Source: a virus. Taken from it: a stretch of DNA of 49,654 nt. Position numbers and translations under genes: made by a program. Location: the IMG/VR virus record IMGVR_UViG_3300045988_105566; one strand, written 5' to 3'. Position 1 is the first letter of the stretch. The number at the start of each line of letters is the position of its first letter. This document shows positions 1 to 49,654 of the stretch, in pieces. The notes beneath the pieces are model-generated. The model searched no databases, had not been told where the DNA came from, and worked only from the letters and a program-made list of their open reading frames with translations.

Positions 1-86
1 TCATGGACTATGAAGACCGTATCGGGGTTGTCTTTGTCGAACCAGCACATCCGACTGCCGCAGCAAGCATCCAAAATCTTTTTCAT
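1..86 (-). CDS. Partial CDS (first 86 nt only), SAM-dependent methyltransferase-like N-terminus
   Basis: The ATG (minus strand, 84-86) overlaps the stop of the upstream gene as ATGA. It translates MKKILDACCGSRMCWFDKDNPDTVFIVHD and runs off the window edge. Confidence 0.5.
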   Translation of the reverse strand, partial: MKKILDACCGSRMCWFDKDNPDTVFIVH

Positions 87-871
87 ACGAATAGCGATTT
101 TGAAATTCTTGGTAATACCTTTACTCTTGCCTCGGCACAGAAATCCTTTTTGATCTCGAATCCGTATGCTTTTCGGCCCATATTGGCAGCCGCGAGCAGG
201 GTTGTTCCGCTTCCTGCGCACGGGTCGATGACTACATCCCCTTTGTCGGTGAATATCTCGATCAGGCGTTCCAGCAGGGGAACGGGTTTCTGCGTCGGGT
301 GGATCTTCGGCGTATCTGTATCGCGTACCCAATCGAAGCAGTTGAATATCATCCTCCCGTCATTGTTGAATTTCGGTAGGCGGTCGCGGTAGAGAATCAA
401 TCCGTATTCGCAGTTGCCGACGACTTTCATGTTGGCTTTGAGTACCTGCGCGGAGAAATCCTTGCGGAATACGAGCGGGATGTAGCGTTTCAGTCCATAT
501 CGTTGTCCGAGTTCGATATAATAGTGCATCTGCTCGAAAGGACAGAAAAGGATCATACAGGCCGCGCCTCCTTTCGATCTTCCCCCCCCCTCGGATTTCT
601 CCTCTTTGATAGGCTTGTCCTTACGAAGCATTTGACTACAAAAGTGCATGAACTCCGCAGGCCGGAAATCCTTGTCGGTGTCGAAAAACTGCTTGCCTGC
701 GAGTGCGCTCTCGCCGTTCTTATTGTCGCCATCAACATACCATGCCGGATTGCTGGCATAGGCATTCGCACCGAGGTTATACGGCACATCGGCGATGATA
801 AGCTGCGCTTTGGGGATGCCGTATGCCTTGAAATTTTGAAAATGATCGTTGAATAATTCTATGTCTTTCAT
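83..871 (-). CDS. DNA methyltransferase, beta-class N6-adenine/N4-cytosine type
   Basis: ADVPYNLG (DPPY-like motif IV) sits near the N-terminus and VIDPCAGSGTT (motif I) near the C-terminus. 262 aa. Carries a 9-nt homopolymer at 582..590. Confidence 0.85.
   Translation of the reverse strand: MKDIELFNDHFQNFKAYGIPKAQLIIADVPYNLGANAYASNPAWYVDGDNKNGESALAGKQFFDTDKDFRPAEFMHFCSQMLRKDKPIKEEKSEGGGRSKGGAACMILFCPFEQMHYYIELGQRYGLKRYIPLVFRKDFSAQVLKANMKVVGNCEYGLILYRDRLPKFNNDGRMIFNCFDWVRDTDTPKIHPTQKPVPLLERLIEIFTDKGDVVIDPCAGSGTTLLAAANMGRKAYGFEIKKDFCAEARVKVLPRISKSLFV
582..590. repeat. C9 (G9 on coding strand) homopolymer inside the methyltransferase CDS
   Basis: Counted in sequence: t ccccccccc t. Encodes part of E-G-G-G. 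Confidence 0.9.
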
Positions 872-1719
872 AGTGTATTTCCGTTAATTGGTAGCCATTG
901 GTAGAGGCTCGGTTTGCGCTCTAAATCGCCGCGCCATTCGGCGGCATTATCGTAGTCGATGAGTTCGATGCTCCCATCCCGTTTGTCCCTGACAAGACGC
1001 GGCAGATTGCGAAATATCTCATCTATGGCGTCATCGGTGGCAAATCCCCATTTCGGGTCGGCCTGAATGTCGCGCCATTGCGTCAGAGAAGAAAGCCGAT
1101 ATTTCAGGTCGGCAACCTCTTCGACTTGCTTATCCAATGCCCGCTCGTATGCGGCAGCGGTCTGCGGGGCAATATCTTTCGCCTTGCCGATGTTGCGCCA
1201 ATAGCGGCGAATCCAATTCCACATTGCATAGTAGAACTTATCCCGCATATCCCGCCGGAGCAAATCGGCCTGCGTGTCGTACTTGGCCTTGTGGAGGCAT
1301 GGAGCGGACTTGATGCAGCGGAATGTGCCCGAATCGGTGATATACATCAGCCCTGCGAACTTCGGGCATTCAGCCTCGGAGATGATCCCTTCCGGACAGA
1401 CATACCAAAAGTAGTTCGGTCGTCGATCGTCAATTGTTCCATCCGAGGCGGATAACCCTTGTAAGATGCGCATCTTATTCTGCTTATGGATTGCCTCATT
1501 CAGGAAATCCGAGTGGCTGATCTTGATCTCGCACTCGTACACGTATCCGGCTTTGGAGATTGCCAAATAATCGGATTCCCACGCATAGAAGATGAAGCCG
1601 ACCATCTCGAAAGCGGGTTTTGTCAGAATTGGATGATTCCAATACAACGCCTGCTGGATGCTCTCCTCGGTGTGTTTCGGTTTGGTCGGGGTTCCTCCCC
1701 GTGTCCCTCGCATTCCCAT
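868..1719 (-). CDS. PD-(D/E)xK nuclease-fold protein, MmcB-like
   Basis: ESDYLAISKAGYVYECEIKIS fits a D...ExK nuclease core. 283 aa. 4-nt overlaps with both neighbours. Confidence 0.55.
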   Translation of the reverse strand: MGMRGTRGGTPTKPKHTEESIQQALYWNHPILTKPAFEMVGFIFYAWESDYLAISKAGYVYECEIKISHSDFLNEAIHKQNKMRILQGLSASDGTIDDRRPNYFWYVCPEGIISEAECPKFAGLMYITDSGTFRCIKSAPCLHKAKYDTQADLLRRDMRDKFYYAMWNWIRRYWRNIGKAKDIAPQTAAAYERALDKQVEEVADLKYRLSSLTQWRDIQADPKWGFATDDAIDEIFRNLPRLVRDKRDGSIELIDYDNAAEWRGDLERKPSLYQWLPINGNTL

Positions 1720-1723
1720 ATCG

Positions 1724-2035
1724 CTACATCATTTCGCGCCAGCCGGTGACTTTGGCGTGGGTTGAGTGTTCGATGAAGAATCCGCCCAATTCAGGCGCAT
1801 AGAAATCGGTCTGAATCTCCCCGCTGGAACATTTTACGAGGACATTCTTATTCGCTTCGGGCATGAAGTCTTTCGGGTCGATCCAGCAGGTGTAGAATCC
1901 CTCCATTTCTTGCTCGGCGAGTTCGGCCGCATGGGTCATTGCCGCCCGGAGCTGCCATTTGGCGTGGTCGCTCATCTCTACTGTGAGATGAGCCATGCAC
2001 CCGTCTATAAATTCTTTTGCTTTCTGACTTTTCAT
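1724..2035 (-). CDS. Hypothetical early protein, DUF551-like C-terminus
   Basis: The internal start MKSQKAKEF overlaps the upstream stop (ATGA). The C-terminal W..P......NVLV pattern is recalled from DUF551. Confidence 0.5.
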   Translation of the reverse strand: MKSQKAKEFIDGCMAHLTVEMSDHAKWQLRAAMTHAAELAEQEMEGFYTCWIDPKDFMPEANKNVLVKCSSGEIQTDFYAPELGGFFIEHSTHAKVTGWREMM

Positions 2036-2307
2036 TCCTCGGTCATGTTTTGGACAAAAAGTAGTTTTGTCGCACATTTGTCGGGGTCTAATGCGCAGGC
2101 CCCCGTTTCATAGCATGCACATTCGCTGCAATACGCTTTAATCGCTTTCTCACGCATTCGCATCTCGGCATCCTGCTCGGCAAGTTCGATAGCGGTAGAC
2201 ACATCCCATCTTGACACGACCAACTCGCGCCCTCCGAATCTTTCAGCATACTCTTGTGCCGTACACGTGGCATGTGTAATGTATTCCTTTGCTTTTTCGC
2301 TTTTCAT
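2032..2307 (-). CDS. Hypothetical Cys-rich early protein
   Basis: 91 aa. The N-terminal module MKSEKAKEYI...AELAEQD is paralogous to the downstream gene. Confidence 0.55.
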   Translation of the reverse strand: MKSEKAKEYITHATCTAQEYAERFGGRELVVSRWDVSTAIELAEQDAEMRMREKAIKAYCSECACYETGACALDPDKCATKLLFVQNMTEE

Positions 2308-2310
2308 GGC

Positions 2311-2472
2311 TCAATCGTTTTCATCGTTATCGTCATCGGGATAGCTCACATCCTCATAGTTCACGCAGAAGTCGAAGCCCGGATCATCGTCGAATACGCC
2401 TTTGGTTTGGCATTCTTCGTATTTTCGGCAGTTGTAGCAATGACATTCGTTTATTTGTCTGTTGATTTTCAT
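2311..2472 (-). CDS. Small Cys-rich acidic protein
   Basis: The internal start MKINRQINECHCYNCRKYEEC avoids overlap with the upstream gene. Acidic tail. Confidence 0.45.
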   Translation of the reverse strand: MKINRQINECHCYNCRKYEECQTKGVFDDDPGFDFCVNYEDVSYPDDDNDEND

Positions 2473-2476
2473 GGTT

Positions 2477-2926
2477 CTATTCTTTGCGTAATCGGATGAT
2501 ATATTCGGCATTCGCGCATCCTTTGTCGATCATCTGAATACCGAGGAGTTTGTCGGCGGCGTAGGATCGTACCCATTCTTCGTCGCATGGAGCGAGCTGC
2601 TTGCCATCCTGTGTGTTTCCATGAAGAGCGAAATGATCGTCTTCCTCGACAATGCGGCATGGGTAGGATTTCGCTATACGATTCATGAATCGGTTGATTT
2701 TCTGCACATAGTAGGGAAATGGTGCTTTAATAGTTCGATTACCGTCGTCATCTTCCCGATAGCAGTTCGGGCAATAATGATGACTGCTTACCGAGTGCCA
2801 ATCCTCCTCGGATGCTTCTTCTTCCGCTGTGCTGCGGTCATACCAAGCACTATTGTCATTGCTATTGATGAGGGTCTCCCCGCAACGGTCGCATGTAACG
2901 CCGTATAAGATTTGAGGTTCAATCAT
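2477..2926 (-). CDS. Zinc-ribbon protein, hypothetical
   Basis: CDRCG...CPNC paired Cys motifs. 149 aa. Confidence 0.55.
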   Translation of the reverse strand: MIEPQILYGVTCDRCGETLINSNDNSAWYDRSTAEEEASEEDWHSVSSHHYCPNCYREDDDGNRTIKAPFPYYVQKINRFMNRIAKSYPCRIVEEDDHFALHGNTQDGKQLAPCDEEWVRSYAADKLLGIQMIDKGCANAEYIIRLRKE

Positions 2927-2931
2927 GGTTA

Positions 2932-3129
2932 TTAGCTTTCTTTGTTGGGTAGTTCTGTTAAAATTCCGATTTCTTTTACCGCTTCGAGGATGTGTAGAAT
3001 ATCCCGCATTGCCGAAAGCATACGAGGATCAATCCCCTCTACGGAGCAGTTTTTAATCACGTTTCTCTGAAAATGAATCAGGAAGTCCATGTCGTGATTA
3101 AGGATTGCGGTTATAATTCTCTTTGCCAT
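2932..3129 (-). CDS. Hypothetical 65-aa protein
   Basis: Tight same-strand packing. No recognisable motif. Confidence 0.45.
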   Translation of the reverse strand: MAKRIITAILNHDMDFLIHFQRNVIKNCSVEGIDPRMLSAMRDILHILEAVKEIGILTELPNKES

Positions 3130-3133
3130 AGTA

Positions 3134-4621
3134 TTATGCTGCTATTTGTATCGGACGCCAATCGCCCTCAATTAATCGGGCACAAAGGGCCTCGCAGAGA
3201 ACCCGCGCCATATTGACCTCGACCGCGTTACCGATGAATTTCTTTTGATCGGCCTGTGTCCCGACGAGAACGTAATCGGGGGGAAAGCCCATGATCCGTT
3301 TCAATTCGGGAATGCGGAGCATCCGCATCTTTATATCGACGATGCCGTACAACGCCATGAATCGCTTGATTTTTGCCATCGCCGGACTGTCGTCAGAGGT
3401 TATTGTGGTTGTGCTTTCTTGCTGCTCCATTCGGCAGGTTACGAGCTGGAGTTTCGGATTGGTTGTAACCGTCGGTGCAGGGCTTTCGATGTCGCAGGGC
3501 GCTCCGTTCCCGTACTGCATATCCACGAACGCGAGCCTATCCCTTGTGGTCAGCGTCGGCGCGGGTGCGTCGATGGAGTGGTTATGCCCGTTCCCGTAAT
3601 ATGCCGTGATGAACGAGTGATGATCCCATGTCGTTATTGTCCCCGCAGGCTCTTCGACCGAAACGCATTTGCCCTCCGGACTGCCTCCGTAATGCTTGGA
3701 AAGGAAATTGACCTGCGCAATGCCGAGCCTATTCTGCGTTGCAACGGTCGGGCAAGGTTCGTCGATGCTCGGTGCGTGGTATTTCCCGGTTTGACTCATC
3801 GAGTTCCATTTCACCAAGAATGCCTCTTTGCCGCCTGCAACAAACTTGATGAGACCCGCGTAGATGCGTTCGAGGGTCGCATCGACGAGCGGTTTCTTGC
3901 GCCCGAAAATACTTTCGCCCTCATCGGAAAAGTCCAGCACCTCGCGCACGGGCTTCCAGCGTTGCGTCCGACCGAATAATCCCGTTGCGCCGTCCTTGCT
4001 GTGCGTCGGTTCGGGGAACACTATCGGGAGGCTCTCTTTGGCGAAGATGCCGAAGAATCGGCGACGAGTGGTGTATGCCCCGTAATCGGCCGAGTTTAGA
4101 ATCCGATGCGCGAACCGATAACCGTAGCCGCAGACATTCGACACCCATTGCTGATACAGCCGTCCTGCATCTTTACTGATCGGCTTGCCGTTCTCGTCGA
4201 GGTCGCCCCATGACATGAACTCCTCGACGTTCTCGATCTGAATGTAGTCGGGGTTGATAGCCTCGATGTATCGGAAGAGATGCTCGGCCAGCGTCCGGCT
4301 GTCGGCATCGCGGGGCTGGCCGCCTTTGGCCTTGCTGAAATTCGTACATTCGAGACTGGCCCACAAGACGACGAACGCATCGGGATATTGCCGCCGCATT
4401 TCGGCGATATGAGCTGTCAGCGGCGAGAGTTCCAGCGTGCGAATATCCTCCGTGAAGTGCAGCGCGTCGGGATGATTAGCGGCATGAGAGGCAATCGCAT
4501 TTGCATCATGGTTTACGCACCCGATGACCTTTGCACATTGCCGTCCATCATGGCGAGCGTTCTCAACGCCGGTAGAGGTTCCGCCAGCTCCGCAGAATAA
4601 GTCGATGTATAGCAGTTTCAT
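3134..4621 (-). CDS. DNA (cytosine-5)-methyltransferase with long variable insert
   Basis: DLFCGAGG (motif I), SLECTNFS (motif IV with EC instead of PC), QIENVEEF (motif VI), TTRRRFFGIF (motif VIII), GNAVEVNMA (motif X). Confidence 0.85.
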   Translation of the reverse strand: MKLLYIDLFCGAGGTSTGVENARHDGRQCAKVIGCVNHDANAIASHAANHPDALHFTEDIRTLELSPLTAHIAEMRRQYPDAFVVLWASLECTNFSKAKGGQPRDADSRTLAEHLFRYIEAINPDYIQIENVEEFMSWGDLDENGKPISKDAGRLYQQWVSNVCGYGYRFAHRILNSADYGAYTTRRRFFGIFAKESLPIVFPEPTHSKDGATGLFGRTQRWKPVREVLDFSDEGESIFGRKKPLVDATLERIYAGLIKFVAGGKEAFLVKWNSMSQTGKYHAPSIDEPCPTVATQNRLGIAQVNFLSKHYGGSPEGKCVSVEEPAGTITTWDHHSFITAYYGNGHNHSIDAPAPTLTTRDRLAFVDMQYGNGAPCDIESPAPTVTTNPKLQLVTCRMEQQESTTTITSDDSPAMAKIKRFMALYGIVDIKMRMLRIPELKRIMGFPPDYVLVGTQADQKKFIGNAVEVNMARVLCEALCARLIEGDWRPIQIAA

Positions 4622-4627
4622 ATCGCC

Positions 4628-4888
4628 TTATTTTTTGGTTTCGCATTCATTCCATCGACGTGCGATCTCTTCTCCGAGTTTCGTAGCGTCGGGTAGTGTT
4701 TCTTTGAAGTCGCGGTACAAATCGCGGCTGAATAGCTTTATTTGGCCGATAGGGATATTCCATCCGCAGTCGGGGTCTTTGATGCAGAGATCGACCCGTC
4801 CGTGATTATCATCCGGTATGCAGAGTAGTTTTACCCGTTGGGTATCGAAACTACCCTCGACGAACTGAAATTTTGGTTTGATCTCCAT
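4628..4888 (-). CDS. Hypothetical 86-aa protein
   Basis: Same-strand packing. No motif. Confidence 0.5.
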   Translation of the reverse strand: MEIKPKFQFVEGSFDTQRVKLLCIPDDNHGRVDLCIKDPDCGWNIPIGQIKLFSRDLYRDFKETLPDATKLGEEIARRWNECETKK

Positions 4889-4890
4889 GA

Positions 4891-5139
4891 CTATTCCTCC
4901 TCGATTCCCTCTTCAATTTCAAACTGCGCCAATGCCTGTTGGCAGCCGAAGCAGAAAAAGTCGTTGAGCGCATCGTAGATTGATTCGGGGATTTCATCAT
5001 CTTCTTCAAAGTTCCCCTCGACGCACTCCGAGCTGCCATAATGTCCGATATGCCGTTCGGAATAGGTTTTGCCGTTGATCGTTACATCGGTTTTCCAACC
5101 GTCAGCGGTGATTTCGATACTGATTTTATTCTCTTTCAT
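4891..5139 (-). CDS. Hypothetical 82-aa acidic protein
   Basis: Preceded by the TTCAACGCA motif (mirror 5143..5151). Confidence 0.55.
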   Translation of the reverse strand: MKENKISIEITADGWKTDVTINGKTYSERHIGHYGSSECVEGNFEEDDEIPESIYDALNDFFCFGCQQALAQFEIEEGIEEE

Positions 5140-5161
5140 AGTTGCGTTGAATTATTGATTA

Positions 5162-5449
5162 TTACATATCCCTGCCGTCCATGAATTTACCGAGGCCGAA
5201 CCACACAAAGGATTTCTCCCAATGGCGTTCCCCGACATACCGGATGATCGACCAGCGCGTAACGACCATGCGTGGGTAGGTGTCTGTCTTGGGGTCGTAC
5301 CCCTTTCCGATCCTGATGTACTCTTTCCCGTTATCGCCGCGAAAGAGCATGAAAAACTGCGATTTCAGCGGGCTATTGTCGTCCACCCATGCGCAGATGA
5401 GGATGCGCCAGCCGCGAAATATTTTCCTGATAGCTCCTATGTGAATCAT
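5162..5449 (-). CDS. Hypothetical 95-aa protein
   Basis: Same-strand packing. Confidence 0.5.
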   Translation of the reverse strand: MIHIGAIRKIFRGWRILICAWVDDNSPLKSQFFMLFRGDNGKEYIRIGKGYDPKTDTYPRMVVTRWSIIRYVGERHWEKSFVWFGLGKFMDGRDM

Positions 5450-5451
5450 GA

Positions 5452-5643
5452 TTAACTATATCTTACTTGTGAAACATTTTCGCAACGCACCCACATCGGG
5501 TCGTCTGCATCAATTCCGCTGTCATCGCATAAGGCAAATAAGCGTTCGGGAAAGTTGCATGATATGACTTTATACCAGCTTCCTCTGTATTCTGCGATCA
5601 TGCCTGCGCAAAATCGTAGTGCGTCAAATTCGTCTTGTGTCAT
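5452..5643 (-). CDS. Hypothetical 63-aa protein
   Basis: Same-strand packing. Confidence 0.45.
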   Translation of the reverse strand: MTQDEFDALRFCAGMIAEYRGSWYKVISCNFPERLFALCDDSGIDADDPMWVRCENVSQVRYS

Positions 5644-5651
5644 GGTATCGG

Positions 5652-6002
5652 TTATTTCACGATTTTATCCGGTTTGCAATCAAATTCCCAATCTACGTCA
5701 GTCCCGTAGCAGGTGTGGATTTCTCCGATGTTCATCCCGCATCCGATTTTTGCCATCTGCACGGCCTCTTTGCGAGTGTGGGCGCGAATCTCGAAAACGC
5801 CGTCGAAAATGAATCGGGCCTTGACTTTGTAAATCCGCTTTTTCGGCTCTTGCGGATAGGTTTTGAGCCGCGCTTTCAGCCTGCGGATCGTTGCCCGCGC
5901 TTCGGCTCCCTCTTTGGAGGCTTGGATGTCGGGCATCTTGCCCTCCAATTCGGCGATGCGTCGCTCGATTGCCTCCCGTTTTAATTTTACTTCTGTCCCC
6001 AT
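5652..6002 (-). CDS. Hypothetical 116-aa protein
   Basis: Start directly preceded by TTCAACGCA (6003..6011 on the minus strand). Confidence 0.55.
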   Translation of the reverse strand: MGTEVKLKREAIERRIAELEGKMPDIQASKEGAEARATIRRLKARLKTYPQEPKKRIYKVKARFIFDGVFEIRAHTRKEAVQMAKIGCGMNIGEIHTCYGTDVDWEFDCKPDKIVK

Positions 6003-6112
6003 TGCGTTGAATTTTGTGTCTTTGCTCTGTTTTCTGCGATATGCCGCATTATTTCGGATTATCCGACCATCTTATCGCCGTTACCTGAAACTCGCGGCAA
6101 ATCGCCTTAATT

Positions 6113-6826
6113 TCATTTGTCCCGATAGGTCTCATTCTTGAAAATGATGACTTCGAGCATCTCGTTGAATCGGTCTGCGATGCGGTTGCCGTACTTCTCG
6201 CGGATTTGCGATTTCGTGAGATTGGTCGTGATGAACGTGAAGAGCTGCATGTTGTAGCGATATTCGAGCATATCGACAACCGGATTGAGGATGTTCCCAT
6301 AGTCGAGAACCTCTATCGGTTCGCGCCCCATGTCCTCAATGGCGATCATCGGCATATTGCGTAGGTTACGGAATGCCTCGAAATCCTTTGCGAGCATAAC
6401 TACCTCCTTTGCATCGACGATCCGAATACCGGCCCGTTTGCCCTCGAAATGCCCTATGTCGTTGAGCCAATTCACCGCCGACTGAAAGGCATACAGGAGA
6501 GTTGTTTTACCATTGCCGGGTACGCCGCAGAGCATTACCCCGAACTTGGCATCGTCGCGGATCAGGAATGCGGCCAGCCGTTCGATGTTGGTTTTGGTCG
6601 CCTTGTCCTCGATGAACCTGCGGTGGCGGTATTCGACTTCCGCCTGATATGCTGCCAGCAGAATGTCCGCTGCCTGCTTCAAGCTCACCGACCACTTAAA
6701 ATTTCCCCTCGTAGTCTTCCGGGCGAGTAGCTGTCGCCTCAGTCCCTCGACGTTTATCACATGATCTTTGTTGATTGATCCCATTTCGTTTGTTGTCTTC
6801 TTTTTGCCATGTTGCCACCGCCGCAC
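6113..6826 (-). CDS. DnaC/IstB-like AAA+ helicase loader
   Basis: Walker A GVPGNGKTT and a Walker B-like PMIAIEDMG. The start is uncertain because the 5' end overlaps the upstream reading frame by about 90-130 nt. Confidence 0.75.
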   Translation of the reverse strand: MRRWQHGKKKTTNEMGSINKDHVINVEGLRRQLLARKTTRGNFKWSVSLKQAADILLAAYQAEVEYRHRRFIEDKATKTNIERLAAFLIRDDAKFGVMLCGVPGNGKTTLLYAFQSAVNWLNDIGHFEGKRAGIRIVDAKEVVMLAKDFEAFRNLRNMPMIAIEDMGREPIEVLDYGNILNPVVDMLEYRYNMQLFTFITTNLTKSQIREKYGNRIADRFNEMLEVIIFKNETYRDK

Positions 6827-7068
6827 GCCAGTTTTTCATCTTGTTCTTGCCGACATACCATCCCTTGCTCTCGTAAAAGTTCACGAATCGCTCGGCATCC
6901 ACCGTGTACCCCTTTTCCCTGATATAAGAATCAACCTCCTCGATAGAGGGCGGGGAAAAGCGTTTTTCGCTTTTTCCACTTTTCCCCTCTCTATTGTCTT
7001 TTATATTCTTATTATTCTTATCTTCTGTGCAGGGATCGTTGCACCCGTCGTTGCAGGGGTCGTTGCTG
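6696..7068 (-). pseudogene. 5'-truncated copy of the replication-organiser gene (C-terminal ~124 codons only)
   Basis: Identical to the 3' 373 nt of 42204..42959. The N-terminal 128 codons are missing because the IR ends at 7068, and an upstream in-frame stop lies at about 7121. Confidence 0.8.
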
Positions 7069-7138
7069 TACCCATTGCACCCCGTCGATATATAAGACCG
7101 ATATTCAGGACAATACCCGCATCAAACATCGTTGCACC

Positions 7139-7372
7139 CTATTTGTGGATAAAATACTCTATCGCCGAATGCACGAGGATAAAATGCGTGGCGGTCTGCC
7201 TGCATTGATCCGCCCACGGATTGTATAGGTTCAAAGCCAACGCACGATACAACTCCGGAATTTCGCTTTTGACGCGCGATACCAGCATCCTATAACTGAC
7301 CCTCCTTGCACCTTTCATAAGGGCCTCCCATTTTGAAGACGGGAGACCCTCGCACGTTGCATCGAGATACAT
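7139..7372 (-). CDS. Hypothetical 77-aa protein
   Basis: Last gene of the leftward unique operon. No motif recognised. Confidence 0.55.
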   Translation of the reverse strand: MYLDATCEGLPSSKWEALMKGARRVSYRMLVSRVKSEIPELYRALALNLYNPWADQCRQTATHFILVHSAIEYFIHK

Positions 7373-7374
7373 GG

Positions 7375-8271
7375 CTAAATTCCGAATTGCTCCGACAAGA
7401 ACCCGACCATCGCCCTGTTCTGCGGCAAAAGGGCCGGAATATCCATCGTATCGGCTTTATACAACTCCGTTGCGCCGTTGTATAAATCCCATACCGTGAC
7501 CTTGCCGTTCTGATAGTAGCGATACATCATATCCTCGGTAAGCCGCGAGATTTGCGACTGATTGAGCGGATAGGTGCGGTTCTCCCTGATTTCTGCGATA
7601 TGAGTATCGCATTTAACGCGGAGGGCGGTCAGCATCCCGATCAACGTAAACATCTGCTGCGCGTCGATAGGGATTTGCTTCATCCGCTCGATCTTCTCCC
7701 GCTCGGTAACGACGATTCGGCGGGCATCGACGATCCATGACTTCACGATGTCGAGGATTTCGGGAATCGTTACGCCATTGCCCCGTCCCTGTCCTTTCTC
7801 CGAATAGGTCGAGATATATTGATCCGCGCAGAGCATACATTGGTTGTGGCAGATCATCACCATATTGCCGAATCCGACCTGTATTCCTTTCTGATGAAAT
7901 GCGACGGCAAGATTGGTCGTATGATCTGCATCATCGAAATTCGTGATGCGAATGTTGGCGAATACCCGACGGAGGATATGCGCTTCGACGGCCCGCTCTC
8001 CGTATTGGGCCTCTACCTGCGGCAAGAGGACGACACCCGGAGTATTGCGGTCTTTATTCTGCGCTGCAAAGAGGTCGTAAACCTCGACATCATAATTCTG
8101 CGCGTTGCACATGCCGATAATCTGATTCAGCAAATCATAGTGGTAAATGCCCCGTAGCGGCTTGCCGTAGATGTCGTTCTCCTTGTGGGTTCGCGCCAGT
8201 TGATCGAGGGAGAGGGTCTGCACCTTTGCTTTCTCGAAGTCGAAAAATTTGTTGTTCAATGTCGTTTCCAT
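7375..8271 (-). CDS. DUF932-like protein (phage/plasmid-associated)
   Basis: About 300 aa with a GFGNMVMICHNQCM core recalled from DUF932. TTCAACGCA motif at 8274..8282 just upstream of the start. Confidence 0.55.
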   Translation of the reverse strand: METTLNNKFFDFEKAKVQTLSLDQLARTHKENDIYGKPLRGIYHYDLLNQIIGMCNAQNYDVEVYDLFAAQNKDRNTPGVVLLPQVEAQYGERAVEAHILRRVFANIRITNFDDADHTTNLAVAFHQKGIQVGFGNMVMICHNQCMLCADQYISTYSEKGQGRGNGVTIPEILDIVKSWIVDARRIVVTEREKIERMKQIPIDAQQMFTLIGMLTALRVKCDTHIAEIRENRTYPLNQSQISRLTEDMMYRYYQNGKVTVWDLYNGATELYKADTMDIPALLPQNRAMVGFLSEQFGI

Positions 8272-8289
8272 AATGCGTTGAATTTTAAT

Positions 8290-8772
8290 TTATAATCGTT
8301 CAATAGTCTTTGCTACTTCCTCACCCCAATACCCGACGATAAGGTCATAGGCTTCTTTATCACCATCCCATGCGATCATGCACTCGTGGTTATTGTATTC
8401 GTAGAAATAAACCTCCTGCGGATCGCATTCTTTCGGGATAGCCGCCCGGCTATCGTCGTAGAACTTGAAGAATGCCGCAAGTCCGTCCTTTGTACCGAAA
8501 GCTCCCGTGTCCTTATCTTGGCATATTTTATCGCCGTCTTTGATGTGTCCGAGTTCTACCAAATGCTTGTATCCCTCGGCGAACTGTTCTCTGCTAAAAG
8601 CGAAGAAAACCCCGCATTTATCAGCATCGGGATGCTCGTTCTTGATCGCCTTGTAGCGGTCGATAGTTTGGGCGTTCAGCATTACAACACCCCCGTCGTA
8701 ATTACCCCAATCCCGATAGTATCGGAGTTCGCCCCGCGTGGTCTTGACCGTCTTAATATCTTTCTCTTCCAT
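8290..8772 (-). CDS. Hypothetical 160-aa protein
   Basis: The internal start MEEKDIK at 8772 is preceded by a motif variant (8779..8787). The longer track ORF would overlap the 58-aa ORF below. Confidence 0.55.
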   Translation of the reverse strand: MEEKDIKTVKTTRGELRYYRDWGNYDGGVVMLNAQTIDRYKAIKNEHPDADKCGVFFAFSREQFAEGYKHLVELGHIKDGDKICQDKDTGAFGTKDGLAAFFKFYDDSRAAIPKECDPQEVYFYEYNNHECMIAWDGDKEAYDLIVGYWGEEVAKTIERL

Positions 8773-8789
8773 ATCTGTTGCGTTGATTA

Positions 8790-8966
8790 TTATTCGTCGA
8801 TTCTGTCCTCCATGAGCGTAAAGCAGGATTTCGGAGGACGCCGTTTGAATTTTCCCCATGCCTTGCGCCGGGCCTCGGCCGCCGTTTTGGCTTTGACCGT
8901 ATAGGACTGCGACCACGTCATATCGACCGTAACCTCGTAGGTTCTTGCCGTCTTTTTCGTTGCCAT
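8790..8966 (-). CDS. Unlisted 58-aa ORF (MATKKTARTYEVTVDMTW...)
   Basis: Hand-translated. It exactly fills the gap between 8971 and 8772 on the same strand and is below the 60-aa track cutoff. Confidence 0.45.
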   Translation of the reverse strand: MATKKTARTYEVTVDMTWSQSYTVKAKTAAEARRKAWGKFKRRPPKSCFTLMEDRIDE

Positions 8967-8970
8967 GATC

Positions 8971-9180
8971 CTACTGCTTTTGAGAGAGCCATAAATCCCG
9001 CTTTGCGCGGCAGCTATCGAGGGATACCCCGACGCAGGAGAAAAGCTCGCCGCTCTCCGTGCGGTAGTCGTATTGCCATCTTTTGACCGTTTTCCGGCCG
9101 ATTTTGGCCGTGAAACTTGTGTAGTTCTCTCGCCCCGGCTGGCAGACGGAACACCCGTTTACGTTGATTGAATTTGCCAT
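8971..9180 (-). CDS. DUF3873-like small protein
   Basis: WQYDYRTESGELFSCVGVSLDSCRAKRDLWL matches the recalled QYDYR..GELFS....CR..RD.WL pattern of Bacteroidales conjugative-element proteins. Confidence 0.5.
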   Translation of the reverse strand: MANSINVNGCSVCQPGRENYTSFTAKIGRKTVKRWQYDYRTESGELFSCVGVSLDSCRAKRDLWLSQKQ

Positions 9181-9208
9181 TGTTGAGTTGAATTTTTAAG
9201 GTTTGCGA

Positions 9209-9427
9209 TTATTGCTCGGCCTCGAAATCATCGACGATCTCGAATGCGTCGGTTTTGAGGGCCGTGTCCGGTTCCCCGTCGAACTCGTTGTTGTTCTTCG
9301 TGCAGAGCCTCATATTCTGATGCGAATAGTCCAAACTTATATCCACGACATACGTCCCTTTCTGCGTTTGGAATACCTCCCGATCCCATGAATCGAATCC
9401 TACATGCTTGATTTTGATCTTTTCCAT
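9209..9427 (-). CDS. Hypothetical 72-aa protein
   Basis: Same-strand packing. Confidence 0.5.
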   Translation of the reverse strand: MEKIKIKHVGFDSWDREVFQTQKGTYVVDISLDYSHQNMRLCTKNNNEFDGEPDTALKTDAFEIVDDFEAEQ

Positions 9428-9435
9428 ACTTGCGA

Positions 9436-9654
9436 TTATTTGAGATTATTTTTCAACCAAACCCTATCGACCTCCCACAAGGGCAGGCCCTTGATGATTT
9501 TCCGACGGATCACCTCTTTCATGCCAATCAAATCGGCCGCTTTGATATGGAGGGTAATGTCGCCGAATTTCTGCGCTCTTTCGAGGAGGAAGTCCGCCAT
9601 TTGGGACTTCCATTCATGCAGGCTTTCCGCCTTGGCCTGTCTTGCTTTATCCAT
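9436..9654 (-). CDS. Hypothetical 72-aa protein
   Basis: The internal start MDKARQ at 9654 abuts the stop of the upstream gene (9657). A motif variant lies at 9660..9668. Confidence 0.5.
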   Translation of the reverse strand: MDKARQAKAESLHEWKSQMADFLLERAQKFGDITLHIKAADLIGMKEVIRRKIIKGLPLWEVDRVWLKNNLK

Positions 9655-9656
9655 GA

Positions 9657-10025
9657 TTATGCGTTGATTAGGTTCATTATCTGTTCGAGCTTTCTTTCGA
9701 GAGCGTATCGCTTTTCGCACTCTTCCGCATATTTCTTGTAAAACTCATCGTGCTTGGCCTTTTCCGCGTAATACTTATCCTGATAGGACGTTGCGAGTTC
9801 TACCTGCCGATCATAGCTCTCTTTTTGCACTCTGATCTTTTTCTTCAATTCGGCGATTTCGATCACCATTGACCGGGAAAGATCGAGATGCCCTTTCTTG
9901 GTGGCGAATGGTTTGCAGAACTCGTCCTTGTCCTTATCCGAGGACATATACACCCCGTTCCATACCTCAAAAATTCCGTCCGATACATTCAAGCCAACTC
10001 TTTCGGTAAACTCTTCTCGTGTCAT
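9657..10025 (-). CDS. Hypothetical coiled-coil protein, first gene of the leftward operon
   Basis: 122 aa, with a K/E-rich heptad-like C-terminal half. Confidence 0.55.
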   Translation of the reverse strand: MTREEFTERVGLNVSDGIFEVWNGVYMSSDKDKDEFCKPFATKKGHLDLSRSMVIEIAELKKKIRVQKESYDRQVELATSYQDKYYAEKAKHDEFYKKYAEECEKRYALERKLEQIMNLINA

Positions 10026-10211
10026 AGCCTATTATAAATTTTGGTCGTTATTTATTACTTATTAAGTATCTGTTTGATGATGCAAATATATAGCCAACTA
10101 TTATAGTAAGCAACTTTTTTCGCAGAAAAAGTGCGCTCAAAATCAGTCAAAAACGTGTATTTACGGATAACTATATCATAACCACACAGATAATTTTTGT
10201 CGAAATTTTAG

Positions 10212-10241
10212 ATACCTAATAGATATTTTTCATTACCTTTG
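10212..10241 (+). promoter_or_regulatory. Late-operon promoter: near-palindrome ATACCTAATAGATAT plus a TAccTTTG -7 box
   Basis: TAnnTTTG at 10234..10241, 36 nt upstream of ATG 10277. About 27/32 identical to the cassette at 29123..29155. Confidence 0.55.
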
Positions 10242-10276
10242 TCCGTAACGATACGTTTTAACAATTTTTTTCGACT

Positions 10277-10867
10277 ATGAAAAAGAAATTTCGCAAGCTC
10301 TTATCCGAAAAATGCAAGGATATGGGACTGACTGACAAGGCACTCGACGACCTCGTAGAGATCGGGGCGGAGGGTCTTGCCGACGATGCCTCGGACGAAG
10401 ACATCGCCGCGAAAGTGGATTCGCTCGTGCCCTATGCAAAGGCAATGCAGGGGGAGATCACGAGGAAGACGCAACGTCCGAAACCGCAATCAAAGAAACC
10501 GCAATCCAACGACGAGGGCGAAGATGAGGGCGGAAATGAAGATGAGGCCCCCGAATGGTTCAAGCCTTTCCAAAAAAAATTGACCGATCTCGAAACCGAG
10601 AACGCCGCGCTCAAAGCGGAAAAGGCAAAGACCACGCGACAGGCCGAAATCTCGGCAAAGGCTAAAAAGCTCGGAATCCCCGACTACCTGATGAAGCGAG
10701 TCTCATTCGCAGAGGATGCAGACCTCGACAAGGAGCTGGCGGATTACAAGCAGGAGTTAGTCACCAACAACCTCATGCCCAAGGAGCAGGCGCATGAAAC
10801 AGGAAGTAGCAAGGAGGCAATGGAAGCCGACGCCAAGGCTTGGGCCGAAAGTCTTCCCAACAAGTAA
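10277..10867 (+). CDS. Capsid scaffolding protein
   Basis: 196 aa, highly charged and coiled-coil, with an acidic/Lys-rich linker. Lies immediately upstream of the capsid genes. Confidence 0.6.
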   Translation: MKKKFRKLLSEKCKDMGLTDKALDDLVEIGAEGLADDASDEDIAAKVDSLVPYAKAMQGEITRKTQRPKPQSKKPQSNDEGEDEGGNEDEAPEWFKPFQKKLTDLETENAALKAEKAKTTRQAEISAKAKKLGIPDYLMKRVSFAEDADLDKELADYKQELVTNNLMPKEQAHETGSSKEAMEADAKAWAESLPNK

Positions 10868-10905
10868 CAGCTCCGAATCATTCACCCCTTAAATTGATTG
10901 CAACA

Positions 10906-11544
10906 ATGGCTATTGATTTCAAGAAAACGCAGCTATCGGGCCACACGCCCGAAATTTGGCGCGGCGAGTGCAAGATTCTGCCGGGCGGCTTCAAGCCGGT
11001 GCAGAACTTCCCCGTCGGAACGGTGTTGCATCGGGGAACTCCTATCTATGTCGATTTCGAGGCGATGAGTGCCGCCGTTTGCAAGACCGCCAAGGTTCTC
11101 AAAGGAGGCACGACCACCGCGCCCCGCGTCGCCAAAGGGCATTACTTCGTCGCAGGCGACGTAGTAATGAAACTCGGAGTAACCGACAAATCCCCGATCA
11201 TCAAGTCCATCGACACGGCCAATGCCGGGTACGATGTCATCACGTTCGCATCCGCCATCGCAGGGCTGGCCGAGGGCGACATCCTCGTAGAGGCAACCGA
11301 ATATGCCGAAACAGGCGGAGGTTCGGGTTCCGACCCCATCCCTGCCGCGCCTCGCTATACACCCAACATGGTTGTCGGAGCGGCCAAGGAGTTCACCGGA
11401 AAGGGCCTCCCGACGATTGATGCCGCATACGAGGCGGTAGTCCTCTATCCGAGCCTGAACTTCCCTTTGCTGGAAGACTGGCTCATCAATCCCGGCAAGG
11501 TATGCCTCAAAGCAAACCCGAACATTCTGTTCATTAAACAGTAA
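10906..11544 (+). CDS. Head-associated protein (decoration-like), between scaffold and major capsid
   Basis: First ATG (MAIDFKK) after the scaffold stop. The call rests on position only. Confidence 0.4.
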   Translation: MAIDFKKTQLSGHTPEIWRGECKILPGGFKPVQNFPVGTVLHRGTPIYVDFEAMSAAVCKTAKVLKGGTTTAPRVAKGHYFVAGDVVMKLGVTDKSPIIKSIDTANAGYDVITFASAIAGLAEGDILVEATEYAETGGGSGSDPIPAAPRYTPNMVVGAAKEFTGKGLPTIDAAYEAVVLYPSLNFPLLEDWLINPGKVCLKANPNILFIKQ

Positions 11545-11549
11545 CGATC

Positions 11550-12656
11550 ATGCCCGAAATTCTTTATAGCTCAATCTTTGGCGCATTGACGCAGCACGTA
11601 CAAGCTCGCTTCGATGCCGCCTCGAAACTGCACAAGCAGCTTTTCGACAACGTAATCTTCGAGCGTTTCCTCGACTGGGACACCCCGACTATCGGCCTCG
11701 ACTTCGAGGAGATCATCGGTCAGTACAACATCACTGTTGCTGCTCCGACCATCGGCGATCAGTCGAAAGAGGCTATCCTCGGTACGGAGGGGTTGGAAAC
11801 CGTGAAAGAGCGCATCCTCAATCATGCCGTAACGCTGCCGATGACGATTCAGGACTATCGTAAGGTTCTGCAAATCCTCGACAGCAAGTCGCTCCCCGAC
11901 AAGGCAAAGACGGAGCAGCTCATCAAACTGATGTGGGGCAGTTCGACGACGGTCGTAAGTTCCGTTCTCGCAAAGCTCGACATCCTGTTCCTGCGCCCGC
12001 TCTCGAACGAGGGTATCGTCGAACTCGACGACAACATCAACCCCGAAGGTGGCGTGCGCGGCACGATCAACTTCAACCAGCCCGCCGAGAATATCGCGTC
12101 GTCCAAAACCCCGTGGACGGATGCCAATCTCGACACGGTGGACTGCTTCGAGGACGTGCAGGGCATCATCGACGCCGCACAGGACAAAACCGTATTCGGC
12201 AAAATCCTCTGCGCTCCGTCGCGCATCTCCTACATGTGCCGCAGCAAGAAGATCAAGCAGATGATCTGGGGAACCGACAAATCTGCGAAGATCGTGCAAC
12301 TGAAAGACCTGAACGCCTATATGCAGGAGAACAGCTACCCTGTTTTCGAGCCTATCCGCCGTCAGGTTCGCATTCAGAAAGGCAAACTCCGCGTCCCCTA
12401 TACGCCGTGGAACGAGAAGAACATGGTTTTCATTCCCGACGGCAAGCTCGGCATCGTCAAAAACGCATGGGCGAACAACGAGCTGAAACAGGAGGCCGGA
12501 GTAGCGTACTCCAACTACGGGCGTATCCGCGTCTCGCAATGGGGCGTGGGCGAAACGCAGGGTAGCAACGGCGTTGAGTTCACCAAGGCCGAATCGCTCT
12601 CGTTGCCCGTAATTACGGAAATGAACGGCATCTACACCCTCAAAACGCAGCAGTAG
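11550..12656 (+). CDS. Major capsid protein (lambda gpE-like)
   Basis: 368 aa. Position after the scaffold and a C-terminal pattern reminiscent of the capsid protein E family (by eye). Confidence 0.7.
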   Translation: MPEILYSSIFGALTQHVQARFDAASKLHKQLFDNVIFERFLDWDTPTIGLDFEEIIGQYNITVAAPTIGDQSKEAILGTEGLETVKERILNHAVTLPMTIQDYRKVLQILDSKSLPDKAKTEQLIKLMWGSSTTVVSSVLAKLDILFLRPLSNEGIVELDDNINPEGGVRGTINFNQPAENIASSKTPWTDANLDTVDCFEDVQGIIDAAQDKTVFGKILCAPSRISYMCRSKKIKQMIWGTDKSAKIVQLKDLNAYMQENSYPVFEPIRRQVRIQKGKLRVPYTPWNEKNMVFIPDGKLGIVKNAWANNELKQEAGVAYSNYGRIRVSQWGVGETQGSNGVEFTKAESLSLPVITEMNGIYTLKTQQ

Positions 12657-12658
12657 CC

Positions 12659-12994
12659 GTGGATAACCTTACCGCAACGAGGAGTTTGTGCAATGCGATA
12701 GCAAACACATTCTATCCTGATAACGCGACCATCGAATTTGCGCTCTTCAACGAGGGCATCGACGCAAAGGCCGAGGCGACCCCGAAAGACCCTATGATCT
12801 TTCGGGTTGCCGCCCGCCTTGTCATCGGATATGTCGAAAACAGCCGCTCCGAGAACGGCGTATCGACCTCCGTAATGAGCGAGGAAGCCCTCAAACAGAG
12901 CCTTTCGATTTGGTGCGGCTATTATGGTCTCAATGCGGATGAGGTTCTTTCCGACTATATGCGCGTGATCGAGGACGGCACGCATCTATGGTGA
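12659..12994 (+). CDS. Head-tail connector protein (putative)
   Basis: 111 aa, GTG start. Positional call. Confidence 0.45.
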   Translation: MDNLTATRSLCNAIANTFYPDNATIEFALFNEGIDAKAEATPKDPMIFRVAARLVIGYVENSRSENGVSTSVMSEEALKQSLSIWCGYYGLNADEVLSDYMRVIEDGTHLW

Positions 12995-12995
12995 T

Positions 12996-13307
12996 ATGAG
13001 ATACAACGGCACATTGCGCTACGAGATACTCACCGAGGGCGGTATCGACGAATGGGGCGAGCCTATCAAGGCACAATCCGCATGGAGCGAGGCTATCCCC
13101 TGCTCCATCAAGACCAACAGCGATAACCGCAAAGGGCGTTACGAAGACGGCGAATTTCGGCAGGCTTCGTTTACGATCCTTGTTGAGTGCATCCCTTTCC
13201 CCTACAATCGGGTGAAACTCGAAAGGATGGGCGAAAATCTCGGCGAATACCGCGTGATGAACGCCGAACCTCTCACCACCGTAGGCAGAACTCAAATCGT
13301 GGTGTGA
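12996..13307 (+). CDS. Head closure / head-tail adaptor (putative)
   Basis: 103 aa. Positional call. Confidence 0.45.
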   Translation: MRYNGTLRYEILTEGGIDEWGEPIKAQSAWSEAIPCSIKTNSDNRKGRYEDGEFRQASFTILVECIPFPYNRVKLERMGENLGEYRVMNAEPLTTVGRTQIVV

Positions 13308-13308
13308 T

Positions 13309-13797
13309 ATGGCGAAAGTCGCTACCTCGCACGGCAAATACAAGGGCGTCATCGTCAGCAAAACGGACATGCGCAAGCTGAAAGCCGGATTGCAGGCCAA
13401 GATGAAAGACATCGTCGCCTTGCTCGTGAAGCAACTCTCTTTCATCGGGGAGGAGTGCATACGAATCGCCCGCGAGAGTGGCAGCTACAACGATATTACC
13501 GGCAATTTGAGGTCATCAATAGGCTATGTGGTGCTTGTGGACGGGAAGCCCGTCGTGACGGGAGCCTCGAAGCAATACAGCGGCAAGGATGGCAACGGCG
13601 AAGCCGGCCCGCCCGCCGCCGAAGCATTGCTCCAAAGTCTGCAAGCGAAATTTCCGTGGGGCGTGGTTCTGATCGTCTGCGCAGGCATGAAATACGCCGC
13701 GTATGTCGAAGCAGTCCACCACAAGGACGTTCTCACCTCCGCCGAGTTGAAAGCCGAATCGCTTGCCAAGAAATTACTCAACGGTCTAATCGAATAG
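13309..13797 (+). CDS. HK97 gp10-like neck/tail-completion protein
   Basis: TGNLRSSIGY ... YAAYVE pattern recalled from the HK97 gp10 family. Confidence 0.55.
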   Translation: MAKVATSHGKYKGVIVSKTDMRKLKAGLQAKMKDIVALLVKQLSFIGEECIRIARESGSYNDITGNLRSSIGYVVLVDGKPVVTGASKQYSGKDGNGEAGPPAAEALLQSLQAKFPWGVVLIVCAGMKYAAYVEAVHHKDVLTSAELKAESLAKKLLNGLIE

Positions 13798-13801
13798 CGA
13801 G

Positions 13802-14209
13802 ATGATAAAAACGGAGATGCAGATTGAGCGGGATTTCTATTCTTTCGTCAAGAATAGCGACCTCGGAAAGGCCATCAAAGGAAAGGTTTACCGACCCGAA
13901 ATGCGCCCTGCCAATGCCACGACGGAGGATTTGATCGTCAAGTTCCTCGCAGGACTTGATGAACAGGTACAAACGGGCGTGGTGATCTTCAATCTCTATG
14001 TCCCCGATATACCTCATGCCGACGGCCGGATGGTTCCCGACAAGAACCGCATCGGCAAGTTGGAGGAGCTGCTTCTCGCATTCGTAGAAACCGCAGGTGG
14101 TACGGAATACTGGCTCGAAACCGATACGACACCGACGACGATGCGCAACGAGGAAATAGAGCAGCATTTCATATACGCAAGAATCAAGTTTAACCGCATA
14201 ACAGAATAG
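13802..14209 (+). CDS. Tail terminator/completion protein (putative)
   Basis: 135 aa, directly upstream of the major tail gene. Confidence 0.4.
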   Translation: MIKTEMQIERDFYSFVKNSDLGKAIKGKVYRPEMRPANATTEDLIVKFLAGLDEQVQTGVVIFNLYVPDIPHADGRMVPDKNRIGKLEELLLAFVETAGGTEYWLETDTTPTTMRNEEIEQHFIYARIKFNRITE

Positions 14210-14213
14210 GATT

Positions 14214-14741
14214 ATGGCAAAGAAAATCATCATGTCGTGGTCGAAGTGCAAAATCGAAGTCGGCAAGACCGGCGACGACGAGGCGATGGCCGCCACTCTG
14301 ACCGATGTAGGGACGATCAACGACAAATCGACGACGCTTGCCACCGAGGACGGCGAAACGCTGACCGCAACGGCAACGGGCGGGATCGTGGTTGCCGAAG
14401 AGGAGGGCGAGCCGGTCGTTACCCTGACGACCCGCGTCAAGGAGATGGACTTCGACAAGGAAAAGATGTTCAACGGGGCAGAGGTCTCGGAGGACGGCGA
14501 CGAGCTGACCGTCAAGACCAACGTCGTATCGGACGACTTTTCCGTGAAGCTCACGCCCAAGAATATCGGTGCTATCGGCATCAAGATTCGTCGGTCGCAT
14601 GTTTCGTTCCGACCGGGCAGCTCCGAGGAGGAAGGATCGTATGTCGATCTCACGTTCAAGGTGCTCGCCTGCTCCGACGGGGAGCTTTACAAGAAGTTCC
14701 GCGTCAAGGCCGCAGACTGGGCCGCGCAAGCAGGGGCATAA
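14214..14741 (+). CDS. Major tail protein (siphovirus-type, putative)
   Basis: 175 aa, T/V/E-rich and beta-like. Lies upstream of the chaperone pair and tape measure. Confidence 0.55.
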   Translation: MAKKIIMSWSKCKIEVGKTGDDEAMAATLTDVGTINDKSTTLATEDGETLTATATGGIVVAEEEGEPVVTLTTRVKEMDFDKEKMFNGAEVSEDGDELTVKTNVVSDDFSVKLTPKNIGAIGIKIRRSHVSFRPGSSEEEGSYVDLTFKVLACSDGELYKKFRVKAADWAAQAGA

Positions 14742-14802
14742 CATCGCAAGATGCTGACAAGCGGAAAGACGCCCTTTGCGGTTGGAGGAGAAACCGCAAT
14801 CC

Positions 14803-14887
14803 GGAGGGTTGGCAGAGTGGCTGAATGCACCTCACCGCTAACGAGGCAAGCCGTCAGGCTTCGGAGGTTCGAATCCTCCACCCTCCG
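14803..14887 (+). tRNA. tRNA-Ser (anticodon GCU), type II with long variable arm
   Basis: Hand-folded. Acceptor GGAGGGT/ACCCTCC 7 bp; D stem 3 bp; T arm GGAGG-TTCGAAT-CCTCC; variable arm AGCC-GTCA-GGCT; anticodon loop CCGCTAA. CCA is not encoded. Position 33 is C and the pair closing the anticodon loop is A.C. Confidence 0.8.
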
Positions 14888-14903
14888 CAATTTTATTCAG
14901 AAT

Positions 14904-15422
14904 ATGGAACAGACTACTATCGAAAGCCGCGTCGCATCGGCCATACTCGAAAGAAATGTAGGGAATATCGAGATTGAGGGTGTCACCTACGAAATAGCGC
15001 CGCCGTCTATCGCAACGCTCATCGTCGTTTCGGAGTTCATCGCCTCCCTCCCGATTGTGGAGAAAGTGGAGAAAACCGAGATCGTAAATTCCGTACTGCA
15101 TCATGCGCGGTTTTTCCGGCCTCTCGGCGACATCGCGGCGACGCTTATCCTCGGAGCGAAGAGCCTCACCGAGGAGCGCGTCGTCGTGCAGGAGAAACGC
15201 TATTTGTTCGGTCTCATCAAGCGCAAGAGCAAGAAGAAAATCAAGATCGACAAACGGGCGGAACTCGCCAAAGCCATTTTAGAGAACGTCCGTCCGACGG
15301 TTCTGTTCAACGTCGTCGTACAACGGCTTCAAGACATGGAGATCAGCAGTTTTTTCGCCATTACCACTTCCCTGTCAGAGGCGAATATCCTCAAACCGAC
15401 AAAGGAAGTGGTAAAAGGCTGA
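14904..15422 (+). CDS. Tail assembly chaperone (gpG-like)
   Basis: First ATG after the tRNA (MEQTTIES). Lies immediately upstream of the tape measure. Confidence 0.6.
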   Translation: MEQTTIESRVASAILERNVGNIEIEGVTYEIAPPSIATLIVVSEFIASLPIVEKVEKTEIVNSVLHHARFFRPLGDIAATLILGAKSLTEERVVVQEKRYLFGLIKRKSKKKIKIDKRAELAKAILENVRPTVLFNVVVQRLQDMEISSFFAITTSLSEANILKPTKEVVKG

Positions 15423-15655
15423 ACGACAGCATTTGGGCTACCGTTCTCGGAATCGCAAGAACGCTCGGAGTAACAGAGAAATACGCTTTATACGACATCA
15501 GTTATGTAAACGCGATCATGTATAGCCGTGCAATGCCGATGCCCGGCGACAAAGGCGAGAACGGCAACGCGCCGCTTTACGATGGCAGTAAAGACGCGAA
15601 TAACCCTGAAAATTTCACGGATTTCACAGATGACGAGGAGATTGTAAGAATATGA
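15422..15655 (+). CDS. Start-less -1 frame extension (gpT-like part of a G/GT frameshift product)
   Basis: The -1 frame stays open from well inside 14904..15422 through 15655 (NDSIWATVLGIARTLG...DDEEIVRI) and has no plausible start of its own. It ends overlapping the tape-measure ATG. The slip site was not identified. Confidence 0.45.
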   Translation, partial: NDSIWATVLGIARTLGVTEKYALYDISYVNAIMYSRAMPMPGDKGENGNAPLYDGSKDANNPENFTDFTDDEEIVRI

Positions 15656-18600
15656 AAAACGACGACGGCGCATTAAGTTTCGGCACGGCGATAGATATGT
15701 CCGGCTTCGATGCCGGCATCGAGCAGATCGAGGGGAAAGTCGCTGGATTGACCTCCAATGTTGAAGTTGAGACTTCCAAAATCTCTCAACTGCTCGCCAA
15801 CGTCCCGACCTTGAATATCGAAGTCGTCACAAATGCGTCGCAATCCCTTTCCACCATCGACACCGCATACGCCGAACTCGACCGAGTGATTGACACCAAC
15901 CGCTCGTCCGTATTGGCGTTGGAGGAGCAATATCGGCAGCTCGGCTCCGAAATCTCGAATCTCGGACGGCAGGCCGCAACTCCCGCTATTCAGGCCGAAT
16001 ACGATGCCCTCAAACAGCAGCAGACGGCGATCAAGGAGAATATAGCGTTACGCAAGAAAATCGTTACCGAGGCCGAGAAAGTCGGCGACGAACTCTATCA
16101 GACCGAACAGCGGTTGAAGAAAGAGGCCGCGGCCGCCGAAAAGAGTGCCAACAGCCAAGTATCGCTCCGCACCCGATTGAGGCAATTACGGGAAGAACTC
16201 GTAATGATGGAGGCATCGGGACAGCGCGGCACGGCACAGTATCGCGCCTTGCAGGAAGAGGCGGGAAAACTCACCGACGCATGGGCCGACGCCACGGCGC
16301 AGGCAACGATCCTCGCCCATGACCAGCGCGGTATGCAGGGTCTTATTTCGGGACTTTCAGGTGTCGCAGGGGCTTTCTCCGTAGCACAGGGCACGATGTC
16401 GCTTTTCGCGGGCGAGAATGAGGATTTGCAAAAGATCATGGTCAAGGTGCAATCCCTCATGGCTATTACCATCGGATTGCAGCAGATACAGCAAACCCTC
16501 AATAAAGATTCGGCATTCACCCTCGTTACCTTGAATGGTCTCAAAGAGTGGTGGAACAAGCTCACGGGACAGAGTGCCGTCGAGCAGGCCGCCGAAACCG
16601 CCGCGACCGAGATCAATACCGCAGCACAGGTAGCCAATGCAACGGCGACGGCCGCCGATACTGCGGCGCAGACGGCCAATAATACAGCTACCGCAGGAGG
16701 GACGGCCGCACAAGTGGCGAATACCGCATCGACAACGGCACAGACTGCCGCGACGACCGCCGGAACCGTCGCTACAAAAGCCATGTCCGTAGCAATGAAA
16801 GGTCTGCGGGCCGCGCTCATTTCTACCGGCATCGGAGCATTGGTCGTTCTTTTGGGGTCGCTCGTGAATTGGCTGATGAAAGCGTTTGAGGCGTCATCGA
16901 AAGCCGATAAGAAATTCGAGGAGCAGCAAGAAATCCTCAAAGCAGGCAACGAAGCCTACATCAAGGCTTCTATGGAGATCGAGAACTACAAAAACAAACT
17001 CGAAAGCTTCAAGGGGACAAAAGCGCAGGAGAAAGAAGTTGTCAAAGAGCTGAACTCCAAATACGGGGAGGCAATGGGTTACTATAAAACCCTTGCCGAA
17101 TGGAAAACCGTCTTAAAGCAAAAGGGCGAGAAGTATTGCGAAATGCTCATGCTCGAAGCACAGGCGCAAGCTCTTTTGACAAAAACGACCGAAGCATATA
17201 TCAAGCTCCAAGAGGTCAGAGCAAAGGCCGAAAACGGCGATTTCAACAAGTGGTGGCGTGGAAAGCGCGGAGATAATCGTGCAGCGCAAAAGGCCATAAA
17301 TGAAGCGCAGGAAGAATACGAAAACTGGAAAAAACAATGGGGAGAGATACAGGAAAAAGCATCTCAGTTCAAAAAAGATAACGACCTCGATTTCCATATC
17401 GACCCGTCCAAAGACAAGTTCGACCCGAAAAAGGCGGCTCTCACGCAAAAGAAATCCATCGAGGAATGGAAGAAAGCGGTCAAGCAGTATATCAAGGATG
17501 CGCATAGCGAGATAGCCGACTATACGATTGAGGCGATGGCAGAGGGACAGTCCAAAGAACTCAATCAGATAGAACTCGATACCGTCCGCAAGCGTAATGC
17601 GTGGCGTCAGCAGTTGCGCCAACTCGCCAAGGTTAGGCAGGATGCCGAGAAGCAATATTACATGTCGCAGAAAGGCGCGACGGAGGTCAAATGGGCCAAT
17701 TCCAAGCGCGGCAAGATGACTATCGACGATTACGTCAAGGAGTTACTCCAAGACCCTAAAATCGCCGAGGAGTTCAATCGCGTATTAACGGCCATCACAG
17801 AGCAGGGAGAGCGGGAAAAGGCCGAAATCCGCAGGAAATACACCGACGCGCTGATTGACGAATACGGCACGGTCGAGCAGAGGATCGAGAAACTCAATCG
17901 GGAGTGGGCGAAGAAACTATCCACTATGCCGACCGAATACCTGCACAACGCGATTAAGCAGATGAACGCCGAGTTTGCCGCATTGGAATCTGCGGATTTC
18001 AAAAAGTCGATCAACTGGGAGAGCGTATTCGGCGACCTCGGAAAACAGTCGTTATCGACCTTGCAATACAACCTCGACAAGATCAAGGCTTATTTCGCCT
18101 CGAACAAGGATTCGATGGGCGCAACCGAGATCAAGGACTATCAAGAAGCGATTACCAAGATGGAGGAGGAAATCGCCTCTCGAAACCCCTTTGTCGCCCT
18201 GCACAAGTCGATCAAGGACATAGGCAACGCCAAAACGGAGTTCGTCGCCGCATTGCAGGCATGGCACGACGCGCAGGATGGGATCACGACCGCGCAGCGG
18301 GAATACAACGAAGCTCTCGCCGTCGAGCAGGCCCTCCGCGAGCAGATTGATTTGGGTACTCTCACGGAGGACAGCGATAAGTACCGCGAAGCCGAAGAAA
18401 ACCTGAAATTGGCGAAATTCCGCGTTGCCGAAGCGACGGAGCGCAACTCGCAGGCTGAACAGCGGGCATTATCCGCACGTAATAATATCACCGTTTCCTA
18501 CAAGAATTTCGCAACGCAACTGCGGGCTGTCGGAGGCGTGATTTCCGGGATCGGCGGCCAAGCGCAGAACCTCGCGGCGATATTCTCCGATGATGTCGCA

Positions 18601-19986
18601 AATGGTATCGGCAAGGCCCTCGATACTATTGACGCGGTATTGGATGCCGCATCGACTGTCATGGATGCCATCGGAGATGTCGGCAAAGGCGTCGCCGAGG
18701 GCGTAGAAGCTACCGTTGATGCAACGGCACAGGGTGCAACGGCCGCAGCAGCAGCCGGAGCCGCCTCTATATCAACCATCGAGAAAGCATCGGTTATCCT
18801 CGCCGTTATTTCGGCGGCTTTGCAGGTCGCTACGGCCATCGCCAACCTCTTCAACGATGACGATTCCAAGCAGAAAGAAATCGAGAACCTGCAACGCCGC
18901 ATCGACCAACTGCAATGGGAACTCGACAATGCCGATACCGTCCGCTTGCAGAATAATGTCGGGGATGCCGTGCAGAAATTGAGGGACATCTACGCCGAAA
19001 CCACGCAGGAGGTATTGCGTCTGCATCTCACATCACAGCAGTACGGCAACTCATGGACACGGATGATCGCCCGGATGCGCTACGATAGCGAGGTATATGA
19101 GAAATCCATCGAGAAGATTGCCGATGCGTATGCAAAGGTAGCCTATACCGCCGATAAAGCCCTCGGAGGGAAGAGATACGACGAAAGCCGCAAGCAGCTC
19201 GAAAACCTTGCAGAGCAGCAGATACTCATTCAGAAACAGATCAATGAGGAGCAAAGCAAGAAAAAGACCGATCACGGCAAGATCGAGGAGTGGCAGCGAC
19301 AGATTCAGGAGATCGCCCAAGAGATGGCATCCATCATCAACGAGATGCTGGAAGACATCATCGGCTATACCGCCGCCGACCTTGCCTCGGAACTCGGAGA
19401 TGCTTTCTTCGAAGCGGCCAAGCAGGGAGAGGATGCGATGGAGGCATGGCGCAAAAAGGTCAATGATATTGTCGCCGATGTTCTGCAAAGAATGCTCGTA
19501 CAGAAGTATTTGGAAGAGCGTATCGGAGGCATTTTCGACAGATACAAAAAAGAATGGTTCGGCAATGACGGCTCGTTCAAAGGCATCGACGCCGTGATCG
19601 GTTCGATGAATGGATTTGCCGGAGAACTCAATCAGGTCGGAGAAGAGTTCAACGCGATCTATCAAGGTCTGTCCGATAGCCTTAAAAATTATTTCACGGG
19701 AGATGCCGAGCGCGAGGGAATGAGCAAGGGGATCGCCACCGCGTCGCAGGATAGCGTCGATGAGAACAACGCCCGCCTGACGACCATTCAGGGGCATACC
19801 TATACCCTCGTACAAGGCATGAATGACCTGAATCGCACGAGCAATGCCGTCCTCGACAAACTGACGGGCATTGAGAAGAATACCTCCGAGGCCAACGACA
19901 AGCTCGATAGGGTCGATAAGAATATCAAGGACATCAAAAACACGGTTGATGATATTGACCGGAAAGGATTAAAACTCCGCAGCTAA
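15652..19986 (+). CDS. Tail tape measure protein
   Basis: 1444 aa, coiled-coil-rich, with a hydrophobic central segment. Lies after the chaperone pair. Confidence 0.9.
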   Translation: MKNDDGALSFGTAIDMSGFDAGIEQIEGKVAGLTSNVEVETSKISQLLANVPTLNIEVVTNASQSLSTIDTAYAELDRVIDTNRSSVLALEEQYRQLGSEISNLGRQAATPAIQAEYDALKQQQTAIKENIALRKKIVTEAEKVGDELYQTEQRLKKEAAAAEKSANSQVSLRTRLRQLREELVMMEASGQRGTAQYRALQEEAGKLTDAWADATAQATILAHDQRGMQGLISGLSGVAGAFSVAQGTMSLFAGENEDLQKIMVKVQSLMAITIGLQQIQQTLNKDSAFTLVTLNGLKEWWNKLTGQSAVEQAAETAATEINTAAQVANATATAADTAAQTANNTATAGGTAAQVANTASTTAQTAATTAGTVATKAMSVAMKGLRAALISTGIGALVVLLGSLVNWLMKAFEASSKADKKFEEQQEILKAGNEAYIKASMEIENYKNKLESFKGTKAQEKEVVKELNSKYGEAMGYYKTLAEWKTVLKQKGEKYCEMLMLEAQAQALLTKTTEAYIKLQEVRAKAENGDFNKWWRGKRGDNRAAQKAINEAQEEYENWKKQWGEIQEKASQFKKDNDLDFHIDPSKDKFDPKKAALTQKKSIEEWKKAVKQYIKDAHSEIADYTIEAMAEGQSKELNQIELDTVRKRNAWRQQLRQLAKVRQDAEKQYYMSQKGATEVKWANSKRGKMTIDDYVKELLQDPKIAEEFNRVLTAITEQGEREKAEIRRKYTDALIDEYGTVEQRIEKLNREWAKKLSTMPTEYLHNAIKQMNAEFAALESADFKKSINWESVFGDLGKQSLSTLQYNLDKIKAYFASNKDSMGATEIKDYQEAITKMEEEIASRNPFVALHKSIKDIGNAKTEFVAALQAWHDAQDGITTAQREYNEALAVEQALREQIDLGTLTEDSDKYREAEENLKLAKFRVAEATERNSQAEQRALSARNNITVSYKNFATQLRAVGGVISGIGGQAQNLAAIFSDDVANGIGKALDTIDAVLDAASTVMDAIGDVGKGVAEGVEATVDATAQGATAAAAAGAASISTIEKASVILAVISAALQVATAIANLFNDDDSKQKEIENLQRRIDQLQWELDNADTVRLQNNVGDAVQKLRDIYAETTQEVLRLHLTSQQYGNSWTRMIARMRYDSEVYEKSIEKIADAYAKVAYTADKALGGKRYDESRKQLENLAEQQILIQKQINEEQSKKKTDHGKIEEWQRQIQEIAQEMASIINEMLEDIIGYTAADLASELGDAFFEAAKQGEDAMEAWRKKVNDIVADVLQRMLVQKYLEERIGGIFDRYKKEWFGNDGSFKGIDAVIGSMNGFAGELNQVGEEFNAIYQGLSDSLKNYFTGDAEREGMSKGIATASQDSVDENNARLTTIQGHTYTLVQGMNDLNRTSNAVLDKLTGIEKNTSEANDKLDRVDKNIKDIKNTVDDIDRKGLKLRS

Positions 19987-20475
19987 ATGAAAGAACTCAT
20001 CAGACGAATACAGAGGGAATGGAGGGCGGCCAAAGATGCCGCCCAAGCCCAATGCGCCGATAGCGGGCAGTATGAAATGGCCGCAAAACTCGAAGCCTGC
20101 GACATGTTCAAAGGCGACGAGACATTGGAAGAGTTGATCGGGCTGATGTTCTCCCCGCGAGGGGTCGAATTTATGACGGCCTACAACTTCCCCAACATCG
20201 CCACATTCAGACGATTCAAGAAGTACCACCCGGAGCGATACGGGGTATATATCGACAGTGGCGAAATCTCGCTTTTGGAGGCTCGGAAAGTCTTTTTGAT
20301 AGGAGATACCACCGCCGAGCTGAAATACCGCGAAACCGCCGGAAATCGGCTATTCCTAATGTGCGGAGCAAAAGCCTCCGTCGCGGCATCGGGATATGCG
20401 GTCGTCAAGGTCGAAAAGGATAAGGATTCCGAGGTGAGTTACATCGTTCAGGACAACGCGAAAATCCTATGGTAG
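19987..20475 (+). CDS. Hypothetical tail-module protein
   Basis: 162 aa, abuts the tape-measure stop. Confidence 0.5.
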   Translation: MKELIRRIQREWRAAKDAAQAQCADSGQYEMAAKLEACDMFKGDETLEELIGLMFSPRGVEFMTAYNFPNIATFRRFKKYHPERYGVYIDSGEISLLEARKVFLIGDTTAELKYRETAGNRLFLMCGAKASVAASGYAVVKVEKDKDSEVSYIVQDNAKILW

Positions 20476-21443
20476 GCAAGCTGTTCATAGACGGACTGGA
20501 TGCGTTCAGCGAATACGGCATCTTCGTAGAGCAGTACGGGTACAAGGCACTCGTACAGATGCCGTCATTCAAAAAACTGAATAGCACCGAATGGCCCGAA
20601 TATGACGGCGAGGAAACAGATCTCTCTAATCCGATCCTCGACAGCAAGACATTCTCGATACCGTTTTGCATCACCGATATTTTGAGCGCGAGCGATCTGT
20701 TCGAGGTGCTTTCCGATGGGGCATATCATATCTTCGACTTCGCCGAACTCGGCAAGTCCTACAAACTGCGGCTTCTGACCAATCCCGCATTGTCCGCCAA
20801 AATCCAGCTCGGAAAAATCACGCTGAATTTCGCCGATGACTTTCCGCCCGTCTATCCGACCGATGAGACGGACATCGAGAGCCTGAACGAGTACAATACG
20901 CTGCTGAATCAAGCTCCCTATGCAACAGCCCCGACGGGCTTCAAGCAAAACGGCTACGAGATGGATGATGTCGATTTTTCCCGCTTCGGGGTCTATGTCC
21001 TCGACGGCACGGATCGGAATATTCAGAAAGCCCCGAATGTCCGCGAGAATCTGAAAATTGATGTAACCAATCGGCCCGGAGTGGACTATGACGGAGAATC
21101 GGTTTTCTACAAGGCGAAAGACGTTGCGATGAAGCTCTTTATCTATGCCGATAGCATCGCTCAATTTTGGGAACGCTGGTATGCGCTTTTCACCGCCCTG
21201 CTGAAACCCGAATTACGCAAATTATACAACGACAACGCTTTGGAGGAGTATAATTGCTACTACAAGAGCAATACGGTAACGCGATTCGATATTCGCCGCA
21301 ACGGGCGGGTGTGGTGCGAGTTCACCGTAACCCTGACCTTTCCCGATTCGCGGCCCGACGGTAATTACTGCGTATTGGCGACCGAGGATAAGGATGTCGT
21401 GATAACCGAGCCGGAAGAGGGCCTCATCGTATTTAGAATTTAA
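20469..21443 (+). CDS. Distal tail protein (putative)
   Basis: 324 aa. Positional call. Confidence 0.45.
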   Translation: MVGKLFIDGLDAFSEYGIFVEQYGYKALVQMPSFKKLNSTEWPEYDGEETDLSNPILDSKTFSIPFCITDILSASDLFEVLSDGAYHIFDFAELGKSYKLRLLTNPALSAKIQLGKITLNFADDFPPVYPTDETDIESLNEYNTLLNQAPYATAPTGFKQNGYEMDDVDFSRFGVYVLDGTDRNIQKAPNVRENLKIDVTNRPGVDYDGESVFYKAKDVAMKLFIYADSIAQFWERWYALFTALLKPELRKLYNDNALEEYNCYYKSNTVTRFDIRRNGRVWCEFTVTLTFPDSRPDGNYCVLATEDKDVVITEPEEGLIVFRI

Positions 21444-21455
21444 CTCTACAAGGAT

Positions 21456-22118
21456 ATGATAAAGAAGAAAATATCGGAACTCCCCGAATGCACCTCATTC
21501 AAAGGGCTGTGGACTATCGGCGTCGATATATTCAACAAGAGCGTCAAGGTGTCGCTCGAATATATCCAGTCGGTCGTCGAGGGGATGAAGTCGGCGACGA
21601 AAAATGCGACCGATGCCACCAGCGCGGCAAACTCCGCAGCGCAGACGGCCGATAATGCCGCGCAAAGGGCGCAGGCTGCTACGACCGCCGCCAATACCGC
21701 GACGACGAATGCCAATAATGCCACCGCCGCCGCGATTGAGGCGAAAGAGGATTGCGAGGAGGTGATCGCCGCCGCTGCGGAATTGGAGCCGCTGAACCTC
21801 GTACCTACGGCGATGACGGTAGAATACCCCTCGCGCCTGCTGGTCGGCAATATGGCGGAGAATTTCATCCGCGCGACGCTCGCTCCGGCAAGTGTTAAGC
21901 CGAATGTGCTGTTCCTCGGCGATGACAAAGCCGTATCGGTAACTCCCGACGGGCGTATCACGATCCTCGCCGCCGGGATTAGCATCATCCATGTCATCCC
22001 GACCTGTAACGTAGCCCTCTACAAGACGATTCAGATCAAAGTTTCGGAGCCTACGGTCAGATTGGTAACGCTCTCGTCGATCCGCCTCACGGCAAACGGT
22101 AATTTCAGGTTCAATTAA
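21456..22118 (+). CDS. Virion protein with Ala/Thr/Asn-rich coil and a C-terminal Big_2-like Ig domain
   Basis: The C-terminal V.V.P.......V...S.D..VA.V...G.ITA...G-like pattern (AVSVTPDGRITILAAGISIIHV) resembles a bacterial Ig-like group 2 domain. Confidence 0.55.
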   Translation: MIKKKISELPECTSFKGLWTIGVDIFNKSVKVSLEYIQSVVEGMKSATKNATDATSAANSAAQTADNAAQRAQAATTAANTATTNANNATAAAIEAKEDCEEVIAAAAELEPLNLVPTAMTVEYPSRLLVGNMAENFIRATLAPASVKPNVLFLGDDKAVSVTPDGRITILAAGISIIHVIPTCNVALYKTIQIKVSEPTVRLVTLSSIRLTANGNFRFN

Positions 22119-22132
22119 AACAACATCAAACT

Positions 22133-22450
22133 ATGGGAAGACAAGGTTACATCAGCGAATTTATGAACGGCGGGCGCATCCTCTCGCATGGCAAGATCGA
22201 AAGCCTCGCAAATGGGTTCAGCCTGCCGAATGACGCACTGTTCTCGCTCTACATCAGGCCCAAATACAGCAGTTCCAGCGTGGATGCCGTATTGAGCGTA
22301 AAATGCTATCAGGACGACGAGTTTTCCGACGCCCCGGTAGTTCTCAACGACTGGTCGCCGATGGCGATAAAAGCGATTGCGCCGAATGCGGATTTTCTCA
22401 ACACTCACGACCTCTATTGGGGTGCTGGAACTTACGTCGAAAAGGTATGA
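22133..22450 (+). CDS. Hypothetical 105-aa protein
   Basis: Same-strand packing in the tail module. Confidence 0.5.
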   Translation: MGRQGYISEFMNGGRILSHGKIESLANGFSLPNDALFSLYIRPKYSSSSVDAVLSVKCYQDDEFSDAPVVLNDWSPMAIKAIAPNADFLNTHDLYWGAGTYVEKV

Positions 22451-22601
22451 TCGCATCGGTATTCATATCCCTATCGCGGCGGTTGCGCCAATGGGCGGCA
22501 TCCCGTAAGCAGAAGAAAATGCGACTGAATACCGCATCGTCGGTGATGTTCATCGCAACGAAAGGTAAAACGGTTTTCAAATTCTTAAACAACAAATAGT
22601 T

Positions 22602-24029
22602 ATGACAGCAGCACAAGAAGCTATCCTCGAACAGATCATCGAGGCTTTTCAGAACGGCAAGCGTTTGAGCGACTTGCCCGACGTATCGGGGACTAACCCG
22701 TTCAATCTCATCTGCGAGGTATTGGAGGACGGCGAGAGCAAAAAGGCCGCGCTCGCAACGCTCCTGCCTTACATGGAGGAGGAATGCAGCTACGGCATCG
22801 AGTTCGACACCGCTGTATCCTCGCCTGCCTGCACCCGTATCGGCAATCTCTCCCTGCACAAGAGCCTGCCGATCCACAACCGGATGAAAGGCTGCCTGCT
22901 CAACGACGACGGCGAGGTCGTGGAATATCTCAATCCGGCAAATTGGACGGGACAGACGCGCGACGGCTCGCGGGGTCAGGTCATGGTCGAACTTCCCATG
23001 CACTACCGCAAATTCGAGACTGACGGCACGAAGCGGCGGGTACGCATCAGCGAGTACCCTCTCCCCGGCTATCGTCTCGTCCCAGGGAATAGATACGTTT
23101 CGGCGTATCAGGCTACCATACAGCGCAGCACGACGACCCTCTGCTCGGTCGTGAATATGGATGCCGACTACCGAGGCGGCAACAACAATACGGCGTATGA
23201 CGGAACCTATCGCACGTTCCTCGGACGCCCGGCGACGGGTATCTCCCGTACCAATTTCCGCAATTACGCCCGCAAACGCAAGTCCGGTTCGACGGAATGG
23301 AACTGCATGACCTACGACATCCAAAAAGAACTGTATTGGCTCTTCGCCATCGAATATGCCACGCTCAACTCGCAGGCGGCATTCAATGCGGAAAAGGACA
23401 GCAACGGTTATGCGCAGGGCGGCCTCGGAGCAGGTGTAACAAACATGTCCGATTGGAGCGGATTCAACGGCTATTATCCGTTCGTGCCGTGCGGCCATAC
23501 CGACGAACTCGGAAACGGCACGGGCGAGGTAGCATACCCCGTCATCAATGAGGACGGATCGACCCGATGCACGGTCATGGTTCCGCGCTATCGGGGTGTC
23601 GAGAATCCTTTCGGTCATGTTTGGCAATGGACGGACGGCATCAACATCCGGATCAGCCCGACCGAGGAGAATGGCGGCGACGGGTTGAGCAAGGTATTCG
23701 TCTGCACCGATCCGGCCAAATTCTCGGATAGCGGTTACGACGGCTACGCCCATGTAGGCAACGAGGCCCGCGCAGAGGGATATGTCAAAGAGGTGATTTT
23801 CGGCGAGGGAGGAGAGATCATGCCCTCCGTCGTAGGAGGCGGTTCTTCGACCTATTTCTGCGACTACCACTATACCAACATCCCGACGGCCGAAGCATTG
23901 CGCGGTGTCCTGTTCGGCGGTTATGCGCTTTCCGGCGCGTCTGCCGGTTTTGCGTGTGCGGCTTCGAATCACGCGCCCTCGCATACGGCTGCGTCTGTCG
24001 GGTCTCGCCTTTGCTTTATCCCCGCATAA
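22602..24029 (+). CDS. DGR target protein 1 (tail fibre/receptor-binding candidate, C-terminal C-type-lectin-like variable region)
   Basis: The last ~39 codons are VR1. The C-terminus GVLFGGYALSGASAGFACAASNHAPSHTAASVGSRLCF has the typical CLec/FGE-like target layout. Confidence 0.85.
   Translation: MTAAQEAILEQIIEAFQNGKRLSDLPDVSGTNPFNLICEVLEDGESKKAALATLLPYMEEECSYGIEFDTAVSSPACTRIGNLSLHKSLPIHNRMKGCLLNDDGEVVEYLNPANWTGQTRDGSRGQVMVELPMHYRKFETDGTKRRVRISEYPLPGYRLVPGNRYVSAYQATIQRSTTTLCSVVNMDADYRGGNNNTAYDGTYRTFLGRPATGISRTNFRNYARKRKSGSTEWNCMTYDIQKELYWLFAIEYATLNSQAAFNAEKDSNGYAQGGLGAGVTNMSDWSGFNGYYPFVPCGHTDELGNGTGEVAYPVINEDGSTRCTVMVPRYRGVENPFGHVWQWTDGINIRISPTEENGGDGLSKVFVCTDPAKFSDSGYDGYAHVGNEARAEGYVKEVIFGEGGEIMPSVVGGGSSTYFCDYHYTNIPTAEALRGVLFGGYALSGASAGFACAASNHAPSHTAASVGSRLCFIPA
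23902..24017 (+). repeat. VR1 (variable repeat)
   Basis: 116 nt collinear with the TR. By hand count 23 of 29 TR adenines differ, with no mismatch at any non-A position. Confidence 0.93.
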
Positions 24030-24079
24030 CGGATAACGCCACAGAAAACACGCTCGGCCAATAATTAAACGATACGACA

Positions 24080-24427
24080 ATGGAGAATAACCATAATCCG
24101 ATGGAAGATGACGGTTCGCTGGATTTCCTGAAAATCCCCGCCGACGAAACCAACAAGCATTTTAACTGCCCCGAAACAACGCAGCAGAAGTTGATTAACC
24201 TCACCTTTTGGGTCTGCGACTACATCGAAGGAGTGAAAACGAAGTTCGGATCAGATCGGACGCTCGTCAAGATCAAGATGAATCGGGACGACCCCGACCG
24301 CGACGCACGCAAGTTCTTCACCAATTCGCGGGAAATCAAATATGTCCTCGCCAAGATTCGGGAGATGGACAAATTCCCGCGACGGGTAACGATGCGGGCA
24401 TCTGGAACGCGGTACTACTTGGAGTAA
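24080..24427 (+). CDS. Small ORF in the DGR accessory (Avd) position, not Avd-like
   Basis: 115 aa between target and TR. No obvious four-helix-bundle-like sequence. Confidence 0.55.
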   Translation: MENNHNPMEDDGSLDFLKIPADETNKHFNCPETTQQKLINLTFWVCDYIEGVKTKFGSDRTLVKIKMNRDDPDRDARKFFTNSREIKYVLAKIREMDKFPRRVTMRASGTRYYLE

Positions 24428-24453
24428 TGGATGTATAAAGGTTGGTTGCTCTT

Positions 24454-24569
24454 GCGGTGTCCTGTTCAGCGGTAATGCGAATAACAGCGCGAATGCCGGT
24501 TTTGCGTATGCGAATTCGAATAACACGCCCTCGAATACGAATGCGAATGTCAGGTCTCGCCAATGATTT
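24454..24569 (+). repeat. TR (template repeat) of the DGR
   Basis: Intergenic. In the VR frame it reads GVLFSGNANNSANAGFAYANSNNTPSNTNANVRSRQ*, with 10 AAY codons. Confidence 0.93.
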
Positions 24570-24649
24570 TCAGAAAGGTAAAAACATAAATTTTGAGAGC
24601 AACGACCCTGCCTCTCGGCAAAAAATATCACCTCAAAAAGGAGTTAGTA

Positions 24650-24675
24650 GGCGGTTTCGGGCCTCCCGAACTGCC
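24650..24675 (+). other. Hairpin in the TR-RT spacer
   Basis: GGCGG(t)TTCGGG-cct-CCCGAACTGCC: 11 bp with one bulge and one G.U pair (hand-folded). Confidence 0.4.
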
Positions 24676-24708
24676 GAACGCCCCGAATATGAAAAGCAAA
24701 GCGTCGAA

Positions 24709-25746
24709 ATGAAGCGCATAGGAAACTTATACGAAAAGATCATATCGCTGGATAACCTCCGCCTCGCCGATGAAAAGGCAAGGCGCGGGAAACTCCGCTC
24801 GTATGGCGTCTTACTTCACGACAAGAACCGTGAAGCGAATATCCTTGCCCTGCATGAAACGCTGAAAAATCGTACATTCAAAAACTCCGAATACAGCACG
24901 TTCACGATCTATGAGCCGAAAGAGAGGATCATATTTCGATTGCCGTATTACCCCGACCGCATTCTGCATCATGCGATCATGAATATCCTCGAACCGATAT
25001 GGGTTTCGGTCTTCACGAAAGACACGTATAGCTGCATCAAGGGGCGCGGCATTCATGGAGCGATGCGGAATGTCAAGAGGGCTATCAAAGACCGGGAAAA
25101 CGCCCGATATTGCCTCAAAATCGACATCCGGAAGTTCTACCCGTCGATAGACCACGACGTATTGAAAGCCATCATCCGCCGCAAAATCAAATGCAAGGAT
25201 ACGCTCGCCCTGCTCGATACGATCATCGACAGCACCGACGGCGTGCCTATCGGCAACTATTTGAGCCAATACTTCGCAAACCTGATGCTTGCCTACTTCG
25301 ACCATTGGATCAAGGAGGAGAAGCGGGTGCGGTACTATTTCCGATATGCCGATGACATGGTATTTCTCGCCTCCACGAAAGAGGAACTGCACATCCTGCT
25401 GGCCGACATCAAGAAGTATCTCGCGGCCTTGAAACTGACGCTGAAAGGCAACGAGCAGATATTTCCGATTGCCGAGAACCGGGCGGACAAGCACGGGCGC
25501 GGCCTCGATTTCGTCGGGTTCGTGTTCTACCACAACCAAACGCTCATGCGCAAATCCATCAAGCAGAATTTCTGCCGCATGGCCGCGCGTCTGAATAAGA
25601 AACTCAATATCAGCGCAAGGGACTACAAGCAGCGATTATGCAGTTGGTACGGATGGGCGAAAGTCTCCAACTCAAAACATTTACTCAAAACCATCATTAA
25701 ATCACAATTCTATGACACGTTCGTATTACGATGCAAGGCCGTCTAA
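24709..25746 (+). CDS. DGR reverse transcriptase
   Basis: Start MKRIGNLYEKIISLDNL. IGNYLSQYFANL (DGR-specific motif) and YADDMVF catalytic motif. Confidence 0.92.
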   Translation: MKRIGNLYEKIISLDNLRLADEKARRGKLRSYGVLLHDKNREANILALHETLKNRTFKNSEYSTFTIYEPKERIIFRLPYYPDRILHHAIMNILEPIWVSVFTKDTYSCIKGRGIHGAMRNVKRAIKDRENARYCLKIDIRKFYPSIDHDVLKAIIRRKIKCKDTLALLDTIIDSTDGVPIGNYLSQYFANLMLAYFDHWIKEEKRVRYYFRYADDMVFLASTKEELHILLADIKKYLAALKLTLKGNEQIFPIAENRADKHGRGLDFVGFVFYHNQTLMRKSIKQNFCRMAARLNKKLNISARDYKQRLCSWYGWAKVSNSKHLLKTIIKSQFYDTFVLRCKAV

Positions 25747-26128
25747 ATTCGAGGCCGTAGGCAACGGCAGCTACATCTACCGTTGGGATATTCAGGAAGA
25801 GGCCGCACCGCAGCAGATCATGGCAGAGGGCGAAGATCAGCCCGCCGCCGAAAGTTCGCGCACGCAGTATTCCTGCTATGAGGTAATCGTATGGGCTTCC
25901 GTATCGATCAACAAGATCACGGAGGCCGTCATCCGCTCGATGTGGGACGCCAACTACGAGCAGAAGCTCATCAACGAGTACAACGCCGCCAATCTCGGCG
26001 TATATGGCGGCTCCAAGTCGAGCGACGAGGCAAAGGCGAAGATCGCCTCGTACAAGGACTTTCTCGCAGCGAGAGCCGCGTTGAAAGCCCAAATCGACGC
26101 AGACTGCGCCGAGCTGAACATCGAATAA
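25712..26128 (+). CDS. Hypothetical 138-aa protein
   Basis: Overlaps the RT end by 35 nt. Lies upstream of the large tail protein. Confidence 0.5.
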   Translation: MTRSYYDARPSKFEAVGNGSYIYRWDIQEEAAPQQIMAEGEDQPAAESSRTQYSCYEVIVWASVSINKITEAVIRSMWDANYEQKLINEYNAANLGVYGGSKSSDEAKAKIASYKDFLAARAALKAQIDADCAELNIE

Positions 26129-26137
26129 AATCAGATC

Positions 26138-29104
26138 ATGCTGACCCTGCATTTCAACAACACGACATTGGACGTACAGGAGAGCGATAGCAGCTACCGC
26201 TATCGCTCCCTCATGTCCAAGCCGCAACTCGTCCTGAAATTCTCCCTATCGGAATTTGTCGAAATTCCCGTCGGGGCATGGTGCGAGTATCAAGGCGTGA
26301 AATACAAACTCGGATCGCCGGAAAACATCAAGAAGAACGGAACCCGCAATATCGAATACACTCTTACCCTCGGAACATTGGAGGACAACATGAGCCTGTA
26401 TAAGATGCGTAATCCCGTCGATAAACGCCTCAAATGGTCGATGTGCGCCAAGCCCCACGAACTCGTCGAAGCTATCGTCTGGAATCTCAACCAGCGCGAC
26501 GGAGCCGGAGTTTGGAAAGTCGGCGAATGCCTCGATGCGGCGGAGCAGACGGTCGAGTTCAACCACACCTACGTCGATGCTGCATTGCAGGATGTCGCAA
26601 ACAAATTCGAGACCGAGTGGGAAATCAACGACTATACGATTTCATTGCATAAAGTCGAGTATTTCAAGGATGATCCCCTGCCGCTCGCATACGGCAAGGG
26701 TAACGGCTTCGAGCCGGGTGTCGGGCGCACCACGCAGAGCGATGAATTGCCGATCAAACGGCTCTATGTTCAGGGCGGAGATCGTAATATCGACCGCTCA
26801 AAATACGGCTCAGCGGAATTGTTGTTGCCGAAGTCGCAGACGCTCGTTTATGAGGGCCGCATCTATCAATCCGACGCAGAGGGATATTCCATCGAGCGCA
26901 TCGACAAAGTTTCCGATGCAGTCAAGGAGGACAGCCTCGATTGCTCCGAGATATACCCCTCGCGCGTGGGAACAGTATCGGCGGTCGAGTGCATCGACGC
27001 AGGAAAGAATTTCTACGACATCATCGACAATTCCATCCCCGCAGAGCTGAATTTCAACGATTATGTCATCGAGGGCGAGACGGCGACGATCATCTTCCAA
27101 AAGGGGATGCTCGCGGGCGACGACAAGCAGTTCGAGTTCAAATACAATCACTCGGAACGCCGCTTTGAACTCGTGCCGCAGGAAATCGACGGGGTTACGA
27201 TGCCGAACGAAACATTCAGTCCCGCCGTCGGCGACACCTACGCCATTTTCGGTATCATGCTGCCGGATTCCTATATCTGTAACAATACGGATAAGACTGG
27301 GGCATCATGGGATATGTTCCGCGAAGCGGCCCGCAAGCTCTATGAGAACGAAGACCCGAAATTCACCTTTACCGGCACTCTGCAAGGACTATGGGCGAAA
27401 AAGAATTGGCTCCGTGTCGGCGGGCGGCTGAAAGTCGGCGGATATGTTCTGTTCACCGATGAGCAGTTCGCCCCCGACGGCATTCCGATCCGCATCACGG
27501 GTATCAAGGAATTTCTCACCTCGCCGTATGCTCCCGTCCTCGAAATCTCAAACTCGGTTTCGGGCAAGAGCGTATCTTCACAGCTTCGGGAGATCGGGCA
27601 AAATGAGGTGGCGACAGATAACAGCATCCGCAACGCCGTAAGCTATACCAAGCGTCGGTTCCGCGATGTCAGGGAAACAATGGCGATGTTGGAGGATTCG
27701 ATGCTCGACAACTTCACGAACTCCATCAATCCGCTGACCGTGCAGACGATGATGATGCTCGTCGGGGATGAGAGCCTGCAATTCCGGTTCGTCGCCAGCA
27801 AGACCGACCTCACAGCGGTAGGCGACGGTATCACCTACGACAACACGGCGAAGCAGTTGCATATCCCGCACGGATTCATCCAGCACATGACGCTCGGCAT
27901 CGGCACGATCTCGTCCTCTCATGCCGATTCGGAGTACAAGGTTTGGGAGATGAACGAATACCTTTCGCCGTACCTCGACAACGGAGCAAAGAAATATTAT
28001 CTCTATGCCAAAGTCAGCCGCACGGACACCACCGTAAAGGGCGATTTTCTCCTATCTGACAGGGCGATCAAGATGACCGATGTCGCAGGGTATTATCATC
28101 TGCTGGTCGGCATTCTGAACAGCGAATACGACGGCGAACGAAGCTATGTTTCGCTCTACGGGTTCTCGGAGATTCTGCCCGGTCGGATTACGACGGATAA
28201 GATCGTATCGTCCGACGGCAAAACATATTTCGACCTGCTGCTGGGAGAAATCGGAGGCAATATCAAATTCATCGCCTCGGATGGAAGCCTGAAAGATGTT
28301 GCCGACCTCGAACGGACAGATTTGGATTATCTCAAAGAGGCTTTCAAAGATGCAACGACCGAAATAGACGGAGGTGTTGCCCTTTCGGGATTCGTGGGAG
28401 TGAGAGACGCATTGAAAAACGTAATAGCGGCTCTTTGCGGTTATAATCCGACCTCCGAGGATGACTACCCGTTGATATTCGCAGGAGCACAGCAAGGGAA
28501 TGTAGAGTATTACGGATGGACAAGCAATAGCTATACCCATATCTACACCCAAAGCGCGACGCCGAGCAATGGGGATAATTGTTTCGACAATAAAGGCTCT
28601 GTCGTAGGAACTGTAACGAATATCGTAGGGGCGCAAATTTTCGCATTATCCACAACGGGCGAAACCTATCAACGCAATACCGGAATCGACTTTACCGCGA
28701 AAACGCCCTCTGCAATGGAGGGCAACCGAGCCAAGTTCCGAGTATATAAGGACGGACGATGCGTTTCCAATTACTTTGAAACGAGCGGGTCATACAAGAC
28801 GATATACGTGCCGACATATTGTCCGCCATTGGTCTTTACAACCGTTTTGGAGGTTTCGGAAAATTGCTACATGGACTTGACCGCCGGAGCGCAATTCGGT
28901 GTTTTGATGGAGACGAATGACGACTATGACGGCTATAACTGCTCGCTGTATAATTCCAGCAGATACCCTTGCATGGTGGTTAAAGGGACGAAAAGCTCCT
29001 ATACGCAAGTCGGGGCATTGTCCCCCGGCGAAATGATGGATTTTGTCAATATCAAAGGAGGATGGGTATTAAAGAATTTCACCAGATATTCAACGAAAGA
29101 GTAA
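26138..29104 (+). CDS. Tail tip / host-specificity protein (Tal-like N-terminus, fibre-like C-terminus)
   Basis: 988 aa, last gene of the late operon. The N-terminal region resembles prophage tail proteins (by eye). Confidence 0.55.
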   Translation: MLTLHFNNTTLDVQESDSSYRYRSLMSKPQLVLKFSLSEFVEIPVGAWCEYQGVKYKLGSPENIKKNGTRNIEYTLTLGTLEDNMSLYKMRNPVDKRLKWSMCAKPHELVEAIVWNLNQRDGAGVWKVGECLDAAEQTVEFNHTYVDAALQDVANKFETEWEINDYTISLHKVEYFKDDPLPLAYGKGNGFEPGVGRTTQSDELPIKRLYVQGGDRNIDRSKYGSAELLLPKSQTLVYEGRIYQSDAEGYSIERIDKVSDAVKEDSLDCSEIYPSRVGTVSAVECIDAGKNFYDIIDNSIPAELNFNDYVIEGETATIIFQKGMLAGDDKQFEFKYNHSERRFELVPQEIDGVTMPNETFSPAVGDTYAIFGIMLPDSYICNNTDKTGASWDMFREAARKLYENEDPKFTFTGTLQGLWAKKNWLRVGGRLKVGGYVLFTDEQFAPDGIPIRITGIKEFLTSPYAPVLEISNSVSGKSVSSQLREIGQNEVATDNSIRNAVSYTKRRFRDVRETMAMLEDSMLDNFTNSINPLTVQTMMMLVGDESLQFRFVASKTDLTAVGDGITYDNTAKQLHIPHGFIQHMTLGIGTISSSHADSEYKVWEMNEYLSPYLDNGAKKYYLYAKVSRTDTTVKGDFLLSDRAIKMTDVAGYYHLLVGILNSEYDGERSYVSLYGFSEILPGRITTDKIVSSDGKTYFDLLLGEIGGNIKFIASDGSLKDVADLERTDLDYLKEAFKDATTEIDGGVALSGFVGVRDALKNVIAALCGYNPTSEDDYPLIFAGAQQGNVEYYGWTSNSYTHIYTQSATPSNGDNCFDNKGSVVGTVTNIVGAQIFALSTTGETYQRNTGIDFTAKTPSAMEGNRAKFRVYKDGRCVSNYFETSGSYKTIYVPTYCPPLVFTTVLEVSENCYMDLTAGAQFGVLMETNDDYDGYNCSLYNSSRYPCMVVKGTKSSYTQVGALSPGEMMDFVNIKGGWVLKNFTRYSTKE

Positions 29105-29124
29105 AATTATTTTCGCCCATATAG

Positions 29125-29153
29125 TACCTATTAGGTATTATTCACTACTTTTG
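29125..29153 (+). promoter_or_regulatory. Lysis-cassette promoter: perfect palindrome TACCTATTAGGTA plus a TActTTTG -7 box
   Basis: Palindrome 29125..29137; TAnnTTTG at 29146..29153, 20 nt upstream of ATG 29173. Confidence 0.55.
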
Positions 29154-29172
29154 TCATAAATCTAAACCTATT

Positions 29173-29847
29173 ATGGAACAGAAAATCGAAAAGGGAATCG
29201 GGTGGCTCGAAAAGCTGCTCAAAATGGAGGAAAAATACGGGTTCTTCCGCTTTCTGCGAGTGCTTTTGCTTTTACTCCTCACGGGGTTTGTCATCCTTAC
29301 TATCACCAATCCGCACTATGTGCTGGATAAAGTCGAATCAATCCAAGCAGAGCAACATGATGAATCGGTAGCCAAGCGCATTCAGGTAGATGCGGATATT
29401 CGTCTGATGCTGCGCAAACTCTTATATGCGCTCGATGCCGACCGTACATGGCTCATAGAGCTGCATAATGGGAGCAAAAACCTATCATCAGGATTACCGT
29501 TCCTATACGGCGATATGCGAATCGAAGAGGTCGCTGACGGCATCAATAACGTCGATGATGAATATACTGATTTTCAGCTATCGAAATACCCTTTTATCGG
29601 GAAAGTCTTTGACGACGGATTTTATTGGGGAGCTATCGAAACGATCAAGGAGATCGACGAACGAATGTATTTCAAGTTCAAGTCGAATAACGTGAACGAG
29701 GTCGCCATTCTCGCCCTATATGCAGGAGAAAAGCCGCTCGGAGCAATCGGCATATCATTTTGCGGACAAAAACAGATGGACGCCTCCGCTGTCGGCAAGG
29801 CTATTCGCAAGTGCGGTATTCAGGTAGCAACCCTATTATCCAACTAA
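29173..29847 (+). CDS. Membrane-anchored protein of unknown function heading the lysis cassette
   Basis: One N-terminal TM (FFRFLRVLLLLLLTGFVILTI) followed by a ~170-aa soluble domain. Confidence 0.6.
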   Translation: MEQKIEKGIGWLEKLLKMEEKYGFFRFLRVLLLLLLTGFVILTITNPHYVLDKVESIQAEQHDESVAKRIQVDADIRLMLRKLLYALDADRTWLIELHNGSKNLSSGLPFLYGDMRIEEVADGINNVDDEYTDFQLSKYPFIGKVFDDGFYWGAIETIKEIDERMYFKFKSNNVNEVAILALYAGEKPLGAIGISFCGQKQMDASAVGKAIRKCGIQVATLLSN

Positions 29848-29859
29848 CATCACAACATC

Positions 29860-30132
29860 ATGGAAACTATCAAAAATATTCTGACCGCCATCTTGAAATG
29901 GCTGGGGAGTATTCCATCCGACAAACTCCTGCACCTCATTGCAGGTGCGGTAATCGCAGCCTTTTTCGCCCTTGTCATTCCCTATACGGCTGAAATATGC
30001 GTCTTATTCGCCGCCATCGCAGGGGTGGCAAAAGAGGCTTTCGACCAATACCGCTACAAAGGATGGGATTGGCTTGACTTGGCCTATACAATGGCCGGAG
30101 GTTTCATCATTCAAATTTTCGCGTGGCTATGA
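29860..30132 (+). CDS. Holin-like membrane protein
   Basis: 90 aa with about 3 hydrophobic segments. Its stop overlaps the next start (ATGA). Confidence 0.55.
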   Translation: METIKNILTAILKWLGSIPSDKLLHLIAGAVIAAFFALVIPYTAEICVLFAAIAGVAKEAFDQYRYKGWDWLDLAYTMAGGFIIQIFAWL

Positions 30133-30587
30133 AACTACTTTTGAAACGCATCGCATTGAAGCCGACCTATACCATCGGCTGGCTCTACATCGACGGGCAA
30201 AAGGTCTGCGACACCATCGAAGATGCCGTGCGAGACCTGAACAAAAACGGGCGGTTCGACAATGGCGAAAAGAAAGTGTATGCCGCAACCGCTATCCCCT
30301 ACGGGACATACGACATCACGCTGAAAGTCCAATCCCCGAAGTATAAGGATCGGGCGCAGTACAAATTCTGCGACGGCTACCTGCCTCGGCTGCTCAATGT
30401 GCCGGAGTTCGACGGCATCCTGATCCATATCGGCAATACCGCCGAGGATAGCGCGGGGTGCATATTGGTCGGCGAAAACAAGGAGGTCGGCAAGGTGCTG
30501 AACTCGACGGCGACATTCCGACGGGTCTATGACATGCTCAAAACGGCCTCCGACCGGGGCGAACCAATCCAAATCGAAATCGTATGA
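30129..30587 (+). CDS. DUF5675-like protein in the endolysin position
   Basis: G.LYIDG...C.TIED ... AIPYGTY ... GILIHIGN...DSAGCILVG pattern recalled from DUF5675. Confidence 0.55.
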   Translation: MKLLLKRIALKPTYTIGWLYIDGQKVCDTIEDAVRDLNKNGRFDNGEKKVYAATAIPYGTYDITLKVQSPKYKDRAQYKFCDGYLPRLLNVPEFDGILIHIGNTAEDSAGCILVGENKEVGKVLNSTATFRRVYDMLKTASDRGEPIQIEIV

Positions 30588-31072
30588 GAACGCTGATTTT
30601 GTGCCTTATCATCGGTTTGCTGTCGGCCTGCTGCCCGTGCAAACATCTGACGACCTCGACCGGGACGCGGGACAGCCTGCATGTCGAGATCAGGCATCGC
30701 ACAATATGGATTCCCGACACGGTACGGGTGCAACTGCCGGCCGAGCGAACCGAGCAGACCGTCCGCCAAGATTCGAGCCACCTCGAAACCTCGGCAGCGG
30801 TATCGGACGCAAGGATCAACCCCGACGGGTCGCTATCCCACTCGCTCGAAAACAAGACGGACGATCGGGAAATACCGACGCAGCGGCCGATAGAATATCG
30901 GGACAGCATCGTTTATCGGGATCGGGAGGTCGAGGTTGAAAAGATCGTCGAGGTAGAGCGCAAATTGACATGGTGGCAACAGACGCAAATACGCGGTTTT
31001 TGGGTGACAATTATCATCATTCTCGTACTGCTCCGTAAAAAGATTTTTCCCTTGATTCGGAGGTTTATTTGA
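30584..31072 (+). CDS. Unimolecular spanin-like lipoprotein
   Basis: Lipobox LLSAC at the N-terminus plus a C-terminal TM (GFWVTIIIILVLL). Confidence 0.5.
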   Translation: MRTLILCLIIGLLSACCPCKHLTTSTGTRDSLHVEIRHRTIWIPDTVRVQLPAERTEQTVRQDSSHLETSAAVSDARINPDGSLSHSLENKTDDREIPTQRPIEYRDSIVYRDREVEVEKIVEVERKLTWWQQTQIRGFWVTIIIILVLLRKKIFPLIRRFI

Positions 31073-31134
31073 GGGCGCAAAGGCGAACAATACAGCCGAT
31101 TATAATAATAGCTCCAAATTTCAGAAACTTTTTG

Positions 31135-31142
31135 TACCTTTG
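31135..31142 (+). promoter_or_regulatory. TAccTTTG -7 box upstream of the moron genes
   Basis: Exact TAnnTTTG in AT-rich intergenic DNA. Confidence 0.35.
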
Positions 31143-31191
31143 AAAAAGTTTTGATATTATAGCGTTTGCTATTGTTTTTAAGGTTTAGGAA

Positions 31192-31282
31192 ATCGCCAAT
31201 TTCACAACGGACTTAAAAAACAATGGTAAATGCCTGCGTTATGCGTGGGCATTTCCTTGTTAGTCCGTAGGTGTTTGGCGAT
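31192..31282 (+). ncRNA. Candidate structured leader/ncRNA: three stacked helices (8+7+7 bp)
   Basis: ATCGCCAA/TTGGCGAT (31192-99/31275-82), ACGGACT/AGTCCGT (31207-13/31262-68), AAATGCC/GGCATTT (31228-34/31248-54), all perfectly complementary and nested. Confidence 0.3.
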
Positions 31283-31362
31283 ACCTCTAAACCGACAGGA
31301 ACGCCCACGCTTTTCTGTGTGCATATCCGGAAACAGCAGCGAATGTTTGATTTACGGATAGC

Positions 31363-32220
31363 ATGAGCGAAAAGAAACCAACAAGGCAGGCGGAGATCGT
31401 ATTTGCCGCCATGAAAGCAATCGAGGCCAACGGCGGCGAAATGAGGATTTCGGATATATACGAAACCCTCGCATCATCGTTCCCGCTGACCGATTATGAG
31501 AAAGAGGAAACCAAGAGCGGTGTCATCCGCTGGAAAGCGTATCTCAACTTCTATTCGATAGAGGTAGGCAAGGTCGGGTATCTCGTCAAAAAGAGCGGGA
31601 TTTGGCATCTGACGGAAGAGGGTGCGAAAGCTCTTGCCGCCGGAGCCGGAGAGTTCTTCGCCGATTTTCACGGCAAGTTTTCCAAGATACAGAAAGAGCA
31701 CGCGGTATCGGTCATCGAGGAGAATGCGGATCAGCCCGATGATTTGGATATGTTGCAAGGTCAGGCATCGAAAGGCATTCGGGAGTATATCATCAAAAAG
31801 AACCCCTACGAGTTTCAGGATTTGGTCGCCGCCCTGTTGCGGGCAATGGGTTACTACACGCCGTTCATCGCCCCGAAAGGCAAGGATGGCGGCGTCGATA
31901 TTATCGCCTACCGAGACCCGCTCGGCACGACCGCCCCGCAGTTGAAAGTACAGGTCAAGCATTATCCGACCTCTGCAATCTCCATCGATGTCGTCCGTAG
32001 TCTGCTGGGGGTTCTCGTCAAGGAGGGCGAAGTCGGCCTGCTGGTTACATCGGGGACATTCACCAGCGAATCCAAGAAAGAGGCCCGCAACGGGCATCGC
32101 TGCCTACGCCTGATCGACATCGACGAGTTCATCGACCTATGGATTCGCTACTACGACCGCATGAGCGAGGAGGACAAAGCACTGCTCCCGATTATTCCTG
32201 TCTATTTCCTGAAAGCATAA
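31363..32220 (+). CDS. Mrr-like (type IV, modification-dependent) restriction endonuclease
   Basis: N-terminal Mrr_N-like winged helix. C-terminal DGGVDIIAY...LKVQVKHY...LLVTSGTFT matches the Mrr catalytic domain pattern. Confidence 0.75.
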   Translation: MSEKKPTRQAEIVFAAMKAIEANGGEMRISDIYETLASSFPLTDYEKEETKSGVIRWKAYLNFYSIEVGKVGYLVKKSGIWHLTEEGAKALAAGAGEFFADFHGKFSKIQKEHAVSVIEENADQPDDLDMLQGQASKGIREYIIKKNPYEFQDLVAALLRAMGYYTPFIAPKGKDGGVDIIAYRDPLGTTAPQLKVQVKHYPTSAISIDVVRSLLGVLVKEGEVGLLVTSGTFTSESKKEARNGHRCLRLIDIDEFIDLWIRYYDRMSEEDKALLPIIPVYFLKA

Positions 32221-32232
32221 AACCATCATATT

Positions 32233-32730
32233 ATGAGAAAACTCTTATCTATCCTATTCCTATCCCTTTGCGTCGCAACTTGCTCCAAAGACGACGCCCC
32301 ACAGCCGGAGATGAACGAAACAGTCAAACAGATTTGGCAGACCCTCAATGGAACCTATATCGGATTCCACGAGGATAAATTATCCTCTGCCGCCTCCTAC
32401 ACGGAAACCATCGCCTTTCAGCCCTATTCCGAGCCGAAAGAGATCAAGCCGACGGTAATCCTTTTCCCTGATTTCACGGCATACGGAACCGCCGTAATAA
32501 CCGACACCCGATTTGAAGCGATCAGCGGCTCATCGACCTGCTATTACTCAATAGACGTAAAATATGAGGGGGCAACCCCGACGATCTCATTCTTTGAATA
32601 CGGAACGGATGGCGAAGTAGTGAACCGCGAAGATAAGCGCAATATCAAGGTCATCGACGCCTCCTCTTTCAAAATGTGGGATTATGGCTTGACCGAGGCA
32701 GAGAATGCGATAATCTACGCCAAGCAATAG
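32233..32730 (+). CDS. Lipoprotein, unknown function (moron)
   Basis: Signal plus lipobox (LSLCVATCS). 165 aa. Confidence 0.65.
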   Translation: MRKLLSILFLSLCVATCSKDDAPQPEMNETVKQIWQTLNGTYIGFHEDKLSSAASYTETIAFQPYSEPKEIKPTVILFPDFTAYGTAVITDTRFEAISGSSTCYYSIDVKYEGATPTISFFEYGTDGEVVNREDKRNIKVIDASSFKMWDYGLTEAENAIIYAKQ

Positions 32731-32791
32731 AAATCCAAATAAATCACTATCTTTGCGGTACTGATAACCCCGTATCAGTTGCGTTGAATAC

Positions 32792-32833
32792 CCCTCTCGA
32801 CAGACCGATAGATCGGGCGTTGAGAGGGTTTTT
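32792..32833 (+). terminator. Intrinsic terminator-like hairpin plus T5
   Basis: CCCTCTC...GAGAGGG with an inner CCGA/TCGG stem, followed by TTTTT. Confidence 0.5.
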
Positions 32834-32840
32834 CATTCAA

Positions 32841-32864
32841 TTCTGTTACCCGTCTGTTACTCGG
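32841..32864 (+). repeat. Tandem direct repeats TTCTGTTACCC / GTCTGTTACTCGG (candidate integrase arm sites)
   Basis: The same TCTGTTACTCGG word recurs at 33122..33133, and inverted at 33141..33151. Confidence 0.45.
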
Positions 32865-33099
32865 ACGTCGAAGTGTCGTTCATTGGTTGCGAATAAGCCA
32901 ATATGTAATAGTGAGTTACAACCTATTTTAGAAAGAAGCCATAGATTTTGCATCGGAAAATAGGTCGTCATTTTTCCAATTAACCAAAACGCCATTTCGC
33001 CAGCACATCATCGGCATATAAACAGCAATAACAAAGCTATTTACAGTTTTATCTGCCAAACAAAATTTTCTCATCTCTTTGCTGTACGGATGCAAATAA

Positions 33100-33159
33100 T
33101 TTGTTACTTTTGTGTTGCTATTCTGTTACTCGGCCAAAATGAGTAACAGAAGTAACAAA
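33100..33159 (+). promoter_or_regulatory. int promoter box (TActTTTG 33105..33112) plus a nested palindrome
   Basis: TTCTGTTACTC-N9-GAGTAACAGAA (33121..33151) is flanked by TTTGTTAC (33100..33107) / GTAACAAA (33152..33159). Confidence 0.5.
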
Positions 33160-33180
33160 AATCATTCAACGCAAAAGGAT

Positions 33181-34320
33181 ATGGCGGAGATCAAAGAACC
33201 GATCCGGATCAGGCGCAAGAAGCTGACGAACGGGAACGTCAGCCTCTACCTCGACATCTACCTGAACGGAAAGCGGGAATACGAATTTCTGAAACTGTAC
33301 CTCATTCCCGAAAAGACAAAAGCCGACAGGGAGGCGAACCGGCAAACCCTCCAACTCGCCAACTCGATCAAGGCACGGCGCATCGTCGAGGTGCAGAACG
33401 GCGAGCATGGCTTCAAGTCGGCATACGCCTCCGACACCCTCTTCTTCGACTACTACCGTGCGATGTGCGCCCGGCGGCTCGGAGCGGAGAGTACCGGAAA
33501 TTGGGGGAATTGGAAATCATGCCTGAAACACCTCCAAAAATACGAGCCGAACGAGCGGATCAGGTTCTCGCAGATCACGCAGGAATGGGTGCAGGGATTT
33601 CGGGACTATTTAGAGAAAGATGCGTGCGCGTGGAGCTGCGACGAGCGGGATCGCATCAAGGATCATCCGCTGTCTCGCAATTCACGGGTCAGCTACTTCA
33701 ATAAACTGCGGGCCTGCCTGAATCAAGCATACGAGGATCGCATCATACCTATCAACCCCATGAGGGGCGTCGAGGGTTTCAAGGCCGAAGAGGGAACACG
33801 CATGTACCTGACCATCGAAGAGGTGCAGCGGCTCGCTCAAACAGAATGCGAATATCCGGCCATCAAGCGGGCGTTCCTGTTCTCCTGCCTGACGGGACTG
33901 CGCCGCTCCGACGTGATCCGTCTGACATGGGGCGATGTGCATCAGCAGGGAGAGTTCACTCGGATTATCTTCAAACAGAAGAAGACCAGCGGACAGGAAT
34001 ATCTCGACATCCCGCCGCAGGCCGCCGAACTCATGGGCGAGCGCGGCAAGGACGCCGAGCATATCTTCCCCAACATCCACTCTCCGAGTTGCACCAACGA
34101 AACGATCAAAAGGTGGGTATTGCGGGCCGGAATCCATAAGGATATAACCTTCCATTGCGGCCGCCACACGTTCGCGGTGATGATGCTCGACCTCGGAACC
34201 GATATTTATACGGTCAGCAAGCTACTCGGACATCGGGAGCTATCGACCACGCAGATTTACGCAAAGGTGCTCGACAAGAACAAGCAGGCAGCGGTCGCCA
34301 AGATACCCGACATATTCTAA
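33181..34320 (+). CDS. int: Tyrosine recombinase / phage integrase (Bacteroidota type)
   Basis: N-terminal IRIRRKKLTNGNVSLYLDIYLNGKREYEFLKLYL arm-binding-like domain. Catalytic LRRSD, HCGRHTF, LLGHRELSTTQIY. The ATG at 33181 is preceded by TTCAACGCA. The track ORF starts at 33112 and an alternative ATG lies at 33139. Confidence 0.9.
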   Translation: MAEIKEPIRIRRKKLTNGNVSLYLDIYLNGKREYEFLKLYLIPEKTKADREANRQTLQLANSIKARRIVEVQNGEHGFKSAYASDTLFFDYYRAMCARRLGAESTGNWGNWKSCLKHLQKYEPNERIRFSQITQEWVQGFRDYLEKDACAWSCDERDRIKDHPLSRNSRVSYFNKLRACLNQAYEDRIIPINPMRGVEGFKAEEGTRMYLTIEEVQRLAQTECEYPAIKRAFLFSCLTGLRRSDVIRLTWGDVHQQGEFTRIIFKQKKTSGQEYLDIPPQAAELMGERGKDAEHIFPNIHSPSCTNETIKRWVLRAGIHKDITFHCGRHTFAVMMLDLGTDIYTVSKLLGHRELSTTQIYAKVLDKNKQAAVAKIPDIF

Positions 34321-34325
34321 CGAAG

Positions 34326-34353
34326 AAAGGCATCGGTTTCGATGCCTTTTTCT
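34326..34353. terminator. Bidirectional terminator hairpin between convergent genes
   Basis: AAAGGCATCG-gttt-CGATGCCTTT, a 10-bp perfect stem with a T-run on the 3' side. Confidence 0.6.
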
Positions 34354-34621
34354 ATTGCTGGAACATCATGCCCCGTCCGGTCAGGAGCCATGTCGCGGAT
34401 ATGCCGCAATCCCGAACCAGCGGAACGAGCCATCCGACCTCGAAATAGCCACGATTGCGGTCTTTACGCTGCGTATAGAAATGAGGCGGAGCTATCGAAT
34501 TATCCCGGCAATATTCGGCGATACTCTTTATCAGCCGATTCTGTACGGCAATGTCGAACGCCGTGAAAAACCGCTCCATAATAGCCAACGTATTGTCGCT
34601 GTAAACCCGTCTGCGGCTCAT
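34352..34621 (-). CDS. CI-repressor-type HTH protein
   Basis: C-terminal ISATWLLTGRGMM is typical of phage CI HTH domains. Confidence 0.55.
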   Translation of the reverse strand: MSRRRVYSDNTLAIMERFFTAFDIAVQNRLIKSIAEYCRDNSIAPPHFYTQRKDRNRGYFEVGWLVPLVRDCGISATWLLTGRGMMFQQ

Positions 34622-35448
34622 TTCTTCTTCCCCTTGATTAGCGTCTTTTCCTCCGATTTAAGCCGTCGTTCGACTTTCTTCACATCTTCGCCCGCAGGGA
34701 GCTGTTCGGGGACGATACCCCGGCTCAAAAGCATATTGCGGACGGCGACGTTGTTATCGACATGCTCCTTTTCTATCGCCATCTGTCCGTGCAAATTCTT
34801 CTGCTCGGCATTTACAGAGGTCATTTCGGCGGCAAAATCTTTCGCTTTGATACCGATCGTCGGCAGAAAGTCGGCCAGCGGACGGGAATCGGGTGCACCG
34901 AGTTTGCGCTTTACCAATGCTGTATCAAGATGGAACAAAGCCCTATCCCCTTTCGACCGGATAATCGCAAAACCCCGGCTATCGACGCCGCGCTCATACA
35001 GGACGCCTGACAGTCGTTTTTCGGTTTCTGCCAGCTTCGCGCGAGCCTGCACCCGTTCGTAATCGAGGATTCTCTGCTGCACCAACTCCGCTCTACGGGT
35101 CTGCACAGCGAAATAGTTTTGTGCAAATGCGATCTGCGGCTTGCGGGGATCGCCGTTCTGCGCAATCAGGTAGCAGGCATAGCGGGTCAGCATATAATCA
35201 TCAATCTCGCGCTGCGCACCTTTGGCAAGTTCGATCATTTTCCCGACGCGGGGAAAATGATCCTCGACATGCTCTCCTGCGTTTACACACGCATCCCGCG
35301 CCTTTTCGATTACATTGTAGAATTTTTCCCACTTCGAATAGCCGAGAAGCCCGCAAAGTTCTCGCGCACTCCAACATTCGATCCCCTCATACTCATTGGC
35401 GATAGATTCGAACTGCTCGAACAACTCCTTTATCTCTTCTGTTTTCAT
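34618..35448 (-). CDS. dinD: DNA-damage-inducible protein D homologue
   Basis: WSARELCGLLGYSKW..., LTRYACYLIAQNGDPRKP and YFAVQTRRAEL align with the recalled E. coli DinD sequence. Confidence 0.75.
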   Translation of the reverse strand: MKTEEIKELFEQFESIANEYEGIECWSARELCGLLGYSKWEKFYNVIEKARDACVNAGEHVEDHFPRVGKMIELAKGAQREIDDYMLTRYACYLIAQNGDPRKPQIAFAQNYFAVQTRRAELVQQRILDYERVQARAKLAETEKRLSGVLYERGVDSRGFAIIRSKGDRALFHLDTALVKRKLGAPDSRPLADFLPTIGIKAKDFAAEMTSVNAEQKNLHGQMAIEKEHVDNNVAVRNMLLSRGIVPEQLPAGEDVKKVERRLKSEEKTLIKGKKK

Positions 35449-35459
35449 ATATCCGACCT

Positions 35460-35801
35460 CTATTTATTATTCTTTTCTATAATCCCGATGAGCCGATCCA
35501 TCTGCTCGTCCTTTTTTTCGAGCAGGGCGATGAATTTCTCCGACAGCGCATTGATCTGATTCGAATCACCCGATACCGCGATACCGTGATCCGTCGCTAC
35601 CGTATTCCCGCTACCCTCATAGAAATAACAAACACTTTTGTTGGTAACACGGGCAATATCCTCGATCAACCCACTTTTGACATCCTCGGATTTCAGGGCA
35701 CTATGCAGACGTTGATCCCCATTATGTCCGAGCATCCGCGCAACATCCGCAATTGTGATGCCCTCCGAGCGAAGTATGTCCTTTATCTTCTGTCCTGTCA
35801 T
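35460..35801 (-). CDS. HTH transcriptional repressor (CI-like lysogeny regulator candidate)
   Basis: N-terminal HTH (ITIADVARMLG). Divergent from the cro-like gene. Confidence 0.6.
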   Translation of the reverse strand: MTGQKIKDILRSEGITIADVARMLGHNGDQRLHSALKSEDVKSGLIEDIARVTNKSVCYFYEGSGNTVATDHGIAVSGDSNQINALSEKFIALLEKKDEQMDRLIGIIEKNNK

Positions 35802-35904
35802 ATATGTTTGTATATCACAATGTTATTCTTATTTAAACGCAAATCCCAATCTATGCCAAATATTTTTCTTTGCAGAAAACAAAGAAATATGTTGGTTATC
35901 CAAA

Positions 35905-35912
35905 CAAAAGTA
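35905..35912 (-). promoter_or_regulatory. Leftward -7 box (TActTTTG on the minus strand)
   Basis: The plus strand reads CAAAAGTA. Lies back-to-back with the rightward box. Confidence 0.4.
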
Positions 35913-35914
35913 TT

Positions 35915-35922
35915 TATCTTTG
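35915..35922 (+). promoter_or_regulatory. Rightward early -7 box (TAtcTTTG)
   Basis: Exact TAnnTTTG, about 100 nt upstream of the cro-like ATG. Confidence 0.4.
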
Positions 35923-36019
35923 CCCTTGCAATACGGGAAGATATTGACGCATCAATAAAATCCGTCGGGTGCAAATATATAAAAATAGTACCTAACAAGT
36001 GAATAATTATCGACGAAAT

Positions 36020-36265
36020 ATGAGCAGAACAGAGAAAAAATCATTTTTCGACCTCTATGCGGAGCAGAAAAAGAAGCCGACGCCCGCGCAGAATTTCATC
36101 GCCGAGATCGCTGCGCTCACGCATCGTTCCGAGAATACGGTCAAGATGTGGCTCTGCGGTCGGCAAGTCCCCGACGAGCTGACGCAGAGTATCATAGCCC
36201 GTCGCTACAACCTGAATATAAACGGCCTCTTCCCAAAATCGGAGGTGCAATCCAATGAAATATGA
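36020..36265 (+). CDS. Cro-like small HTH protein
   Basis: First rightward gene. FIAEIAALTHRSENTVKMWLCG is HTH-like. The track ORF begins at GTG 35999. Confidence 0.55.
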   Translation: MSRTEKKSFFDLYAEQKKKPTPAQNFIAEIAALTHRSENTVKMWLCGRQVPDELTQSIIARRYNLNINGLFPKSEVQSNEI

Positions 36266-36510
36266 AAGCTCTGCTGAATTGGCGATACTACGTTCTGATG
36301 GTCGTCGGTATGATCGCCGTTATCGGGACATTCTCCGTCCCCATAGACGACCAACCGCTCGGAGCATGGCTGCTCGCCCTGATAATCCCGAAGATCATCG
36401 GATTCGGGGCTTGGTATCTCATCTTTCGGATGTGCGACTATTGGGACGCTCGCGGGCTGATTCCCGAAATGTCGAAAACGATGCAGGAGGAGGACGACAC
36501 ATGGGAGTAG
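36262..36510 (+). CDS. Small two-TM membrane protein
   Basis: Two hydrophobic segments. 82 aa. Confidence 0.55.
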   Translation: MKALLNWRYYVLMVVGMIAVIGTFSVPIDDQPLGAWLLALIIPKIIGFGAWYLIFRMCDYWDARGLIPEMSKTMQEEDDTWE

Positions 36511-36773
36511 AGGAAAGATTGGAACGTATCGAGCGGCTTCTACTTCTCGGTTCGAAAGAGGTGCTCAATACCTCGGAGATCGCCCTGTTGCTCGGCATAT
36601 CCGAAAGCCGCGTGCGGCATTTGACGAGTGCAAAGAAGATTCCGCACTACAAGCAGGGCAACAAAATCTATTTCAGGAAAAAGGAGATCGAAGCATGGCA
36701 GCTTCAATCCCGCGTCCCGACCGACGATGAAATCCGCAGCAGGGGCACGACCTACGCCGTAACGCATAAATAG
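36501..36773 (+). CDS. Excisionase-family (MerR-like HTH_17) DNA-binding protein
   Basis: LNTSEIALLLGISESRVRHLTSAKKIPHYKQGNKIYFRKKEIEAW. The internal ATG at 36501 overlaps the previous stop. Confidence 0.6.
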   Translation: MGVEERLERIERLLLLGSKEVLNTSEIALLLGISESRVRHLTSAKKIPHYKQGNKIYFRKKEIEAWQLQSRVPTDDEIRSRGTTYAVTHK

Positions 36774-36780
36774 CAGAGAT

Positions 36781-37020
36781 ATGAACGACAACCCTAATAT
36801 TCAGGAATCCGAAAGCCAATGCAAGCGCATACTCGCCTACTTGCTGAACGGAAGCCGGATCACGAGCCTCGAAGCATTGCGGCTCTTCGGGTGCATGAGG
36901 CTCGCATCACGCATCAGCGACCTGCGGAAAAGCCATCCCGAAATCAAGTTCAAAGCAACGAGGGTTGAGACGACGACGGGGAAAAGGGTCGCTCAATATT
37001 ACATCGAGAGTATTCAGTAA
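36781..37020 (+). CDS. Small winged-helix-like protein
   Basis: ILAYLLNGSRITSLEALRLFGCMRLASRISDLRK resembles the recalled HTH_39-type domain. Confidence 0.4.
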   Translation: MNDNPNIQESESQCKRILAYLLNGSRITSLEALRLFGCMRLASRISDLRKSHPEIKFKATRVETTTGKRVAQYYIESIQ

Positions 37021-37038
37021 ACATTCAATTCAACGCAA

Positions 37039-39024
37039 ATGAAAACGGTAATTATCAAAGAAATCCGGCTCCTCAATTTCAAGGGGCTGCGCGATCTGAC
37101 GGTCGAGTTCGACCCTGCGCTCACGGAGATTTACGGGCGCAACGGCATCGGCAAAACTTCGATCTTCGACGGGTTCACATGGCTCCTGTTCGGCAAGAAC
37201 AGCGAGGACAGAAAACAGTTCGGCATCAAGACCTACGACGAGGCCGGAAACATCATCCCGAAACTCCCGCACGAGGTATCGGCCGTCCTGCTGGTCGATG
37301 GCGAGGTCGTAACCCTCTGCCGTCGGTTCAATGAAAAATGGACGAAGAAACGCGGCTCGGCGGTCGAGGAGTTCGTCGGACATGAAGAGGAACGCCTCTA
37401 CAACAACGTACCCTGCTCGGTCAAGGAGTGGAACGAGAAGATCGCCGCCATCTGTCCCGAACAGGTATTCAAGTTCATCACCCATCCCCTCTACTTCACA
37501 TCGCAGTCGGTAGATACGCAGCGGTCGATGCTCTTCCGTATGGCCGGAGGTATCACCGACGAGGAGATAGCCGCCGGAAATGCCGATTTTGCGGCCCTCC
37601 TTGCCTCGCTCACGGGTAAGACGATGGAGGAATACAAGAAAGAGATCGCCGCGAAAAAACGCCGTCTGAAAACCGAAATCGAGGCCATTCCCGAACGTAT
37701 CGACGAACGCCGCCGCGATGTGCCGGAGGCGGAGGATTGGGCGGCCCTCGAAGAAGAACTCCGCCAAAAACAAGAGGCACTCGCAAAGGTCGAGGAACAG
37801 ATTAACGACGCATCGAAAGCCTATGCCGCCGCGAATGAGGAACGGCTTGCAACGGTGCGCAAAATCAGCGACCTGAAAAACGAACGGCTGGCCCTCGAAC
37901 TCAAAATCAAGGACGAAGTACAGGCCCTCTACCGTTCCGACAAGGCCAAGCAGCGGGCCGCTGCCGAGGATTTGGAGCGGGCGAAGCGCGACAAAGCCGC
38001 CGCCGAGCGCGACCTCGCCAATGCCCGCCGAGAGGTAGAGGTATGCACCGATCGCCGCGCCGAGCTTATCAAGCAATGGCAATCAATCAATGCCCGCAAG
38101 CTCGTATTCGATGAGAACGAGTTTATTTGCCCGACCTGCAAGCGCCGTTTCGAGATCGAGGAGATCGAGAGCCGCCAGCAGGAGATTACCGAGAACTTCA
38201 ATCGCCGGAATGCCGCCGACCTCGAAGAGAACAATCGTCGCGGCAAGGAGAACAAACTCCGCATGGAGGAGGTGAATCAATATATCAGCGAAATCGAGGA
38301 AAAGATCGCCGAGCAGGTATCTATCATCTCCGAAATCGAAATGAGCGGCATCCTCACGGCAAAACTCATCGAACCCGACGCCACCCCGACCATCGCGGCC
38401 AACACCGAGTATATAGCACTCGGAGAACAGATCGCAGAACTCGAAAAGGAAGTTTCGCAGCCCATAGCCGCCACAGAGGATGATTTTTTACGCGAGGGAC
38501 GCGATTCTCTTACCGTCGGAATCGACGCGCTCAAATCGCGGCTGATGAAGCGCGAACAGATCGAGAAGAATAACCAGCGCATCGCCGAACTCGAAAAGTC
38601 TCTCCGGATGCAGTCGGAAGAACTCGCGCAGTTGGAGGGTATCGAGTTCACGATGGCAGCTTTCTCGAAAGCCCGCACGGAGGCCATCGAAAGCAAGATC
38701 AACGGGCTGTTCGACTTCGTGAAGTTCCGCCTCTTCGAGACACAGATCAACGGAGGTGAAGTGGAAACGTGCGAAGCAATGGTGAACGGCGTGCCGTTCT
38801 CCGATGCCAATACCGCAGGGCAATTCAACGCGGGTATCGACATCATCAACGCGATATGCCGTTTCGAGGGCATTTCCGCCCCGATTTTCGCCGATGGTTC
38901 GGAAAGCGTCAATACCCTGCATCCGACACAATCGCAGGTTATCCGCCTGTTCGTATCGCTCGACGACAAGCTCGTCATCAAGCACAACGGAAATCCGGCT
39001 CAACCGAAGAGCCTTTTCGACTAA
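37039..39024 (+). CDS. Rad50/SbcC-like ATPase with CxxC hook
   Basis: Walker A GRNGIGKTS at the N-terminus, a long central coiled coil containing CPTC, and a C-terminal Walker B-like region. Confidence 0.7.
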   Translation: MKTVIIKEIRLLNFKGLRDLTVEFDPALTEIYGRNGIGKTSIFDGFTWLLFGKNSEDRKQFGIKTYDEAGNIIPKLPHEVSAVLLVDGEVVTLCRRFNEKWTKKRGSAVEEFVGHEEERLYNNVPCSVKEWNEKIAAICPEQVFKFITHPLYFTSQSVDTQRSMLFRMAGGITDEEIAAGNADFAALLASLTGKTMEEYKKEIAAKKRRLKTEIEAIPERIDERRRDVPEAEDWAALEEELRQKQEALAKVEEQINDASKAYAAANEERLATVRKISDLKNERLALELKIKDEVQALYRSDKAKQRAAAEDLERAKRDKAAAERDLANARREVEVCTDRRAELIKQWQSINARKLVFDENEFICPTCKRRFEIEEIESRQQEITENFNRRNAADLEENNRRGKENKLRMEEVNQYISEIEEKIAEQVSIISEIEMSGILTAKLIEPDATPTIAANTEYIALGEQIAELEKEVSQPIAATEDDFLREGRDSLTVGIDALKSRLMKREQIEKNNQRIAELEKSLRMQSEELAQLEGIEFTMAAFSKARTEAIESKINGLFDFVKFRLFETQINGGEVETCEAMVNGVPFSDANTAGQFNAGIDIINAICRFEGISAPIFADGSESVNTLHPTQSQVIRLFVSLDDKLVIKHNGNPAQPKSLFD

Positions 39025-39053
39025 TAATCATTCACTTAAAATTCAACGCAATT

Positions 39054-39338
39054 ATGAAAACCGAAGAACAGAAAAGCGCATTTATCCTCCGCGTGGAGGA
39101 GATGGTAAAAGAGATCGAAACGCTGATGCAGGAGGGGGGGGGCAATGAGAGGTCTTGCATCCTCCTCGTAAACGAGAAGCCGCAAGACAGCGACATGACT
39201 ACCCAATGTATAGCGATCATGGGAAGCGGCAAAAGGCTGATCGAAAGCATGTCCGTATTCATCGAACGGCCCAACATGGCAGAAGTCGTGTCTCTCGGTG
39301 CAAAACTCGCCGCTCTTAAAAAACTCGCAGAAAATTAA
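39054..39338 (+). CDS. Hypothetical 94-aa protein containing a G9 tract
   Basis: The ATG is preceded by TTCAACGCA (39042..39050). Confidence 0.55.
   Translation: MKTEEQKSAFILRVEEMVKEIETLMQEGGGNERSCILLVNEKPQDSDMTTQCIAIMGSGKRLIESMSVFIERPNMAEVVSLGAKLAALKKLAEN
39134..39142 (+). repeat. G9 homopolymer inside a CDS
   Basis: Counted: gag ggg ggg ggc (E-G-G-G). Confidence 0.9.
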
Positions 39339-39358
39339 CATTCAAAATCAACTTTACA

Positions 39359-40273
39359 ATGAATCAAGCAATAGCAAAGCAGGATCGCCCCGTCGATCTG
39401 CTCAAAGCAACAATCAATGCTCCGTCGGTACAGGAGCAGTTCAAGAACGCCCTCGGCGAACACAAGGATACGTTCGTCGCATCGCTCATCGACCTCTATA
39501 CGGGCGACCGGTCGTTGCAGACCTGTAAGCCCTCGGTAGTCATCGCCGAAGCACTCCGCGCGGCGACCCTCCGCCTGCCTCTGAACAAGGCCCTCGGTTT
39601 CGCCTACATCGTGGTTTACAACAACTCGGTAAAACAGGCTGACGGCTCATGGGTCAAAGTCCCTACACCGACGTTCATCCCCGGCTACAAGGGCTATATC
39701 CAGCTCGCCATGCGAACGGGGCAGTACCGGACGATCAATGCCGATGTAGTCTATGAGGGCGAAGTCCGCAAGGTGAACAAGCTCACGGGAGAGATCGCTT
39801 TCGACGGCGAAAAGACCTCCGACAAGATCATCGGCTACTTCTGCTATTTCGAGCTGCTCAACGGCTTTTCCAAGACGCTCTATGTAACCGTCGAGGATAT
39901 GGCCGCCTACGCCAAGCGGTATTCTCCCTCCGTGAAGAAAGAAACGACCGTCGCGCAGCTCATCGCCAAAGCCAACGACGGCATCATCGGCAAGAAAGTC
40001 GGATGGGAGGGCAACTTCAACGACATGGCTCTGAAAACGGTGATTCGCCGCCTGCTGTCGAAATACGGCTATCTCTCCGTCGAGATGCAGAACGCGATGG
40101 CTCACGATGTCGAGGATGAGGCCATGTCGAACCGCAACGACACGCTCGATAATGCCGCAGCGCAGACGGTCGATCTCTCGGCAACGGAATACGAGGAGGT
40201 CGATACGGAAACGGGGGAAGTCAAGGAAACCGGATCGGAGCAGGCCGCACCCGCTCCTGCACCTGAATACTGA
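39359..40273 (+). CDS. recT: RecT-family single-strand annealing protein
   Basis: GYKGYIQLAMRTGQYRTINADVVYEGE core. Acidic C-terminal tail. Confidence 0.8.
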   Translation: MNQAIAKQDRPVDLLKATINAPSVQEQFKNALGEHKDTFVASLIDLYTGDRSLQTCKPSVVIAEALRAATLRLPLNKALGFAYIVVYNNSVKQADGSWVKVPTPTFIPGYKGYIQLAMRTGQYRTINADVVYEGEVRKVNKLTGEIAFDGEKTSDKIIGYFCYFELLNGFSKTLYVTVEDMAAYAKRYSPSVKKETTVAQLIAKANDGIIGKKVGWEGNFNDMALKTVIRRLLSKYGYLSVEMQNAMAHDVEDEAMSNRNDTLDNAAAQTVDLSATEYEEVDTETGEVKETGSEQAAPAPAPEY

Positions 40274-40290
40274 TCTGACGGCACGAGAGT

Positions 40291-41028
40291 ATGATCTTGA
40301 AATGTTTGGGGAGTTCATCACGGGGCAACTGCTACATCCTCGAAGCGGCCGATGAAACTTTGATCGTCGAGGCGGGAATACCGATGCGCGACATCAAAAA
40401 GGGTCTCGGCTGGCAGCTCGGCAAGGTGGTAGGATGCCTCGTATCTCACCGACACGAAGATCATGCAAGGTCGTTGAACGACTTTCTCACCTGCGGCATC
40501 CGCGTACTGGCTCTCGCCGATGTATTCGACGCCGCCAATCCGAGAAATCGCGTATTCTGCAAGATAATCGAACCGATGCACGGCTACAAAGTGGGAGGCT
40601 TCAAGGTCTTCGTACTGCCGGTCGTCCACGATGTGCCGTGCGTCGGGTTCGTCATCGAGCATCAGGAGATGGGACGCCTGCTTTTCATCACCGATACGAT
40701 GATGCTGGAATACCGGCTGCCGAACCTGAATCACATCATGATCGAGGCGAACTACTCCGATGCAATCTTGCAGCGCAATATCGACAGTGGGCGGATGCCT
40801 CCCGCCATGCGGGGACGGCTGCTGGGTTCGCACATGGAATTGCAGACGACGAAAGAGATTTTGCGGACGACCGACCTATCGGCGGCAAATGAGGTGATTT
40901 TACTGCATCTCTCCGACGGCAACAGCAATGCCAAAGGATTCGCCGAAGAAGTTCGGCAAATCGCCGGAAAACCGGCATATATCGCCCGTGCAGGATTGGA
41001 GGTCAATCTCGATAAAATGCCCTACTGA
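40291..41028 (+). CDS. Metallo-beta-lactamase-fold hydrolase (candidate nuclease)
   Basis: HxHxDH motif (SHRHEDHARS). 245 aa. Confidence 0.75.
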   Translation: MILKCLGSSSRGNCYILEAADETLIVEAGIPMRDIKKGLGWQLGKVVGCLVSHRHEDHARSLNDFLTCGIRVLALADVFDAANPRNRVFCKIIEPMHGYKVGGFKVFVLPVVHDVPCVGFVIEHQEMGRLLFITDTMMLEYRLPNLNHIMIEANYSDAILQRNIDSGRMPPAMRGRLLGSHMELQTTKEILRTTDLSAANEVILLHLSDGNSNAKGFAEEVRQIAGKPAYIARAGLEVNLDKMPY

Positions 41029-41029
41029 T

Positions 41030-41203
41030 ATGCGACCCGTGCCGAACGATATAGTTTCAACGCTGATCCGCTACCTGCCGCAGATACTCGAAAACGTGCA
41101 GATAGACAGCGGAAATACGCGGCTCATCAATGCCGTAAGACTGACAAAAAGGATTATTCCACGATTAAAGAAAATTGAGAATGAAAAAAATACCAAACCC
41201 TAA
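41030..41203 (+). CDS. Possible 57-aa ORF
   Basis: The ATG lies 2 nt after the MBL stop. Fills a gap. No motif. Confidence 0.3.
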   Translation: MRPVPNDIVSTLIRYLPQILENVQIDSGNTRLINAVRLTKRIIPRLKKIENEKNTKP

Positions 41204-41405
41204 CGGAAACAAATTCGTCTTGCCAAAGGGATATACTGACCTCGGATGGCAACTCGATTTTAATGCTTCCGAACTAAAAAAATGCAGGGAAGCCGGGCAT
41301 ATCCGGCGGAAGTTCGATAATTCCAAATACCTGTATCGGTGTAACGATGTGGTATATATCTGCGATCAATGCAAGAATGTACACCATGTCGATATGAGTG
41401 ATTAA
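41181..41405 (+). CDS. Small Cys-containing protein
   Basis: MKKIPNPNG...CDQCKNVHH. Confidence 0.45.
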   Translation: MKKIPNPNGNKFVLPKGYTDLGWQLDFNASELKKCREAGHIRRKFDNSKYLYRCNDVVYICDQCKNVHHVDMSD

Positions 41406-41418
41406 AAAATCGAATGCA

Positions 41419-42207
41419 ATGCTGATAGTAAAGCAGGACAAGACCCGCAAGGAGGAAGAGGGACAGATATTCGTCGAACTCACGATTTACCGTGATGTCA
41501 GGAATATCGCAGACTGCAACCGCCTCGGATATTGGTGCGACAAAGCGCATCTGTCGCACTTCATCATGGAATGCGCGAAATGTTTTACGCAAGACGAATT
41601 AAAAAACATACTGAAAATGAACGGAAACAATATTTACATCGAGAAAAACAACCTGCTCGATGCCTACAAGAAAGGCAATGCCGATAACAAGAAGATGCTC
41701 GAAAATCTCTTCGGCAAGGAGATGTTCCGCCCGAAAAACATCATGGAGCGCATCAAGACCTTTGATGACGCATTCAAGGAACTCGGCGAGCACCATCCGC
41801 TCGTAAAAGAATACCACAAACGGCATCTGTTCCTCGAAGACGATTCGGATATTAGCTCCGATCTCGTAGCCTACCTCAAACTCCGCATCATTACCGCCGC
41901 TCTCAACGAGGGTTGGACACCGCAGTTCACCGAGGACGAATACCGCTACTTCCCGTGGTTTTGGCTCTACACCAAGGAGGAGATCGCCAAGATGGACAAG
42001 GAGGAGCGCAAGAAAGTTGTCCTGTTCGGCGGTCCTGCGTATGACTGCGCGGATGCCGGTTTTGCGTCTGCGGATTCGTCTAACACGCGCCCTCGAGTAC
42101 GTATGCGACTGTCGGGTCTCGCCTTTGCTTCAAATCGTCCGCGCTGGCGAAATACGCAGGTGAACAATTCGCTGAAATCTACTTTGCTTTCGTGGGGAAA
42201 TAGATGA
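41419..42207 (+). CDS. DGR target protein 2 (remote); VR2 carries a 2-nt indel, so possibly a pseudogene
   Basis: The C-terminal VVLFGGPAYDCADAGFASADSSNT is collinear with TR/VR1. After the 2-nt insertion the listed frame diverges, while the other frame restores APSSTYATVGSRLCF. Confidence 0.7.
   Translation: MLIVKQDKTRKEEEGQIFVELTIYRDVRNIADCNRLGYWCDKAHLSHFIMECAKCFTQDELKNILKMNGNNIYIEKNNLLDAYKKGNADNKKMLENLFGKEMFRPKNIMERIKTFDDAFKELGEHHPLVKEYHKRHLFLEDDSDISSDLVAYLKLRIITAALNEGWTPQFTEDEYRYFPWFWLYTKEEIAKMDKEERKKVVLFGGPAYDCADAGFASADSSNTRPRVRMRLSGLAFASNRPRWRNTQVNNSLKSTLLSWGNR
42016..42128 (+). repeat. VR2 (second variable repeat)
   Basis: Aligns to TR 24458..24568. By hand count 18 of 29 TR adenines are substituted, with no non-A substitutions. 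There is one CG insertion around 42084..42087. Confidence 0.88.
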
Positions 42208-42959
42208 TGGGAGGATGGATAAAAATATATCAAACCATTCGGGAGCATTGGATATGGAATGATCCGCGAAAATTGAAGTGGTGGATCGACCTGCTGATGC
42301 TCGCCGAATGGAGAGATAGCAAACGCCTTGTTGGATCAGACCTCGTAACCATCAAACGGGGGCAATTGATCGCATCCGTCCACTATCTCCGCGAGCGGTG
42401 GGCATACAAAGATGACAACGGGGTGCAGCGCAAGCCGTCCGAGCATACCATCCTCAAATTTCTATCTCTCCTCGAAGCAGATCAGATGATAAGCCGCGCG
42501 AAACACCCTGCCACCCGTGCAACGATGATTACGATAGTTAATTACGATGATTACCAGCAGAATAGCGCAGCAGGATGCAACGAGGGCAGCAACGACCCCT
42601 GCAACGACGGGTGCAACGATCCCTGCACAGAAGATAAGAATAATAAGAATATAAAAGACAATAGAGAGGGGAAAAGTGGAAAAAGCGAAAAACGCTTTTC
42701 CCCGCCCTCTATCGAGGAGGTTGATTCTTATATCAGGGAAAAGGGGTACACGGTGGATGCCGAGCGATTCGTGAACTTTTACGAGAGCAAGGGATGGTAT
42801 GTCGGCAAGAACAAGATGAAAAACTGGCGTGCGGCGGTGGCAACATGGCAAAAAGAAGACAACAAACGAAATGGGATCAATCAACAAAGATCATGTGATA
42901 AACGTCGAGGGACTGAGGCGACAGCTACTCGCCCGGAAGACTACGAGGGGAAATTTTAA
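42204..42959 (+). CDS. Replication organiser/initiator-like protein (intact copy)
   Basis: N-terminal winged-helix-like region, a CN(D/E)x repeat linker and a C-terminal FSPPSIEEVDSYIREKGYTVDAERFVNFYESKGW motif recalled from phage replication proteins. Lies upstream of the DnaC-like loader and spans the IR boundary. Confidence 0.55.
   Translation: MMGGWIKIYQTIREHWIWNDPRKLKWWIDLLMLAEWRDSKRLVGSDLVTIKRGQLIASVHYLRERWAYKDDNGVQRKPSEHTILKFLSLLEADQMISRAKHPATRATMITIVNYDDYQQNSAAGCNEGSNDPCNDGCNDPCTEDKNNKNIKDNREGKSGKSEKRFSPPSIEEVDSYIREKGYTVDAERFVNFYESKGWYVGKNKMKNWRAAVATWQKEDNKRNGINQQRSCDKRRGTEATATRPEDYEGKF
42576..42623 (+). repeat. Four tandem degenerate 12-mers (TGCAACGAgggc-type)
   Basis: tgcaacgagggc agcaacgacccc tgcaacgacggg tgcaacgatccc. 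The IR boundary (42587) lies at the unit 1/2 border. The mirror at 7032..7067 is followed by a different unit-like 12-mer at 7068..7079. Confidence 0.85.
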
Positions 42960-43542
42960 GTGGTCGGTGAGCTTGAAGCAGGCAGCGGACATTCTGCTGG
43001 CAGCATATCAGGCGGAAGTCGAATACCGCCACCGCAGGTTCATCGAGGACAAGGCGACCAAAACCAACATCGAACGGCTGGCCGCATTCCTGATCCGCGA
43101 CGATGCCAAGTTCGGGGTAATGCTCTGCGGCGTACCCGGCAATGGTAAAACAACTCTCCTGTATGCCTTTCAGTCGGCGGTGAATTGGCTCAACGACATA
43201 GGGCATTTCGAGGGCAAACGGGCCGGTATTCGGATCGTCGATGCAAAGGAGGTAGTTATGCTCGCAAAGGATTTCGAGGCATTCCGTAACCTACGCAATA
43301 TGCCGATGATCGCCATTGAGGACATGGGGCGCGAACCGATAGAGGTTCTCGACTATGGGAACATCCTCAATCCGGTTGTCGATATGCTCGAATATCGCTA
43401 CAACATGCAGCTCTTCACGTTCATCACGACCAATCTCACGAAATCGCAAATCCGCGAGAAGTACGGCAACCGCATCGCAGACCGATTCAACGAGATGCTC
43501 GAAGTCATCATTTTCAAGAATGAGACCTATCGGGACAAATGA
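42829..43542 (+). CDS. DnaC/IstB-like AAA+ helicase loader
   Basis: Mirror of 6113..6826(-). Identical translation. Confidence 0.75.
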   Translation: MRRWQHGKKKTTNEMGSINKDHVINVEGLRRQLLARKTTRGNFKWSVSLKQAADILLAAYQAEVEYRHRRFIEDKATKTNIERLAAFLIRDDAKFGVMLCGVPGNGKTTLLYAFQSAVNWLNDIGHFEGKRAGIRIVDAKEVVMLAKDFEAFRNLRNMPMIAIEDMGREPIEVLDYGNILNPVVDMLEYRYNMQLFTFITTNLTKSQIREKYGNRIADRFNEMLEVIIFKNETYRDK

Positions 43543-43652
43543 AATTAAGGCGATTTGCCGCGAGTTTCAGGTAACGGCGATAAGATGGTCGGATAATCCG
43601 AAATAATGCGGCATATCGCAGAAAACAGAGCAAAGACACAAAATTCAACGCA

Positions 43653-44003
43653 ATGGGGACAGAAGTAAAATTAAAACGGGAGGCAATCGAGCGACGCATC
43701 GCCGAATTGGAGGGCAAGATGCCCGACATCCAAGCCTCCAAAGAGGGAGCCGAAGCGCGGGCAACGATCCGCAGGCTGAAAGCGCGGCTCAAAACCTATC
43801 CGCAAGAGCCGAAAAAGCGGATTTACAAAGTCAAGGCCCGATTCATTTTCGACGGCGTTTTCGAGATTCGCGCCCACACTCGCAAAGAGGCCGTGCAGAT
43901 GGCAAAAATCGGATGCGGGATGAACATCGGAGAAATCCACACCTGCTACGGGACTGACGTAGATTGGGAATTTGATTGCAAACCGGATAAAATCGTGAAA
44001 TAA
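43653..44003 (+). CDS. Hypothetical 116-aa protein
   Basis: Mirror of 5652..6002(-). Confidence 0.55.
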   Translation: MGTEVKLKREAIERRIAELEGKMPDIQASKEGAEARATIRRLKARLKTYPQEPKKRIYKVKARFIFDGVFEIRAHTRKEAVQMAKIGCGMNIGEIHTCYGTDVDWEFDCKPDKIVK

Positions 44004-44011
44004 CCGATACC

Positions 44012-44203
44012 ATGACACAAGACGAATTTGACGCACTACGATTTTGCGCAGGCATGATCGCAGAATACAGAGGAAGCTGGTATAAAGTCATATCATGCAA
44101 CTTTCCCGAACGCTTATTTGCCTTATGCGATGACAGCGGAATTGATGCAGACGACCCGATGTGGGTGCGTTGCGAAAATGTTTCACAAGTAAGATATAGT
44201 TAA
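44012..44203 (+). CDS. Hypothetical 63-aa protein
   Basis: Mirror of 5452..5643(-). Confidence 0.45.
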   Translation: MTQDEFDALRFCAGMIAEYRGSWYKVISCNFPERLFALCDDSGIDADDPMWVRCENVSQVRYS

Positions 44204-44205
44204 TC

Positions 44206-44493
44206 ATGATTCACATAGGAGCTATCAGGAAAATATTTCGCGGCTGGCGCATCCTCATCTGCGCATGGGTGGACGACAATAGCCCGCTGAAATCGCAGTT
44301 TTTCATGCTCTTTCGCGGCGATAACGGGAAAGAGTACATCAGGATCGGAAAGGGGTACGACCCCAAGACAGACACCTACCCACGCATGGTCGTTACGCGC
44401 TGGTCGATCATCCGGTATGTCGGGGAACGCCATTGGGAGAAATCCTTTGTGTGGTTCGGCCTCGGTAAATTCATGGACGGCAGGGATATGTAA
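44206..44493 (+). CDS. Hypothetical 95-aa protein
   Basis: Mirror of 5162..5449(-). Confidence 0.5.
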   Translation: MIHIGAIRKIFRGWRILICAWVDDNSPLKSQFFMLFRGDNGKEYIRIGKGYDPKTDTYPRMVVTRWSIIRYVGERHWEKSFVWFGLGKFMDGRDM

Positions 44494-44515
44494 TAATCAA
44501 TAATTCAACGCAACT

Positions 44516-44764
44516 ATGAAAGAGAATAAAATCAGTATCGAAATCACCGCTGACGGTTGGAAAACCGATGTAACGATCAACGGCAAAACCTATTCCGAAC
44601 GGCATATCGGACATTATGGCAGCTCGGAGTGCGTCGAGGGGAACTTTGAAGAAGATGATGAAATCCCCGAATCAATCTACGATGCGCTCAACGACTTTTT
44701 CTGCTTCGGCTGCCAACAGGCATTGGCGCAGTTTGAAATTGAAGAGGGAATCGAGGAGGAATAG
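44516..44764 (+). CDS. Hypothetical 82-aa acidic protein
   Basis: Mirror of 4891..5139(-). Confidence 0.55.
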   Translation: MKENKISIEITADGWKTDVTINGKTYSERHIGHYGSSECVEGNFEEDDEIPESIYDALNDFFCFGCQQALAQFEIEEGIEEE

Positions 44765-44766
44765 TC

Positions 44767-45027
44767 ATGGAGATCAAACCAAAATTTCAGTTCGTCGAGG
44801 GTAGTTTCGATACCCAACGGGTAAAACTACTCTGCATACCGGATGATAATCACGGACGGGTCGATCTCTGCATCAAAGACCCCGACTGCGGATGGAATAT
44901 CCCTATCGGCCAAATAAAGCTATTCAGCCGCGATTTGTACCGCGACTTCAAAGAAACACTACCCGACGCTACGAAACTCGGAGAAGAGATCGCACGTCGA
45001 TGGAATGAATGCGAAACCAAAAAATAA
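44767..45027 (+). CDS. Hypothetical 86-aa protein
   Basis: Mirror of 4628..4888(-). Confidence 0.5.
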   Translation: MEIKPKFQFVEGSFDTQRVKLLCIPDDNHGRVDLCIKDPDCGWNIPIGQIKLFSRDLYRDFKETLPDATKLGEEIARRWNECETKK

Positions 45028-45033
45028 GGCGAT

Positions 45034-46521
45034 ATGAAACTGCTATACATCGACTTATTCTGCGGAGCTGGCGGAACCTCTACCGGCGTTGAGAACGCTC
45101 GCCATGATGGACGGCAATGTGCAAAGGTCATCGGGTGCGTAAACCATGATGCAAATGCGATTGCCTCTCATGCCGCTAATCATCCCGACGCGCTGCACTT
45201 CACGGAGGATATTCGCACGCTGGAACTCTCGCCGCTGACAGCTCATATCGCCGAAATGCGGCGGCAATATCCCGATGCGTTCGTCGTCTTGTGGGCCAGT
45301 CTCGAATGTACGAATTTCAGCAAGGCCAAAGGCGGCCAGCCCCGCGATGCCGACAGCCGGACGCTGGCCGAGCATCTCTTCCGATACATCGAGGCTATCA
45401 ACCCCGACTACATTCAGATCGAGAACGTCGAGGAGTTCATGTCATGGGGCGACCTCGACGAGAACGGCAAGCCGATCAGTAAAGATGCAGGACGGCTGTA
45501 TCAGCAATGGGTGTCGAATGTCTGCGGCTACGGTTATCGGTTCGCGCATCGGATTCTAAACTCGGCCGATTACGGGGCATACACCACTCGTCGCCGATTC
45601 TTCGGCATCTTCGCCAAAGAGAGCCTCCCGATAGTGTTCCCCGAACCGACGCACAGCAAGGACGGCGCAACGGGATTATTCGGTCGGACGCAACGCTGGA
45701 AGCCCGTGCGCGAGGTGCTGGACTTTTCCGATGAGGGCGAAAGTATTTTCGGGCGCAAGAAACCGCTCGTCGATGCGACCCTCGAACGCATCTACGCGGG
45801 TCTCATCAAGTTTGTTGCAGGCGGCAAAGAGGCATTCTTGGTGAAATGGAACTCGATGAGTCAAACCGGGAAATACCACGCACCGAGCATCGACGAACCT
45901 TGCCCGACCGTTGCAACGCAGAATAGGCTCGGCATTGCGCAGGTCAATTTCCTTTCCAAGCATTACGGAGGCAGTCCGGAGGGCAAATGCGTTTCGGTCG
46001 AAGAGCCTGCGGGGACAATAACGACATGGGATCATCACTCGTTCATCACGGCATATTACGGGAACGGGCATAACCACTCCATCGACGCACCCGCGCCGAC
46101 GCTGACCACAAGGGATAGGCTCGCGTTCGTGGATATGCAGTACGGGAACGGAGCGCCCTGCGACATCGAAAGCCCTGCACCGACGGTTACAACCAATCCG
46201 AAACTCCAGCTCGTAACCTGCCGAATGGAGCAGCAAGAAAGCACAACCACAATAACCTCTGACGACAGTCCGGCGATGGCAAAAATCAAGCGATTCATGG
46301 CGTTGTACGGCATCGTCGATATAAAGATGCGGATGCTCCGCATTCCCGAATTGAAACGGATCATGGGCTTTCCCCCCGATTACGTTCTCGTCGGGACACA
46401 GGCCGATCAAAAGAAATTCATCGGTAACGCGGTCGAGGTCAATATGGCGCGGGTTCTCTGCGAGGCCCTTTGTGCCCGATTAATTGAGGGCGATTGGCGT
46501 CCGATACAAATAGCAGCATAA
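45034..46521 (+). CDS. DNA (cytosine-5)-methyltransferase
   Basis: Mirror of 3134..4621(-). Confidence 0.85.
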   Translation: MKLLYIDLFCGAGGTSTGVENARHDGRQCAKVIGCVNHDANAIASHAANHPDALHFTEDIRTLELSPLTAHIAEMRRQYPDAFVVLWASLECTNFSKAKGGQPRDADSRTLAEHLFRYIEAINPDYIQIENVEEFMSWGDLDENGKPISKDAGRLYQQWVSNVCGYGYRFAHRILNSADYGAYTTRRRFFGIFAKESLPIVFPEPTHSKDGATGLFGRTQRWKPVREVLDFSDEGESIFGRKKPLVDATLERIYAGLIKFVAGGKEAFLVKWNSMSQTGKYHAPSIDEPCPTVATQNRLGIAQVNFLSKHYGGSPEGKCVSVEEPAGTITTWDHHSFITAYYGNGHNHSIDAPAPTLTTRDRLAFVDMQYGNGAPCDIESPAPTVTTNPKLQLVTCRMEQQESTTTITSDDSPAMAKIKRFMALYGIVDIKMRMLRIPELKRIMGFPPDYVLVGTQADQKKFIGNAVEVNMARVLCEALCARLIEGDWRPIQIAA

Positions 46522-46525
46522 TACT

Positions 46526-46723
46526 ATGGCAAAGAGAATTATAACCGCAATCCTTAATCACGACATGGACTTCCTGATTCATTTTCAGAGAAACGTGATT
46601 AAAAACTGCTCCGTAGAGGGGATTGATCCTCGTATGCTTTCGGCAATGCGGGATATTCTACACATCCTCGAAGCGGTAAAAGAAATCGGAATTTTAACAG
46701 AACTACCCAACAAAGAAAGCTAA
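46526..46723 (+). CDS. Hypothetical 65-aa protein
   Basis: Mirror of 2932..3129(-). Confidence 0.45.
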   Translation: MAKRIITAILNHDMDFLIHFQRNVIKNCSVEGIDPRMLSAMRDILHILEAVKEIGILTELPNKES

Positions 46724-46728
46724 TAACC

Positions 46729-47178
46729 ATGATTGAACCTCAAATCTTATACGGCGTTACATGCGACCGTTGCGGGGAGACCCTCATCAATAGCAATGAC
46801 AATAGTGCTTGGTATGACCGCAGCACAGCGGAAGAAGAAGCATCCGAGGAGGATTGGCACTCGGTAAGCAGTCATCATTATTGCCCGAACTGCTATCGGG
46901 AAGATGACGACGGTAATCGAACTATTAAAGCACCATTTCCCTACTATGTGCAGAAAATCAACCGATTCATGAATCGTATAGCGAAATCCTACCCATGCCG
47001 CATTGTCGAGGAAGACGATCATTTCGCTCTTCATGGAAACACACAGGATGGCAAGCAGCTCGCTCCATGCGACGAAGAATGGGTACGATCCTACGCCGCC
47101 GACAAACTCCTCGGTATTCAGATGATCGACAAAGGATGCGCGAATGCCGAATATATCATCCGATTACGCAAAGAATAG
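46729..47178 (+). CDS. Zinc-ribbon protein, hypothetical
   Basis: Mirror of 2477..2926(-). Confidence 0.55.
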   Translation: MIEPQILYGVTCDRCGETLINSNDNSAWYDRSTAEEEASEEDWHSVSSHHYCPNCYREDDDGNRTIKAPFPYYVQKINRFMNRIAKSYPCRIVEEDDHFALHGNTQDGKQLAPCDEEWVRSYAADKLLGIQMIDKGCANAEYIIRLRKE

Positions 47179-47182
47179 AACC

Positions 47183-47344
47183 ATGAAAATCAACAGACAA
47201 ATAAACGAATGTCATTGCTACAACTGCCGAAAATACGAAGAATGCCAAACCAAAGGCGTATTCGACGATGATCCGGGCTTCGACTTCTGCGTGAACTATG
47301 AGGATGTGAGCTATCCCGATGACGATAACGATGAAAACGATTGA
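47183..47344 (+). CDS. Small Cys-rich acidic protein
   Basis: Mirror of 2311..2472(-). Confidence 0.45.
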   Translation: MKINRQINECHCYNCRKYEECQTKGVFDDDPGFDFCVNYEDVSYPDDDNDEND

Positions 47345-47347
47345 GCC

Positions 47348-47623
47348 ATGAAAAGCGAAAAAGCAAAGGAATACATTACACATGCCACGTGTACGGCACA
47401 AGAGTATGCTGAAAGATTCGGAGGGCGCGAGTTGGTCGTGTCAAGATGGGATGTGTCTACCGCTATCGAACTTGCCGAGCAGGATGCCGAGATGCGAATG
47501 CGTGAGAAAGCGATTAAAGCGTATTGCAGCGAATGTGCATGCTATGAAACGGGGGCCTGCGCATTAGACCCCGACAAATGTGCGACAAAACTACTTTTTG
47601 TCCAAAACATGACCGAGGAATGA
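47348..47623 (+). CDS. Hypothetical Cys-rich early protein
   Basis: Mirror of 2032..2307(-). Confidence 0.55.
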   Translation: MKSEKAKEYITHATCTAQEYAERFGGRELVVSRWDVSTAIELAEQDAEMRMREKAIKAYCSECACYETGACALDPDKCATKLLFVQNMTEE

Positions 47624-47931
47624 AAAGTCAGAAAGCAAAAGAATTTATAGACGGGTGCATGGCTCATCTCACAGTAGAGATGAGCGACCACGCCAAATGG
47701 CAGCTCCGGGCGGCAATGACCCATGCGGCCGAACTCGCCGAGCAAGAAATGGAGGGATTCTACACCTGCTGGATCGACCCGAAAGACTTCATGCCCGAAG
47801 CGAATAAGAATGTCCTCGTAAAATGTTCCAGCGGGGAGATTCAGACCGATTTCTATGCGCCTGAATTGGGCGGATTCTTCATCGAACACTCAACCCACGC
47901 CAAAGTCACCGGCTGGCGCGAAATGATGTAG
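47620..47931 (+). CDS. Hypothetical early protein, DUF551-like C-terminus
   Basis: Mirror of 1724..2035(-). Confidence 0.5.
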   Translation: MKSQKAKEFIDGCMAHLTVEMSDHAKWQLRAAMTHAAELAEQEMEGFYTCWIDPKDFMPEANKNVLVKCSSGEIQTDFYAPELGGFFIEHSTHAKVTGWREMM

Positions 47932-47935
47932 CGAT

Positions 47936-48787
47936 ATGGGAATGCGAGGGACACGGGGAGGAACCCCGACCAAACCGAAACACACCGAGGAGAGCATCCA
48001 GCAGGCGTTGTATTGGAATCATCCAATTCTGACAAAACCCGCTTTCGAGATGGTCGGCTTCATCTTCTATGCGTGGGAATCCGATTATTTGGCAATCTCC
48101 AAAGCCGGATACGTGTACGAGTGCGAGATCAAGATCAGCCACTCGGATTTCCTGAATGAGGCAATCCATAAGCAGAATAAGATGCGCATCTTACAAGGGT
48201 TATCCGCCTCGGATGGAACAATTGACGATCGACGACCGAACTACTTTTGGTATGTCTGTCCGGAAGGGATCATCTCCGAGGCTGAATGCCCGAAGTTCGC
48301 AGGGCTGATGTATATCACCGATTCGGGCACATTCCGCTGCATCAAGTCCGCTCCATGCCTCCACAAGGCCAAGTACGACACGCAGGCCGATTTGCTCCGG
48401 CGGGATATGCGGGATAAGTTCTACTATGCAATGTGGAATTGGATTCGCCGCTATTGGCGCAACATCGGCAAGGCGAAAGATATTGCCCCGCAGACCGCTG
48501 CCGCATACGAGCGGGCATTGGATAAGCAAGTCGAAGAGGTTGCCGACCTGAAATATCGGCTTTCTTCTCTGACGCAATGGCGCGACATTCAGGCCGACCC
48601 GAAATGGGGATTTGCCACCGATGACGCCATAGATGAGATATTTCGCAATCTGCCGCGTCTTGTCAGGGACAAACGGGATGGGAGCATCGAACTCATCGAC
48701 TACGATAATGCCGCCGAATGGCGCGGCGATTTAGAGCGCAAACCGAGCCTCTACCAATGGCTACCAATTAACGGAAATACACTATGA
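47936..48787 (+). CDS. PD-(D/E)xK nuclease-fold protein, MmcB-like
   Basis: Mirror of 868..1719(-). Confidence 0.55.
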   Translation: MGMRGTRGGTPTKPKHTEESIQQALYWNHPILTKPAFEMVGFIFYAWESDYLAISKAGYVYECEIKISHSDFLNEAIHKQNKMRILQGLSASDGTIDDRRPNYFWYVCPEGIISEAECPKFAGLMYITDSGTFRCIKSAPCLHKAKYDTQADLLRRDMRDKFYYAMWNWIRRYWRNIGKAKDIAPQTAAAYERALDKQVEEVADLKYRLSSLTQWRDIQADPKWGFATDDAIDEIFRNLPRLVRDKRDGSIELIDYDNAAEWRGDLERKPSLYQWLPINGNTL

Positions 48788-49572
48788 AAGACATAGAATT
48801 ATTCAACGATCATTTTCAAAATTTCAAGGCATACGGCATCCCCAAAGCGCAGCTTATCATCGCCGATGTGCCGTATAACCTCGGTGCGAATGCCTATGCC
48901 AGCAATCCGGCATGGTATGTTGATGGCGACAATAAGAACGGCGAGAGCGCACTCGCAGGCAAGCAGTTTTTCGACACCGACAAGGATTTCCGGCCTGCGG
49001 AGTTCATGCACTTTTGTAGTCAAATGCTTCGTAAGGACAAGCCTATCAAAGAGGAGAAATCCGAGGGGGGGGGAAGATCGAAAGGAGGCGCGGCCTGTAT
49101 GATCCTTTTCTGTCCTTTCGAGCAGATGCACTATTATATCGAACTCGGACAACGATATGGACTGAAACGCTACATCCCGCTCGTATTCCGCAAGGATTTC
49201 TCCGCGCAGGTACTCAAAGCCAACATGAAAGTCGTCGGCAACTGCGAATACGGATTGATTCTCTACCGCGACCGCCTACCGAAATTCAACAATGACGGGA
49301 GGATGATATTCAACTGCTTCGATTGGGTACGCGATACAGATACGCCGAAGATCCACCCGACGCAGAAACCCGTTCCCCTGCTGGAACGCCTGATCGAGAT
49401 ATTCACCGACAAAGGGGATGTAGTCATCGACCCGTGCGCAGGAAGCGGAACAACCCTGCTCGCGGCTGCCAATATGGGCCGAAAAGCATACGGATTCGAG
49501 ATCAAAAAGGATTTCTGTGCCGAGGCAAGAGTAAAGGTATTACCAAGAATTTCAAAATCGCTATTCGTATGA
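48784..49572 (+). CDS. DNA methyltransferase, beta-class N6-adenine/N4-cytosine type
   Basis: Mirror of 83..871(-). Confidence 0.85.
   Translation: MKDIELFNDHFQNFKAYGIPKAQLIIADVPYNLGANAYASNPAWYVDGDNKNGESALAGKQFFDTDKDFRPAEFMHFCSQMLRKDKPIKEEKSEGGGRSKGGAACMILFCPFEQMHYYIELGQRYGLKRYIPLVFRKDFSAQVLKANMKVVGNCEYGLILYRDRLPKFNNDGRMIFNCFDWVRDTDTPKIHPTQKPVPLLERLIEIFTDKGDVVIDPCAGSGTTLLAAANMGRKAYGFEIKKDFCAEARVKVLPRISKSLFV
49065..49073 (+). repeat. G9 homopolymer inside the methyltransferase CDS
   Basis: Counted: gag ggg ggg gga (E-G-G-G). Mirror of 582..590. Confidence 0.9.
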
Positions 49573-49654
49573 AAAAGATTTTGGATGCTTGCTGCGGCAG
49601 TCGGATGTGCTGGTTCGACAAAGACAACCCCGATACGGTCTTCATAGTCCATGA
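49569..49654 (+). CDS. Partial CDS (first 86 nt only), SAM-dependent methyltransferase-like N-terminus
   Basis: Mirror of 1..86(-). Runs off the window edge. Confidence 0.5.
   Translation, partial: MKKILDACCGSRMCWFDKDNPDTVFIVH

What the first reader, a model, noticed from the sequence alone, without database searches (positions are those of the whole stretch)
41419..42207. Second, remote DGR target in the early/replication region, with a frame-breaking 2-nt insertion inside VR2
Seen: 42016..42128 aligns to TR 24458..24568. About 18 of 29 TR adenines are substituted with a different pattern from VR1, and there are no non-A substitutions. There is an extra CG at about 42084..42087 relative to both TR and VR1. 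The listed frame then reads ...SSNTRPRVRMRLSGLAFASNRPR. The shifted frame restores the VR1-like APSSTYATVGSRLCF and also terminates near 42204. The gene is on the same strand as TR/RT, about 17.5 kb from the TR. It is the last gene of the early recombination operon, lies immediately upstream of the replication organiser, and has no visible signal peptide or TM. Established: DGRs can serve several targets, and phage targets are almost always tail or receptor-binding proteins. Inference: three options. (i) A decaying ex-target. (ii) A consensus or assembly error caused by population hypervariability in the VR. (iii) A functional non-structural, early-expressed diversified protein, which would be an unusual use of a phage DGR.
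Basis: partly seen in the sequence, partly recalled or inferred. Interest (0 to 1): 0.8.

Follow-up and report, generated by a model that had tools for sequence, protein, structure and literature searches.

The report
Frameshifted second target of phage DGR
A gut prophage's mutation-generating retroelement rewrites a tail protein and also a small cytoplasmic early-gene protein of unknown function, a kind of target already reported in Bacteroides phages; this copy carries a real 2-base frameshift, probably made by the retroelement itself and apparently reversible.

Summary
Window 42018..42130 is a second variable region (VR2) of the DGR at 24080..25746. Eighteen of 29 template (TR) adenines are changed, no other base differs, and there are 2 extra bases at 42084..42089.

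The insertion is real, not an assembly error. The exact frameshifted 262-aa protein is on at least 11 contigs from several projects and assemblers, with identical VR2 DNA.

VR2 is a live target in the population. Of 96 contigs, 92 carry unique VR2 sequences; adenine sites differ from the TR at 66% and other sites at 2.3%. Most relatives are about 260 aa with a conserved C-terminus that the frameshift destroys, so this copy is probably a null allele.

The same +2 insertion recurs in three unrelated alleles at the TR's ACAC repeat, which suggests reverse-transcriptase slippage. One contig (L114) is identical to the window except for a re-diversified 3' third of VR2 and a compensating 2-base deletion that restores the frame.

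The protein family (phrog_11581) is a remote DGR target in early or counter-defence modules of at least four Bacteroidales phage lineages. Benler 2021 and a 2025 Nature paper already described this, so it is a new member of a known kind. Its molecular function remains unknown.

The parts
41419..42207 (+). The VR2-bearing gene as it stands: 262 aa, frameshifted, TGA stop overlapping the ATG of the next gene. The ancestral form is 260 aa, family phrog_11581.
   Evidence: (phrog_11581, E 7.9e-62, for the frame-corrected protein)
42018..42130 (+). VR2, the second variable region of the DGR (113 nt; 111 nt without the insertion).
   Evidence: population variability
42084..42089 (+). Site of the 2-nt insertion. 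It reads CACGCG where the TR has CACG, and is best read as (AC)2 expanded to (AC)3 with the last A changed to G.
   Evidence: (same site in L203 and L204/L205)
42112..42130 (+). 3' end of VR2, TCGGGTCTCGCCTTTGCTT. It is identical to the 3' end of VR1 and differs from the TR at four fixed adenine positions, so it is the likely IMH-type homing end.
   Evidence: 24552, 24562 and 24563 fixed in 88 of 88 alleles
42201..42203 (+). TAG stop of the ancestral (frame-corrected) reading frame.
24458..24568 (+). Template region (TR) with 29 adenines, mostly in AAT/AAC codons.
24709..25746 (+). DGR reverse transcriptase (345 aa; YADD at 213 and IGNYLSQ at 181).
24080..24427 (+). 115-aa ORF between VR1 and the TR, in the position of the Avd accessory protein (phrog_19665; no Pfam or NCBIfam hit).
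22602..24029 (+). Primary target, a tail protein (phrog_5302), with VR1 at 23906..24016.
40291..41028 (+). MBL-fold hydrolase upstream of the VR2 gene; conserved neighbour.
42204..42959 (+). DnaD-like helicase loader or replisome organiser immediately downstream.

Best explanation
VR2 is a genuine remote target of the prophage's single DGR.

**Mechanism (established for DGRs; inferred here).** TR RNA (24458..24568) is copied by the RT, with Avd, into adenine-mutagenised cDNA. That cDNA replaces any VR ending in the homing sequence TCGGGTCTCGCCTTTGCTT. Two genes carry that end: the tail protein (VR1) and, 17.5 kb away, a 260-aa cytoplasmic protein of family phrog_11581 in the recombination/replication (early) operon.

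**The family.** It is diversified at about 15 codons near its C-terminus. It sits in early, replication or counter-defence modules of several Bacteroidales phage lineages. It is most likely a variable intracellular binding protein used in phage-host or phage-phage conflict. That function is an inference; no partner is known.

**This allele.** The window's allele carries a real +2 insertion, most likely made by RT slippage on the ACAC dinucleotide repeat of the TR during a homing event. The insertion replaces the conserved C-terminal segment with out-of-frame sequence, so this copy is probably a null allele that the prophage tolerates. The homing end is intact, so a later homing event can overwrite or compensate the lesion. 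One natural sister allele appears to have done so.
For: **Target status**
- Mismatches to the TR are at adenines only.
- The 3' end is shared with VR1 and is distinct from the TR.
- The RT has the DGR motifs YADD and IGNYLSQ.

**Live diversification in the population**
- 92 of 96 VR2 sequences are unique. Adenine sites differ from the TR at 66% and non-adenine sites at 2.3%.
- VR1 gives almost the same figures, 65% and 2.5%.
- One 90%-identity protein cluster holds 16,516 distinct sequences.

**The ancestral frame is the corrected one**
- phrog_11581 matches residues 71-258 of the corrected protein.
- Homologues of 257-263 aa share GSRLCFKSSALAKYAGEQFAEIYFAFVGK.
- L235, L242, A243, Y245, Q249 and F250 are invariant or nearly so in 136 sequences.
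- The model gives confident helices at 240-258.

**The insertion is real**
- The exact 262-aa protein is on at least 11 contigs (ENA, Logan, JGI; MEGAHIT- and SPAdes-style names) with 0 mismatches in VR2, while some of those contigs differ elsewhere.

**Origin by the DGR**
- The same NNC-AC-GCG-CCC insertion occurs in L203 and in L204/L205 with unrelated adenine patterns on both sides.
- A TR carrying the extra AC has 0 hits in IMG/VR; the normal TR has 18.
- Other frameshifts and in-frame length variants are scattered through the VR.
- Slippage by a DGR RT is discussed in PMC12875486.

**Reversibility**
- L114 equals the window over 40546..42641, except for a 2-nt deletion at 42095-96 and four adenine-site changes at 42099..42109. 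Its protein is in frame and 260 aa long.

**Non-structural role**
- The family member is a second, adenine-specific VR in BT-TP2, BI-TP1/LoVEphage and Versailles, each time in an early, replication or DNA-modification module.
- In 80 GTDB loci the RT lies within 6 kb only once, whereas integrase, DnaD, DnaC, SbcC, MBL, RecT and C5-methylase genes are common neighbours.
- There is no signal peptide or transmembrane segment.
- Similarity to the tail protein is confined to the 48-aa VR cassette.
Against: - No read-level data were available, so ongoing diversification of this specific allele in its own sample is untested. The allele is identical in all contigs that carry it.
- The slippage origin is inferred from three alleles and depends on how the insertion is aligned. 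An ordinary replication error at the same short repeat is not excluded.
- L114 is a single 2-kb metagenomic contig. Recombination between two co-resident VR2 alleles could give the same pattern.
- The protein's function is unknown. Pfam, NCBIfam, PADLOC, PDB sequence search and Foldseek against the PDB all gave nothing. The C-type lectin fold expected of DGR targets was not detected.
- Expression timing is inferred from gene order only.
Confidence: 0.72

Rival explanations
1. The 2-nt insertion is a consensus or assembly artefact caused by hypervariable reads over the VR.
For: - Hypervariable VRs are known to break assemblies (PMC8008677).
- The window itself is misassembled elsewhere, with a fold-back at 7082|7083.
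- About 3% of assembled VR2 alleles carry indels.
Against: - The exact 262-aa product and identical VR2 DNA appear on at least 11 contigs from several projects and assemblers, including 72-kb and 275-kb scaffolds.
- Invariant stretches inside the VR are at most 13 nt, too short for k-mer chimeras at k of 119-141.
Confidence: 0.03
2. VR2 in this lineage is a dead relic: the gene has been inactivated for good and is no longer a substrate for homing.
For: - VR2 is identical in all contigs with this allele, although some carry mosaic patches and small indels elsewhere.
- The conserved C-terminus is lost.
Against: - VR1 is just as static in the same lineage. The exact VR1 protein occurs in samples from different accession series, and L020 has 11 mismatches, all outside VR1. 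Stasis therefore reflects a quiet DGR, not decay specific to VR2.
- The 3' homing end is intact and identical to that of VR1.
- L114 shows a re-diversified 3' tract with the frame restored on an otherwise identical background.
- There are no further disabling mutations in the 5' 600 nt of the gene.
Confidence: 0.15
3. The protein is a virion or host-recognition component (a second receptor-binding protein) that merely happens to be encoded outside the late operon.
For: - Phage DGR targets are usually tail proteins.
- The VR cassette matches the tail-protein family phrog_5302.
- The Versailles homologue is annotated 'tail protein'.
Against: - Similarity to the tail protein is limited to the 48-aa TR-derived cassette.
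- In four phage lineages and 80 GTDB loci the gene lies among recombination, replication, lysogeny and methylase genes.
- A frameshifted allele persists in a phage for which an excised attP junction was assembled.
Confidence: 0.1
4. The out-of-frame product is itself used: DGR-made frameshifts act as an ON/OFF or two-form switch for the protein.
For: - Frameshifted alleles are recurrent: the P0014 cluster has 365 members and most of those inspected are frameshifted.
- The shifted frame stays open for 55 codons and ends in an ATGA overlap with the next gene.
- The lesion is reversible by homing.
Against: - Frameshifted alleles are a small minority, about 3% of contigs.
- The shifted tail is arginine-rich and low in complexity, as expected from reading GC-rich codons out of frame.
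- The open shifted frame is not evidence of selection for it, and the third frame also occurs (P0136).
Confidence: 0.05

Closest known systems
The second, non-structural DGR target of Quimbyvirus / LoVEphage (Benler et al. 2021, Microbiome, PMC8008677). BI-TP1 gp84 is the homologue checked here.
   Same: - Same protein family: tblastn gives 44% identity over residues 93-260 to BI-TP1, PV4-TP1 and LoVEphage records.
- The homologue is a remote second VR with adenine-only changes.
- It lies outside the structural module, among methyltransferases and a tRNA ligase.
- The authors likewise infer a role in phage-host conflict.
   Different: - The phage lineage differs: this prophage is about 57 kb by scaffold coordinates and is integrated next to mnmE, against 71-75 kb for Quimbyvirus/LoVEphage.
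- Here the gene lies between an MBL hydrolase and a DnaD-like loader, on the same strand as the RT.
- It has an extra 70-aa N-terminal Cys/His-containing extension.
- This copy is frameshifted.
[quoted passage not shown]
   Same: [quoted passage not shown]
   Different: That paper gives only genome maps and one sentence. It makes no analysis of the target protein, of indels or of allele dynamics. I could not check whether those phages are the window's lineage.
Bordetella phage BPP-1 DGR (Mtd/VR, TR, Avd, bRT).
   Same: - TR to VR adenine mutagenesis.
- The order VR, accessory ORF, TR, RT at the primary locus.
- An IMH-like 3' end that distinguishes the VR from the TR.
- Partial conversion tracts anchored at the 3' end, expected from my own knowledge of the marker co-conversion work by Guo et al. 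2008, which I did not re-read.
   Different: - BPP-1 has one adjacent target, a tail-fibre tip with a solved C-type lectin fold.
- Here there are two targets, one of them 17.5 kb away and non-structural.
- No stable hairpin was predicted downstream of either VR.
Tentaclins (PMC10743442).
   Same: They are a second DGR target in gut phages that have two target genes.
   Different: Tentaclins have an N-terminal C-type lectin domain followed by Ig domains and are proposed adhesins. This family is largely helical, has the VR near its C-terminus and has no Ig domains.

Membership tests
DGR variable region (target of mutagenic retrohoming) | VR/TR pair whose differences fall at TR adenines | tested here: met
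   18 of 29 adenines changed and 0 non-adenine changes within 24458..24568. In the population, 66% against 2.3%.
DGR variable region (target of mutagenic retrohoming) | A DGR-type reverse transcriptase in the same genome | tested here: met
   RVT_1 E 1.7e-19 and phrog_1423 E 9e-131. YADD and IGNYLSQ motifs present. Up to about 60% identity to RTs of crAss-like phage records; whether those are DGR RTs was not checked here.
DGR variable region (target of mutagenic retrohoming) | Accessory protein (Avd-like) next to the TR | tested here: inconclusive
   A 115-aa ORF at 24080..24427 is in the right position and belongs to phrog_19665, but has no Pfam or NCBIfam match.
DGR variable region (target of mutagenic retrohoming) | A 3' homing end (IMH) shared by the VRs and distinct from the TR (IMH*) | tested here: met
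   VR1 and VR2 share TCGGGTCTCGCCTTTGCTT where the TR has TCAGGTCTCGCCAATGATT. The differences are fixed in 88 of 88 alleles.
DGR variable region (target of mutagenic retrohoming) | Hairpin or cruciform just downstream of the VR (BPP-1 type) | tested here: not met
   DNA folds of the 86-89 nt stretches starting at the 3' end of VR1 or VR2 are no more stable than shuffled sequence (z +1.3 each). This feature is not universal among DGRs.
DGR variable region (target of mutagenic retrohoming) | VR displayed on a C-type lectin (or Ig) fold | tested here: inconclusive
   The AF2 model has pLDDT 74.6, but the VR (residues 201-230) is below 50. Foldseek against the PDB gives no hit with E below 1. The PDB profile search gives nothing relevant. 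The VR sequence pattern (G-G...GSRLCF) resembles lectin-type VRs only from my memory.
phrog_11581 / Quimbyvirus-type non-structural DGR target | Sequence homology over the scaffold as well as the VR | tested here: met
   phrog_11581 E 7.9e-62 over residues 71-258. 7,359 homologues. 2,800 clusters at 50% identity.
phrog_11581 / Quimbyvirus-type non-structural DGR target | Encoded away from the RT cassette, in early, replication or counter-defence modules | tested here: met
   (RT within 6 kb in 1 of 80 loci).
phrog_11581 / Quimbyvirus-type non-structural DGR target | Intact reading frame through the conserved C-terminal helices | tested here: not met
   The window's copy is shifted after residue 223. 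It is a member by descent, but this copy is probably non-functional.
Mtd-like tail or receptor-binding protein | Homology to tail proteins beyond the VR, or location in the tail module | tested here: not met
   hhalign aligns only 48 residues around the VR. The gene lies 17 kb from the tail genes in the early operon.
Tentaclin | N-terminal C-type lectin domain followed by Ig-like domains | tested here: not met
   The VR is C-terminal, there are no Ig domains and no Pfam hits. Definition taken from PMC10743442.

The most novel reading that the evidence does not exclude
The phrog_11581 proteins are a phage-encoded, DGR-diversified intracellular 'antibody': a small cytoplasmic binder expressed with early genes whose hypervariable loop is retargeted against variable host defence proteins or rival-phage proteins. 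DGR-made frameshifts at a slippage-prone ACAC site, and their repair by later homing, would give it a built-in reversible OFF/ON switch.
Probability: 0.12. Interest if true: 0.8.

Novelty: new member of a known kind. Interest (0 to 1): 0.45.

Why it matters
Nearly all that is known about phage DGRs concerns receptor-binding tail proteins. A cytoplasmic, early-region protein that is rewritten just as intensely points to a second arena of accelerated evolution inside the cell, probably defence or counter-defence. Here the adenine-site divergence is the same for VR2 and the tail VR.

Published work has noted such targets only briefly. This analysis adds the following:
- One protein family (phrog_11581, at least 2,800 clusters at 50% identity) fills this role in at least four Bacteroidales phage lineages.
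- The family member is almost never next to the RT.
- It has no detectable known fold.
- Natural alleles record DGR by-products: a recurrent +2 at an ACAC repeat, other indels, and a frame-restoring partial conversion.

That gives concrete handles for experiments on what the protein binds and on DGR fidelity in vivo. For this specific window the practical message is modest. The gene should be annotated as a frameshifted allele of a known DGR target family, neither corrected as a sequencing error nor called a tail protein.

Tried and rejected
**Searches for close relatives**
- Megablast of 41300..42572 and of 20000..44000 against 50,697 GenBank phage records found no match. The lineage is not among deposited phages, and my initial guess of Hankyphage was dropped.
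- An exact-pattern scan of GTDB species genomes found 0 hits.

**Searches for function or fold (none gave a lead)**
- Pfam on the protein and on 136 family members.
- NCBIfam.
- PADLOC.
- PDB sequence profile search; the TIM44 and PNRC2 hits at E 0.02-0.2 were judged chance.
- Foldseek against the PDB, all hits E above 1.
- Foldseek against BFVD, only uncharacterised phage proteins.
- Longer family members were scanned for informative domain fusions. The only hit was an M20 peptidase, probably a chimeric contig. One isolated Tad2-like hit (1 of 136 members, E 0.001) was not pursued.

**Other dead ends**
- The first structure model from 37 sequences was too poor to use (pLDDT 60).
- A BPP-1-like hairpin downstream of the VRs was not found.
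- Tentaclins were considered and rejected on architecture.
- I considered that a TR variant might carry the extra AC. That was rejected for IMG/VR: 0 hits against 18 for the normal TR.
- I considered alternative alignments of the insertion (+CG after ACG, or +NN before CAC). I preferred the (AC)2 to (AC)3 reading because it needs the fewest coincident substitutions across the three alleles.
Full report
**1.

A repeat search finds three copies of one element: VR1 at 23906..24016, the TR at 24458..24568 and a third copy at 42018..42130. The 13-mer GCCGGTTTTGCGT occurs three times against 0.15 expected by chance.

Base by base, the third copy differs from the TR at 18 of its 29 adenines and at no other base. 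VR1 differs at 23 adenines with another pattern. The third copy is 2 nt longer: TR AACACGCCC against AACACGCGCCC at 42082..42092.

The ORF as it stands (ATG 41419 to TGA 42207, 262 aa) changes frame after ...SSNT. Removing 2 nt gives a 260-aa protein ending GSRLCFKSSALAKYAGEQFAEIYFAFVGK, with its stop at 42201..42203.

The DGR itself looks complete:
- a tail-protein target (phrog_5302);
- a 115-aa ORF in the Avd position;
- the TR;
- a 345-aa RT with YADD and IGNYLSQ.

The neighbours of the VR2 gene are an SbcC-like protein, RecT and an MBL hydrolase upstream, and DnaD-like and DnaC-like loaders downstream. The protein has no hydrophobic segment or signal-like N-terminus.

**2. Which frame is the real one**

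The corrected protein matches PHROG family 11581 (function unknown) over residues 71-258 with E 8e-62. It has 7,359 homologues in the 5.8-billion-protein collection. The close ones are 257-263 aa long with the corrected C-terminus.

A profile search of 1.84 billion cluster representatives finds 2,800 clusters. Most are proteins of about 190-200 aa that correspond to residues 70-260.

In an alignment of 136 members, L235, L242, A243, Y245, Q249 and F250 are invariant or nearly so. All of these lie beyond the frameshift. The structure model gives confident helices at 240-258. The window's allele has therefore lost a conserved part of the protein and is probably non-functional.

**3. Is the insertion an artefact? 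No**

The exact 262-aa frameshifted protein is in the collection on at least 11 contigs from ENA, Logan and JGI sources. These include scaffolds of 72 kb and 275 kb in which the element is a prophage next to mnmE.

All ten fetched contigs are identical to the window across VR2. Some differ elsewhere, with clustered mosaic patches at 39255-39290, 40347-40425 and 40812-40869, and small indels at 39134, 41340 and 42522. Independent assemblies of slightly different genomes thus agree on the allele.

**4. Is VR2 a live target? Yes, in the population**

I scanned for the two invariant anchors of VR2 with a variable gap between them. This returned 14 IMG/VR contigs and 82 metagenome stretches, of which 96 loci were analysed.
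- 92 of the 96 VR2 sequences are unique.
- Among 88 unique alleles of normal length, TR-adenine positions differ from the TR at 66% on average. Other positions differ at 2.3%. The only two strongly polymorphic non-adenine positions are probably TR differences between lineages.
- Three adenine positions at the 3' end (24552, 24562, 24563) are fixed differences in all alleles, as expected for a homing end that distinguishes the VR from the TR.
- VR1 gives almost the same figures: 12 unique of 13, 65% against 2.5%.

The 90%-identity protein cluster around the intact form holds 16,516 distinct sequences.

**5. The stasis of the window's allele is not specific to VR2**

The exact VR1 protein of the window also recurs in samples of different accession series. 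One of these contigs carries 11 mismatches, all outside VR1. Both VRs are therefore frozen in this prophage clade. That fits a DGR that is rarely active in lysogens better than decay of VR2 alone.

**6. Where the insertion came from**

The 90% cluster represented by the frameshifted P0014 has 365 members. Eleven of the 15 members inspected are frameshifted, with the shift at many different points of the VR. The cluster also holds in-frame length variants of -4, -1 and +2 codons.

In the contig sample, besides the window's own allele, one allele has +2 at another site (L108) and one has -2 with a premature stop (L095).

At the DNA level, two further alleles carry a +2 at exactly the window's site, with unrelated adenine patterns on both sides: L203 from SRR31097848, and L204/L205 from ERZ28577643 and ERR8667408. 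All three alleles read NNC-AC-GCG-CCC. This is the TR's AAC-ACG with its (AC)2 repeat expanded to (AC)3 and the last adenine changed to G, the commonest state at that site.

A TR with the extra AC is absent from IMG/VR, whereas the normal TR occurs 18 times. Homing tracts are anchored at the 3' end, so adenines on both sides of an inherited insertion could not be rewritten without erasing it. The three alleles are therefore best explained as independent events.

The simplest cause is slippage of the RT on the dinucleotide repeat during cDNA synthesis. Slippage has been invoked for the Bordetella enzyme and for indels in AAC repeats (PMC12875486). This step is inference.

**7. Evidence that the lesion is reversible**

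Contig L114 (OHYR01007746.1, 2,094 bp) is identical to the window from 40546 to 42641, including the first two-thirds of VR2 and the insertion. It differs only by a 2-nt deletion at 42095-96 and four changes at 42099, 42103, 42108 and 42109, all at TR-adenine positions. Its product is in frame (260 aa...SSNTRPRSSAYVGSRLCFKSS...).

That is the footprint expected of a partial, 3'-anchored homing event whose 5' junction fell in the invariant CCCTCG. It could run in either direction: it either repaired the window's allele or produced it. Recombination between two alleles is an alternative. A k-mer chimera is unlikely, because the shared invariant stretch is only about 9 nt.

**8. What the protein is**

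No known domain or fold was found:
- Pfam, NCBIfam and PADLOC gave nothing.
- The PDB profile search gave only chance-level hits.
- Foldseek against the PDB gave nothing below E = 1, and against BFVD only uncharacterised phage proteins.

The better model (136 sequences, mean pLDDT 74.6) shows a mostly helical core with small strands and a low-confidence VR loop at 201-230. Similarity to the tail-protein target is confined to 48 residues around the VR. Published work calls the Quimbyvirus homologue a C-type lectin protein (PMC8008677). I could neither confirm nor refute that fold.

**9. Context across phages**

All eight deposited phage records that encode a family member also encode a DGR RT. 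I checked three lineages by hand. In each, the family member carries a VR matching that phage's TR with changes at adenines only.
- **BT-TP2.** The gene is split across the ends of the GenBank record and is not annotated.
- **BI-TP1/LoVEphage, gp84.** It lies among methyltransferases, an ASCH protein and a tRNA ligase, on the strand opposite to the RT.
- **Versailles.** It lies between MBL/NinB and the replisome organiser, and is labelled 'tail protein'.

In 80 loci from GTDB species genomes (Alistipes, Prevotella, Phocaeicola, Muribaculaceae, Bacteroides, Barnesiella and some Firmicutes MAGs) the RT lies within 6 kb only once. Other genes found within 6 kb:

| Neighbour | Loci (of 80) |
|---|---|
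| integrase | 23 |
| DnaD-like | 17 |
| DnaC-like | 16 |
| SbcC-like | 14 |
| MBL hydrolase | 14 |
| C5-methylase | 13 |
| RecT | 11 |

The family is thus typically a remote, non-structural target.

**10. What is already known**

Benler et al. [quoted passage not shown] They proposed a role in phage-host conflict. A 2025 Nature paper reports four induced Bacteroidota prophage species with a second VR distal to the RT cassette, near counter-defence genes.

The window's gene belongs to the same protein family as the LoVEphage/Quimbyvirus-type target. The finding is therefore a new member of a known kind. Tentaclins, another second-target family, have a different architecture.

**11. Verdict**

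| Claim | Confidence |
|---|---|
| Real second DGR target | very high |
| Real frameshift allele | high |
| Probable null allele made by the DGR's own imprecision at an ACAC repeat | moderate |
| Still repairable by homing | moderate (one contig) |
| Function: a diversified cytoplasmic binder in conflict systems | inference only |

Interest is moderate. The phenomenon is published. The family-wide picture, the indel hot spot and the frame-restoring allele are new details.

Noticed in passing
window 1-7082 and 42573-49654; junction 7082|7083; shared repeat 6982-7082 / 42573-42673: The first 7,082 bases are the perfect reverse complement of the last 7,082. Genuine related prophages match the window from 6982 rightwards, so a real inverted repeat of about 100 bp (GCAACGA-rich) links the DnaD-like gene and a minus-strand accessory-gene block. 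The contig folds back there. The window lacks terminase and portal genes, which relatives carry to the left of that block. This is probably a misassembly, though real inversion across the repeat is not excluded.
   Followed up: partly
window ~32945-32957 (attP core); 33112-34320 integrase: The window crosses an attP-type junction. In metagenomic scaffolds the same element is a prophage flanked by mnmE on the integrase side and by DUF5131 and acetyltransferase genes on the other side. The sequence shared at both ends is about 13 bp.
   Followed up: partly
window 40291-41028 (+): The MBL-fold hydrolase just upstream of the VR2 gene carries 'faint' Anti-Pycsar Apyc1 marks in the precomputed Pfam tables of its identical copies. 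It might be a cyclic-nucleotide-degrading counter-defence enzyme. My own Pfam scan showed only Lactamase_B and Lactamase_B_2.
   Followed up: no
window 31363-32220 (+): A 285-aa Mrr-like restriction endonuclease (Mrr_N, Mrr_cat in precomputed tables) sits near the right end of the prophage, next to the last gene (32233-32730). It is a likely defence gene carried as cargo.
   Followed up: no
window 7139-10025 (-): A compact block of minus-strand genes lies between the packaging and head genes. Relatives add an ADP-ribosylglycohydrolase, DUF7659 and DUF3873 genes here. This looks like a variable accessory-gene island.
   Followed up: no
L006 (Bacteroides phage BT-TP2, PQ571279.1) positions 1-324 and ~44838-45224: The GenBank record of this cultured phage splits its second DGR target across the record ends, with a duplicated stretch, and leaves it unannotated. 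The paper describing the phage reports only the large gp44-type target.
   Followed up: yes
L024 4944-5525 (Bacteroides phage Versailles, ON453897.1 10181-10762): The family member is annotated 'tail protein' although it lies between MBL/NinB and the replisome organiser. The label probably comes from the TR-derived VR cassette shared with the true tail target.
   Followed up: yes
LoVEphage, BI-TP1 and PV4-TP1 records (hits H38-H43): The DGR reverse transcriptase of these phages aligns in three pieces. This agrees with the published claim that the Quimbyvirus RT is read through two frameshifts.
   Followed up: no
window 41515-41583 (protein residues 33-55): The 260-aa subfamily has an N-terminal extension with conserved C33, C40, H44, H47 and C52 (CNRLGYWCDKAHLSHFIMEC). 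This is possibly a small metal-binding module. It is absent from the commoner ~195-aa members.
   Followed up: no
window 39134 and 41340-41347, as seen in L009-L011 and L015: Otherwise identical contigs carry a 1-nt insertion that splits the 94-aa ORF between SbcC and RecT into 31-aa and 47-aa ORFs. One contig has an 8-nt deletion upstream of the VR2 gene. Small indels are accumulating in this prophage clade.
   Followed up: no
protein P0026: One homologue is out of frame from about residue 165, some 100 nt upstream of the VR, and returns to frame inside the VR. This indel pair extends beyond the TR-homologous region and is unexplained.
   Followed up: no
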